32,000 bases of DNA from NCBI GenBank assembly GCA_041674405.1, contig JBAYVT010000005.1, forward strand, positions 90,001 to 122,000, read 5' to 3'. Shown piece after piece: positions 1-32,000 of the stretch; positions within the stretch are counted from its first letter, which is position 1; every line of letters begins with the position of its first letter. The DNA is from Patescibacteria group bacterium. GTDB taxonomy: Bacteria; Patescibacteriota; UBA1384; XYA2-FULL-43-10. Under the pieces are notes generated by a model, which worked only from the letters and a program-made list of their open reading frames with translations, was not told where the DNA came from and did not search any database. A program made the position numbers and the translations under genes.

Positions 1-1516
1 ACAAAATCTTCACACGGCTCGTAATCGGAGGATGCAAAGACAACGGCAATCTGATAATATCTCTCAAAATTCCATCAATTCTATATCTGACGCGCAGATC
101 CTTTTGTTCTGGTTCAATATGAATGTCAGATGCGCGCTCAAACAAAGCGAAATTTATTAAAGCAGCAACTATCTTGGGTGCCGAAGAATTCTTGATATTG
201 CTTTTTAGGCCCTCGACATCAACAATATCTCCTTTAAGATAGGCCCCGATGTTTTTTTCGCTTTCTTCCACGCTTTCATCAGTTTTTGGATTTTTTTCAA
301 GCTCTTCCGTTGCAATTTCGCTGATATCAGTCTTTGATTCGAGATCAGGATTATCACTTGGCTGCTCACCATTTTGCCCTGCAGTCTTATCTTCAACGCC
401 ATCGCCAGTTTTTGATTCAGTCTTTGTGGGTGATTTTATATCTTCCGGGGCAGTAATATTGCCAACCGCAGCTGTTTCTCCGCCTGGCTGAGCCCCAAAT
501 GGGGCAACGATTGTCTCTTTTTCATCCCCACTCTCTTCGCTGTCAATTCTAATTACTGGCGTTACCTGAGAAACGGGCTCCTTTTTTCCAAGAAAAGAGC
601 CAAACAAGCTCGAAAGTGTAATAATTTCATCACCAGATGATTGCTTTTTTTCAATAACTTTTTCTTTGGTTTTTTCTTCTTCCACCTCTACTTTGACAGA
701 ATTTTCTTTTTTATTCTCAAGCTTTTTCTTGTATGCCTCGATCGCATAGTCGATATCTTCGCGAGAAGTGGCAAAAATTTGAAAATTAATTTTGTTAGCA
801 TTCTCCAAAGATTTGATGGCCTTGTGCAAAGCAGTATCATCTGGGTTCTCTGCTGCCAGAGCGAATGAATTATCCGTTTTTTTGTAAAAAACAACTACCC
901 GATACTGCTCAATAAATGAAAGCGGAAGCTTGCCCAGATATTCCGACCTTATGTCCTGATTTCGCAAAAAGACCGTCGGATAACTTCCGGTAGACAATAA
1001 ATCCTCAAACTTTCCCTTTTGGTCGTATTGTTTTAACGCCTCCAAAAAATCTGATTTTGCGGTTATATATAAATCTAAATTCAAATGCCTATCTTCGATA
1101 ATTTTTTGAAGGCCCTTGTTGAAATTTAGAGACAATTCCGTGGGATTGGCAACAGCAAGCTGCAATGATCCCTCCTTAAGCCCAAATGGGATCACAGAAA
1201 ATTTTTCTGCAACTGATTTCGGTATAATACCAAAAACATCGTGTGGAATTTCAAAATTCTTTAGGCTGACATATGGGATTTTCAAAAGAATACTATACGC
1301 TTTGTTTATGGTGTCCGAACTGACAATACGATTTTTCAAAAGAAAATTTTCCACATCTCTATTGGTTCGGTATTTTTTCTTGAGTTTGGTTGCGTCAGGT
1401 GCGGTTAGTAATCCCTGCATTACAAACACATCCAAAACAGACTGGGTAATAGAATTATAATCCAATCCATTCAAAAAATAAGAGTTTTTTGAAACTGTTT
1501 GTGACATTGTATTCAT
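1..1516 (-). CDS. pilB: Type IV pilus / T2SS assembly ATPase, PilB/GspE family. N-terminal ~505 codons only; the 3' end runs off the left edge, so it is absent from the ORF track.
   Basis: My own translation from the ATG at 1516-1514 stays open down to position 2 (MNTMSQTVSKNSYFLNGL...). It shows two T2SSE_N/MshEN-like repeats (IPYVSLKNFEIPHDVFGIIPKSVAEKFSVIPFG..LAVANP and LPLSFIEQYRVVVF..ALAAENPDD). At the window edge is the GspE core motif APKIVAALINFALFERASDIHIEPEQKDLRVRYRIDGILRDI. The start lies 6 nt after the upstream stop. Confidence 0.85.
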   Translation of the reverse strand, partial: MNTMSQTVSKNSYFLNGLDYNSITQSVLDVFVMQGLLTAPDATKLKKKYRTNRDVENFLLKNRIVSSDTINKAYSILLKIPYVSLKNFEIPHDVFGIIPKSVAEKFSVIPFGLKEGSLQLAVANPTELSLNFNKGLQKIIEDRHLNLDLYITAKSDFLEALKQYDQKGKFEDLLSTGSYPTVFLRNQDIRSEYLGKLPLSFIEQYRVVVFYKKTDNSFALAAENPDDTALHKAIKSLENANKINFQIFATSREDIDYAIEAYKKKLENKKENSVKVEVEEEKTKEKVIEKKQSSGDEIITLSSLFGSFLGKKEPVSQVTPVIRIDSEESGDEKETIVAPFGAQPGGETAAVGNITAPEDIKSPTKTESKTGDGVEDKTAGQNGEQPSDNPDLESKTDISEIATEELEKNPKTDESVEESEKNIGAYLKGDIVDVEGLKSNIKNSSAPKIVAALINFALFERASDIHIEPEQKDLRVRYRIDGILRDIIRLPLSLHPPITSRVKIL

Positions 1517-1521
1517 TTCTC

Positions 1522-1776
1522 TTATTCCGGATTAGCAAATGGGTTTGCTTTGCCCATTTTTGTAGTTGGGTCAGGAAGCGGTATTCCGGCATTGTTCTCA
1601 CGACCCTGAACAAGCGTCTCAGCTTCATCCTTAACCCCGGAGATGTCAAGAGTAATATAAGATGCCGTATTTTGTACCGAGATGCTTGAATTATTTTTCC
1701 AGATCATGTAAAAACCAACGATAGCGATCGTGAGAAATATTAGGCTTAAAATTAAATTGAATGTTCTTTTCTTCAT
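1522..1776 (-). CDS. Small single-pass membrane protein in the pilus cluster (function unknown; PilP-like by position only).
   Basis: 84-aa ORF with an N-terminal TM segment (FNLILSLIFLTIAIVGFYMIW). It has a 4-nt ATGA overlap with the upstream pilO-like gene and lies directly upstream of pilB. Confidence 0.5.
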   Translation of the reverse strand: MKKRTFNLILSLIFLTIAIVGFYMIWKNNSSISVQNTASYITLDISGVKDEAETLVQGRENNAGIPLPDPTTKMGKANPFANPE

Positions 1777-2345
1777 TGTGTCTCCCCCGCACTAACACTT
1801 CCTCTGGTATAAACCTCCAGGGTATAAGATGCCGATATGATATTTTCTTCCGGAGAAGTCATTGATAGCGCCTTTATGCGCATAAATTTAATGCTTTTTT
1901 CGATCGTGTCGGTAAATGCGCTTATGTTTTCAAAAGAACCGGAAACTGAAAAACTTACATTCAATAGATTTCCTGCTGTTACAGTTTCCGCCCCCTCGCC
2001 CTCTGTGGTGGAGATTGCAGGAGCAATGTCTATGGATGGAACAGCCAATGAATTTTTTGTAGCCATTGCCTCAATTTCAGAAATTAAATTCGGCTCATCA
2101 TTGTCGGATGGAACCGCGATCAAAAGCTCATTAATGGTATCCGATATAGAAGATAAGCTGCTCTTTGCCTCTTCGATCGAAGCAATTTCATTTTTTGCAT
2201 CCGAGACTTCTGCCGATAATTTCTCTGCTTCAGCCTTGTTGTTAGAATACGATGGAAGAATAATCTTCCACGATATCAAGAAAACAATAATTGTAAGAAT
2301 TACTGCGATTGAATTTGAAGCCATTTTGCTGTTTGTTTGTTTCAT
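1773..2345 (-). CDS. pilO: PilO-like type IV pilus assembly protein.
   Basis: N-terminal TM (IAVILTIIVFLISW), then a coiled-coil segment (AEAEKLSAEVSDAKNEIASIEEAK), then a C-terminal alpha/beta domain with the PilN/PilO-type pattern (LLNVSFSVSGSFENISAFTDTIEKSIKFMRIKALSM). Sits in an operon with pilB. Confidence 0.6.
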   Translation of the reverse strand: MKQTNSKMASNSIAVILTIIVFLISWKIILPSYSNNKAEAEKLSAEVSDAKNEIASIEEAKSSLSSISDTINELLIAVPSDNDEPNLISEIEAMATKNSLAVPSIDIAPAISTTEGEGAETVTAGNLLNVSFSVSGSFENISAFTDTIEKSIKFMRIKALSMTSPEENIISASYTLEVYTRGSVSAGETQ

Positions 2346-2358
2346 GATAAATCCAATT

Positions 2359-3126
2359 TTATGGCGCTACTTCCGGAGTTATGTTTTCTGTGTTCACACT
2401 ATCTCCGTAACCATAGGTTGAGCTGCTATCAGTCCCGGAACTATCCGTTGTGACACTGCTTGATGTTGAAGCAGGTGTTGATTCGCTGGTTTCAGTTTCA
2501 GCATTTGATGACGTAGTAGTAGAAGAAGATGTGCTGCTCTCGGTTGTGACTTCCTTTGTCGTATCTAGCTTGAAGGAAACAGAAAATGTTACTTTTTCGT
2601 TTGGCGGCGCATCCTCTGCCGTCGACATGGAAACGCTCTTTAGCTGAAGATCAGAAACTTTGTCGTATGATTTAAGCGCAAGCATAAAATCTGCAACGGT
2701 GCGATATGATGCGGTAGCGCCATCTAGGCTAGCTGTTCCATCGGAAGTGAGAGCGATCGTTGAAATATGAACATCCTTCGTAAAATGCAAATACAAGTTA
2801 TCTAGAACCTTTTTCTTGCTTTCCTGCTGAGTGGAAACTTGAGATAGGATTGAAATTACATTTTTAAGTCCAGTAACGTCATTGATAACTTTTTGATTTT
2901 CCACTAAAGCTAGGGTTGCATCCGCGGATTTTTTTTCGCTTTGCTTTTCGGAAATTGTAGTCTTAAGCGATGCGTCCGAAAACCAGATAAAACCCAAAAA
3001 TAAAACCGCTACAACAAAAGATAACCAGACAATCAGAGACGAAAAATCCGTTTCTTTTCTGTCGGCAAATTCGACTATTTCTTTACCACTTTGGTTATCG
3101 TGTACACCCGGTTTTTCTTCCGGCAT
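2359..3126 (-). CDS. PilN/PilO-like bitopic pilus assembly protein with a Ser/Thr-rich C-terminal tail.
   Basis: TM (LIVWLSFVVAVLFLGFIWF), a coiled region, and a PilN-like domain (ISTIALTSDGTASLDGATASYRTVADFMLAL..VTFSVSFKL). The last ~70 aa are about half Ser/Thr. SD GGAGGGGAG lies before the ATG. Confidence 0.5.
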   Translation of the reverse strand: MPEEKPGVHDNQSGKEIVEFADRKETDFSSLIVWLSFVVAVLFLGFIWFSDASLKTTISEKQSEKKSADATLALVENQKVINDVTGLKNVISILSQVSTQQESKKKVLDNLYLHFTKDVHISTIALTSDGTASLDGATASYRTVADFMLALKSYDKVSDLQLKSVSMSTAEDAPPNEKVTFSVSFKLDTTKEVTTESSTSSSTTTSSNAETETSESTPASTSSSVTTDSSGTDSSSTYGYGDSVNTENITPEVAP

Positions 3127-3229
3127 CTCCCCTCCGAGGGCAATGTTATATCATCAAAGATAATTGTAACACAACTTTCTGTCTATACAAATTTTATATC
3201 ACATAAAATCTCAATGCAATACCTAAAAG

Positions 3230-4366
3230 TTATCTTTCGGACGCAACCGGCATATTGAAATACCTGAATCCGGGCGGCCAATTGCCCGAAAGATTATAAT
3301 CATATGCAAATCTGATATTTACAATATTAATACCTCGGCCTGATGAATCCAAAACAATAAAGTCTCTCGCAACATACGAACCGTTCATCGTTACATTTTG
3401 AGTAAAACCAGTGGTGTTTTGAATTCTGATAGCTCCCAGGGCAAACATCGCAGCCGTTATTTTGCTGTTGCTATAAAGGCGAACATTTCCAGTGCCATTA
3501 ACAATGATTCCGAGCGAATTTGACGGATTCTGAGAATCCTCAGGACTAATATTCACTCCATCTTGGATAGTCAAAGTGCCATTAATAATGATTGTTCCAC
3601 GCCCGCTATATGTAATCGATTGACCAAGGTTAACATTGCCGTTTACAACCCATATTTTCCCTTCGGGATATTTTTCAGTGTTATTTCCGCCTACTCCCCC
3701 GGTGTAAAAAGAGCTGTAATCATCCGCCTGCAGATGCCAACGCAGACCCCCGGCCAAATCTGCCGGAGCATTTATCACTTCTGCTTCTCCCGCAAGATCA
3801 TTTATCCGATTTGTATATGAAGATCTCTGGCTTTCAGCATAGGATGCTTGCGCCTCAGAATTTAGCGTGTAATTTCGGATATTCCAACTGGCGTTTCTGT
3901 TTGAGTTTAAATTCAAATTTTTACCATACACTTGAAAATTATTCAGAACATCTGCACTACTATAGATATCTCCCTGGACAGATAACACTGGATAAAAAAG
4001 CGTCGAAATTTCAAGCCCCGTTGAACCTCCAATTTTTGTGCGACTAACCATATTCCGAATCGATGAATTTGCAGGATCAAGGCGATAGCAATATGGGTTG
4101 GTCGTGATTTTATCCCAACAATATGCCGCGCCCGGAGAGACTAACATCGATTGATTAAACCCGAGTAGATAATTCTGGTCAAAATTAATTACTGCTTCGT
4201 TGCCGTTCATTCCGGAATAATAAACTTGGCCACTATCTTTTGTGACTGTTAAATTTCCAACCAAAACTTGCGGAAGCTGATATGATTCAGCAAAAGCATT
4301 TGCCGGTATAAGCGCAAATACCACTAATAACGATAGAAACAAATATATTCTAACTAATCTGGTCAT
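3230..4366 (-). CDS. Secreted protein with beta-helix-like C-terminal repeats (function unknown).
   Basis: Likely start is the internal MTRLVRIYLFLSLLVVFALIPANAFA/ES, a signal peptide with an AFA cleavage motif. The C-terminal half has regular G-x-I/V-x-I/V-N-G turns (GKIWVVNGNVNLG..GTIIINGTLTIQDG..LGIIVNGTGNVRLY). Confidence 0.6.
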   Translation of the reverse strand: MTRLVRIYLFLSLLVVFALIPANAFAESYQLPQVLVGNLTVTKDSGQVYYSGMNGNEAVINFDQNYLLGFNQSMLVSPGAAYCWDKITTNPYCYRLDPANSSIRNMVSRTKIGGSTGLEISTLFYPVLSVQGDIYSSADVLNNFQVYGKNLNLNSNRNASWNIRNYTLNSEAQASYAESQRSSYTNRINDLAGEAEVINAPADLAGGLRWHLQADDYSSFYTGGVGGNNTEKYPEGKIWVVNGNVNLGQSITYSGRGTIIINGTLTIQDGVNISPEDSQNPSNSLGIIVNGTGNVRLYSNSKITAAMFALGAIRIQNTTGFTQNVTMNGSYVARDFIVLDSSGRGINIVNIRFAYDYNLSGNWPPGFRYFNMPVASER

Positions 4367-4380
4367 GATCGCTCTGTTAA

Positions 4381-6933
4381 TTAGTATGTTCGAACCTGGC
4401 AATAATATGTGATTGGGGAAGTAAGTGGGTTCTGGCCATTATTCGCCCATTCTACAAAATCTCCAGAATTTGGGTCGGCGCTTGCAACAAATGTTCCGCC
4501 ATTTAAATAAGCATCAAACCCAAGGCTACTGCTCCCTGTTATATCCGACGGCTCGCATCTGTATCGGTAGGTATCACTTGGAATTCGCAAAAGTTCATCA
4601 TCTACCGTTGCAACGCCCGTCATATCGCCAATTTCAATGGACACTTGAATTACATCCCCTAGCTGCAGCGCATAGGGATTAAAAGCAGCCCCAGACCCCT
4701 GCCTATTTATCGGAACCAGTTTTTTGCGAATATTAAATTGCGGCCCACCTGTTACAACTATTAATCTGCCATCTTGCCCATCATAAACTTTATCCCCATC
4801 GCTATTATTGATTGACCAAGCCCCATTCTTGCTGCCCCTGGCTCCACTCACTCTCGAAGCTGTTCTAATAGCACTTGAATCAAGATTGGAGTTTGTATAT
4901 TGAATAAATATGTAACCCCCGCCTCCCCCAGACGATCCATCAATGTTATACAAAGGCACAGAAATCAAATTACGGTTGCCAGTGATTGGAATCTCTTGGG
5001 CAGATGCTGAAAATACTCCGGACAAACCAACGCCCACATTCAAAGTTGAGACCCTAATATTAATACTTCCCCCAGCTCCTCCGGCATAACCAGAGTCATT
5101 GTCATAAGGCTGCTGCATAGAACTGGTCCATCTTCCCTCAGCAAAAATTGCTCTTGAAGATTGAATGGCTAAAACTGATGAATTTATTTCTAATAAACCA
5201 CCACCGTCACCACCACCATTCCAGCTTCCAGTATATCCGCCCCCAGAACCAAGACTACTTGGATTATCAGCTGGTCCCCCGTATGTGTTATTTGGCCAAT
5301 CTGGCGGTTTGCGCCACGTATTACCTCCACAATTTAACCCACTATCACCGGCCCCACCTTCTCCTGCATGCGACCCAGCACTAGCAATTGCGGTACACCC
5401 ACCATTCATTGAAATACCTCCGCCTGGCGCTCCATCAAACGAAACGCTACCTCCCCTAAGGCGAGTTGAACCATAATTCGGTTGAGTCCCAACACCCCAA
5501 GCACCCGCATACCCAGATCCGGTTGCATCAATTTTTCCACCGCTTCGTATTAAAATTGTGTTGGCCACATTGAGATGTAGGCCCGCTGGATTGTTATTAT
5601 AATTATCCGCATATGCTTGATCCAACGCATTCCAATTAATAGTTCCCCCATCATAATGCGAGCCTAAAATATTGTAGCTTGGAATCGCGCCACCTTTGTC
5701 ATCCCAAGTACCAAGTGGATCGGCTACTGGGGTAGAGTTTTGCCCCCATCCTTGCCACTCAAATTTGAAGGTATCATCGTTGTGGTATGCATCCCATTTG
5801 CCATAAGACTCGCCGGTTCCTCCATTGGAACCAACAGGACTATCGAGCATTCTTAAATCTTGCCTTAAATTCATGTTACGCTTGTGTCCAGCCAGAACCG
5901 CATTAGAAAAGCCAGATCCCATATTAAGGTCATATTGTGGAATAGTCTTTTCGGTATAGGCAGAAATATAATAGTCGAAATCCATTCTTCTCACCAAAGA
6001 TGTATTTACAGTTCCATCTTCATTGGAGCCATAGAAATTACTCAGAGGCATAGCTACAGCAGCCACAGCAACGCCATATGGGGACGAGGGATTGAGCTCG
6101 ATATAATTCAACCAGAGTTGTGATGATCCACTGACTTCACCAAAATAAATTTTAACCGGCACATAAGTAGTGGACCCAGTTCCGGTCATTAAGGTTCTTG
6201 TGCACGCATCAAGGCCATAGTATCGATTCGCTGGTGATCCATTGCCAGCATTATCGCCATATATTGGCCAACTAGCCGATAATGAGTCACTATAAATAGT
6301 ATGCCAGTAAGTAGTATCAACTGTTGTAGCGGGTGCGCTACACGAAGCGTCGGTTCCGACTTCGATTGCCATCGCATCATCAAGTTTTCCTCCGGCCGCT
6401 TGAGGAAATATAAGATTTGTACCTGTTAATTTTATGAAACCTGTCCAAACCACTCCCCAATAATCAGATGAATATGTGGGGCGATTCAAATGCCCCGTTC
6501 TATCTGCATATGCTTGGGTTAATGTACCATTATTTGTAACTGTCAAGTTATTTAAATTTACCGATCCCTCTGCCATCAATGTTGCGAGTCCAGATGTACT
6601 GCCTACCGTAAGGTTTGTGTTTGAATCCACTGCAAAACCGGTATCAACATTGTAGAATGTGCTTAAAAATCGCTGGTCGAGCTGAGCATCATTCATTGCC
6701 GGCAAAAAAGGAGATTGGTATGTATAAATATGTCCGTCAGTTTTCAATAGGTACGAACCAGTTTGAATTGTAACGTCATTACCGGTTTGCACTATCGCTG
6801 CCCGCGTCTTGCTCGCGCCGTTCATCATATTGGTCACAATGGCAAGCCCAGAAAATATCACAAGCAAAATAAGCGCCACATACGTGAAAATTCGCCTGCG
6901 ATTTATACGATCAATTATCGAGATCTCTCTCAT
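4381..6933 (-). CDS. Large (~850 aa) N-terminally anchored glycine-rich surface protein with a PA14-like module. Candidate adhesin.
   Basis: The track start at 6945 is TTG; the ATG at 6933 follows GAGGGG. N-terminal TM is IFTYVALILLVIFSGLAIV. A PA14-like pattern spans about 6094-6474 (DYWGVVWTGFIKLTGTNLIF..KLDDAMAIEV..YVPVKIYFGEVSGSSQLWLNY). Gly-rich repeats span about 4741-5583 (GSGYAGAWG, GAPGGGISMNGG, GSGGGYTGSWNGGGDGGG, GYAGGAGGSINI, GSSGGGGGYIFI). There is no pilin G/FTLxE motif. Confidence 0.65.
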   Translation of the reverse strand: MREISIIDRINRRRIFTYVALILLVIFSGLAIVTNMMNGASKTRAAIVQTGNDVTIQTGSYLLKTDGHIYTYQSPFLPAMNDAQLDQRFLSTFYNVDTGFAVDSNTNLTVGSTSGLATLMAEGSVNLNNLTVTNNGTLTQAYADRTGHLNRPTYSSDYWGVVWTGFIKLTGTNLIFPQAAGGKLDDAMAIEVGTDASCSAPATTVDTTYWHTIYSDSLSASWPIYGDNAGNGSPANRYYGLDACTRTLMTGTGSTTYVPVKIYFGEVSGSSQLWLNYIELNPSSPYGVAVAAVAMPLSNFYGSNEDGTVNTSLVRRMDFDYYISAYTEKTIPQYDLNMGSGFSNAVLAGHKRNMNLRQDLRMLDSPVGSNGGTGESYGKWDAYHNDDTFKFEWQGWGQNSTPVADPLGTWDDKGGAIPSYNILGSHYDGGTINWNALDQAYADNYNNNPAGLHLNVANTILIRSGGKIDATGSGYAGAWGVGTQPNYGSTRLRGGSVSFDGAPGGGISMNGGCTAIASAGSHAGEGGAGDSGLNCGGNTWRKPPDWPNNTYGGPADNPSSLGSGGGYTGSWNGGGDGGGLLEINSSVLAIQSSRAIFAEGRWTSSMQQPYDNDSGYAGGAGGSINIRVSTLNVGVGLSGVFSASAQEIPITGNRNLISVPLYNIDGSSGGGGGYIFIQYTNSNLDSSAIRTASRVSGARGSKNGAWSINNSDGDKVYDGQDGRLIVVTGGPQFNIRKKLVPINRQGSGAAFNPYALQLGDVIQVSIEIGDMTGVATVDDELLRIPSDTYRYRCEPSDITGSSSLGFDAYLNGGTFVASADPNSGDFVEWANNGQNPLTSPITYYCQVRTY

Positions 6934-7000
6934 ATCCCCTCGCAATAAATATATCTTATGAAATTTTGATTACAACGATATTATAAACACTACGGAAAAA

Positions 7001-7681
7001 CTATACAACTCTTTTTAATTTCTTCTTTGCCTGTTCTATTTGAATTATTGCCTTGACGATGTCCTCATACATTTTATATCGGCTTTTTATCCCGGCCCAG
7101 ATATCATCATTCTTTTCTTCCTTAATTACCTGGGTTAAACCGTGCAAAACCACAATCTCACGCCGCTCCTTTGGAACAGCCGCCGTAATCAATGCATCAA
7201 CGCCGAATCTGGAATGTTTAATTTTTGCAAGTGGAGGCAAATTCTTCCGCCAAATCACACGTTGGCCGGAGATTGCAGGAAATGCCCTATTGGCGATTTT
7301 TGTGGTTGTAAGCTTATCAATATTGAATACACCAAGCGAAAGATCAGCCGTTTTCATAAATGCCACCGGTCCCAAAAGCTCCAAAATATGCCCCTCTGTT
7401 AAACCAATCAAGTCGGCATCCAAAAACAACAAAAGCGGATGGTGCGAATGTTTAATGCCATTATATAAAGCCATTCCCTTGCCGCCATTTTGTTTGTTTT
7501 TAAGAAGGCGTACATTTGAATATTTTTTAACAATTTCGCATGTTTTATCCTTTGAGCAATCATCCACAACAATTTTTTCATCAATAAAATCAAGCGGAGC
7601 GACTACGTCGAGAACTTTGCGAATATTTTTTGCTTCGTTGTATGCACAGATAATCAGTGAAATTTTTTGTTCAAATTTCAT
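7001..7681 (-). CDS. Family 2 glycosyltransferase.
   Basis: GT2 motifs: SLIICAYNEAKNI, VDDCSKDKT, and the DxD in LLFLDADL. 226 aa. Confidence 0.8.
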   Translation of the reverse strand: MKFEQKISLIICAYNEAKNIRKVLDVVAPLDFIDEKIVVDDCSKDKTCEIVKKYSNVRLLKNKQNGGKGMALYNGIKHSHHPLLLFLDADLIGLTEGHILELLGPVAFMKTADLSLGVFNIDKLTTTKIANRAFPAISGQRVIWRKNLPPLAKIKHSRFGVDALITAAVPKERREIVVLHGLTQVIKEEKNDDIWAGIKSRYKMYEDIVKAIIQIEQAKKKLKRVV

Positions 7682-7690
7682 CGCAGACTA

Positions 7691-7699
7691 ATTATACCA
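7691..7699 (-). promoter_or_regulatory. Extended -10 element TGGTATAAT, 9 nt upstream of the GT2 ATG.
   Basis: The reverse complement of attatacca is TGGTATAAT. Only tagtctgcg separates it from the ATG at 7681, and no SD is present. Confidence 0.4.
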
Positions 7700-7739
7700 A
7701 ACTATAAAATAAAAATCAGTTTTTGTCGTATAAACGCAG

Positions 7740-7794
7740 CAACTCCCACAGACTGGCTGCGGGAGTTGGAGATCTGCCGTTCCCCGGAGGGAAC
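7740..7794 (-). terminator. Two GC-rich hairpins after the island-1 lipoprotein stop codon.
   Basis: On the minus strand: GTTCCC-TCCG-GGGAAC (7779-7794), directly after the TAA at 7796-7798. Next comes CAACTCCCGCAG-CCAGT-CTGTGGGAGTTG (7740-7768, one mismatch), followed by a weak U-tract. Confidence 0.55.
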
Positions 7795-7795
7795 A

Positions 7796-8317
7796 TTACG
7801 GCGCGTAGCTGGGGGGAGTGAGATGGCCAGCAATGGTCGTCCCGTTGTTCGTAGTGACGATGTCACCCTCCGCGGCGAAGTTGGCGGCGAGGCACGCCGC
7901 CGCGCCGTCTACCGAGATGTGGTTGCCGTCCATGGCGACCACCTCCATCCACCAGGAGCCCTCCTCGTACTGCATCAGAAGATAGGGCTGGGTGCCCTGG
8001 CCCAGGTCCAGACTCCGAAGAGCCAGAGACAGGATCTCCTGGCTAGGCCGGATAGGGACCGACCCGACCTCGACATCGGCAGTGTTGTAGACCTTGATCT
8101 GGCCGTTGCCGGTCCCGTCGCGGGACATGGTCAAGTACGTGATGCCATCGCCGCTGTCGAGGCGAGCGATGTTGCCCAAGCCGTCTGTGGCCCACTTCAC
8201 ACCCGCCGTCGGGAAGGCCGGGTCCACGCTTCCGCCTCCGCCACCACCACAACCAGTCGAGATGAGGATCGCCACCAACATGGCGACCAGTCCGACCAAC
8301 AACATCCATTTGCGCAT
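7796..8317 (-). CDS. GC-rich putative lipoprotein (island 1), function unknown.
   Basis: Start chosen at MRKWMLLVGLVAMLVAILISTGC, 5 nt after the SD AGGTGA. The Cys is followed by a GGGGGGS linker. Most codons end in G/C. The lipobox is imperfect (S at -3). Confidence 0.7.
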   Translation of the reverse strand: MRKWMLLVGLVAMLVAILISTGCGGGGGGSVDPAFPTAGVKWATDGLGNIARLDSGDGITYLTMSRDGTGNGQIKVYNTADVEVGSVPIRPSQEILSLALRSLDLGQGTQPYLLMQYEEGSWWMEVVAMDGNHISVDGAAACLAANFAAEGDIVTTNNGTTIAGHLTPPSYAP

Positions 8318-8378
8318 GTTCATCACCTGTTCCAGGAGTTCGTACACCATGTGGCGGCATACGTATTACAGCGCCATC

Positions 8379-8407
8379 AAACTAGCATATATTCAGCAAT
8401 TTGTCAA
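8379..8407 (-). promoter_or_regulatory. Sigma70-like promoter for the island-1 lipoprotein gene.
   Basis: Minus strand reads TTGACA (8402-8407), a 17-nt spacer, then TAGTTT (8379-8384), set in AT-rich DNA. Confidence 0.45.
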
Positions 8408-8471
8408 TAATAGATAATTATTTTCTGCCGTTATGCTACCGGCCACAAAAAATTCTTCAGCCAAGCCAATC

Positions 8472-8505
8472 AAAAAATTTCCAACCATCTGGCTGGAAAT
8501 TTTTT
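8472..8505. terminator. 12-bp AT-rich hairpin with A- and T-tracts on both sides (bidirectional terminator-like).
   Basis: AAAAAATTTCCA-accatctggc-TGGAAATTTTTT. Confidence 0.4.
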
Positions 8506-8583
8506 GTCAGACTTGCATACCTTTGTATATCCGAAACACAATGGATAAGCATTGTGAAGTTGTTTTTAAAGCTACTTTATCCT

Positions 8584-8620
8584 AATAAAAATAATCAGCT
8601 CTAAACTGATTATTTTTTGC
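8584..8620 (-). terminator. Hairpin terminator downstream of rdgB. Member of a repeated intergenic hairpin family.
   Basis: AATAATCAG-ctctaaa-CTGATTATT, flanked by an A-run and a T-run. About 80% identical to 10316-10350. Confidence 0.55.
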
Positions 8621-8685
8621 AGAAAACATTGGAAGATACTGGAGATTGTCTAGCGGTAAAACATTTTTAACGACAATACGGTACT

Positions 8686-9303
8686 TTAAAGACTAAAGTA
8701 CTTGTCAAGTTCCTTGATCGCTGACCTAAAAGCTTTTCCCCTATGATTTATTTCTATTAAATCATTTGGGTCGAACTCAGCATTTGTTTTTTTATAATTA
8801 GCATTTTTTGATAAAAATATGGGTGCGTATCCAAAACTTTTTGTTCCTTTTGGCTCGAGTGCGATGCGACCATCCCACCTTCCTTCGGTTGTCTTAACAA
8901 ATTTGGTTGAAGGATCATATATAGCAACATTGCAGTTATAATGACAACCCCGCATACTCATCGGAATCTCATTCATCTTTGACAGAACTTTTCTGTTATT
9001 TGCCTCGTCTGTTCCTTCTTCCGAATAACGGGACGAGCATATTCCCGGTTCTCCACCAAGAGCATCAATGCAAATTCCACTATCATCAGCAAGCGTAGTC
9101 ATTTGCAAATTGTCGCCAATTACAATTGCTTTAATTAGCGCATTTCCTTCAAAACTTTCTGCATTTTCCTGAACCTTAAGATCAGCAATCTTGTCTTTAT
9201 AATCATAAAGGAATTTCAAGTCATAATTTGAGTTCTTAAAAATCTCCCGAATTTCCCTTGCCTTACCTTGATTCGCAGTGGCGATTAAAATTGTTTTTTT
9301 CAT
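8686..9303 (-). CDS. rdgB: Non-canonical purine NTP pyrophosphatase (RdgB/HAM1 family ITPase).
   Basis: Ham1 motifs: ILIATANQGKAREI, ENAESFEGNALIKA, DDSGICIDALGGEPGICSSRY, SFGYAPIF. Confidence 0.85.
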   Translation of the reverse strand: MKKTILIATANQGKAREIREIFKNSNYDLKFLYDYKDKIADLKVQENAESFEGNALIKAIVIGDNLQMTTLADDSGICIDALGGEPGICSSRYSEEGTDEANNRKVLSKMNEIPMSMRGCHYNCNVAIYDPSTKFVKTTEGRWDGRIALEPKGTKSFGYAPIFLSKNANYKKTNAEFDPNDLIEINHRGKAFRSAIKELDKYFSL

Positions 9304-9375
9304 AAATTATTATTTAGGATATTGTTGGCTAATATAGTATCAGAAACACAAGTTCAATTCCAGCCATTTTTTAAT

Positions 9376-9462
9376 GACAAAATATCCAATCTGTAGGTGG
9401 ATATCTTTGGCAATGTAAATATGCAAAGTTAGAACTTGTTATAATGCCGCATAATCAAAACG
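9376..9462. repeat. Diverged copy of the terminator hairpin plus the last codons of the P-loop kinase gene (partner at 11016-11100).
   Basis: By-eye alignment gives roughly two thirds identity. Shared blocks include ACAAAA, GTGGATAT, TTTGGC and the 11-nt block TTAGAACTTGT. The hairpin ATATCCA/TGGATAT is at 9382-9404. Confidence 0.5.
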
Positions 9463-9511
9463 GCCGCCCCCGAAGAGGCGACCGTCTGATAATACACCGG
9501 AAACGCTCCGG
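9456..9511 (-). terminator. Strong intrinsic terminator after the island-2 lipoprotein gene.
   Basis: On the minus strand: CCGGA-GCGTT-TCCGG (9497-9511). Then ACGGTCGCCTC-TTCG-GGGGGCGGCCGT (9460-9485), an 11-bp stem including two G-U pairs with a UUCG loop, followed by TTTTG. Confidence 0.7.
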
Positions 9512-9520
9512 CGCGACTCA

Positions 9521-10195
9521 CTAGCGAAGGCTGAGGTAGCCTTGCTTCAGTTGCTCGTGAGAGATGGTGATGGTGGCGTACAGCACCCGGTTCTCGTCGA
9601 TCAGGCTTCCGGGATTCTCGAAGTTCCAGGACGGCAGCCAGAGCAAGTTGTCCACGTAGTACTTGAAGCGAACCACAGGGGGGCCTTGCTCGCTGGTCAG
9701 GACCTTCACCCTCTCCATCGGAAGAGAGCTAACGAAGGTTGGCACATCTCCCCCGCTTTGGTTTTGGGGAAGCGACCAGCAGAAGACATAGCTGACTCCT
9801 GGCCGAGACTTTCCCTCGACGCTGCCCTCGACGTAGCCTCCGAGGAAATTGCCTCCCCCGCTTAGGCTTCCACTGAGGTCAGACTTCTGGCCTTTGCTCA
9901 CCAGCGGGTTGAAGACCAGTGGATGGGGCCCGAGCAGATGGTATCTCTCCAACTGCCCAATGTTCCACTTCACCCATCCAGTATCTCTGGCAGACTTCTC
10001 TCTGGCCCGCTTGATGGCAGAGTCATAGAGTTCGAAGTTACCTATCCGTGGGTTAAAGCTTCGTTCCCAGAAGTAGTCGGGCGTGTCGAGCCTGACTTTC
10101 AGCCAAGACTTGTCCGCGGGAGTCAGCCCCTTGGAGCAGCCTACAACTGACACACCTACCAACAGAACCAACAACACGACAGCGATCTTTCGCAT
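9521..10195 (-). CDS. GC-rich putative lipoprotein (island 2), function unknown.
   Basis: MRKIAVVLLVLLVGVSVVGC has a canonical lipobox V-V-G-C. SD GGAAGGGA is upstream and the stop is TAG. Codons are G/C-biased at the third position. 224 aa. Confidence 0.75.
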   Translation of the reverse strand: MRKIAVVLLVLLVGVSVVGCSKGLTPADKSWLKVRLDTPDYFWERSFNPRIGNFELYDSAIKRAREKSARDTGWVKWNIGQLERYHLLGPHPLVFNPLVSKGQKSDLSGSLSGGGNFLGGYVEGSVEGKSRPGVSYVFCWSLPQNQSGGDVPTFVSSLPMERVKVLTSEQGPPVVRFKYYVDNLLWLPSWNFENPGSLIDENRVLYATITISHEQLKQGYLSLR

Positions 10196-10248
10196 CTTGA
10201 TCGTCCCTTCCTGGATATCGGTCTAGATTTGTGTTTCAGAGCTTAAAC

Positions 10249-10277
10249 ACAATAACACAATATTACAAATATGTCAA
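10249..10277 (-). promoter_or_regulatory. Sigma70-like promoter for the island-2 lipoprotein gene.
   Basis: Minus strand reads TTGACA (10272-10277), a 17-nt spacer, then TATTGT (10249-10254). The sequence around the -35 resembles the island-1 promoter (ATTGACA-A/T-ATT). Confidence 0.45.
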
Positions 10278-10315
10278 TTATTAACTTCATTGAAGTTATA
10301 TAAATATAGAACTCA

Positions 10316-10350
10316 ACAAAAAATAACCAGCACTAAACTGATTATTTATT
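10316..10350 (-). terminator. Hairpin terminator downstream of the Nudix gene (same family as 8584-8620).
   Basis: AATAACCAG-cactaaa-CTGATTATT with flanking A and T runs. Confidence 0.55.
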
Positions 10351-10400
10351 GGCAGGATATAGCAACTGAAATCAGAAACTTTTATTTGAGTGCAAATGTT

Positions 10401-10937
10401 CTATATTAGTTTCTTTTCTTTTAAATATCTTAAACCAACGAGACCCGTTGCCATGTCTGTCAGCTCTCCGGAAAGCAAGTGTTTCTCAAATTCATTTAAA
10501 CTTAGTAATACTACTTCGACAAACTCAGTTTTTTCATTTTCTGGTTCTTTCACTTGTTTGCAATTTAGTGCTATAAAATTATGAAGTTCGGTATCCGAAT
10601 AAGCACACTTATAAGCCTTATTAACAAGGTAAAATTCTCCTGTATAACCAGTTTCTTCCAGTAACTCTCTTTTTATCCCATCAACCGGATATTCATTATT
10701 ATCGATGCCTCCACCAGGTAGCTCAAGCAATATTTTCTCGCACCCAGGTCTAAATTGTCTCGCTAGAATTATTTTTTTATCTTCAGTAATCGCCAGCACT
10801 GCAGCAACAGGGCCCTCTTTCTTTATATGATAATTCTCAACTTCTCCATCAGGCATGCGAAAAGTTTTTTTGATAATTTTTCTAAAACCAACCTTAATCG
10901 GCTCTTCCTCTTTTATTTTTTTCCACCTTATACTCAT
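10401..10937 (-). CDS. NUDIX hydrolase (ADP-ribose pyrophosphatase-like).
   Basis: Nudix box GGGIDNNEYPVDGIKRELLEETGY. 178 aa. Confidence 0.85.
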   Translation of the reverse strand: MSIRWKKIKEEEPIKVGFRKIIKKTFRMPDGEVENYHIKKEGPVAAVLAITEDKKIILARQFRPGCEKILLELPGGGIDNNEYPVDGIKRELLEETGYTGEFYLVNKAYKCAYSDTELHNFIALNCKQVKEPENEKTEFVEVVLLSLNEFEKHLLSGELTDMATGLVGLRYLKEKKLI

Positions 10938-11015
10938 TATTCTTTCTCCTTTTTATCATTTACCAATATCACTCTAGCAAATTCACGCCAATTGTTCTAA
11001 CAATGTATTACCTAT

Positions 11016-11050
11016 ACAAAAATAACCACTCATAGAGTGGATATTTTTTG
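11016..11050 (-). terminator. Hairpin terminator downstream of the P-loop kinase gene.
   Basis: AATAACCACT-catag-AGTGGATATT followed by TTTTTTG, with an A-run upstream. Confidence 0.55.
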
Positions 11051-11084
11051 GCGAAGAACAGCGAAAGAAGTTAGAACTTGTAAA

Positions 11085-11723
11085 TTAGTGCCCCGTGATA
11101 ATAATTGATGGAAATGCTGTTTTAAACAGCTCCAAACGCTCTTTGGATTTTTCGATACTTTCGTCGGCGTACTGCTTAATTTTTTTCGATATCTCATTGC
11201 CCTTAATGCCATTCACTTTATAATCCGATAATTGCACCTCTGTTATATGATCCCAAATTGGGAAACTTACTTTCTTATTGATAACATCATCGGAAAATCG
11301 CTTAGAAATACTCTGATAATAAAATCCCCTGTCAAATGGATGAAAATAAACTAGGCAGATTTCATCGGCATGCTTGCCAAGAATTCGTTGCAAAACCGTA
11401 GGATCGGCAATGGCCGAATCTAAAGCGATGTTTGAAACGGCTAGCATATTATCAATAAACCCTTTGGCTGTAGTTTCAAAAGATTCTTGCCATTCCTTTG
11501 GGGCAATCCCGCCATAAACAGTAAAAGCTTCTTTGTCTTTTGCCCCAAATTTATTCCTCACGCTTTCCCGAACGATCAGATCAAATTCAATATGCTTATA
11601 GTTTAGACTTTCTAGCTCCCTGGCAAATGTTGATTTGCCCGTACAGGTTTTGCCACACAGGACAACTATTTGTGGTTTTTCGCAAATTATTCTTTCTTTC
11701 ACTTGATTTGTAGTCAATTTCAT
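11085..11723 (-). CDS. P-loop NTPase, small-molecule or nucleotide kinase-like.
   Basis: Walker A motif VVLCGKTCTGKST near the N-terminus. 212 aa. No other family-defining motif recognised. Confidence 0.6.
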   Translation of the reverse strand: MKLTTNQVKERIICEKPQIVVLCGKTCTGKSTFARELESLNYKHIEFDLIVRESVRNKFGAKDKEAFTVYGGIAPKEWQESFETTAKGFIDNMLAVSNIALDSAIADPTVLQRILGKHADEICLVYFHPFDRGFYYQSISKRFSDDVINKKVSFPIWDHITEVQLSDYKVNGIKGNEISKKIKQYADESIEKSKERLELFKTAFPSIIITGH

Positions 11724-11787
11724 TCTTCTAGTTTAGCACTTTTTTATTTTCTTCTATCAATTGGGTTATATTCCCGAGTGCCATATA

Positions 11788-11812
11788 CAAAAAATCACTA
11801 GTCCCAGACTAG
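11788..11812 (-). terminator. Intrinsic terminator closing the tRNA-rpmG-tRNA-Trp transcription unit.
   Basis: Minus strand: CTAGTC-TGG-GACTAG followed by TGATTTTTTG. Confidence 0.65.
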
Positions 11813-11992
11813 CAATCTTTTGGCATGGGCTAGAGGAGGATCTCACGTCGGCTATTCGCCTCCCTGGATACCCTCGGTTTCCGGCTCCTTCCGACATCGG
11901 GAGACCAAATGTTCTCCCGACCCCACTTTGTTCGACTCCTCTAAAAACCAAAAGCCATCCCGCATAGTCAATCTTTGATTGGCGACGTGGGA
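11813..11992 (-). other. Structured spacer built from tRNA-Trp-derived direct and inverted repeats. Possible ncRNA or integration scar.
   Basis: TGGCATGGGCTAGAGGAG (11821-11838) matches the tRNA-Trp 3' end (11993-12010) at 17/18. GTTCGACTCCTCTA (11930-11943) is a perfect inverted copy of 12003-12016. GCCATCCCGC (11954-11963) is inverted relative to 11987-11996 at 9/10. There is an internal 8-bp hairpin TCGGGAGA/TCTCCCGA. Confidence 0.4.
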
Positions 11993-12066
11993 TGGCAGGG
12001 GCTAGAGGAGTCGAACCTCTGACTAGGGTTTTGGAGACCCCTATTATACCGTTTAACTAAGCCCCT
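11993..12066 (-). tRNA. trnW: tRNA-Trp (anticodon CCA), CCA encoded.
   Basis: AGGGGCTTAGTTAAACGGTATAATAGGGGTCTCCAAAACCCTAGTCAGAGGTTCGACTCCTCTAGCCCCTGCCA. The cloverleaf was checked by hand: acceptor AGGGGCT/AGCCCCT, anticodon loop CTCCAAA, T-arm AGAGG-TTCGACT-CCTCT. Confidence 0.9.
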
Positions 12067-12150
12067 AAATGAGTCGTAAGCCCATAAAGTTGAGAGTCTA
12101 TAAAGTAATTCAACAACTTTATGGACTTTAAAAACTTTACAGACTTTTGA

Positions 12151-12318
12151 CTACTTTGTTTCTTTATGTAACGTTGATTTTTTGCACTTTTTGCAATATT
12201 TTTTAAGCTCGATCCTTTTGATCACATCTTGGCCTTTTAGCCTTTTTTCAGTGTGATGGCCGCGCTCTTTGCAGACTTCACATTCAAGCGTTACAATTGT
12301 TCTTGCATCTTTTGCCAT
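12151..12318 (-). CDS. rpmG: 50S ribosomal protein L33.
   Basis: MAKDARTIVTLECEVCKERGHHTEKRLKGQDVIKRIELKKYCKKCKKSTLHKETK, with CxxC...CxxC zinc-ribbon pairs. SD AAGGAAATT lies before the ATG at 12318. The longer track ORF (to 12438) is a spurious extension. Confidence 0.85.
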   Translation of the reverse strand: MAKDARTIVTLECEVCKERGHHTEKRLKGQDVIKRIELKKYCKKCKKSTLHKETK

Positions 12319-12339
12319 AATTTCCTTTCGAATATTTCG

Positions 12340-12429
12340 ATTGATTTTATTATTGAGGCTCCTCGACAGGCTCGGAGTCATTCGACTCATCTGGTTTACC
12401 ATGAGCGAACAGCTTTGTTGTGAGTCGAA
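12340..12429 (-). repeat. tRNA-trailer repeat, copy 1 (between tRNA-Thr(TGT) and rpmG).
   Basis: Shares these blocks with 12593-12748: TTCGAC after the CCA, CGCTCATGGTAAACCA, ATGAGTCGAATGACTCCGAG, and C-C/T-TGTCGAGGAGCCT. Contains an 11-bp inverted repeat CATTCGACTCA/TGAGTCGAATG. Confidence 0.6.
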
Positions 12430-12504
12430 TGGAGCCACCTGTCGGATTTGGACCGACGACCTACTGTTTACAAAACAGTTGCTCTACCACTGAGCTAAGG
12501 TGGC
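12430..12504 (-). tRNA. trnT: tRNA-Thr (anticodon TGT), CCA encoded, T-loop TCCAAAT.
   Basis: GCCACCTTAGCTCAGTGGTAGAGCAACTGTTTTGTAAACAGTAGGTCGTCGGTCCAAATCCGACAGGTGGCTCCA. All four stems pair. Confidence 0.9.
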
Positions 12505-12505
12505 A

Positions 12506-12592
12506 TGGTGCTGAGAGCAGGATTCGAACCTGCGAAGGCCGGAGGCCGACAGATTTACAGTCTGTTGCGTTTGACCGCTTCGCTATCTCAGC
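12506..12592 (-). tRNA. trnY: tRNA-Tyr (anticodon GTA), long variable arm, CCA encoded.
   Basis: GCTGAGATAGCGAAGCGGTCAAACGCAACAGACTGTAAATCTGTCGGCCTCCGGCCTTCGCAGGTTCGAATCCTGCTCTCAGCACCA. Its 3' end is 1 nt from the 5' end of tRNA-Thr(TGT). Confidence 0.9.
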
Positions 12593-12748
12593 AAGATATT
12601 AATTTGTAGGCTCCTCGACAAGACCCAACGGGTAGCCATTGGCTCCTTCGGCTCGGGTCTCGGAGTCATTCGACTCATATGTTTTACTGTGAGCATGTCG
12701 CTTTATTGAATGGTTTACCATGAGCGAGGAAAGGAATGACGGGTCGAA
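12593..12748 (-). repeat. tRNA-trailer repeat, copy 2 (expanded).
   Basis: Same conserved blocks as 12340-12429. It also has a ~36-nt GC-rich insert (ACCCGAGCCGAAGGAGCCAATGGCTACCCGTTGGGT) with an AGACCC/GGGTCT stem, and an internal diverged duplication GCTCATGGTAAACCA / GCTCACAGTAAAACA. Confidence 0.6.
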
Positions 12749-12829
12749 TGGAGCCGTTGAGCGGACTTATTCCCTCGACCTACTCCTTACCATGCCTGTC
12801 CGCCTCTGGCGGAGAGTTGCCCCCACCGA
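12749..12829 (-). pseudogene. Degenerate tRNA-Thr(GGT)-like copy (probable tRNA pseudogene).
   Basis: The 3' 45 nt align without gaps to tRNA-Thr(GGT). They share ATGGTAAGGA, AGGTC and CGGCTCCA (about 29/45 by eye). The anticodon stem, T-stem and acceptor stem no longer pair. Confidence 0.45.
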
Positions 12830-12905
12830 TGGAGCCGACATCGGGAATCGGACCCGAGACCTCATCCTTACCATGGATGCGCTCTACCAACTGAGCTATA
12901 TCGGC
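12830..12905 (-). tRNA. trnT: tRNA-Thr (anticodon GGT), CCA encoded, T-loop TCCGATT.
   Basis: GCCGATATAGCTCAGTTGGTAGAGCGCATCCATGGTAAGGATGAGGTCTCGGGTCCGATTCCCGATGTCGGCTCCA. Cloverleaf checked by hand. Confidence 0.9.
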
Positions 12906-12995
12906 ATACATCGGCCGGGGTAAATCTACCAAACCCTAAGGGTCCCCTTTGGGGCTGAGCCACAACGGCACAATAAATACAAAAATAACATTGAA

Positions 12996-13024
12996 ATTAT
13001 ACCGCAAAATCCTCTCTTTGGCAA
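12996..13024 (-). promoter_or_regulatory. Strong sigma70-type promoter of the tRNA-rpmG operon.
   Basis: Minus strand: TTGCCA (13019-13024), a 17-nt spacer, then TATAAT (12996-13001). It lies about 90 nt upstream of the first tRNA. Confidence 0.65.
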
Positions 13025-13026
13025 CC

Positions 13027-13779
13027 TTACACTCCCCTGTACGCCTGAGAGTGAGCTCTCTGCTTTTCCTCCGCCTCCATGGCAAGTTTTTTATACTCTA
13101 AATTGTCAATGTCAAGCGACGCAGCACGCTTCAGCGCTTTTGCTGCTTTCGCAAATTGCCTCACTTCCATATAGGCCTTGCCAAGGCCAGCTTGCCATTC
13201 GGCATTATTACGATCGTAATTGACCGCTTTTTGAAAATTTTCTATTGCATCAGTATATTTTTCATCTTTATAATAAATTTCGCCCAAGATCGCGTAAGCA
13301 AATCCGTTATCGGCATTGCATTTAAGCGCGGTTGTGGCAGCTTCTTTTGCCTCTTCATAATTTTGTTTTAATAATGCAACCTTGCCCACAAAAACATATG
13401 CTTGGTCACATTTTTTATCTTTGCCGATCGCATCGATCGCCTTTTCTTCGGCTAATTTAAGGTCGCCTGCCCTAAAGGCATCATCTGATTCATGGAGCAT
13501 TTGCGCAACCTCAGGGTCTTCCACAAAATACGTGGCTTGCGCATCCTCGATTTCTTTTGGTGAGATGATATCACGCTGGCCAGAAATAATTGCTTCTTCA
13601 ATACCTTTTTCAGCCTTCTCGCGCCTTTTTGACAAGATTTTTTTTAAAAAATTCATATTAATTCCTTTTGTCGAGTTATCTTTGGCAATATAAATAGATT
13701 CATTTCCTGTTTTTGAATAATTTCTAAGAACAAGAATTAATACTATGGTAACGCAAATTATTATGCCCAACTCTAACAA
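13027..13779 (-). CDS. Membrane-anchored TPR repeat protein.
   Basis: N-terminal TM (LGIIICVTIVLILVL). TPR-like repeats: AYVFVGKVALLKQNYEEAKEAATTALKCNADN, AYAILGEIYYKDEKYTDAIENFQKAVNYDRNN, AGLGKAYMEVRQFAKAAKALKRAASLD. Confidence 0.7.
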   Translation of the reverse strand: MLELGIIICVTIVLILVLRNYSKTGNESIYIAKDNSTKGINMNFLKKILSKRREKAEKGIEEAIISGQRDIISPKEIEDAQATYFVEDPEVAQMLHESDDAFRAGDLKLAEEKAIDAIGKDKKCDQAYVFVGKVALLKQNYEEAKEAATTALKCNADNGFAYAILGEIYYKDEKYTDAIENFQKAVNYDRNNAEWQAGLGKAYMEVRQFAKAAKALKRAASLDIDNLEYKKLAMEAEEKQRAHSQAYRGV

Positions 13780-14582
13780 CTTACCTCCACAATTCCCCCA
13801 TCCTCATCAAGTTTAACTGAAACACAATTTTTGAAAATATTTTGGCTAATCACCTTCCCTTTACCCTTTGATGTTTTTAATTCATCGCCGATAGCCGGCA
13901 TCTTCGCTTTTATTTTTTTGTATTCTGGTAGTTCATATTTAAGGCAACACATTAGCTTACCACAATTTCCAGTTACTCTATTTGATCCCATTTGTGCCAA
14001 ACTCTGTTCGTAAGCCATGTCTAGTGTCACACTTTCCAAATTGCCTTTAAGAAAACGTTTACAGCAAAGCTGTTGGCCACATCTGCCAACTCCGCCAATA
14101 TGCCTCGCTTCATCCCTGGCACCCACCTGCTGAAGGCGAATGATTTTTTTGAAAGTATGCGCAAGATCAGAAACTAGCATTCGAAAATCTACTCGGCTTG
14201 GTGCAGAAAAATAAAAGGTAAGCTTTTTCTCGTCATACGAAAGGTCAGCATCCAAAAGAACCATTGGCAATTTGAATTTGTCAATTTTGTCTTGGCATTC
14301 AACAATATATGATTTTGCTTCCTTGGAAAGTGCAGTAATTTTCTCTCTATCAGCATCGCTTAATTTCCGTATAAAGATCAGCTCGCCCAGATTATCCTTT
14401 TTTGTCCCGGTCTCATCCCCGGACTCGTTTTCCAAACTAATTTCCGAAGGAATAATAAATCCTAGTTCCGTGCACTGGTCAGACTCGACCAATATATTGT
14501 CGCCAATTTTTAGTTTATGTGCTCCGGCATCTACTTGATAGAACTGCCCGTCGCTTTTAAGCTTAACCGAATATTTTGCCAT
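13773..14582 (-). CDS. ricT: PSP1 domain protein (RicT/YaaT family).
   Basis: LTFYFSAPSRVDFRMLVSDLAHTFKKIIRLQQVGARDEARHIGGVGRCGQQLCC and GKLMCCLKYE cysteine clusters. Lies directly downstream of holB, as in Bacillus. Confidence 0.8.
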   Translation of the reverse strand: MAKYSVKLKSDGQFYQVDAGAHKLKIGDNILVESDQCTELGFIIPSEISLENESGDETGTKKDNLGELIFIRKLSDADREKITALSKEAKSYIVECQDKIDKFKLPMVLLDADLSYDEKKLTFYFSAPSRVDFRMLVSDLAHTFKKIIRLQQVGARDEARHIGGVGRCGQQLCCKRFLKGNLESVTLDMAYEQSLAQMGSNRVTGNCGKLMCCLKYELPEYKKIKAKMPAIGDELKTSKGKGKVISQNIFKNCVSVKLDEDGGIVEVSC

Positions 14583-14583
14583 T

Positions 14584-15300
14584 TTATTTCCTTATCAATT
14601 TGCGGTTTTTTAAAACCAATGTTTCGATTGCCAATTTCGGATTAGCATTGCTTTTTATCTGACTTTTCACCTTCTCTGTTTCTTTCAATAATCTGGCAGC
14701 ATCAGCAGTTTTTAAAGACAGAAGTTTCTCTCTTGCAAAGTATTCTAAAGTATATATCAATTCATCAATTTTTTCATCCTTGATATATAATTCAATTGTA
14801 TCCGAAACATCTTTGAAATTCCCTTTCAGTTTTTGGGCCAACTCGCCATCATAGCTTGAACTGCCGCCCCCGGAAACTTGAAAGTTTTTAACCATGCAGC
14901 GAGAGACGATTGTCGGGAGCAAAGCTCGCAAGAAGGCAAATAATATTATTACAGCGTCTTTCGGCGGCTCTTCAAGCGTTTTTAAAAACGCATTTGCTGA
15001 TTCTTTGTTGAAAGTTTCAGCGCAAATAACCGCCGCAATTTTTGCCTTGCCCTCAGGTGAAAGATTCAAAAAATGAATTAATTCTCTAACCTGTTTGATC
15101 GAAATAATATTTTTTTTACCAAGTGACTCTTCTGGCCGGATAAGTAGAATATCAGAAATTCCCGGCCTAAGAGTATCTGAAAAATATTTCAATATATCTT
15201 CAATTTGGCCTTGCGATGTAACATAAAATAGATAGGAAGACGCTTTTTTGGGCTTACCGATCCCCGCAGCAATTTTTTCAATAAAATTTACACCTTCCAT
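14584..15300 (-). CDS. holB: DNA polymerase III delta-prime subunit-like protein.
   Basis: KTLEEPP motif and ALLPTIVSRC. Synteny with ricT. Short (238 aa), with no intact Walker A seen. Confidence 0.65.
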   Translation of the reverse strand: MEGVNFIEKIAAGIGKPKKASSYLFYVTSQGQIEDILKYFSDTLRPGISDILLIRPEESLGKKNIISIKQVRELIHFLNLSPEGKAKIAAVICAETFNKESANAFLKTLEEPPKDAVIILFAFLRALLPTIVSRCMVKNFQVSGGGSSSYDGELAQKLKGNFKDVSDTIELYIKDEKIDELIYTLEYFAREKLLSLKTADAARLLKETEKVKSQIKSNANPKLAIETLVLKNRKLIRK

Positions 15301-15492
15301 TAATTTTTACACTAGCAAATTAAGGCAGGTTTCGCAATGGACAAGAGATCGTTATCTTGATAATATCGAGATAACATAAATTACGAATTTCAAATTTTCA
15401 AATTCTAAAATTTTTGGGAAATTGATCATTGATGTTCGAAAATAATTCAGGATGATGAGTTTAGAATTTAGGATTTTTCTCAGAAGGAGAAT

Positions 15493-15834
15493 ATGTCTGG
15501 CTCAAAAGTGAAAGAATCAGATCTTTCCGATCGCACACTGATGTGTAAAGATTGCGGAGATAAATTTATTTGGACTGCTGGCGAGCAGAAATTTTTTCTT
15601 GATAAGGGCTTGCAGAACATACCAAAGCGCTGTAAACCATGCACTGCGTTATACAAAGCGAAACTTCGGGAAAAGAAACCGATGTTCTGGATTCAGTGCA
15701 AAGATTGCCGGAAAAAATCCGAGGTTCCTTTCGAACCTCAAACTGAAGATGTATTGTGTGAAAAATGCTTTGAAAAAGAAATAGAGAAGCGCAACGAAGC
15801 CATAACCGCTCTTGGTGAGCAAATTCCAGAATAA
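15493..15834 (+). CDS. Zinc-ribbon domain protein (two CxxC-type ribbons).
   Basis: CKDCGDKFIWTAGEQKFFLDKGLQNIPKRCKPC and CKDCRKK...CEKC. SD GAAGGAG lies before the ATG. Confidence 0.7.
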   Translation: MSGSKVKESDLSDRTLMCKDCGDKFIWTAGEQKFFLDKGLQNIPKRCKPCTALYKAKLREKKPMFWIQCKDCRKKSEVPFEPQTEDVLCEKCFEKEIEKRNEAITALGEQIPE

Positions 15835-16020
15835 AAGCAAAATTAATTATACAATTAAATTTATAATATTTAATGAGAGATAATCCAAAAAATTATTTCT
15901 CGTTTTTTTCATTCTTATTATCAATCAAAACGTAACAATTTTACCGCGACCGCGAATAAAGTGTTACAATTTCATTTGAAAAAAATATTAAAATATAATT
16001 TCAAATTTAAAAAAATAGCA

Positions 16021-16054
16021 AAAAAATCACCTTGAATTTCATGGTGATTTTTTT
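16021..16054. terminator. Bidirectional terminator between the zinc-ribbon gene and rpmB.
   Basis: AAAAATCACC-ttgaatttcat-GGTGATTTTT, a 10-bp stem flanked by A and T runs. Confidence 0.65.
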
Positions 16055-16087
16055 ATATAAATTCTCACTTGTCTTAAAATAAACCTG

Positions 16088-16270
16088 CTAATCCTGCTTT
16101 TTACCTTTCGATTTCTCCGGTTTATCCATTGTTCGCAAACAGGAGGTGCACAGAACCACGCCATTGACTTTTTGCAAGTTTGGCTTGAATTTTCTTTTGG
16201 TATGAACTTGTGAGTGTGAGACATTGGAGCCAGAGACAGCGCCTTTGCCGCAAATTGAACACTTAGCCAT
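16088..16270 (-). CDS. rpmB: 50S ribosomal protein L28.
   Basis: [35 protein letters not shown] matches the L28 signature (GK..G..VSHS...TKR.F.PNLQ). Confidence 0.85.
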
Positions 16271-16478
16271 TTGAAATCCTCTTATCTTGAACGAACATAT
16301 TTTGTTCGCTATAATTTTAACTACTAGATATTAGCATAATCTTGAAAGCATTTCAAGATTATGAAACTAATAACTAAAAGCTTTGAACGAAAAATCTAAA
16401 GGAAAATTTCAATTGGTTATTAGTTATTAGATATTAGCCCCAACGGGGCCCCTTCGGGGTTATTAGTTATTTAAAAAT

Positions 16479-17126
16479 ATGCTCATCATAAATCTTCTAC
16501 AGAACCCCTTTGCTTTTATAGCCTTCATCGTCGGGCTAATTTTTGCAATTACGGTCCATGAATACGCTCACGCATGGATTGCCTACAGAAACGGCGATCC
16601 AACTGCCCAAATGAATGGCCGCTTAACATTAAATCCATTTGCCCACCTGGACCCACTTGGTACTTTGTTTCTTTTTCTTGTTGGATTTGGCTGGGGTAAA
16701 CCGGTCCCAATCAATCCGACTTTTTTTCACCACAAATCAGATGAGCTCAAGGTTGCAATCGCAGGAATTGCAGCCAATATTATTCTAGCGTTTATATTAG
16801 GAATCCCCATCCGCATAGCCCTTCTTGCCGGACACTCGATCGACTCAAATATTGTTCTCTCGTTTTTAAGTATTTTAGTGCAAATCAATTTGATTCTGGC
16901 CGCATTTAACATTTTGCCGATTTTTCCACTCGATGGCTCTCATTTTGTCGAATATTTTCTTGATAATTACAGCAGAGTGAAATTTCAGCAATACGGGCCG
17001 TTTATTCTTCTGTTTCTTTTGATTCTTGATAGGGTATCTAGCTTTTCAATCATCACAGCTGTTATGGAGCCGATTATTCGGGTTCTCTCATCACTTGTGA
17101 TTGGCACATACTCAATATTTTTATAA
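16479..17126 (+). CDS. Site-2 protease family (M50) membrane zinc metalloprotease.
   Basis: HExxH in TVHEYAHAW, second motif NILPIFPLDGSH, and multiple TM segments. Confidence 0.8.
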   Translation: MLIINLLQNPFAFIAFIVGLIFAITVHEYAHAWIAYRNGDPTAQMNGRLTLNPFAHLDPLGTLFLFLVGFGWGKPVPINPTFFHHKSDELKVAIAGIAANIILAFILGIPIRIALLAGHSIDSNIVLSFLSILVQINLILAAFNILPIFPLDGSHFVEYFLDNYSRVKFQQYGPFILLFLLILDRVSSFSIITAVMEPIIRVLSSLVIGTYSIFL

Positions 17127-17131
17127 TGAAC

Positions 17132-17160
17132 TTAACAATACCCCTAGCATCTGGTAGAAT
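17132..17160 (+). promoter_or_regulatory. Sigma70 promoter with extended -10, driving the structured leader and tRNA-Pro.
   Basis: TTAACA (17132-17137), a 17-nt spacer ending in TGG, then TAGAAT (17155-17160). Confidence 0.55.
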
Positions 17161-17165
17161 CAGAT

Positions 17166-17343
17166 TGGTTCTGTCGAATCTTAAAATTGGCTAACAATTT
17201 ACACATTGGAATCCCGATCAGTCGGGATTACTCTGCTTTCGCGGAGTAAGATCAAAATTTGATTCGGCCGTGGCCGAAGCGTGAGATCATCCACATACTC
17301 ATTCCAACCAATTTATAAGTATCGACAGAACTTTATTAATTTT
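17166..17343 (+). ncRNA. Candidate structured RNA or long tRNA leader (unknown class).
   Basis: Long-range pairs: GTTCTGTCGA (17168-17177) with TCGACAGAAC (17322-17331), and AAATTGG (17184-17190) with CCAATTT (17308-17314). These enclose four consecutive hairpins: AATCCCGA-tcag-TCGGGATT, ACTCTGC-tttc-GCGGAGT, ATCAA-aat-TTGAT, TTCGGC-cgtg-GCCGAA. Confidence 0.4.
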
Positions 17344-17419
17344 CGGGGTATAGCGTAGTTGGTAGCGCGCAGGGCTGGGGGTCCTGAGGTCGCCGGTTCG
17401 AGTCCGGCTACCCCGACCA
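17344..17419 (+). tRNA. trnP: tRNA-Pro (anticodon GGG), CCA encoded.
   Basis: CGGGGTATAGCGTAGTTGGTAGCGCGCAGGGCTGGGGGTCCTGAGGTCGCCGGTTCGAGTCCGGCTACCCCGACCA. Acceptor CGGGGTA/TACCCCG, T-arm GCCGG-TTCGAGT-CCGGC. Confidence 0.85.
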
Positions 17420-17423
17420 AAAA

Positions 17424-17783
17424 ATGAACGAGAATTTCAATAAAACCAGAAATGTAATCCCGATGTCTCCTGAGTTAGTAGACCTTATTTTGTCAGGCGA
17501 AAAAATCAAAACGTATAGATTTGGCCACAAGTATGATCATCTGAAGGTTGGAGATAGGGTTAAAATTACGAATTCACAATCAAATGAGCTCATCACAAAT
17601 GCAATAATCATAGATAAATTTTATCAAGACTTTAAAGACCTACCGATTGATATTCCTGGCCATGAACCTTATCAAAACAAAGAACATCAGAGACAGATAT
17701 TCAATGGGTATTATAAATATTTAGACAGACCGATACGCGACGATGATAAATTCATTGTGTTTGAATTTAAATTGTTAAATTAA
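17424..17783 (+). CDS. ASCH (PUA-like) domain protein.
   Basis: MSPELVDLILSGEKIKTYRFG...VGDRV pattern typical of ASCH domains. 119 aa. The true start could instead be the internal Met at codon 14. Confidence 0.6.
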   Translation: MNENFNKTRNVIPMSPELVDLILSGEKIKTYRFGHKYDHLKVGDRVKITNSQSNELITNAIIIDKFYQDFKDLPIDIPGHEPYQNKEHQRQIFNGYYKYLDRPIRDDDKFIVFEFKLLN

Positions 17784-17849
17784 GATCAATTTGTCTTTTT
17801 TTTCTGATATTTGCTAAAATGTAGCCATACAATTTAAAAGTGAATCTTT

Positions 17850-20021
17850 ATGTCTAAGAATCCTGTTTGGATTAGGCCGGCATTTTTGGCCACAAGAGAA
17901 AAACTTGAGGATAGGTTTGTTTACGTTGGAAAAATCGCTAAAGAAGGGCAACCTTCCGTTTTTATGTTCTATTTGATAGAGATTCTGTCCCCCTGGCATC
18001 CATCTACGAAAGTTGAAGAAGTCATCACGAAAGCTTTGGCTAACGAGTATTCTCGAAAAGATGCGTACACACTTGAAGATTTTGAAGAAACCCTAAAAGT
18101 GGTCAATGAAAAACTCGGCGCCCTTTCACAAGATGGAGACAATGACTGGATCGGAAACTTAAACTCAATTGTCGGTCTCGTGGAAGCAGGTAATCTTCAC
18201 ATTTCTGTTTGCGGAAACATTCTAGGTTATCTCCTGCGAAAAGGAAAAATATCGTCTGTGACAGAGGGTTTATCCGCAGAAGAAGATCACCCTTTGAAAA
18301 CCTTTGTGAACATAACATCCGGAGCAATGGGAGAGAATGACAGAGTAATCATCGGCAATATTAATTTTTTTGATGTACTTTCAATTGATCGCCTCAAAAA
18401 ACTGACATGCGAAACTAGCGCAAAAGAGGCGATGTTTGAAATACATCGCACCCTTCGCCGCTCCAAGATCGATAAAACTAGTTGTATTATTTTAGATTGT
18501 GTCGAAGCCGAATTTAAAGAAACAGACAAAGAAAAAGAGCTGCCTGAAATGTTTTTTCTAGACCAATCTTCCGATACCGGGTTCTCAAAATTCATGAAAA
18601 AGGCTTCTCCGGTCGCCAAATCTGGAGCAAACTCAGCCAAAAAGGGATTGGTTAAATTTTTTCACTTTTCAAAAAAGGCTGCGGCAGGCGCCCACAAAAA
18701 ATGGAAGGAGAGTTATGGGCCCAAAACTAAGGAAATATTTGCAAAAGGCAAGAATAGCGCCGGTGCCGGAATTGCAAAAATTTCAAGCAGAATAAGAGAC
18801 AATCAACAAGTTAAATATATGGGCGTTAAAGTAAGGCCTTATTCCAAACGGCCCAAGGGAACATTATCTAGAATTATGGGTTCTGTCTTGAGTGCAATTT
18901 ATATGATCTCTGAAAAGAAAAACCGCCGATATTTATACGTTGGTCTCGCAATCATCCTTGTACTTATCGGCTATATGAAAATTCGGGCAAATAATGCAAA
19001 CCGTGTGGCATTAAATACAGAAAGAGAAATTACCGAGAGTTATACCCAAGCTGTTGATTTATTCAATCAAGCAAAAGATGATCTTTCGCTTGGCAAACCC
19101 AATGCCAAAGATGAGTTCGCATCGGCACTTGATTTAGCAATCAAGGCCCAAGGAAGCGAAGCCACGAAAAACGAGGCGATCGTTCTTGCAAACGAAATTA
19201 CCGATAAACTCGATGGGCTTATCTCTGCTACCCGATTTAGAAATTTAAGTCCCCTATTTTCAGTCAATGGCAATGTTGCCCATAGCGCTTTAGTCGGTAC
19301 AACCATATATTCCATTACCGACACTGGCCGAATTTATGCGACAGATACCAAAGACCAATCACCAAAATTAGTGGCTTCTGTTCCATCAGATGCGGGAAAT
19401 ATAATTTCTAGTACCTTTGCTGATTCCCAGAATATACTTTTCTTTTTAACGGATAAGGACAAAATTCTTTCCTTGGACATCGATAATAATACCATTGGCT
19501 CTCCATCTCTTGCTTCAGGCGCCTCCTGGGAAACATCGGCGGCAATCGGTGCATATGTTTCAAATCTTTATTTGTTGGATGCAGAGAGTGGCACAATATG
19601 GAAGCATATCGAAAGCAACAATGCTTTTGGAAAAGGCTCTTCTTACGCCCCAACCAAAGATATTGACCTCAAGGGGGCAATCGATATCACAATTGATGGT
19701 AACATTTATATCCTAAAATCTGATTCAAGCATTGCAAAATTTGTTAAAGGTTCATATGACAGCTCTTTTTCAGTAAAAGCTTTGCCCTCGCCTTTTGATA
19801 AGATTGAAAAACCCGCAGGTATTTTTACTGATTCAGATACTAACTACATCTATGTTCTAGACAAAGGACAAAACAGGATTATCCGATTTGATAAAACAGG
19901 CACTTTTGTAAATCAATATTTCTTCGATGGTGCAACAATAGATCAGTTTTTTATAAATCCACGAATCCAAAAAATGTGGGTTTTCTCAGGCAATAGTGTT
20001 TATGAGATAAATGTTCAATAG
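17850..20021 (+). CDS. Bitopic membrane protein. N-terminal PP2C-fold-like domain lacking obvious catalytic Asp motifs; C-terminal NHL/beta-propeller-like repeats.
   Basis: Extended -10 TGCTAAAAT lies upstream. IVGLVEAGNLHISVCGNILGYLLRKGKISSVTEG resembles a PP2C strand pair. Central TM is YLYVGLAIILVLIGY. The C-terminus has repeated motifs such as IYVLDKGQNRIIRFDKTGTFVNQYF. Confidence 0.55.
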   Translation: MSKNPVWIRPAFLATREKLEDRFVYVGKIAKEGQPSVFMFYLIEILSPWHPSTKVEEVITKALANEYSRKDAYTLEDFEETLKVVNEKLGALSQDGDNDWIGNLNSIVGLVEAGNLHISVCGNILGYLLRKGKISSVTEGLSAEEDHPLKTFVNITSGAMGENDRVIIGNINFFDVLSIDRLKKLTCETSAKEAMFEIHRTLRRSKIDKTSCIILDCVEAEFKETDKEKELPEMFFLDQSSDTGFSKFMKKASPVAKSGANSAKKGLVKFFHFSKKAAAGAHKKWKESYGPKTKEIFAKGKNSAGAGIAKISSRIRDNQQVKYMGVKVRPYSKRPKGTLSRIMGSVLSAIYMISEKKNRRYLYVGLAIILVLIGYMKIRANNANRVALNTEREITESYTQAVDLFNQAKDDLSLGKPNAKDEFASALDLAIKAQGSEATKNEAIVLANEITDKLDGLISATRFRNLSPLFSVNGNVAHSALVGTTIYSITDTGRIYATDTKDQSPKLVASVPSDAGNIISSTFADSQNILFFLTDKDKILSLDIDNNTIGSPSLASGASWETSAAIGAYVSNLYLLDAESGTIWKHIESNNAFGKGSSYAPTKDIDLKGAIDITIDGNIYILKSDSSIAKFVKGSYDSSFSVKALPSPFDKIEKPAGIFTDSDTNYIYVLDKGQNRIIRFDKTGTFVNQYFFDGATIDQFFINPRIQKMWVFSGNSVYEINVQ

Positions 20022-20054
20022 TTTTTAGTTATTCGAAATTATTTTTTAGTTAAC

Positions 20055-20077
20055 AAGGCACCGCAAGGTGCTTTTTA
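20055..20077. terminator. Terminator between the convergent 723-aa gene and argS.
   Basis: GCACC-GCAA-GGTGC followed by TTTTT. Confidence 0.65.
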
Positions 20078-20079
20078 CA

Positions 20080-21735
20080 TCACATTTTCTCCGGTGCTTC
20101 AATGTCACAGATTCTAAGGGAATTAGCGATGATTGTTCTTGCTGCACGTACAAGTGAGAGCCGGGCAAGGGTTAATTTTTTATCATCGGACAGAACCTGG
20201 CAATTGGTATAAAATTCATGAAATAGCCCTGCAATTTTATAGGCATAGTGGGGGAGCAACTGAATTTGAAAATCAGATATGATATTTGAAAGAATGTCCG
20301 GATATTTTACAAGCTCTTTTATGAGTTGGATTTCACTTTCGTCTTTTAATAAGGAAAAATCAAAGTCTCCATCACCGATCCCCTCTTCCTCTGCCTTTCT
20401 TAAAATGCTGGCAGTTCTGGCATGTGCATATTCAATATAAAATACTGGGTTTTTTTCTGAACGCTCTTTCGCAAGCTCAATATCAAAATCGATGGGGGTA
20501 TTTGAATTCTGTGAAACAACGAAATATTTAAATGCATCAGCAGAAACTCCAGCTTCAATCACTTGCCGCAAAGTAACAAAATTACCGAATCGCTTTCCCA
20601 TTTTTACAATCTCGTCTCCGTTTTTAAGCCTGACATATTGGTATAAAATTACTTTTATTTTATCCTCGTCAATTCCAATCGCAGCCATCGCAGCCAAAAG
20701 GCGCGGGATATGTCCATGATGGTTCGACCCCCAGACATCAACTACAAGCCCGTTCCCCCGTTCAATCTTTTCCTTGTGATAGGCAATATCATCAGCAAAA
20801 TATGTCAATGTCCCAGCTTCATCACTCTTTTTCAAAACCGATTCCCTGTCAGAAAGATCGGGATCAGCAGGATTTTTAAACCAAAGAGCTCCCTCTTTTT
20901 TGGCCGTAAAACCTTTTTCATTTAGTTCTTCGATTATTTTGTCTGATTCTCCATTTTTTTCAATTTCACTCTGATAAAACCAGTGATCAAATTTGATGCC
21001 GAGTAGCTCGATATCAGCCTGAATCATTTCAATAATTTTTTTCAAACCCTCTTTCTTGAAAAATTCAACAAATTCTTCCCTGTTTTGCATTTTAGCTAAT
21101 TTTTCTTTTCGCTCTTCAAAAATATTTTTAGAAATTTCTTCGAGATATGCACCTGGATACCCTTTTTCTGGAAAATCTGCAGGAAATCCATTCGCTTTTT
21201 CATACCAATAATATATCGTCTCCGCGAGGCGGTTCACTTGGCCACCAATATCGTTTACATAAAATTCACGCTCAACTTTGTAACCAAAATTCTCAAAAAT
21301 ATTAGCAATCATTTCGCCAATAGGACCAGATCTTGCATTCCCAACATGTAGAGGACCAGTCGGATTTGCGGAAATATATTCTACATTTACAGATTTGCCG
21401 CTGCCCTTTGTGCTCTTGCCATACCCACTTCCCTTGTTAAGTATTGCCTTAAATTCTGAAAGATAAAACTCTTTACTTAAATTGATATTTATAAATCCAG
21501 GGCCAGCAACTAAGGCATCCAAAATTAAATCATCGGGTTTAATACGATCAGCGATTTCCTGTGCAACCTCCCGTGGATTTATCTTTCTCTGGTTGGCAAT
21601 AATCATTGCAACATTACTGGCATAATCAGCGTTGGTCGCTGGCGGTGGTTCAGTAATATCAAAAGAAATTAGCTCTTTATAACCCGCAGCTTCCACAGCC
21701 TCAAAAATTTTTGATTTAAGCTTTTCAACAATCAT
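20080..21735 (-). CDS. argS: Arginine--tRNA ligase.
   Basis: Class I signature SANPTGPLHVGNAR and a C-terminal DALR-type anticodon-binding region. Start set at ATG 21735 (MIVEKLK); the track start at 21780 is a TTG. Confidence 0.9.
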   Translation of the reverse strand: MIVEKLKSKIFEAVEAAGYKELISFDITEPPPATNADYASNVAMIIANQRKINPREVAQEIADRIKPDDLILDALVAGPGFININLSKEFYLSEFKAILNKGSGYGKSTKGSGKSVNVEYISANPTGPLHVGNARSGPIGEMIANIFENFGYKVEREFYVNDIGGQVNRLAETIYYWYEKANGFPADFPEKGYPGAYLEEISKNIFEERKEKLAKMQNREEFVEFFKKEGLKKIIEMIQADIELLGIKFDHWFYQSEIEKNGESDKIIEELNEKGFTAKKEGALWFKNPADPDLSDRESVLKKSDEAGTLTYFADDIAYHKEKIERGNGLVVDVWGSNHHGHIPRLLAAMAAIGIDEDKIKVILYQYVRLKNGDEIVKMGKRFGNFVTLRQVIEAGVSADAFKYFVVSQNSNTPIDFDIELAKERSEKNPVFYIEYAHARTASILRKAEEEGIGDGDFDFSLLKDESEIQLIKELVKYPDILSNIISDFQIQLLPHYAYKIAGLFHEFYTNCQVLSDDKKLTLARLSLVRAARTIIANSLRICDIEAPEKM

Positions 21736-21869
21736 AAAAATATCTTTCCCATCATTGCGAACCCCAAAGGGGCGCGACAATCTTTATTATAGAAATTGCT
21801 TCGTCCTCGCATTACTCGCAATAACTGATTTATGTAAATATGCGTAACAGACTGTGTAATATTCTCCAA

Positions 21870-23039
21870 TTATTTTATGCGCCAATATTTTAATTTTCCG
21901 ACCTGGATAACCATACCCTTATAAGCTGAAATTGTTGACTTGGGATCAGAAATCTTTGCCCCGTCAACCCTGATTGCACCTTGTTGAATCAATCTGCGAG
22001 CCTCTGAATTGGAATTTGCTGCTCCGATTTCTACGATTAAAAGCGGAAGTTCATAATTGCCCGTGAGTTTAATTTCAGGCATTTTGTCTGGCATTTTTTT
22101 CTCACGAAATTGGGCAGAAAATGACGCGGCAGCCTTTTTGGATTCTTCCTCTCCGTGATAGAGCTTTACAATTTCAAGCGCTAACTTTTCTTTTATATCG
22201 CGAGGATTTTTACCAGATTTCAACTCGTCATCAATTTTTTTTATGTTTTTTTCATCATACAAAGCACAAAGTTCAAAATAGGTCAAAATCAGCGAATCAG
22301 GAATCGACATAATTTTTCCAAACATTATTGGCGCAGGCTCAGTAATCCCAATATAATTGCCTTCGCTCTTGCTCATTTTTTTCTTACCATCAGTGCCAAC
22401 CAAGAGCTTAAAAAGAACAATTTCTTGTGGAATTTGGCCAATTTTTTTCTGCAATTCTCTTCCAGCTAAAATATTGAACTTCTGATCTGAGCCGCCAAAT
22501 TCAATATCTGCGTTTAATGCGACTGAATCATACGCTTGCATTAGGGGATAAAGCAGCTCGTGTAAGCCAACCTCTACACGATCTTTGATCCGTTTCGAAA
22601 AATCATCACGTTCAATGATTGAGGCTACAGTAAACTTTCCAGCAAGAGAAAGTATGTCACTAAAAGTCATGTTTTTGAACCACTCAGAATTGTATCTGAC
22701 TTCAGTTTTTTTAAGGTCCAAAATTTTTGAAACCTGATCAAAATATGTCTTGGCATTACACTTAATTTCTTCATCAGAGAGAACAGGGCGTGTTGTATTT
22801 CTGCCCGATGGATCGCCAATTTTGGTAGTGTAGTCGCCTATCAGAAAAATAACAGTGTGTCCCATTTCCTGTAATTCTTTAAGCTTCCACATCGCCACCG
22901 CATGGCCCAGATGGATGTCTGGCCTTGTCGGATCTACCCCGTATTTAATGCGAAGTTTTTTGCCTGTTTTCAATCTTTTTTGAAGCGAATCACTGCTGAT
23001 AATTTCTTCAACTCCAGATTTCCACAAATTATTTTTCAT
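21870..23039 (-). CDS. tyrS: Tyrosine--tRNA ligase.
   Basis: HIGH-type motif PDIHLGHAV, KMSKS, and a C-terminal S4-like domain (ARRLIQQGAIRVDGAKI). Confidence 0.9.
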   Translation of the reverse strand: MKNNLWKSGVEEIISSDSLQKRLKTGKKLRIKYGVDPTRPDIHLGHAVAMWKLKELQEMGHTVIFLIGDYTTKIGDPSGRNTTRPVLSDEEIKCNAKTYFDQVSKILDLKKTEVRYNSEWFKNMTFSDILSLAGKFTVASIIERDDFSKRIKDRVEVGLHELLYPLMQAYDSVALNADIEFGGSDQKFNILAGRELQKKIGQIPQEIVLFKLLVGTDGKKKMSKSEGNYIGITEPAPIMFGKIMSIPDSLILTYFELCALYDEKNIKKIDDELKSGKNPRDIKEKLALEIVKLYHGEEESKKAAASFSAQFREKKMPDKMPEIKLTGNYELPLLIVEIGAANSNSEARRLIQQGAIRVDGAKISDPKSTISAYKGMVIQVGKLKYWRIK

Positions 23040-23131
23040 GTTTTCCTCTTTTTATGCTTCTATACTTACTAAATTTCGACTGGGGAAAAGTGCCTGGAAA
23101 TTTAGTAGTGTTAAGAATCTTTCCATCATTC

Positions 23132-23160
23132 TTGACACTTCAACCTCATCTCCGTATAAT
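23132..23160 (+). promoter_or_regulatory. Consensus sigma70 promoter upstream of the PBP gene.
   Basis: TTGACA (23132-23137), a 17-nt spacer, then TATAAT (23155-23160). A second candidate, TTTACA-17-TATAAT, ends at 23248. Confidence 0.6.
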
Positions 23161-23293
23161 TGTGTCGTTTCAAGTTAATGTAAATTTTTTCGACTAAAAA
23201 TTGACTCGTATATTCTGTTTACAGAATATCAATCTGATTCTATAATGTAAAGCATAGAACTTCGAGAAGAAGGGTAATCGAAGAAAGGTTTAA

Positions 23294-26074
23294 ATGTCAA
23301 AAAAGCATGATCTTTTTGGAAAACTGAGAAATCCGCTCAATATCAAAAAACTCTTAACCCCACATCGCAAAAAAAAGTTTACGTGGAAAACATTAGGGAA
23401 ATACGCACTTTACGCATTGGGCGCATTTGTTGTTTTTATTATCATTCTCTTTGTTTGGTATGCTAAAGATCTTCCCACCCCATCGAAGATTGCAAGCCAA
23501 ACCATGTCTCAATCCACAAAATTGTACGATCGAACCGGCAACACCTTGCTGTACGAAACCGGTAATGAAAAACGAACAATTGTAAAAAGTGATCAATTTT
23601 CCGATAACTTGAAAAAAGCAACTGTCGCAGTCGAGGATTCGGATTTTTATTCAAATCACGGATTTTCGATCCGCGGTATCATGTCCGCAGTGTGGCAAAA
23701 GGTTTCTGGAAAAACAGTGGTAATGCGCGGAGGATCAACCATTACCCAACAATATGTCAAAAATGCACTCCTAACATCTGATCGATCTTTTTCAAGAAAA
23801 GTAAAAGAACTAATCCTGTCGATCGAACTTGAATTTATGTACAACAAAGATGAAATTTTGACAATGTATTTAAATGAAATTCCCTATGGCAATTCAACCG
23901 CAGGCGCCGAAGCTGCGTCGGCAATGTACTATGGAATTCCGGCCAAAGATCTGGACTTGTCACAGGCAGCCACTATCGCCGCAATTCCCCAAGCACCAAC
24001 TTATTATTCCCCTTATGGCACGCATACTAATTCTCTAATCAATCGCAAAAATTATGTTCTCGACCGAATGGTTGATACTAAGGTAATCACCAAGGAGCAA
24101 GCGGATGCCGCCAAAGCCCAAGACACGACCACCGTTGGAACGATAATCAAACCGCGAAAAGACAATTTGATCGCACCTCACTTTGCAATGTATGTTTTGC
24201 AAGAAGCTGTTGATGAATATGGTGAACAGGCTATTCAAAATGAAGGATTAAGCATTACCACCACCCTTGATTATGACAAGCAAAAAATCGCCGAGGACGC
24301 AATAACAGCTGGCATGCCAAAAGTTGAAAAATATGGAGGATCAAACGGCGCTTTGGTCTCTGTGGACACCAAAACCGGACAAATTCTCACAATGGTAGGA
24401 TCAAAGGATTATTATGATACTTCAATTGACGGTAATGTTAATGTTACTGATTCACTACGCCAGCCAGGATCATCCTTTAAGCCCTATGTCTACGCGACAG
24501 CTCTTAAATCGAAAGAGTTTTCTCCTGCTCGAACGCTATTTGATTTAACGACAGATTTTGGCGGAGGATATGTTCCCCATGATTATGACGGATCCACGCG
24601 CGGGCCAGTGACCCTTCGCCAAGCTCTTGATAATTCACTTAACATTCCAGCAGTCAAAACGCTTTCTCTCGCAGGCATTGATAATGTGATTGAAACAGCA
24701 AAAAGCATGGGGGTTACTTCCTTAAATGATCGAGATAAATATGGTTTATCATTCGCCCTCGGAACTGCGGAGATCCGGCCGGTCGAGATGGCGGGAGCAT
24801 TCGCAACATTTGCTACAAATGGCATACATCATGACGTAAAAAGTATATTAAAAGTAACCGATTCACATGGAAAGTTACTATATGAATATAAACAGGAAAA
24901 AGACAAAGGAAACCAGGCGCTTGACCCACAAATTGCTTATGAGATGAGCAATATACTTTCCGATAATCAGGCGCGATCACTAGTGTTCGGCACACGCTCT
25001 CCATTGGCATTCTCCGGAAAAACAATCGGTGCCAAAACCGGCACCACTTCAGATTTCAAAGATGCATGGACGGTTGGTTTTTCAAAATCCATTGCCACTG
25101 CTGTTTGGGTGGGTAACAACAATAATACAAAGATGAGCAGCGGAGCAGATGGTGTTGTGGTCGCTGCCCCGATTTTTCATACATACATGGACAAGGTGGT
25201 TACAGCCGATGAGCCATTTGATAAGCCAGAAGGAATTCAAACTGTTACTGTTGATCGTTTTTCAATGAAATTACCGACCGATCAAACAACCGAGACCATT
25301 ACTGACATTTTTGCATCATGGCAAGTTCCCACAGAAAAAGACGCGACCAGCGTTAGCGTTAAAGTCTGCAAATCAAACGGACTCTTGGCTGGTGATGATG
25401 TAAATGAAGCCCTTACCGAATACAGGTCATATCGCGCAGTACATTCAGAGCGTCCTGACAATCCAAATTGGGAAGGGCCAGTTCGATCTTGGGCAGAGGC
25501 CCATGGCTACGCCAATTTTCCACCGACAGAAAAATGCAATCCTGGCGACGCATCATTACAAGTGACGATCAATACCCCGGGTAATGGTGATAGCGTTTCG
25601 GGCAGCAGTTCAATATCAGCTTCAGTAAACGGGACCTTTAACATAAAAGACGTAACTTTTTATATCGATGACATATCTATTGGCAGTGACGATTCTACCC
25701 CATACGCAGTGAATTTTGATTTCGACAACCTATCTGAAGGAAATCACACCATTTCTGCCATTGCCACGGATGTAACAGGCACTACTTCGAAAGATACGAT
25801 TTCAATCATAAGCTCAAAATCTCCGCCAACAATTTCCGCAATTGATGCCCAGGTTTCCGGAACCAGTGTCACTATAACCTGGACTACCAACAAAGAATCA
25901 AGTTCTCAGGTACTATACGGACTTACGAATGCATTGGGGTCGTCATCCTCACTTGATCCTAATAACAAAACTTCACATTCGGTTAAAATTAATGGATTAT
26001 CTCCAGGAAAAAAATATTATTTTCAAGTGAAATCGGGATCAGCCACATCAGACATTAAAAATTTTCAAACTTAA
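23294..26074 (+). CDS. ponA: Class A penicillin-binding protein (glycosyltransferase GT51 + transpeptidase) with a C-terminal Ig-like and FN3-like extension.
   Basis: N-terminal TM. GT51 motifs EDSDFYSNHGF, GGSTITQQYVKN, RKVKELILSIELE. Transpeptidase motifs SSFK, SLN, KTGTT. The C-terminal ~170 aa (about 25556-26071) has beta-sandwich-like repeats. Confidence 0.9.
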   Translation: MSKKHDLFGKLRNPLNIKKLLTPHRKKKFTWKTLGKYALYALGAFVVFIIILFVWYAKDLPTPSKIASQTMSQSTKLYDRTGNTLLYETGNEKRTIVKSDQFSDNLKKATVAVEDSDFYSNHGFSIRGIMSAVWQKVSGKTVVMRGGSTITQQYVKNALLTSDRSFSRKVKELILSIELEFMYNKDEILTMYLNEIPYGNSTAGAEAASAMYYGIPAKDLDLSQAATIAAIPQAPTYYSPYGTHTNSLINRKNYVLDRMVDTKVITKEQADAAKAQDTTTVGTIIKPRKDNLIAPHFAMYVLQEAVDEYGEQAIQNEGLSITTTLDYDKQKIAEDAITAGMPKVEKYGGSNGALVSVDTKTGQILTMVGSKDYYDTSIDGNVNVTDSLRQPGSSFKPYVYATALKSKEFSPARTLFDLTTDFGGGYVPHDYDGSTRGPVTLRQALDNSLNIPAVKTLSLAGIDNVIETAKSMGVTSLNDRDKYGLSFALGTAEIRPVEMAGAFATFATNGIHHDVKSILKVTDSHGKLLYEYKQEKDKGNQALDPQIAYEMSNILSDNQARSLVFGTRSPLAFSGKTIGAKTGTTSDFKDAWTVGFSKSIATAVWVGNNNNTKMSSGADGVVVAAPIFHTYMDKVVTADEPFDKPEGIQTVTVDRFSMKLPTDQTTETITDIFASWQVPTEKDATSVSVKVCKSNGLLAGDDVNEALTEYRSYRAVHSERPDNPNWEGPVRSWAEAHGYANFPPTEKCNPGDASLQVTINTPGNGDSVSGSSSISASVNGTFNIKDVTFYIDDISIGSDDSTPYAVNFDFDNLSEGNHTISAIATDVTGTTSKDTISIISSKSPPTISAIDAQVSGTSVTITWTTNKESSSQVLYGLTNALGSSSSLDPNNKTSHSVKINGLSPGKKYYFQVKSGSATSDIKNFQT

Positions 26075-26103
26075 AGAACTCAAATTAAATTTGTGTTTAA
26101 TCT

Positions 26104-26137
26104 GACAAAAGCGGCAAAAAGCCGCTTTTGTCTTTTG
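26104..26137. terminator. Bidirectional terminator between ponA and radA.
   Basis: GACAAAAGCGGC-aaaaa-GCCGCTTTTGTC, then TTTTG. Confidence 0.7.
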
Positions 26138-26150
26138 TTTAGAACTTATT

Positions 26151-27428
26151 CTAGCTTAACAAATCGTTAATTTTTACAAGTTTAGGCAAAAATTTATATC
26201 CCAATTTTTCCGCTTCCTTTTTTCTATCCACCGCCTTTGGCACAGGCCGGATTTCGCCCATAAGGCCAACTTCACCGAAGAAACATAAATCTTTCGGTAT
26301 TGGCTTATTTAAGTATGAAGAAATTATTGCGGCACAGATCGCAAGATCAACTGCCGGCTCTCGTAATTTCAAGCCGCCAATAACATTGATGTAAATATCC
26401 TGATTGGAGAGATTGATTTTTGTTGACTTTGATATAACCGCAGCAAGAAGATTTAAACGATTTAGGTCAAAACCGGATGAGGTCCTTTTTGGGTAACCAA
26501 AATTTGTTGTAATAGTTAAAGCTTGAATTTCTACAAGAATCGGTCTTGTTCCTTCAAGCGTTACAGCCACAACACTACCAGGTGATTTGTCTGGACGTTC
26601 GGCTAAAAACAACTCGGATGGATTTTCGATCGGAATCATTCCACTCTCAGACATCGAGAATATTCCCGCCTCATTCGTTGCGCCAAATCTGTTTTTAATT
26701 CCGCGCAAAATTCTGGCATCATGAAATCGTTCGCCCTCAAGATAAAGAACGACATCAACCAAGTGTTCAAGGATCCTTGGCCCGGCGATTGACCCTTCTT
26801 TGGTGACATGGCCGATCAAAATTACCGGAATTTTTGTTGTTTTAGCCAACCTCTGGAGAAATATTCCACACTCTCTGACCTGGACTAAGCTGCCAGGGGT
26901 CGAGGGTAAATCATTCAAAAATACCGTTTGTATTGAGTCAACTATAATAAGCTCCGGCTTGTTTTTTTTAACTTCTCGCTCAAAGGCGTTAAGGTCTCCT
27001 CCGGAATATAAAGTGATGTTCTTTGATTTTAGGCCCAACCTATCGGCCCGGAGTTTTATTTGCTCCAGAGATTCCTCAGCTGAAAGATAAAGGCAATTTT
27101 TAATTTTATCGGCAACCTCCAAAATCAAGGTTGATTTTCCGATTCCCGGTTCCCCGCCCAGAAGAATTATGGAACCCCTTACAATTCCTCCGCCTAGTAC
27201 TCTATCAAATTCAGAAATTCCGGTTTTTTCCCTACCAAAATTACCAACTTTTATATCAGATAAATTGGATTTTTCAATTGAGTCAGGTGCAATATTTTGA
27301 TGTGAATCAGTAAAACTCATTTCCTTTAGGCTATTCCATTCACCGCAAGCATCACATTTTCCCGACCAGGCCGAAAATTCATTGCCACAGGAGGAGCATA
27401 TAAATATCGTTTTATTCTTTTTGGCCAT
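26151..27428 (-). CDS. radA: DNA repair protein RadA/Sms.
   Basis: Zinc finger CSSCGNEFSAWSGKCDACGEWNS, Walker A GGEPGIGKST, KNRFG motif, and a Lon-like C-terminal domain. Confidence 0.9.
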   Translation of the reverse strand: MAKKNKTIFICSSCGNEFSAWSGKCDACGEWNSLKEMSFTDSHQNIAPDSIEKSNLSDIKVGNFGREKTGISEFDRVLGGGIVRGSIILLGGEPGIGKSTLILEVADKIKNCLYLSAEESLEQIKLRADRLGLKSKNITLYSGGDLNAFEREVKKNKPELIIVDSIQTVFLNDLPSTPGSLVQVRECGIFLQRLAKTTKIPVILIGHVTKEGSIAGPRILEHLVDVVLYLEGERFHDARILRGIKNRFGATNEAGIFSMSESGMIPIENPSELFLAERPDKSPGSVVAVTLEGTRPILVEIQALTITTNFGYPKRTSSGFDLNRLNLLAAVISKSTKINLSNQDIYINVIGGLKLREPAVDLAICAAIISSYLNKPIPKDLCFFGEVGLMGEIRPVPKAVDRKKEAEKLGYKFLPKLVKINDLLS

Positions 27429-29082
27429 TTTCCCTCATATCAATAATATTAGCTGAAACATAATTTTTACCATTCCAAAAATCTTCATCAAGTGTAAATA
27501 TCATATCATAACGTTTGTTTTCACTAAATTTCTGATTACAATTAAAAAATATGGACTTGATTTTCTTTTCACCAGAAACAATTCGAAACGATTGATGGGT
27601 ATTATTTTTTCCCACACAGCGGATATCGGATATTTTTACATTATTAAGCTCAAAAACAGGCCTCGGATTCCCCATACCAAATGGCTCCAATTGTTTTAAT
27701 CTTGAAGTTAACGATAACGAAAGTGATGCGAAATTTATCAGAGTATCAACTTTTGCAACTTTTTCAAAAAGTTTTTTATCTAAATTATTACACAGTTGTA
27801 TGAATTCCTCATAAAATTTCTGGAACTTCGATTTTTTAACAGCTAGGCCCGCTGCCCCCTTATGTCCACCAAATCTTTCAATTTTACTACTACATTTTTC
27901 TAATAGCACTATCAGATTCACACCCGAAACACTTCTTGCGCTACCAACATATGGATCGGAGCGATCAGAAAAAATAATGGCTGGACGCGAAAATTTCTCA
28001 ACTAGATGGCTAGCCGAGGGACCAAGCACACCCTTATGCCAATCCCCAAGAACGACCAATGTATTATTTTTAAGTAAATTTTCTTTTTCAATCCTTTCAG
28101 CTACTTTTTTTTCAAGTGCCGCCATTTCTTCTTGGCGCTTTTCGTTTGTCTGATTCAAAGAAAAGGCCAACTCTGCCGCTTCTTTTTTATCTTTAGTCAC
28201 AAGAAGCATAAAAGACTTTGTTGCATGATCAAGGCGGCCAGGGGCGTTAATTCTTGGACCAATCTGAAAACCAATGGAATATGAATTGATTTTCTCTTTA
28301 TCGATATTTGCTACTTTATATAGTTCCAAAAGCCCAACATTTTTTGTTTTTTTAAGTACCATCAAACCAAATCTTGCAATAATTCGATTCTCATCTACAA
28401 GAGGAACAACATCAGAAATTGTCGATATTGCCACAAGATCCATATTCCATTTAACAAAAGACTCACTGATTTTTTGGGGGTATTTTTTAGACAAGCCCTG
28501 TATTAGTTTAAAAATTACCCCTGCTCCAGAAAGCTCACGAAATGGATATTTTGAACCTTTAATTTTCGGATTCATAATTGCATACACATCAGGCAAATTA
28601 TCACCTGGCTCGTGATGGTCGGTAATAATCAGGCAAATGTCTTTTAATTTTGCATAATTAGCTTCTTCAACATTTCTAATACCAAGGTCAACGGTAATGA
28701 TTATGCTGCAATCTCTTTGTAATAAATAATCGATCCCTTCAGTGCTTAGGCCGTAGCCTGATTCCCTGTTGGGAATATAAATTTCTGATCGGATATTTAG
28801 TACTTCTAGCATTTTGTGCAGCAATGCCGAGCCCGGAATTCCATCAGCATCATAGTCGGCAAATATTCCGATTTTCATGTCATGTTCTATCGCTTCACGA
28901 ATTTTATTTTCAATCTTTTTATAACTTGGCAATAATTCTGGGTTATGAAAATCTTTTTCAAAATCTGGATTCAAAAATCTTTCAACAGATTTCGAATCAT
29001 ATCGTTCGCCAAGAATTCCCCTATTAAATAAAATTTGAAGCATGATATCGTCATACTTTTTTTTAGCAATTTTCCATTTCAT
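27412..29082 (-). CDS. recJ: Single-stranded-DNA-specific exonuclease RecJ.
   Basis: DHH family motifs (FADYDADG, ITVDLG, IITDHHEPG) and DHHA1 GGHKGAAG. 17-nt overlap with the radA start. Confidence 0.9.
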   Translation of the reverse strand: MKWKIAKKKYDDIMLQILFNRGILGERYDSKSVERFLNPDFEKDFHNPELLPSYKKIENKIREAIEHDMKIGIFADYDADGIPGSALLHKMLEVLNIRSEIYIPNRESGYGLSTEGIDYLLQRDCSIIITVDLGIRNVEEANYAKLKDICLIITDHHEPGDNLPDVYAIMNPKIKGSKYPFRELSGAGVIFKLIQGLSKKYPQKISESFVKWNMDLVAISTISDVVPLVDENRIIARFGLMVLKKTKNVGLLELYKVANIDKEKINSYSIGFQIGPRINAPGRLDHATKSFMLLVTKDKKEAAELAFSLNQTNEKRQEEMAALEKKVAERIEKENLLKNNTLVVLGDWHKGVLGPSASHLVEKFSRPAIIFSDRSDPYVGSARSVSGVNLIVLLEKCSSKIERFGGHKGAAGLAVKKSKFQKFYEEFIQLCNNLDKKLFEKVAKVDTLINFASLSLSLTSRLKQLEPFGMGNPRPVFELNNVKISDIRCVGKNNTHQSFRIVSGEKKIKSIFFNCNQKFSENKRYDMIFTLDEDFWNGKNYVSANIIDMRENGQKE

Positions 29083-29118
29083 GTGGTTTTTAAACTTTCC
29101 ACTTTATCTTCTTTGGGT

Positions 29119-29925
29119 TCATTTGTAGTATGCCCAACCATCCACTCTAAGGTCAACATATTCGTTTATATTTCCAGCCCCCTGAATCATCACAGCCTTT
29201 AAATCGTTTAGTTGTTTATTACTGGATCTCGTTGAATCGAACTTGATCATTGCCCCTTCTTTGGTGTACAAATTAAGATCAAAGGTTGTCTCTGAGATTA
29301 CAAAACGATCCGGATGCAAATTAGCCATTTCGGCAATATTTTTGTAAATATTTAAAGAAAAGGCAACAAAGCTTGGGCTAACAATTTGTTTTTGCAGATC
29401 AACTGGTAACTTTTGTGCATCCTCAATAATCGGAAGGTTGGAAAAACTTGATATGTCCGCAGTGACATCCTTGTAAGCCCTTCCTTGAGAATCAAGTAAA
29501 TAAAATTTATCGCCCGTTTTCCAGACAATCGCCTGATCGAATTCCACGACTACTATCTTTAGGGCATCTGGAAAACCTTTGTATATCTGTACGTCATTTA
29601 TTTCTGGAATATTTTGTTTTATTTTCTTTTCTATATTGCCCGTGTTTACTATAAAAATATTTTTATCCTTTGGAACAATCGAGGATATTTTTTCAGTGGT
29701 AACAAGATTATTCCCTTCAATAATAATATCTCGAACCACGAAACTACTGGATAAAAATAGCCACCACAAAAATACAATCAGTGCTGCCACAATTAAAATA
29801 TTCCCCATCGATAAAAATGAAGATATTCGAAGTTCAGTTCTTTTCCGCTCTTTTCTTTCTAAATAAATTTTCGGTTGCCGAAAATTTTGAGTACGTTCTC
29901 TTTTTATCAGCCTCCTTCTTACCAT
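29119..29925 (-). CDS. ftsQ: Cell division protein FtsQ/DivIB-like.
   Basis: Basic N-terminus, a single TM (ILIVAALIVFLWWLF), and a POTRA-like segment (VRDIIIEGNNLVTTEKI). 7-nt overlap with the murB stop. Confidence 0.7.
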   Translation of the reverse strand: MVRRRLIKRERTQNFRQPKIYLERKERKRTELRISSFLSMGNILIVAALIVFLWWLFLSSSFVVRDIIIEGNNLVTTEKISSIVPKDKNIFIVNTGNIEKKIKQNIPEINDVQIYKGFPDALKIVVVEFDQAIVWKTGDKFYLLDSQGRAYKDVTADISSFSNLPIIEDAQKLPVDLQKQIVSPSFVAFSLNIYKNIAEMANLHPDRFVISETTFDLNLYTKEGAMIKFDSTRSSNKQLNDLKAVMIQGAGNINEYVDLRVDGWAYYK

Positions 29926-30860
29926 TTGCCCAGATACTCAACTTCTTCCTCAAGCGTAATATGAAAATTTCTCTTTACCGCTTCTCTCATCTCGTCAGCT
30001 AAAATACGGACATCCTTTGCAGATGCGTTTTTTCTGTTTATTACAAAGTTTGCATGCTTAGATGAGACCGAGGCCCCACCAACTCTCAATTTTTTTGCAC
30101 CCGAATTTTCTAGAAGGTAACCCGCAGATTGTTCTCTGACTCGGCCGGGATTTTTGAAAAAACTGCCGGCGCTTTTATCGGATAATGGTTGCGTCAATTT
30201 TTTTTGTTCTAAATTCTCGATTATAGTACGAAGGATCTCATCTTTCCTTTTCTGGGCTAACTGAATTTTTACAGTTAATATTACCGGCTTAAATTCTTTA
30301 TTTTTGTTTCCATTTTTTAGTTTACTTCCTCGATATTTAAAATCCATCCATTCGTGGCTGTGGCGAACGACGGCAAGCTTGCCCATCCGCTCTTCAAGAA
30401 CAGTAACACTTTTTACATAGTCGCCAATTCCAAGGCTTTTGGAGCCTGCATTGTTATAAACCGCACCACCCAAAGTCCCAGGGACCCCTGCGAGAAATTC
30501 TAATCCTCCAAGATCATACGAAGCAGCCAAATTTAATATTTTTCCCAACACCAGGCCAGAATCAGCAATAATTTCACCCGTTTCTTTGTTCACTACAACA
30601 TTGGAACTTTCATTCTTTATTATCAAACCAGAAAAACCGTAATCAGAAAAAACCACATTATAGCCGCCCCCAAGAACAATAAAGGGAATTTTTAATTTGT
30701 ATGCAGCATTTGTTGCAGCAACCAAGTCTTCAATATTTTTTGCAACATAAAAAAGATCAGCGATTCCCCCCACTCCAATGCTCGTATGTTCCCGAAGCAA
30801 AACATTGGTTTTTAACTCATCTCCCAGAACTACCCTGAGTTCTTGCTCCAAAGTATCCAT
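29919..30860 (-). CDS. murB: UDP-N-acetylenolpyruvoylglucosamine reductase.
   Basis: FAD-binding N-terminal region (IGVGGIADLFY, VLGGGYNVVF) and the C-terminal MurB motif GAKKLRVGGASVSSKHANFVIN. TAATG overlap with murC. Confidence 0.85.
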   Translation of the reverse strand: MDTLEQELRVVLGDELKTNVLLREHTSIGVGGIADLFYVAKNIEDLVAATNAAYKLKIPFIVLGGGYNVVFSDYGFSGLIIKNESSNVVVNKETGEIIADSGLVLGKILNLAASYDLGGLEFLAGVPGTLGGAVYNNAGSKSLGIGDYVKSVTVLEERMGKLAVVRHSHEWMDFKYRGSKLKNGNKNKEFKPVILTVKIQLAQKRKDEILRTIIENLEQKKLTQPLSDKSAGSFFKNPGRVREQSAGYLLENSGAKKLRVGGASVSSKHANFVINRKNASAKDVRILADEMREAVKRNFHITLEEEVEYLGKW

Positions 30861-32000
30861 TATTTCTCCTTGACAATTTTTTCTGCCACCTTATAAATCG
30901 GTGGAATTCCAATAGTCAAAATTATACTTGAAGAATCGGTATTATTTATCAAATAATCACAAATTTCATCATCGTTATCAAACACTTTGGCCTTTTTACC
31001 CTTTGTGTTGATAATTTCTACAATCTTTTCAGAAGAAACATCGAGCTCCTCGTCCCGACCAGGCACAAAATAAATTGGTTTTAATATAACATCATCTGCG
31101 AGTTTAAAAGCATCGGCAAATTCTGATAAAAGCGGCAAAATTCTTTTATACTGATGCGGCCAAAAAACTACAACTAATTTTTTATCAGGAAACTGATCAG
31201 AAAGAGCCTTGATAGTTGCCCGAATTTCTGTGGGATGATGGCCATAATCGTCATAAACCTGGGCGCCGTTTATGCTTCCTTTGTACTCTAGCCTGCGATG
31301 CGCTCCTTTGAATTTTTTTAACACGCTTCTTGCAATATCCAATTTGATGCCGAGTTCTTTCCCCACAGAAATAGCGGCCTCAGAATTTAATTTATTATGT
31401 TCTCCCAGAAGGCCAATTTCGAATTCATTGCCAGAAATTTTGTACGGGACTTTCTTGGCATTTTCGTACTTATTTACAAGTTGAGATAGGTTTTGATCTT
31501 CTGCGCAATACACCAAAATCCCACCGCTTTTAATATTTTTGATAAATTCGCCAAAAGCGTCCAAAATTTCAGGTACCCCTCCCGGATATGTGTCCAGGTG
31601 CTCTTTATCAATATTCGTGATCACTGCAATATCTGGTTTAAAATCCAAAAAACTTCTGTCATATTCACAAGCCTCCATCACAAAATATTTTGATTTACCT
31701 ATCCGAACCACATCCCCAAACTCCCTCACTTCTTCCCCTACCAAAACTGTCGGATCAAAGCCAGCTTCAATCATAATCAGGCCAATCAACGAAGTCACAG
31801 TTGTCTTTCCATGCATCCCGGAAATTGTTATTAAATATTTCTTCTTCGTAATATCCGCCAAGATTTCGGAGCGCTTTACTATCTTAATTCCCAATTTCTC
31901 CCCCTCTAAAACCTCAACCCATCCTGGAGATCCTGGGCTTACGGCAGAAGTTCTAACAATCACATCGATATCCGAAGATATATTTTTAGCATCATGCCCC
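30860..32000 (-). CDS. murC: UDP-N-acetylmuramate--L-alanine ligase. The N-terminus is off the right edge.
   Basis: Mur ligase P-loop SGMHGKTTVTSL and DDYGHHPTEI. The frame stays open upstream of the track's GTG at 31963 (..GHDAKNISSDIDVIVRTSAV), so the gene continues beyond 32000. Confidence 0.85.
   Translation of the reverse strand, partial: GHDAKNISSDIDVIVRTSAVSPGSPGWVEVLEGEKLGIKIVKRSEILADITKKKYLITISGMHGKTTVTSLIGLIMIEAGFDPTVLVGEEVREFGDVVRIGKSKYFVMEACEYDRSFLDFKPDIAVITNIDKEHLDTYPGGVPEILDAFGEFIKNIKSGGILVYCAEDQNLSQLVNKYENAKKVPYKISGNEFEIGLLGEHNKLNSEAAISVGKELGIKLDIARSVLKKFKGAHRRLEYKGSINGAQVYDDYGHHPTEIRATIKALSDQFPDKKLVVVFWPHQYKRILPLLSEFADAFKLADDVILKPIYFVPGRDEELDVSSEKIVEIINTKGKKAKVFDNDDEICDYLINNTDSSSIILTIGIPPIYKVAEKIVKEK

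Follow-up and report, generated by a model that had tools for sequence, protein, structure and literature searches.

The window analysed here is a 32,000-nucleotide stretch of DNA from an AT-rich, ultra-small bacterium of the Patescibacteria group. Within this stretch lie the first genes of a type IV pilus locus and, upstream of these, a short GC-rich gene, henceforth referred to as island 1, which encodes a predicted lipoprotein (Table 1). PilB/MshE, the last pilus gene in the window, runs off its end and is followed further on by a PilT-like ATPase, PilC, two pilins, PilD and three minor pilins; all genes of the pilus locus have a third-position G+C (GC3) of 0.33–0.40. A second GC-rich gene, island 2, lies 1.2 kb from island 1, with housekeeping genes between the two. 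The terminators of the housekeeping genes nearby are AT-rich, and clustering at 90% leaves each of the conserved window proteins as a singleton.

Table 1 Positions in the window of island 1, island 2 and the adjoining pilus locus.
Feature	Position	Strand	Description
Start of type IV pilus locus, co-directional, downstream	1..7681	-	GT2, 850-aa protein, DUF7305, PilN, PilO, 84-aa ORF, PilB/MshE
850-aa extracellular protein	4381-6933	-	Between GT2 and 378-aa DUF7305 protein
GT2	7001-7681	-	Own putative TGgTATAAT promoter ~7690-7700
3' hairpin 2 of island 1	7740..7768	-	12-bp stem CAACTCCCGCAG / CTGTGGGAGTTG, 5-nt loop, then weak U tract
3' hairpin 1 of island 1	7779..7794	-	GTTCCC-TCCG-GGGAAC, begins directly after stop codon
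Island 1 CDS, 173-aa lipoprotein precursor	7796..8317	-	ORF, codon-periodic substitutions
Gly6-Ser linker (GGGGGGS) of island 1 protein	8228-8248	-	Precedes beta-rich domain
Lipobox Cys23 of island 1 protein	8249-8251	-	Sequence read
Signal peptide of island 1 protein	8252-8317	-	MRKWMLLVGLVAMLVAILISTG followed by C
5' UTR of island 1	8318..8378	-	Stem-loop ~8341-8365; ribosome-binding site AGGTGA 8323-8328
Predicted promoter of island 1	8379..8407	-	Sequence read; putative -35 TTGACA 8402-8407, 17-nt spacer, extended -10 TGC 8385-8387, -10 TAGTTT 8379-8384
Two GC-rich 3' hairpins of island 2	9457..9513	-	-38.5 kcal/mol, z = -4.3
Island 2 CDS, 224-aa lipoprotein-like protein	9521..10195	-	MRKIAVVLLVLLVGVSVVG followed by C; GC 0.566, GC3 0.72, z = 9.3
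Predicted promoter of island 2	10249..10277	-	TTGACA, 17-nt spacer, TG-extended TATTGT

Island 1 differs sharply in composition from the surrounding DNA. The G+C content is 62.9% at 7735-8375 against 40.0% for the whole window, and both flanks are AT-rich (32.6% at 8376-8685 and 24.5% at 7682-7734). In a sliding-window profile, the highest 600-bp segment has a G+C fraction of 0.63, which is 4.8 SD above the mean. Base counts made by hand in a preliminary description of this locus were reproduced exactly (43/60 at 7861-7920, 16/60 at 8581-8640 and 21/60 at 8701-8760). The island 1 coding sequence has an overall GC of 0.638, with 0.60, 0.49 and 0.82 at codon positions 1, 2 and 3, respectively. 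Its codons thus mostly end in G or C, as previously described, and its GC3 compares with 0.357 ± 0.039 across a set of 39 further genes from this genome (z = 11.8), making it compositionally atypical there. The same description had confined the shift to the coding sequence and two hairpins. These are indeed GC-rich, but the 5' UTR (8318-8375) is likewise raised to 53% GC, so that the GC-rich block comprises the entire transcription unit. At 6 of 6 loci GC has dropped within 25–50 bp of both the promoter and the last hairpin, and at island 1 the fall-off sits at the transcript ends and is abrupt rather than gradual. Across ~0.9 Mb of other AT-rich loci examined, no comparable island was found except island 1, island 2 and one homolog of island 1.

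Island 1 forms one minus-strand transcription unit, with transcript ends predicted at about 8372 and about 7740. Our reading of the promoter agrees with the TTGACA-17-TAGTTT reported earlier and adds the TGC of an extended -10; the element is embedded in AT-rich DNA, and the TTGACA and TATATGCTA block is the same in the four homologous loci, down to the spacing. A stem-loop of 7–9 bp can be drawn at the matching position of the 5' UTR in the same four loci, with compensatory changes in three of five consensus pairs. With four sequences, and with single-sequence z-scores that are non-significant in two of them, this is suggestive only of a conserved 5' UTR stem-loop in the family. The NCBI gene call is a 184-aa form starting at 8350. 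Beyond the stop codon, hairpins 1 and 2 together have a folding energy of -35.3 kcal/mol (z = -4.3), which was equalled by none of 200 shuffles. Equivalent 3' hairpins were found in the homologous loci L001 (z = -4.2) and L009 (z = -4.0), and the hairpin at the hairpin 1 position in L001 differs in sequence. Hairpin 2 is a predicted terminator and/or 3' stabiliser; it was not flagged by a simple terminator scan because of its poor T run. The description of island 1 as a self-contained lipoprotein cassette is accordingly supported: the unit is monocistronic and brings a promoter and hairpins of its own.

Island 1 encodes a protein, as demonstrated by comparison with the L001 ortholog, where the differences by codon position (0.36/0.21/0.51) are codon-periodic and dN/dS is 0.26. 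The precursor begins with a signal peptide that ends in Cys and is followed by Gly6-Ser, as the preliminary description had stated. It has a basic n-region, a hydrophobic h-region and no charge in the 6 positions before the lipobox, and this layout is repeated in the homologs P0002, P0005 and P0007. The PROSITE PS51257 lipobox is [LIVMFWSTAG](2)-[LIVMFYSTAGCQ]-[AGS]-C, with an invariant Cys. The I-S-T-G-C of the island 1 protein matches this pattern with Ser rather than the classical Leu at position -3, the ortholog P0002 has the classical L-V-G-C, and G22 and C23 are invariant across all aligned homologs. The residues following the signal peptide include a core (residues 40-130) that AF2 predicts to be all beta with a pLDDT of 71–93. 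The island 1 product is thus a predicted membrane-tethered lipoprotein with a Sec/SPase II-type signal peptide, lipidated at Cys23 and carrying a Gly6-Ser tether and a beta-rich ectodomain. Its earlier reading as a tethered surface lipoprotein is plausible, given that the lipobox fits PS51257 and is kept in all homologs, and a cell-surface factor is likewise plausible. Judged by its position, its role is probably pilus- or surface-associated. Neither Lgt nor LspA was seen in the ~51 kb examined of the source genome, whose ENA contig (ERZ27247358, k141_1464549) is 396 kb long.

The island 1 protein matched no family in Pfam, NCBIfam, PHROGs or PADLOC. A weak match to the NCBIfam 'lipo-invert tail' model (21 bits, cutoff 37) was rejected, as it extends over nothing but the signal peptide and the Gly run. 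The best Foldseek matches are propeller blades and are weak (E at least 0.03, TM at most 0.37), and a search for a beta-propeller among Pfam repeat families gave no match. The weak HMMER matches P0006, P0008 and P0009 were not accepted as family members, since they have in common with it only a signal peptide, a Gly run or one Ig-like strand pair; P0006, of 2850 aa, aligns via Ig-like Big_5/CopC repeats.

Island 2 resembles island 1 in layout and composition, although the two proteins are unrelated (E = 2.5). The second of its 3' hairpins (9457-9486) is followed by UUUU and would form a canonical intrinsic terminator. The sole homolog of its protein, P0004, is 48% identical and has a GC3 of 0.61 against 0.48 in the adjacent gene. 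Integron gene cassettes were considered and rejected: island 1 has its own conserved promoter, there is no intI and no array, and housekeeping genes separate the islands. The 3' hairpins of 16 and 29 nt lack convincing R''/R' core sites and were not accepted as attC.

Homologs of island 1 were sought by exhaustive HMMER and word-index searches of ~15 billion proteins. The family has four members, the window gene and three lipoproteins from other AT-rich genomes with 28–56% identity. Their GC3 values are 0.82, 0.75, 0.75 and 0.70, against 0.32–0.46 in neighbouring genes. The homolog in L001/L002 (53–56% identity, GC3 0.75) has a conserved position beside a GT2 that is 75% identical. The L008 and L009 homologs are more distant, with a GC3 of 0.75 and 0.70, and occupy the same neighbourhood: every family locus adjoins GT2, the 850-aa gene or both, where the type IV pilus locus begins. 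The L008 copy lies downstream of GT2; L009 has no GT2, and its homolog, alone in the family, has a Y1 transposase gene next to it. The three homologs lie on contigs of 1.4–4.4 kb, and synteny is strict in L001/L002 only. Loci L001 and L002 come from SRR30681657 and SRR30681658, L008 from SRR30681577 and L009 from ERZ27249422. The copies in L008 and L009 are more diverged than the GT2 distances predict and, given their deviating placement, could be paralogs or relocated. Profile scans with GT2 against GTDB species representatives and JGI metagenome contigs gave only generic GT2s of at most 39% identity among the matches listed, and these added no further syntenic locus. JGI 3300037067, a single sample, is cited in a landfill virome paper.

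The family allowed the age of the compositional anomaly to be assessed. Fourfold-degenerate sites at identical residues differ between orthologs in 53–67% of cases, where saturation is reached at ~66%. The strong and weak (S/W) states at these sites are statistically independent between orthologs (SS/SW/WW 0.59/0.31/0.10, against 0.56/0.38/0.06 expected under independence). Between island 1 and L001, pS is 0.62 and dS at least 1.3, and pS of the adjacent GT2 is 0.80–0.85. A simple amelioration model predicts a GC3 of at most 0.49 at this divergence. The synonymous sites of the island 1 family are therefore saturated yet still G/C. Since the anomaly persists in same-locus homologs so diverged that their synonymous sites have been randomised, something gene-specific must hold ~80% of the silent sites at G/C in the face of a strong AT bias around them, and the oddity is a long-maintained trait rather than a fresh import.

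The bias is a general, nucleotide-level preference for G/C and not of the tRNA type: in island 1, NNY codons end in C at a frequency of 0.74 and NNR codons in G at 0.77, against 0.25 and 0.28 in other genes. Amino-acid composition was rejected as the cause, as it accounts for GC1 and GC2 and not for GC3; the 850-aa neighbour matches island 1 in amino-acid make-up (GARP 0.30, Lys 0.02), yet has a GC3 of 0.35. A general rule that highly expressed or secreted genes of the source genome are GC3-rich was rejected as well, with a GC3 of 0.35–0.36 in the major pilins, 0.35 in the 850-aa protein gene and 0.49 in the L28 gene. The equal NNY and NNR shift, together with the ordinary composition of the pilins and of an extracellular protein with similar amino acids, indicates a force that is nucleotide-level, gene-specific and evolutionarily maintained. 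Per 100 nt, the coding sequence has a predicted folding energy of -43 to -46 kcal/mol, and neighbouring genes one of -23 to -25 kcal/mol. Structure in excess of that given by composition is not claimed, because the z-values are inconsistent (+0.95 in the window gene and between -2.3 and -5.5 in the others, with controls reaching -3.2).

We consider it probable that island 1 is a native, vertically inherited gene whose GC regime is gene-specific and maintained; as the maintaining force we propose selection on the transcript by way of mRNA stability. Island 1 would then be a native monocistronic gene of one Patescibacteria lineage, its G+C content a maintained compositional regime that extends over the whole transcription unit and that at least one unrelated lipoprotein gene shares. 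The force keeping the G/C would be selection acting on the transcript, in its most coherent version for an unusually stable, long-lived mRNA made from a strong promoter. Such stability might be conferred by the 5' stem-loop, a GC-rich body that folds about twice as strongly per nucleotide, and the double GC-rich 3' hairpins, and its outcome could be a plentiful supply of an envelope protein in a cell with few ribosomes. Any role of that protein in host interaction, possibly at the pilus or the surface, is suggested by gene position. An abundant envelope protein is an insufficient reason in itself, since the pilins, presumably also abundant, do not have GC-rich codons; mRNA longevity as the cause of GC maintenance is our best guess.

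The alternative that survives best, though we regard it as unlikely, is an ancient acquisition, made by the ancestor of the clade from a GC-rich partner, whose G+C has been refreshed ever since, either by recombination with DNA taken up from this partner or an unsampled GC-rich pool or by GC-biased gene conversion at a recombination hotspot serving a fast-evolving surface gene. The codon-position values are those of a native gene of a ~62% GC genome, so that the gene may be of ancient foreign origin, and the pressure acts on nucleotides at all codon positions. At 53% identity, against 75% for GT2, the protein is evolving more rapidly than its neighbour; L008 and L009 hold over-diverged copies in other positions, and the locus encodes a type IV pilus or competence-type machine capable of DNA uptake. 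Against gene flow, no homolog was found in any GC-rich organism, same-sample assemblies included, GC drops exactly at the transcript ends rather than gradually, and an AT-rich promoter that is still homologous has stayed attached to the gene. Gene conversion in particular would have to explain a shift from 0.36 to 0.82, whereas its effects reported in bacteria are small.

Somewhat less likely again is translational regulation by rare codons, in which slowed or gated translation would serve secretion, lipidation or dependence on particular tRNAs, a mirror image of the bldA/TTA control in Streptomyces. Island 1 does favour codons that are minor in 18 other genes (CTG 0.41 vs 0.08, GCG 0.35 vs 0.17), and both islands encode exported lipoproteins. 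The shift is nevertheless equal for NNY and NNR codons and extends to the UTRs, the hairpins and codon positions 1 and 2, as would not be expected of a mechanism based on tRNAs; every codon used occurs in other genes, and the 850-aa protein and pilins, which are exported as well, have not been recoded.

The preliminary description had offered, as one reading, that the gene was acquired very recently and without amelioration from a high-GC donor, with a host as a candidate, which the present data make very improbable. That reading drew on real features, namely a composition step at all codon positions that resembles a gene of a ~62% GC genome, sharp boundaries, and an ORFan in an AT-rich genome of the episymbiont type. 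At the same position in L001/L002, however, the ortholog has a GC3 of 0.75, an observation that the description had itself set against its reading, and three AT-rich genomes in all hold comparably GC-rich homologs there or in the same neighbourhood, each preceded by a homologous promoter of AT-rich sequence. The distribution is not patchy as for a recent island, as homologs are present in L001/L002, L008 and L009. The saturated synonymous sites, with independent S/W states and GC3 well above the 0.49 limit of amelioration, are equally at odds with recent arrival. No donor homolog was found among 1.84 billion representatives, phages, plasmids and viral contigs, and a search for a donor lineage or mobile vehicle gave no match in viral contigs, PHROGs, phages or plasmids, or anywhere outside the four-member family. 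The window contains no flanking repeats and, as originally noted, no mobility gene. Overall, the earlier interpretation is partly supported.

The three remaining readings carry very little weight. That the block is a large structured non-coding RNA with an incidental ORF is hardly credible: a GC-rich unit from promoter to terminator in AT-rich DNA with a very negative folding energy is what such an RNA would look like, but Rfam gave nothing at E ≤ 1 for 7500-10500 (gathering-score matches in the window are tRNAs only), substitutions are codon-periodic with a low dN/dS, the signal peptide, lipobox and ribosome-binding site are kept in all homologs, and structure beyond composition is inconsistent. 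An assembly chimera or contamination that joined a GC-rich piece to an AT-rich contig could produce the abrupt switch but is practically discounted, because NCBI MAG, Logan, JGI and ENA/MEGAHIT assemblies from different assemblers, possibly of common reads, recover both junctions at 99.96–100% identity (L003, L006 and L174 at 100%, L004 at 99.96%) and the architecture recurs in different genomes from other runs. Just as negligible is the proposal that the real gene is the uninterrupted 247-aa plus-strand ORF (7667-8410) that spans island 1, or that an antisense overlap constrains composition. An ENA gene call did choose the antisense strand, and an antisense gene of 195 aa was called in L006 and L174. 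Against this, the in-register antisense frame carries 1 stop in L001, none in L008, 2 in L009 and 11 in the homolog of island 2. It owes its openness solely to the lack of TTA, CTA and TCA among the sense codons. Compared with codon-order shuffles, no other frame is short of stops; the long ORFs noted earlier in other frames are present and, as then proposed, spurious.

If maintenance of the island 1 composition is accepted, a broader proposal follows. The lineage may actively maintain a second, mirror-image codon and base regime, with ~75–80% rather than ~36% G/C at third positions, for a few surface-lipoprotein units, a generalisation from four family members on short contigs to which we give slightly less than an even chance. 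Under such a regime atypical composition would be heritable and under selection, as a feature of the transcript or of the DNA, and not a scar of transfer, a corollary we hold just as tentatively. In its boldest version, expression would be matched to, or take place inside, a high-GC partner organism. Compositional outliers are routinely taken as recent horizontal transfers, and island 1 resembles a textbook case; a maintained regime, if true, would be a clear counter-example to the use of G+C and codon outliers as evidence of transfer. Whether selection, biased gene conversion or mutation sets bacterial G+C is a long-standing question, on which a mirror-image regime, if true, would offer a handle through what selects for G+C. 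One small gene that stands 46 GC3 points from its neighbours, with controls at the same locus, is an unusually clean natural test case. Type IV pili have been implicated in the host attachment of cultivated Patescibacteria (PMC12206443), and both lipoproteins and type IV pili in immune interaction (PMC13194787). Genetic tools have been described for a tractable Patescibacterium (PMC10633639). Encoded where a type IV pilus locus begins, the lineage-specific surface lipoproteins of islands 1 and 2 can reasonably be considered candidate interaction factors.

Among known systems, the island 1 protein is closest in layout to Lgt/SPase II lipoproteins (PS51257, e.g. Braun's Lpp), which likewise are small and have a basic N-terminus, an h-region and a lipobox Cys, and whose genes are likewise monocistronic with a strong promoter and stable terminator. 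A flexible Gly/Ser tether after the Cys is found in many monoderm lipoproteins. Lipidation is predicted here, and the protein has no sequence or fold relationship to described lipoprotein families; we know of no family of lipoprotein genes whose defining trait is a conserved anomaly of composition. PilP-type lipoproteins of type IV pilus and type II secretion systems are similar in size (~175 aa), in their disordered linker and beta-rich C-terminal domain, and in their PilN/PilO locus. Island 1, however, has three genes between it and pilN/pilO and its own promoter and terminator, PilP (PF04351) gave no match at E ≤ 0.1, and the PilP/GspC HR-domain is missing from the top Foldseek matches. To our knowledge, monoderm type IV pilus systems do not need PilP.

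At the level of the transcript, long-lived mRNAs of envelope proteins are known to carry structures that protect their ends, as in the 5' stem-loop of E. coli ompA, the lpp mRNA and the B. subtilis aprE leader. By analogy, island 1 would combine a stem-loop near the 5' end, strong 3' hairpins and a strong promoter with an exported envelope protein. Stability in those mRNAs comes from UTR elements, whereas in island 1, where a stable mRNA is proposed, the whole coding sequence has been recoded; no precedent for recoding of an entire coding sequence to a GC3 of 0.8 in a genome with a GC3 of 0.36 was found in the open-access literature searched. GC-rich structured RNAs stand out in AT-rich genomes and are the basis of GC-content screens for non-coding RNAs (PMC2704228); island 1 stands out alike but is protein-coding and has no Rfam match. 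The islands of the Lawrence–Ochman amelioration model show the same sharp break in G+C and codon usage over a gene-sized block holding a surface-protein ORFan. Island 1 differs from them in having no integrase, tRNA target, direct repeats or donor, and in that its anomaly is common to diverged homologs at the same locus. With its synonymous sites saturated and the anomaly retained in these homologs, island 1 is at compositional equilibrium and not decaying towards the composition of its genome.

G+C averaged 40.0% across the whole window. It rose to 62.9% in a block flanked by AT-rich DNA, where the top 600-bp window lay 4.8 SD over the window mean; all three hand counts of G+C in the preliminary description proved exact, and the compositional anomaly it described was confirmed. 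The block contains a single convincing gene, hereafter island 1, with G+C at codon positions one to three of 0.60, 0.49 and 0.82. Its third-position value (GC3) gave z = 11.8 relative to 39 other genes from ~51 kb of the same genome (0.357 ± 0.039, maximum 0.49). A second GC-rich block contains the island 2 gene (GC3 0.72, z = 9.3), and a third rise corresponds to the tRNA cluster. In ~0.9 Mb of other AT-rich loci, no stretch of at least 500 bp lay at least 0.15 over the local median except both islands and one island 1 homolog. Coordinates are collected in the first table.

Features of the window and of the matching contigs
Feature	Position	Strand	Remarks
850-aa protein gene	4381-6945	minus	L174 6194-8746
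AT-rich flank	7682-7734		24.5% G+C
Island 1 GC-rich block	7735-8375
Island 1 3' hairpins	7779-7794, 7740-7768	minus	jointly -35.3 kcal/mol, z = -4.3
Island 1 gene	7796-8317	minus	173 aa
Island 1 stop TAA	7796-7798	minus
Spurious ENA ORF, 195 aa	about 7820-8410	plus	L006 11786-12373; L174 4717-5304
Island 1 start ATG	8317	minus	NCBI start: 8350
Island 1 ribosome-binding site AGGTGA	8323-8328	minus
Island 1 5' stem-loop	~8341-8365	minus	within 5' UTR (~55 nt, 53% GC)
AT-rich flank	8376-8685		32.6% G+C
Island 1 -10 TAGTTT	8379-8384	minus	extended -10; 17-nt spacer ends TGC
Island 1 -35 TTGACA	8402-8407	minus	consensus
36-nt palindromic element	8471-8506, 12371-12406, 12659-12694
AT-rich hairpins	8587-8619, 10319-10351
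Island 2 GC-rich block	9457-10230
Island 2 whole unit	9457-10277	minus	promoter to hairpins
Island 2 gene	9521-10195	minus	224 aa
GC-rich non-coding patch	11790-11985	minus	G+C 0.53-0.60
tRNA cluster G+C rise	12400-12900
Y1 transposase gene and REP-like palindromes, L009	1392-2210, 2775-2975

At all six loci examined, the drop in G+C occurred within 25-50 bp of the promoter at one end and the last hairpin at the other, while housekeeping neighbours carried AT-rich terminator hairpins instead; the GC-rich unit is thus the transcript. The island 1 promoter itself is located in AT-rich DNA. NCBI calls a 184-aa product, while the 173-aa form has a ribosome-binding site and the length of its ortholog. 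The protein begins with MRKWMLLVGLVAMLVAILISTG/C-GGGGGGS, ahead of a beta-rich domain. A simple terminator scan did not flag the 3' hairpins because only a weak U tract follows. A glycosyltransferase gene (GT2) comes next, with its own TGgTATAAT promoter. Island 2, which has the house-cleaning genes NUDIX and rdgB on either side, shows the same layout: a TTGACA-17-TGtTATTGT promoter, a lipobox (VVG/C) and two GC-rich 3' hairpins, the second a canonical terminator. The two island proteins are unrelated (E = 2.5) and are the sole lipobox ORFs in the window, as determined by pattern scan and, for island 1, by eye; a stricter regular expression skips island 1, which has Ser at -3. The own promoter, signal peptide ending at Cys, Gly6-Ser linker and 3' hairpins support the earlier reading of a self-contained lipoprotein cassette.

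Additional elements were observed nearby. The AT-rich hairpins (AAAAATAATCAG...CTGATTATTTTT) are terminator-like direct repeats, ~91% identical; each closely follows a housekeeping gene (rdgB, NUDIX) and lies immediately 5' of an island promoter. At least three copies of the palindromic element (CAAAAAATTTCCAGCCAGATGGTTGGAAATTTTTTG-like), a short dispersed repeat, were seen: two within the tRNA cluster and one separating rdgB from island 1. A GC-rich non-coding patch of ~170 nt separates tRNA-Trp from a kinase-like gene; it has a long closing helix and a terminal hairpin with a U run. Its folding energy of -71.2 kcal/mol (z = -2.8) was equalled by 0 of 200 shuffles, and Rfam gave no match even at E <= 1; the patch may encode a structured small RNA that has escaped annotation.

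Island 1 is a protein-coding gene. Differences from the L001 ortholog were 0.36, 0.21 and 0.51 by codon position, with dN/dS of 0.26; a non-coding RNA was rejected on this periodicity and on the absence of an Rfam match, even at E <= 1. Both junctions were spanned at 99.96-100% identity by the NCBI MAG contig, Logan contig L003, the 396-kb ENA/MEGAHIT contig (L006, L171, L174) and JGI contigs (L004, L170, L173), which may share reads. The same architecture was found again in different genomes from other runs, and an assembly artefact was rejected on both grounds. A plus-strand ORF of 247 aa crosses island 1, open only for want of TTA, CTA and TCA sense codons. An antisense gene was likewise rejected, as this frame is broken in L001 and L009 and no alternative frame was stop-depleted relative to codon-order shuffles. 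The ENA gene caller annotated a spurious antisense ORF and missed the lipoprotein, showing how high-GC frames can mislead gene prediction when a genome is AT-rich.

Homologs were searched by word index in 5.8 billion clusters, by exhaustive HMMER profile in 1.84 billion representatives and by a second profile search. Only four family members were found, the window protein and the three in the second table. The comparison covers three homologs, whose contigs are 1.4-4.4 kb long, and this small sample is its main caveat. Their lineage was not found, among the matches listed, in the reference collections scanned.

Island 1 homologs and their neighbourhoods (the window order is rdgB / island 1 > GT2 > 850-aa gene)
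Protein	Contig	Identity	GC3	Neighbour GC3	Gene order
P0002	L001, L002	53-56%	0.75 (L001)	GT2 0.46	divergent GTPase gene / island 1 > GT2 (75% identical) > 850-aa gene
P0005	L008	about 29-35%	0.75	GT2 0.42	GT2 > island 1, contig end
P0007	L009	about 28-30%	0.70	0.32-0.39	Y1 transposase > island 1 > 850-aa gene

All four proteins share the L-x-G-C-G-G-(G/S)-G-G linker and an F-P-T/A-G-V-x-W motif, and all four genes are GC-rich within AT-rich flanks. The promoter is homologous at all four loci, with TTGACA and TATATGCTA invariant and spacing fixed. Each of these loci has strong 3' hairpins (z = -4.0 to -4.3) and, in the same place, the 5' stem-loop; 3 of 5 pairs of the stem show compensatory changes, weak evidence from four sequences. 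The gene orders establish strict synteny for L001/L002; L008 and L009 preserve the neighbourhood but not the order, and may be relocated copies or paralogs. In L009 the homolog has a Y1 (IS200/RAYT-type, PF01797) transposase gene beside it and GC-rich REP-like palindromes (CCGTCCCCCGGGCCGG) on either side; a related motif, GAACCGTCCCC, lies upstream of the L008 copy. These elements may account for the altered orders. Island 2 had one homolog, P0004 (L005, 48% identity), with GC3 of 0.61 versus 0.48 for the adjacent greA-like gene.

The preliminary description proposed a recent, unameliorated acquisition from a high-GC donor and named equally GC-rich orthologs at the same locus as the contrary outcome, which is what was found. 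Between island 1 homologs, fourfold-degenerate sites under identical residues differed in 53-67% of cases, with saturation at ~66% from observed base frequencies. Joint S/W states (G or C / A or T) between the window and L001 were 0.59/0.31/0.10, compared to 0.56/0.38/0.06 expected under complete independence, and G<->C swaps occurred at 16 of 61 sites. Silent sites have therefore been rewritten since the lineages split. Nei-Gojobori pS was 0.62 (dS at least 1.3), and was off scale in the adjacent GT2 (0.80-0.85). Third positions are still 70-82% G/C in each lineage. Under a two-state amelioration model (equilibrium 0.36), a starting GC3 of 0.90 would fall to at most 0.49 once each lineage had accumulated 0.65 S<->W substitutions per site. 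Recent acquisition is not supported, and the searches revealed no donor: protein searches returned nothing beyond the family, and no match was obtained in viral contigs, PHROGs, PADLOC or, by tblastn, phage and plasmid collections.

The protein had no relative in Pfam, NCBIfam, PHROGs, PADLOC or PDB sequences. AlphaFold2, using the four-sequence alignment, predicted an all-beta core (residues 40-130, pLDDT 71-93) with low confidence elsewhere (mean 61.8). Foldseek gave no PDB match at E <= 0.001; its best weak matches were single beta-propeller blades, and a weak HMMER match to a giant protein of Ig repeats suggests an Ig-like strand pair instead. On the extended contig, island 1 comes first in a complete type IV pilus locus whose genes all run in the same direction, continuing with GT2, the 850-aa protein, a DUF7305 protein, PilN, PilO, PilB/MshE, a PilT-like ATPase, PilC, two pilins, PilD and three minor pilins. 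A PilP-like role fails on sequence and fold, and island 1 is transcriptionally separate. Its position and rapid protein evolution make a surface or pilus-associated interaction role plausible. The most constant neighbour of the family, the 850-aa protein, has an N-terminal membrane anchor and a C-terminal half rich in Gly, and matches nothing in Pfam; with its N-terminal region only 21-38% identical between relatives, it is a further fast-evolving surface component of the locus.

Island 1 is under a general G/C pressure at the nucleotide level rather than translational selection of the tRNA type. C-ending codons rose from 0.25 to 0.74 in NNY families and G-ending codons from 0.28 to 0.77 in NNR families; both were favoured in four-fold families, and codon positions 1 and 2, UTRs and hairpins were likewise shifted. 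The most coherent reading appears to be selection on the transcript that probably favours a stable mRNA with a long lifetime. Its elements would be the strong conserved promoter, the stem-loop near the 5' end, a strongly folding coding body (predicted at -43 to -46 kcal/mol per 100 nt; neighbours -23 to -25) and the two GC-rich 3' hairpins. This reading is weakened by inconsistent structure beyond composition (z from +0.95 to -5.5, controls to -3.2) and by pilins without the trait. A fast-evolving surface gene might also be subject to biased gene conversion or to continuing gene flow; this alternative was rated lower, and fits a protein 53% identical where GT2 is 75%. Rare-codon gating of translation was also rated lower. 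Amino-acid make-up was rejected, as the extracellular 850-aa neighbour is alike (GARP 0.30, Lys 0.02, Gly 0.14) at GC3 0.35, and so was a general trait of abundant or exported proteins, given two major pilin genes at 0.35-0.36 and ribosomal protein L28 at 0.49.

Island 1 is thus a small lipoprotein gene restricted to its lineage that, like its unrelated sister, has kept an extreme G+C across saturated divergence, for which no precedent was found in the open literature searched. For the stable-mRNA reading, general knowledge of E. coli offers an analogy: the predicted layout of the island 1 transcript resembles that of the ompA and lpp mRNAs.

Follow-up and report, generated by a model that had tools for sequence, protein, structure and literature searches.

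A tRNA-end-like hairpin module parts co-oriented single-gene units behind a tRNA-Trp gene in a Patescibacteria genome

Introduction

Tandem islands at tRNA 3' ends, the att sites of tyrosine integrases, are made of co-oriented inserts that are parted by att-like copies. Integrons, sedentary chromosomal integrons and CALINs are rows of co-oriented single-gene units, each ending in an imperfect palindromic element of ~60-120 nt; within one genome the elements resemble each other, and the gene content differs between close genomes and includes many orphans. REP/BIME sequences, mobilised by RAYT, are short palindromes that follow genes, occur in clusters and also act as terminators or stabilise mRNA; copies of tRNA 3' ends are likewise found in the tRNA-linked repeats of E. 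coli. The genomes of CPR/Patescibacteria are tiny, with few mobile elements that can be recognised, yet much gene exchange is reported in published surveys: one of them attributes up to 13% of the genome length to horizontal transfer, mostly between Patescibacteria, and compositional islands hold GC-atypical, patchy accessory genes (PMC12455944).

The locus described here shares traits with each of these systems. It likewise consists of co-oriented single-gene units, most of them closed by a palindromic, terminator-like element, carries sequences that resemble the 3' end of a tRNA gene and holds patchy genes, two of which are GC-atypical.

Results

Five single-gene units stand behind a tRNA-Trp gene

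The window is a stretch of 32,000 nt from a Patescibacteria group bacterium (GCA_041674405.1, JBAYVT010000005.1:90001-122000), and all positions are counted from its first letter. From 7001 to 11723 every gene is on the minus strand. Behind the tRNA-Trp gene, 7.7-11.9 kb is taken up by five single-gene units, which encode, in order, a kinase-like protein, a NUDIX hydrolase, lipoprotein 2, RdgB and lipoprotein 1 (Table 1). Beyond the row lies a GT2 glycosyltransferase gene, whose orthologues in relatives have different neighbours. The same locus was present in four other public assemblies from other samples with 99.8-100% identity, and an assembly chimera could therefore be ruled out.

Two-state segmentation placed two GC-rich islands in the row, island 1 at 7735-8358 (63.3% GC) and island 2 at 9461-10214 (57.4% GC), between flanks of ~35-39% GC. 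This agrees with the initial annotation, which had described two such islands on the same strand as their neighbours.

Table 1. Features of the row, listed from the tRNA-Trp gene onwards (window coordinates; R1, covariance model)
Feature	Position	Strand	Basis
tRNA-Trp (CCA), head of the row	11993..12066	-	ARAGORN; Rfam tRNA 63 bits
Spare tRNA-Trp 3' end with A-tract/hairpin/T-tract	11789..11838	-	sequence; weak R1 match; alignments of D and B
P-loop kinase-like gene, 212 aa, first unit of the row	11085..11723	-	ORF; weak AAA_18/AAA_33 matches
Module D	11017..11094	-	nhmmer E 1.3e-15; R1 82.8 bits
NUDIX hydrolase gene, 178 aa, AT-rich	10401..10937	-	Pfam PF00293 E 3e-13
Module B, holds AT hairpin 10322-10346	10318..10395	-	four-module alignment, nhmmer, R1, alignment to tRNA-Trp end
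Island 2 predicted promoter, TTGACA-17-TATTGT with TG extension	10249..10277	-	promoter scan, 10/12 matches
Island 2 lipoprotein gene, 224 aa; GC 0.57, GC3 0.72	9521..10195	-	ORF; relatives
Island 2 GC hairpins, two	9455..9514	-	fold and sequence
Module C	9377..9452	-	four-module alignment, nhmmer, R1
rdgB/Ham1 non-canonical NTP pyrophosphatase gene, 205 aa, AT-rich	8686..9303	-	Pfam PF01725 E 8e-49; NCBIfam
Module A, holds AT hairpin 8590-8614	8586..8662	-	four-module alignment, nhmmer, R1
Weak extra module/hairpin CCAGCC-AGAT-GGTTGG, A and T tracts	8472..8539	-	R1 with filters off, E 0.033; inverted repeat
Island 1 predicted promoter, TTGACA-17-(TGc)TAGTTT	8379..8407	-	read from sequence; absent from promoter scan list
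Island 1 lipoprotein gene, 173 aa from ATG at 8317; GC3 0.82	7796..8317	-	ORF; two metagenome relatives
GC hairpins after island 1, two	7736..7794	-	fold and sequence
GT2 glycosyltransferase gene, first backbone gene past the row	7001..7681	-	domain search

The GC-rich islands are lipoprotein units that belong to a genome-wide class

Islands 1 and 2 are co-oriented, self-contained lipoprotein units, and we infer that each is transcribed from its own predicted promoter to its own predicted terminator. The TTGACA-17 promoters of the initial annotation could be recovered for both, although the one of island 1 (TTGACA at 8407-8402, a 17-nt spacer and TAGTTT with TGn) was read by eye; it is missing from the scan list because its -10 hexamer matches at only 3 of 6 positions. 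The 5' UTRs came out at ~47-57 nt, against the 55-60 nt first proposed. The most likely start of the island 1 gene is the ATG at 8317, with the SD AGGTGA 5 nt upstream, which gives MRKWMLLVGLVAMLVAILISTGC, and the start at 10195 in island 2 gives MRKIAVVLLVLLVGVSVVGC. A lipobox cysteine could be read in both translations (MRKWMLLVGLVAMLVAILISTG-C in island 1 and MRKIAVVLLVLLVGVSVVG-C in island 2) and is retained in the relatives of both lipoproteins. As originally described, each island has an SD, a lipoprotein gene and two GC hairpins; the second hairpin of island 2 (9457-9485) has a UUCG loop followed by a T-run, and is therefore a predicted intrinsic terminator. The placement of both islands immediately downstream of an AT hairpin held for island 2, with a gap of ~40 nt, but not for island 1, whose -35 element is ~180 nt from the hairpin of module A with the weak extra module/hairpin at 8472-8539 in between. 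Half of a hairpin behind island 1 was considered as a target duplication and rejected, as the match of 11/16 in A-rich sequence is not significant.

The lipoproteins of the two islands are not related to each other (BLASTP E = 2.4), as had been supposed. Neither matched Pfam or NCBIfam, and their AlphaFold2 models were poor (pLDDT 45 and 33). Relatives of the island 2 protein were found in 2 of 40 genomes (G014 and G020) and on one metagenome contig; they are limited to other CPR genomes, with a GC3 of 0.43 to 0.72. The island 1 protein has two metagenome relatives (56% and 37%) with the same lipobox, and a donor search in species genomes revealed no close relative of its family. Unusually tight mRNA folding as the cause of the GC-richness found weak support, with z-scores of only -1.2 and -2.7, the second of which spans the terminators.

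Genome-wide, ~46 GC-rich islands share the promoter-to-terminator layout, and only two of them are in this array; the other ~44 have the same promoter, SD and terminator arrangement without the module described below. The equivalent expression signals of the two islands, which had been taken as evidence for a common capture mechanism, are therefore a trait of the class and not evidence of how its members were inserted, and GC-richness is a trait separate from membership of the array. Near-consensus promoters were predicted for 39% of the island genes and 16% of the backbone genes. In this class the promoter is AT-rich and near-consensus, the transcript is GC-rich and the terminator is a GC hairpin, and the class circulates or persists among Patescibacteria. 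One member, a PurL island, keeps ~60% GC in several AT-rich genomes that are related only distantly, and a donor search in species genomes revealed no close relative. Together with the CPR-only relatives of island 2 and their range of GC3, the persistence of PurL makes it uncertain that the islands are foreign, as the initial annotation had called them.

These observations bear on an alternative that the initial annotation had itself raised and that requires no special mechanism: the two islands would have been acquired horizontally and independently and would have survived only in gaps between terminators and promoters, next to ordinary hairpins that are alike by constraint or by trivial local duplication. 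The ~44 islands without a module fit this account, and detectable flanking repeats were present at only 3 of 47 island genes. The extent of horizontal transfer in Patescibacteria genomes (PMC12455944) is also in line with it. Hairpins are plentiful as well: a terminator-like hairpin lies within 120 nt of ~30% of the backbone ORFs, and 84 hairpin terminators with perfect stems between an A-tract and a T-tract were found.

A ~77-nt module follows four of the five units

The hairpins of the row are not drawn from this generic pool. Hairpins A (8587-8619) and B (10319-10351) are identical at 30 of 33 positions, more than the ~80% first estimated for this family, whereas the 3486 pairs among the 84 generic terminators reached a mean of 15.2/33 and a maximum of 25/33. 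The likeness of A and B is therefore not due to chance, and judged by their sequence the two AT hairpins are true paralogs, related by descent. The possibility of simply generic terminators, raised by the initial annotation itself, is hard to reconcile with an identity so far above that of any generic pair.

Each AT hairpin is part of a larger module of ~77 nt, made up of the AGTTCTAAC box, ...GCCA, an A-tract, the hairpin and a T-tract. The box is palindromic and T-loop-like (AAGTTCTAACTT) and is followed by ~20 nt that end in ...GCCA; its core AAGTT-CT-AACTT is a palindrome at the DNA level. Four copies, behind the kinase-like gene, the NUDIX gene, island 2 and rdgB, are alignable over ~75 nt, so that the aligned boundaries share a common junction sequence, as had been envisaged; island 1 is without a module at its 3' end. 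The hairpin with its A-tract, covarying stem and T-tract behind a gene fits a generic Rho-independent terminator. Beyond a plain terminator, the module has a sequence-conserved 5' part of 45 nt and a conserved loop, and the conservation of the box, which is not part of the hairpin, in all four copies speaks against ordinary hairpins next to independent acquisitions.

Module D consists of the box ACAAGTTCTAACTT, ...CGCCA and the hairpin ATCCAC/GTGGTT, and modules C and D share the exact 14-mer ACAAGTTCTAACTT; this 14-mer and a 28-mer each occur only twice in the genome. The likeness among the modules thus has a period of two, with D resembling C (exact 14-mer and hairpin type) and B resembling A, and the paralogous pairs are spaced alike (1642 and 1732 nt). 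This pattern is equally explicable by local duplication.

An nhmmer profile of the four modules identified only these copies in the 929-kb genome (E <= 1.5e-12; next E 0.43), where the AT hairpin motif has just two occurrences. Dispersed copies were sought with the exact motif, with the 14-mer, with the profile and with the 28-mer at up to 3 mismatches, and every search returned only this locus. A capture hairpin dispersed in this genome is thus rejected, and the expectation of further GC-rich units beside such hairpins was not borne out. A metagenome scan for the AT hairpin gave 21 matches, all unrelated.

At least two modules resemble a tRNA 3' end

Just upstream of the row, a spare tRNA-Trp 3' end could be identified (11838-11821, CTCCTCTAGCCCATGCCA, 17 of 18 positions), followed by an A-tract, the hairpin CTAGTC-TGG-GACTAG and a T-tract. 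R1 matched it weakly (11789-11825, E 0.037; E-values of this short-calibrated model are rough). In alignments to this spare end with its hairpin, modules D and B scored 35 and 31, above all 83 generic terminators used as controls (<=29), and C and A aligned poorly (16 and 18). The spare end with its hairpin may be the att-like prototype of the module, and on the strength of these alignments at least D and B probably derive, with divergence, from a tRNA 3' end and its trailer/terminator hairpin. The box is tRNA-like only in part: it stands ~5 nt too far from CCA for a T-loop, and no match to the module was obtained with the Rfam tRNA model. Ordinary hairpins in terminator-promoter gaps would not be expected to exceed all controls in this way.

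The module recurs in variable arrays of related genomes

Of 43 other genomes of the order searched with R1, 9 contain full-length relatives of the module; 17 genomes from other orders of the class gave none. Conservation across these relatives extends to the box and to GCCA, and covariation in the hairpin is seen in 95% of the cells being paired, compared to 83% after shuffling, and in double changes in 8 of 12 pairs. In G014, at least 10 co-oriented modules are present within 12.5 kb, each after one to a few genes; these genes are very diverse and many have a GC content of 0.50-0.57, compared to ~0.35 in the backbone. The G014 orthologue of island 2 sits outside this array, flanked by a duplicated terminator, and in the genome of the window flanking direct repeats are commoner at island genes (3 of 47) than at backbone genes (3 of 548; Fisher p 0.008); both observations favour insertion. 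Congeneric genomes share the modules and almost no genes at the DNA level. In G013, a tRNA-Asn gene with GCCA and a hairpin is followed by a NUDIX gene, a module, a further gene and a second module, and the hairpin of the tRNA-Asn trailer and both module hairpins have near-identical stems. Such co-oriented arrays also argue against independent acquisitions without a special mechanism, a disfavoured account that we regard as improbable.

The genes of the row are patchy among relatives. The NUDIX gene was found in 1 of 20 genomes. The closest relative of rdgB (73%) is in G034, a genome of another family; among seven genomes of the same family rdgB was not found in five, and the other two gave one marginal match (34% over 68 aa, E 7e-4) and one unscored candidate. 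The neighbourhoods of GT2, NUDIX and rdgB are not syntenic in the reference genomes, whose relationship is too distant, and neither an empty site nor a presence-absence polymorphism was found among the other assemblies of the population, all of which have the same row.

The recurrence of the module can also be read as selection on a functional 3' element, either a terminator with a protein-binding box or a 3'-UTR small RNA, behind accessory genes, notably those for nucleotide house-cleaning (NUDIX, Ham1). The row would then have arisen without site-specific insertion, by segmental duplication or by unequal recombination between two alleles of one variable slot ([D-NUDIX-B-island 2] and [C-rdgB-A-island 1]), in line with the period-two likeness and the similar spacings. 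A NUDIX gene precedes a module not only here but also in G013 and G019, and the box is a palindrome of the kind bound by dimeric proteins. The hairpin and loop of module D are identical to those of a copy in G039 although the proteins of the two families are only ~45-50% identical, which suggests selection on the sequence itself. Plain duplication cannot explain the row, however, because the genes between the paralogous modules are unrelated: NUDIX and Ham1 have different folds, and the two lipoproteins are unrelated as well. Moreover, the genes of the G014 array are very diverse, and a purely regulatory element predicts neither the likeness to a tRNA end nor the adjacency to tRNA genes. Overall, we consider this explanation rather unlikely.

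No recombinase is found next to the arrays

The genome encodes one tyrosine and one serine recombinase, both on other contigs, and no HUH Y1 transposase (RAYT, PF01797), so that the mobility enzymes sought by the initial annotation were found in part. In the genomes examined, PF00589 had one Xer-like match per genome, on another contig or ~130 kb off the array, and no recombinase was found next to any array; Pfam and NCBIfam searches revealed none in the five units of the row. Retro-insertion of transcripts was rejected, as no reverse transcriptase was found in the genome.

A true integron cassette array of the CALIN type, in which the modules are attC sites used by an IntI-type integrase, would account for co-oriented units of 0.7-1 kb that are each closed by an imperfect palindromic element, and for contents that vary between congeneric genomes around an element that is homogeneous within a genome. 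By eye, TTCTAAC in the box agrees with 6 of 7 positions of the attC R'' consensus RYYYAAC. The module alignments, also inspected by eye, have no R' partner (GTTRRRY) at the 3' end and no R''/L''-L'/R' layout, and no integron integrase was found near the array, in agreement with the initial annotation. With a single Xer-like tyrosine recombinase per genome, far from the arrays, and units that have their own predicted promoters, an integron is very improbable.

Discussion

The layout of the row, its tRNA-end-like modules and their recurrence in variable arrays, from which we infer mobility, suggest that single genes were inserted serially at a tRNA-end/hairpin site, with the GC-rich lipoprotein class as a separate matter; we give this reading a roughly even chance. 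Against it stand the failure to find an empty site or a recombinase beside the arrays, the poor alignment of C and A to the tRNA-Trp end, the partial tRNA-likeness of the box, the period-two pattern and the missing module behind island 1. Single genes with their own promoters would have been inserted one after another, and the site would be restored by every insertion, much as happens when integrating elements enter tRNA genes. Because the one-gene units carry no recombinase, the enzyme would act in trans, and candidates are the lone Xer-like tyrosine recombinase that each genome encodes, or RecA at the repeated module. The hairpin of the module may in addition serve each unit as an intrinsic terminator in both directions, and two members of the genome-wide GC-rich class would merely happen to sit in the row. 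Of the site-specific or hairpin-targeted capture first proposed for the two islands, the site survives, as a ~77-nt, tRNA-end-like module that bounds four units and recurs in arrays. The captured unit is not a GC-rich island beside a hairpin, because the AT-rich NUDIX, rdgB and kinase-like genes have the same module.

More tentatively, Berkelbacteria-like Patescibacteria may possess an integrase-less form of capture, in which promoter-bearing genes are stacked at a tRNA 3' end with its terminator hairpin in arrays of up to 10 or more units whose content changes among close species. Such a system would be functionally analogous to integrons with a different site and a trans-acting enzyme, and a possible route by which the GC-rich class moves between these genomes. 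A defined junction module around single genes would make gene acquisition in these cells testable, as it can be searched for with a covariance model, adjoins tRNA genes and occurs in the variable arrays of relatives. The analysis also pulls apart two matters, the insertion site formed by the module and a genome-wide GC-rich promoter-to-terminator class that persists in distant relatives.

Compared with the compositional islands of Patescibacteria (PMC12455944), the GC-rich units have exact boundaries at the predicted transcript start and terminator and have near-consensus, host-type promoters, and at least one family, PurL, stays GC-rich in distant AT-rich genomes. In contrast to REP/BIME sequences, the modules number only four in one row of a genome without a RAYT/Y1 HUH gene, and they bound gene-sized units and are not scattered. 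Unlike integrons, whose cassettes are mostly promoterless, the array has neither IntI nor the attC organisation, its repeat resembles a tRNA end with an intrinsic terminator, and its units have their own predicted promoters and terminators. Tandem islands at tRNA genes differ in that the inserts here are single genes of 0.7-1 kb without their own integrase, and in that the repeated site includes the trailer/terminator hairpin, its copies are diverged and no integrase lies near the array in the genomes examined. Of the direct tRNA 3'-end repeats that would flank every insert in such islands, the spare copy of the tRNA-Trp end is present and modules D and B align to it with its hairpin above all controls; C and A do not. 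The row likewise begins at a tRNA gene with a spare 3' end downstream, and here too att-like copies, a tRNA-end-like box with ...GCCA and a trailer, part the co-oriented inserts.

A row of single genes bounded by related modules downstream of tRNA-Trp

In the source genome (929 kb in seven contigs, C1-C7; 42% GC), from which the window covers C5:90001-122000, every gene between 7001 and 11723 is located on the minus strand. Four other public assemblies carry the same locus at 99.8-100% identity; therefore an assembly chimera was ruled out, and an empty-site variant was absent among these four. Between tRNA-Trp and nusG, about 24 kb further downstream, are located the gene row, the genes for GT2 and an 850-aa protein and a type IV pilus locus, so that the usual rpmG-tRNA-Trp-secE-nusG neighbourhood is interrupted.

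Features of the locus and related elements (window positions unless a contig is given)
Feature	Position	Strand	Remark
tRNA-Trp	11993-12066		first in transcription order
GC-rich, apparently structured stretch	11839-11992		see text
P-loop kinase-like gene	11085-11723	minus	second
NUDIX	10401-10937	minus	third
AT hairpin in module B	10322-10346
Island 2	9461-10214		57% GC
GC-rich lipoprotein gene 2	9521-10195	minus	fourth
rdgB/Ham1	8686-9303	minus	fifth
AT hairpin in module A	8590-8614
Island 1	7735-8358		63% GC
GC-rich lipoprotein gene 1	7796-8317	minus	sixth
GT2 glycosyltransferase	7001-7681	minus	last
nusG	C5:77661-77969
Second palindrome family	C1:107190, C1:232323, C3:3957, C3:5331, C3:9294, C3:37252, C3:41527, C5:29289, C5:105927, C5:139213		10 copies

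The initial annotation had proposed that two foreign lipoprotein cassettes were captured next to a pair of AT hairpins. These hairpins are identical at 30/33 positions, and in the genome their motif is confined to this pair. Among 84 generic terminators of the source genome (A-tract, hairpin, T-tract) the 3486 pairs reached a mean of 15/33 and a maximum of 25/33, indicating that the AT hairpins are paralogous and not merely generic. An alignment of ~75 nt joins the sequences after the kinase-like gene, NUDIX, island 2 and rdgB (modules D, B, C and A, respectively). In each module a box A(A/C)AAGTTCTAACTT is followed by ~20 nt with (C/T)GCCA at their end, and then by an A-tract, a hairpin and a T-tract. 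Modules D and C have an exact 14-mer in common, which occurs only twice in the genome, and modules B and A share the hairpin. When a profile of the four copies was searched against the whole genome, only these four were recovered at E <= 1.5e-12, with the next match at E 0.43. On this point, which the initial annotation had named among its refuting conditions, the genome thus has a local row of four modules and no dispersed hairpin family. Of the single genes that the modules delimit, two are AT-rich and one is GC-rich; island 1 follows the last module.

The rdgB gene is 73% identical, for DNA and protein alike, to that of a genome from another family (L009 in G034), and this similarity ends exactly at the CDS boundaries. 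In seven same-family genomes no clear rdgB was found: five had no candidate, G006 gave a marginal match and the candidate in G005 did not pass. On one metagenome contig a Ham1 gene adjoins PurL, which is 71% identical to PurL of the source genome.

The module in related genomes and its likeness to tRNA 3' ends

With a covariance model built from the four copies (threshold E <= 0.001), full-length modules were identified in 9/43 other genomes of the order, distributed over families f2 (8/23), f4 (1/12) and the source genome's own family (0/7). No match was obtained in 17 genomes from other orders of the class, nor for the module in Rfam. The aligned matches conserve the box (AGTTCTAAC or AGTTCGAAT), CGCTRT and CCGCCA, and their hairpin stems covary (CACTC/GAGTG, CGCTC/GAGCG, TAGTC/GACTA, TATTA/TAATA). 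Stem pairing was found in 95% of cells, compared to 83% after shuffling, with double changes at 8/12 pairs, in an alignment that is model-fitted and includes some reverse-strand reads. Hairpin and loop are identical between module D and the copy in G039.

In genome G014 (locus L087, G014:C32:38000-52000) at least 10 co-oriented modules are present within 12.5 kb, each after one to a few genes, which encode orphans (GC 0.50-0.57), a methyltransferase, and flavodoxin-like, YGGT and TPR proteins. Three same-genus genomes have module-like pieces in common, and the genes of this array are almost all unshared between them at the DNA level. Genome G013 carries, in this order, tRNA-Asn...GCCA-hairpin, NUDIX, module, 292-aa gene and module, with near-identical stems in all three hairpins. 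A NUDIX gene precedes a module in three genomes. Two small genes of L087, coding for 113 and 109 aa, are also present as a pair in G012, and a radical SAM/SPASM gene of this locus is encoded on the opposite strand.

Downstream of tRNA-Trp the last 18 nt of the tRNA recur as a spare copy (17/18 identical), after which come AAAGAT, a CTAGTC/GACTAG hairpin and TTTTTTGTATATGG. The ~154 nt between tRNA-Trp and this spare end are GC-rich and apparently structured. The spare end with its hairpin aligned to module D over 41 nt (score 35) and to module B over 49 nt (score 31), sharing GCCAAAA.AT, the hairpin and TTTTTGTATA with both; module B additionally matches by CTATATCC-TGCCA against CTCTAGCCCATGCCA. 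As a control, 83 generic hairpin terminators in both orientations scored <=29. Modules C and A scored only 16 and 18. From this sequence likeness we infer that the module may be a diverged copy of a tRNA 3' end plus its trailer hairpin; tRNA origin, mobility of the units and their transcription are predictions. On this reading the module would be an att-like site that each insertion regenerates.

The lipoprotein islands belong to a genome-wide class of GC-rich genes

Both islands were confirmed; they were recovered by two-state GC segmentation, encode proteins with an MRK start and a lipobox cysteine, and have two GC hairpins downstream of the gene. The predicted promoter of island 2 is TTGACA-17-TATTGT plus a TG extension; that of island 1, read by eye and not reported by the promoter scan, combines a perfect TTGACA with a weak TAGTTT after TGn, at a spacing of 17 nt. 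The mRNA folding z-scores of -1.2 and -2.7 were not striking. The two proteins are mutually unrelated. Relatives of island 2 are confined to other CPR-type genomes (G014 and G020, 39-44% identity; one metagenome contig, 48%, as a stand-alone unit behind greA), with GC3 from 0.43 to 0.72. Island 1 has two relatives in the metagenomes, at 56% and 37%, both sharing its lipobox, and none in the species genomes searched.

The GC distribution across ORFs of the source genome is bimodal. About 46 strong islands (>=400 nt and >=56.5% GC; 56-65% GC) are found on all contigs in a backbone of ~39% GC, most of them one gene (e.g., C1:90076-94082, C3:85336-86606, C3:144792-147162 and C4:131181-133743). Their products are diverse and include PurL, a PurC-PurE fusion, PurM-like, PurN, an aminotransferase, NAMPT plus NadM-Nudix and several secreted or lipoproteins. 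Nearly all have the layout described in the initial annotation, with an AT-rich predicted sigma-70 promoter just outside the GC-rich part. This part begins around the transcript start and continues to a strong GC hairpin, which carries a short T-run and is located 50-65 nt after the stop codon. Near-consensus promoters were predicted for 39% of island genes; the corresponding values were 16% for backbone genes that have a gap upstream and 6-8% for shuffles. Codon-position GC was 0.61/0.45/0.73 in islands versus 0.48/0.36/0.39 in the backbone. Island genes mostly use TAG as stop codon (23/36; TAA 11, TGA 2), versus 25% in the backbone (TAA 315, TAG 143, TGA 115), both RF1 and RF2 being encoded; this bias is weaker among GC-rich genes of related contigs. 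The architecture common to islands 1 and 2 therefore characterises the whole gene class and does not by itself tie the two to one insertion mechanism.

Relatives of the PurL island at 36-53% identity (L048 in G031, L049/L050 in G007, metagenome contigs L052 and L054) are each ~60% GC blocks with flanks of ~33-46% GC, which suggests that the GC-rich state either persists for long or travels with genes among these bacteria. In L052 and L054 the block occupies one shared site between a DUF1573 and a Bac_transf gene, with different purine genes.

As putative further traces of such insertion, direct repeats were found on both sides of 3/47 island genes, whereas only 3/548 genes of the backbone have them (odds ratio 12, p 0.008), and 4-5 of the ~8 non-coding local direct-repeat pairs genome-wide bracket GC-rich units. 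The G014 orthologue of island 2 lies outside the module array, between the two copies of a duplicated terminator. Four of the 10 copies of a second post-gene palindrome family (AAACGTAACAATTCTTCCGCGGTCGCGGAAGAATTGTTACGTTTTT) are located <=120 nt from GC-rich islands, two bracket the PurM-like island C3:4097-5270, and a 45-nt 5' extension is common to two copies. A 50-nt 3' UTR plus terminator, 96% identical, ends two adjacent unrelated GC-rich genes (C1:76819-76868 and C1:77956-78004). The intergenic motif CGACGATCGTTCATATTTCGACGA occurs ~0.67 kb apart at C1:74507, C1:75189 and C1:75863 and also downstream of C5:132424; one copy falls in the promoter region of a GC-rich gene, and the motif may be an operator.

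Recombinases and comparison with known systems

The source genome encodes a single tyrosine recombinase, on C4, and a single large serine recombinase, on C7; neither a Y1 HUH transposase nor a reverse transcriptase was found there. Five module-bearing relatives each encode one tyrosine recombinase, distant from the arrays; a putative enzyme working on the module would act in trans.

Single-gene units are stacked in a site- and hairpin-linked manner. The first reading was thus right in spirit, and it erred in linking this stacking to the GC-rich islands and their expression signals. The closest known systems are tandem integration at tRNA genes and the arrays of integrons or CALINs. Their defining features, an integrase that is borne by the element or adjacent to it and attC cores, were looked for and not found here.

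Follow-up and report, generated by a model that had tools for sequence, protein, structure and literature searches.

How does one GC-rich gene come to stand among the housekeeping genes of an AT-rich chromosome? The question is raised by a 32,000-nucleotide stretch of a contig from a Patescibacteria group bacterium (referred to here as the window), in which a sequence-only reading had picked out two GC-rich single-gene islands, each encoding a lipoprotein. The second of these, island 2, is the subject of this analysis. The most likely answer, with a probability of about one-half, is that the island 2 cassette reached this genome by lateral transfer from a GC-richer Patescibacterium.

Composition, setting and boundaries of island 2

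The coding sequence of island 2 occupies positions 9521-10195 of the window, on the minus strand, and specifies a 224-amino-acid prolipoprotein. Its GC content is 0.566 overall and 0.556, 0.418 and 0.724 at the first, second and third codon positions (GC1, GC2 and GC3), respectively; the 20 other genes of the window have GC3 values of 0.27-0.38 (mean, 0.345; standard deviation, 0.030), which places island 2 at z = 12.7. Taken as a 675-bp window, the gene lies 4.8 standard deviations above the background GC, and the nearest rival among windows of this size, the sole one to approach it, is a tRNA cluster at ~12.4-13.0 kb (0.519). Elsewhere in the 32 kb, only that cluster and island 1 (7730-8350) are GC elevated. 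The GC content rises at ~9440-9460 and falls at ~10210-10230, and therefore the GC-rich segment extends from the region of the SD sequence to the end of the terminator. Much of this had been anticipated from the sequence alone: the reading frame at 9521-10195, a hand count of 34 G+C in the 60 positions 9601-9660 (exact on recount), a discrete GC-rich single-gene island (borne out by the GC and GC3 contrast with the neighboring genes), and a GC content below that of island 1 (0.566 versus 0.638), which had been taken as a hint of a separate acquisition or a different donor.

Codon usage, which the same reading had proposed to compare with that of the housekeeping genes of the window, is shifted across the board, with all synonymous families moved toward G/C-ending codons. 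The codon tables show AAG, GAG, CTG, GTG and NNC codons to be strongly elevated; for example, the shares in island 2 and in the host genes are 0.85 and 0.26 for AAG, 0.82 and 0.33 for GAG, 0.89 and 0.18 for TTC, and 0.41 and 0.08 for CTG. Relative to the host, both base composition and codon usage are atypical. The amino acids follow the same trend: GARP/FYMINK is 1.10 for island 2 and ~0.5-0.75 for most neighboring genes, an 850-amino-acid surface protein (1.17) being the exception. Amino acid composition as the sole cause of the high GC was considered and ruled out by the GC3 of 0.724. An Rfam search of the window matched tRNAs elsewhere in it and no other RNA.

The gene is recorded at NCBI as 'hypothetical protein WC080_04135 [Patescibacteria group bacterium]', on a 395,669-bp MEGAHIT contig. 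It sits between genes for a NUDIX protein and Ham1/RdgB, on the same strand as both, in a neighborhood that also includes a GT2 glycosyltransferase, the 850-amino-acid surface protein, pilM/N/O/B, L33, tRNAs, ArgRS, TyrRS, PBP1A, RadA and RecJ. Such surroundings belong to the core chromosome of the host, an AT-rich, ultra-small member of the Patescibacteria (CPR) represented by a MAG. No integrase or transposase Pfam domains were detected in the neighboring genes, and neither the window nor L002 contains an integrase; the nearest tRNA lies at 11993, so that none is adjacent, and a search for direct repeats flanking island 2 found none.

Because the source is a metagenome-assembled contig and the change in GC is abrupt, an assembly chimera, or a contaminant joined into an AT-rich contig, has to be weighed before any biological origin. 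This explanation is hardly credible and, in effect, is refuted. Over positions 1-11043, the window is matched at 100% identity by a Logan assembly of SRR6484325; over 7315-9800, it is matched at 99.96% by a JGI contig from another metagenome, 3300037067, so that the MEGAHIT, Logan and JGI contigs agree at 99.96-100% across the junctions. An exact look-up of the Ham1 protein returned only three assemblies, all of which bear the island; with the same junctions in all three, island 2 is not a chimera. Furthermore, the borders fall at functional signals (promoter and SD sequence upstream, terminator downstream) that lie on the strand of the neighboring genes, and the island 1 arrangement was found again in two further samples.

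These signals match those described in the sequence-only reading. A sigma-70-type promoter, TTGACA-17-TATTGT with an extended -10 TG (10249-10277, minus strand), agrees with the consensus at 10 of 12 positions and is the top-scoring promoter-like site within 7000-11000, an interval in which such sites as a class are not enriched (8 versus 7.3 expected). Promoters of the same layout precede the homologous genes at loci L001 and L030. A putative 5' UTR (10196-10242, minus strand), counted from an equally putative transcription start, contains the GA-rich SD sequence GGAAGGGA at 10204-10211 (minus strand), 8 nt ahead of the ATG; the L001 homolog has GAAGGGAG in the equivalent position. Downstream of the gene, RNA folding yields a first GC-rich hairpin with an 8-bp stem (9494-9514, minus strand), followed by an intrinsic terminator with an 11-bp stem, a UUCG tetraloop and UUUUG (core, 9457-9485; extended stem, 9454-9490; minus strand). 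The latter lies 36 nt past the stop codon and has the makeup of a Rho-independent terminator, although a simple terminator scan missed it. Together, the two hairpins reach -37.5 kcal/mol (z = -4.7), a stability equaled by 0 of 200 shuffled sequences, in line with the strong GC terminator that had been claimed. Approximately 9454-10318 (minus strand) would thus constitute a self-contained, one-gene transcription unit between the NUDIX and Ham1/RdgB genes, with the UUCG-loop terminator presumably insulating Ham1.

The upstream limit of this unit adjoins an AT-rich, 33-nt hairpin, AAAAATAAYCAGCNCTAAACTGATTATTT (10319-10351, minus strand), with a 12-bp stem and a U-run, located 50 nt past the NUDIX stop codon (-12.4 kcal/mol; z = -3.1). 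This hairpin is probably the NUDIX terminator. A second copy, 91% identical, lies at 8587-8619 (minus strand), upstream of island 1; the window contains exactly these two copies, where chance would give 0. In both cases, the hairpin lies between the stop codon of the preceding gene (NUDIX for island 2, Ham1 for island 1) and the promoter of the island, and the two copies most plausibly terminate the NUDIX and Ham1 transcripts. Terminator function leaves both the near-identity of the copies and their exclusive pairing with the two islands unaccounted for.

A predicted surface lipoprotein from a small, scattered family

The protein N terminus, MRKIAVVLLVLLVGVSVVGC, fits a PROSITE-type lipobox regular expression, as the claim of a canonical VVGC lipobox required. 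Under the definition applied (a basic n-region, an uncharged h-region, and then [LVI][ASTVI][GAS]-C), the product has a basic n-region (MRK), a hydrophobic core of 15 residues, and V-V-G-C with the cysteine at position 20, whose codon is at 10136-10138; the signal peptide comprises residues 1-19. A clear signal peptide ending in cysteine is also present in five of seven aligned homologs, the other two being P0006, which has none, and P0005, the N terminus of which is irregular. No lgt or lsp gene is visible within the 32 kb of the 395,669-bp contig covered by the window. The N-terminal features suggest that the island 2 product is a surface-anchored lipoprotein. After export by Sec, addition of diacylglyceryl to Cys20 by Lgt and cleavage by LspA, it would remain anchored in the cell membrane, facing outward, and it might function in the envelope or where the epibiont and its host are in contact.

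The mature part had been described as rich in Trp, Tyr and Gly and as belonging to no recognizable family. The former holds only moderately (W, 3.4%; Y, 4.4%; G, 9.8%). The latter is supported by every curated profile search: no Pfam match was obtained for the protein or for any of the eight family members, and none was obtained in NCBIfam, PHROGs or PADLOC. There is also no similarity between the products of the two islands, as had been stated. The structure prediction suggested in the sequence-only reading was carried out with AlphaFold, yielding models of the full-length protein (pLDDT 74) and of its mature part (pLDDT 73). The predicted fold is alpha+beta, with an N-terminal beta-hairpin, one long helix and a six-stranded sheet; a conserved Gly/Ser-rich loop (residues ~103-131) appears flexible or disordered in the model. 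Foldseek comparisons against the PDB (run twice) and BFVD returned nothing at E <= 0.001, so the predicted fold is without a detectable known relative. An apparent match to the IgG-Fc CH2 domain in a PDB profile search was weak (best E = 1.3e-3; the rest, ~0.2-0.9) and was judged to be due to chance.

Homologs are exceedingly few. A search of 5.8 billion clustered proteins gave two hits, the protein itself and one sequence of 48% identity, and an exhaustive HMMER search of 1.84 billion representatives gave eight at E <= 1e-3, to which a profile search added none. The named members come from Patescibacteria group bacteria, Gribaldobacteria and Berkelbacteria, all CPR. No match to the family alignment was found in a JGI metagenome scan, and tblastn against phages and plasmids and a scan of IMG/VR detected no relatives. 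Conservation spans the whole length of the protein, including the motifs DxPDYF, HPLVFxP, FCW, LPxxxV, P-[TV]-[IV]-RF-K-[YF] and a C-terminal YATIxIS, and the loop motif GSxSG...GxxSGxxxGKS. The closest homolog, the 48%-identical sequence, is on a 1.1-kb contig with a GC content of ~47%, and its gene differs from that of island 2 with pN of 0.36 and pS of 0.79, indicating a real protein-coding gene under constraint (purifying selection).

The family is patchily distributed, and the genomic settings of the homologs all differ: after greA, beside HicAB, between flavodoxin and ComFC-pilM, and before divIC. Small upstream ORFs that overlap some of the homologs were considered as a partner gene and dismissed, being mutually unrelated. 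Type IV pilus (T4P)/competence genes recur near some members, with pilMNO/pilB five genes from the window gene and ComFC-pilM adjoining the distant member P0007; such a neighborhood was seen in only two of the four informative contexts, so that a connection with T4P or competence is no more than a lead.

Composition varies across the family as well. The difference in GC3 between the gene and its neighbors is +0.39 in the window, and +0.17, +0.13, ~0 and down to -0.2 elsewhere. Codon and protein composition follow that of the local genome: homologs in AT-rich contexts (L004, L007 and L035) have a host-like composition, those in contexts of ~47-50% GC (L001 and L030) are GC-rich, somewhat above their neighbors, and that at L033 is GC-poorer than its neighbors. 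Likewise, GARP/FYMINK values at L001 and L030 resemble that of island 2, and those in AT-rich contexts are 0.48-0.61. Altogether, this looks like a very rare accessory gene moving among Patescibacteria of differing GC content.

Patescibacteria spend their lives attached to other microbes by means of surface proteins that are almost uncharacterized. The island 2 product, a putative lipoprotein of a new, CPR-restricted family with an unmatched predicted fold, apparently strongly promoted and laterally mobile, is a concrete candidate for an envelope or host-interface factor.

Proposed transfer from a GC-richer relative or a possibly maintained GC-rich state

The family is tiny, confined to CPR-type genomes and variable in placement, and the island 2 gene carries a GC-rich signature, which together make uptake from a GC-richer Patescibacterium the likeliest origin. 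The combined shift in codons and amino acids points to evolution in a GC-richer genome, unlike the effect of translational selection; the coding sequence would bear the mutational signature of a genome of ~50-60% GC. Because all homologs are in CPR-type contexts, with the best at 48% identity, the donor would have been another Patescibacterium rather than a member of a distant high-GC phylum. CPR bacteria possess com/T4P genes for DNA uptake, transformation occurs naturally in Saccharibacteria (PMC10633639), and CPR lineages span a wide range of GC content (PMC7427843). The cassette may accordingly have been taken up and then recombined into the spacer between the NUDIX and Ham1 genes.

The foreign origin that had been proposed for island 2 thus fits the codon shift and the GARP/FYMINK of 1.10, but a donor was not found: no lineage was identified among the relatives, the closest homolog being 48% identical. 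Nor was a relative with an empty site found. GTDB relatives with a 58-65% identical Ham1 have neither island and also lack the NUDIX-Ham1 synteny, a JGI scan with Ham1 for closer relatives recovered distant Ham1 genes only, and the exact Ham1 look-up yielded no empty site. The source GC implied for island 2 is ~62% from GC3 and ~47% from GC1, according to regressions of genome GC that are reportedly those of Muto-Osawa and Lawrence-Ochman. A GC3-based estimate above the GC1-based one is the opposite of partial amelioration and therefore implies that the transfer was very recent or that the GC content is maintained.

The latter possibility is brought to the fore by island 1. This cassette (7730-8619, minus strand) has the same layout as island 2, with a lipoprotein gene at 7796-8317 (minus strand; GC, 0.638; GC3, 0.82), a TTGACA promoter near 8370-8400 (minus strand), and GC-rich double-hairpin terminators at 7735-7795 (minus strand). 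Its family in the database has only two members and no known donor. The homolog is found in two other samples (L010 and L011, from SRR30681657/8) and is ~53-56% identical; at L010 it occupies the same position upstream of the GT2 gene, with an alignable promoter and terminator. The GT2 protein of L010 is ~74-75% identical at the amino acid level, with synonymous sites saturated (pS of 0.85), and the island 1 genes have a pS of 0.62, about saturation for a GC3 of ~0.8. Nevertheless, both island 1 copies have GC3 values of 0.75-0.82 in genomes with GC3 of 0.35-0.46, which is not what a single old transfer followed by neutral decay predicts. The sequence-only reading had named homologs confined to close relatives with a matching high-GC gene, without donor-like hits, as evidence against its view; this is exactly the pattern of island 1, and it makes recent HGT alone a less convincing account of the phenomenon as a whole. 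Long-term maintenance of GC may thus apply to island 2 as well.

Accordingly, island 2 might be a long-standing resident whose GC-rich state is actively maintained and is not the fading trace of a recent transfer, an alternative that is the serious rival to transfer, although it is considered unlikely. Its candidate causes are selection on DNA or mRNA, GC-biased gene conversion at a recombination-prone surface-protein locus, and repeated allele replacement. The island 1 ortholog at L010, with its conserved position and homologous promoter and terminator, and the persistence of high GC3 in both copies despite the divergence of the GT2 and island 1 genes all speak for maintenance, as do the lack of an amelioration signature in island 2, the copy of the 33-nt hairpin ahead of both islands, and the fact that the 32 kb contain just two lipobox ORFs and just two GC3 outliers, which coincide. 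However, island 2 itself has no ortholog by which it could be dated, and its family is elsewhere mostly host-like in GC, with one member GC-poorer, so that high GC is not a family trait. The general codon shift, which includes AAG and GAG, and the amino acid usage resemble a mutational equilibrium reached elsewhere rather than translational selection, and the island 2 mRNA is not unusually structured (z = -1.4). GC-biased gene conversion is not known to have effects of such size in bacteria. More doubtful still is the broader claim, prompted by the syntenic ortholog of island 1, that neither cassette is a fading relic of transfer and that both have been kept rich in GC through a long evolution within an AT-rich CPR lineage.

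Transfer could also have come from outside the CPR, for instance, from the GC-rich bacterial host of the epibiont, in which case the product might be an orphan immunity or adhesion lipoprotein. The high GC3 and GC-type amino acid usage would suit such a donor, and both islands encode predicted exported lipoproteins, which bacteria competing at the cell surface often exchange. Horizontal transfer from divergent sources has been reported in Saccharibacteria (PMC7427843), which counts in the same direction. Conversely, the exhaustive searches found no homolog outside CPR-type contigs and no relatives among phages, plasmids or IMG/VR, with no PADLOC or PHROG hit, and the layout of promoter and SD sequence is common to the CPR homologs. 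A non-CPR donor is therefore highly improbable, and a GC-richer Patescibacterium remains the preferred source.

The pair of islands offers a test of whether CPR bacteria commonly exchange genes across GC contents and whether some genes resist amelioration. If the GC-rich state is maintained, compositional deviation would be called into question as a routine clock for dating transfers. Long-term retention would imply either nucleotide selection or biased conversion specific to the cassettes or a continuing supply of genes from some GC-rich partner not yet sampled, for example, the host; either way, both lipoproteins would be marked as host-interface determinants.

Comparison with known systems

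Integron cassettes offer a superficial parallel. Like them, the islands are small, single-ORF units in one orientation, accompanied by a repeated imperfect palindrome, the 33-nt hairpin. However, each island brings a promoter of its own and a GC terminator unrelated to that of the other, the housekeeping gene Ham1 separates the two islands, and there is no intI or other recombinase within ~10 kb and no integrase in the window or L002. Furthermore, the 33-nt hairpin is short, and termination of the preceding gene accounts for it better. An integron gene cassette, defined as a promoterless ORF with attC and with intI/attI nearby, was considered for island 2 and rejected.

Horizontal transfer into Saccharibacteria/CPR genomes by natural transformation offers another comparison: the genome that would have received the island is that of a CPR bacterium, a T4P locus lies within a few genes of the island, and genes for DNA uptake are conserved throughout the CPR (PMC10633639; PMC7427843). 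CPR lineages differ in GC, and CPR-to-CPR transfer could create the GC contrast. Transformation has been demonstrated only in Saccharibacteria, and as the route into the present genome it is a proposal. With respect to the product, the MRK n-region, 15-residue core, V-V-G-C and Cys20 are those of bacterial lipoproteins processed by Lgt and LspA (PS51257 type), whereas the mature domain matches no Pfam or NCBIfam lipoprotein family and no PDB fold.

A further comparison is with compositional islands that arrive by horizontal transfer and bear an ORFan accessory gene, as treated in the amelioration framework of Lawrence and Ochman. Acquired DNA is more often AT-rich, whereas island 2 is GC-rich in an AT-rich genome; it is also only one gene long and lacks the integrase, tRNA and direct-repeat hallmarks and an identified donor, and its sibling, island 1, shows no amelioration despite saturated divergence. 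Yet the sharp departure in GC, GC3 and codon usage, the patchy family with its varying context, and the insertion between housekeeping genes are all features that island 2 shares with acquired islands of this kind.

GC-rich lipoprotein genes of the window

The only two lipobox ORFs in the window (positions 1-32000) are also its only two GC3 (third-codon-position GC) outliers, namely, island 2 (positions 9521-10195, minus strand), located between the NUDIX and Ham1/RdgB genes, and island 1 (7796-8317, minus strand), which encodes an unrelated lipoprotein. A syntenic ortholog of island 1 is present upstream of the GT2 glycosyltransferase gene in a diverged relative (L010:348-869), with the GT2 proteins showing 75% amino acid identity and synonymous sites being saturated. 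Both copies are strongly GC-rich within AT-rich genomes (GC3 of 0.82 for island 1 and 0.75 for the ortholog), and the island 1 compositional island appears not to have undergone amelioration.

Noncoding sequences and translation starts

An AT-rich, 33-nt perfect-stem hairpin occurs in only two copies in the 32 kb (8587-8619 and 10319-10351; 91% identity), each placed after the stop codon of the upstream gene and before an island promoter. This repeat might act as a terminator, serve as a target site, or mark the end of a cassette. The 365-nt noncoding spacer between Ham1 and island 1 (8320-8686), which had zero matches in Rfam, also contains an inverted repeat with 26-nt arms (8462-8515) and a further hairpin (8537-8556). 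Clear purine-rich Shine-Dalgarno sequences precede both island genes and NUDIX, whereas GT2 and Ham1 apparently lack this motif (7682-7730 and 9304-9360, respectively), and their leaders, 3' of TATAAT-like boxes in the same segments, appear to be very short.

Island 2 family members and the pilus neighborhood

Among the island 2 homologs, P0005, from the Berkelbacteria cluster (L035:122-700), contains an in-frame TGA at a conserved Trp, which one source renders as Trp, and a TAA ahead of the conserved C-terminal segment; this copy has probably either become a pseudogene or been split. Directly downstream of another homolog lies a 65-aa ORF (L007:2614-2811, minus strand) with a GC content of 0.56 and a GC3 of 0.64, compared with a GC content of 0.44 for the locus.

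Two large proteins encoded in the window, of 850 aa (4381-6945, minus strand; directly upstream of the pilus genes) and 723 aa (17850-20021, plus strand), contain no Pfam domains; the former has a counterpart with 36% identity beside GT2 in L010. The island 2 gene itself is five genes away from pilM/N/O/B (1773-4402), and the neighbors of a distant family member, P0007 (L030:2954-3424), are a pilM-pilB cluster and a ComFC-like gene. The family may be tied to a pilus/competence locus, or this proximity may be coincidental.
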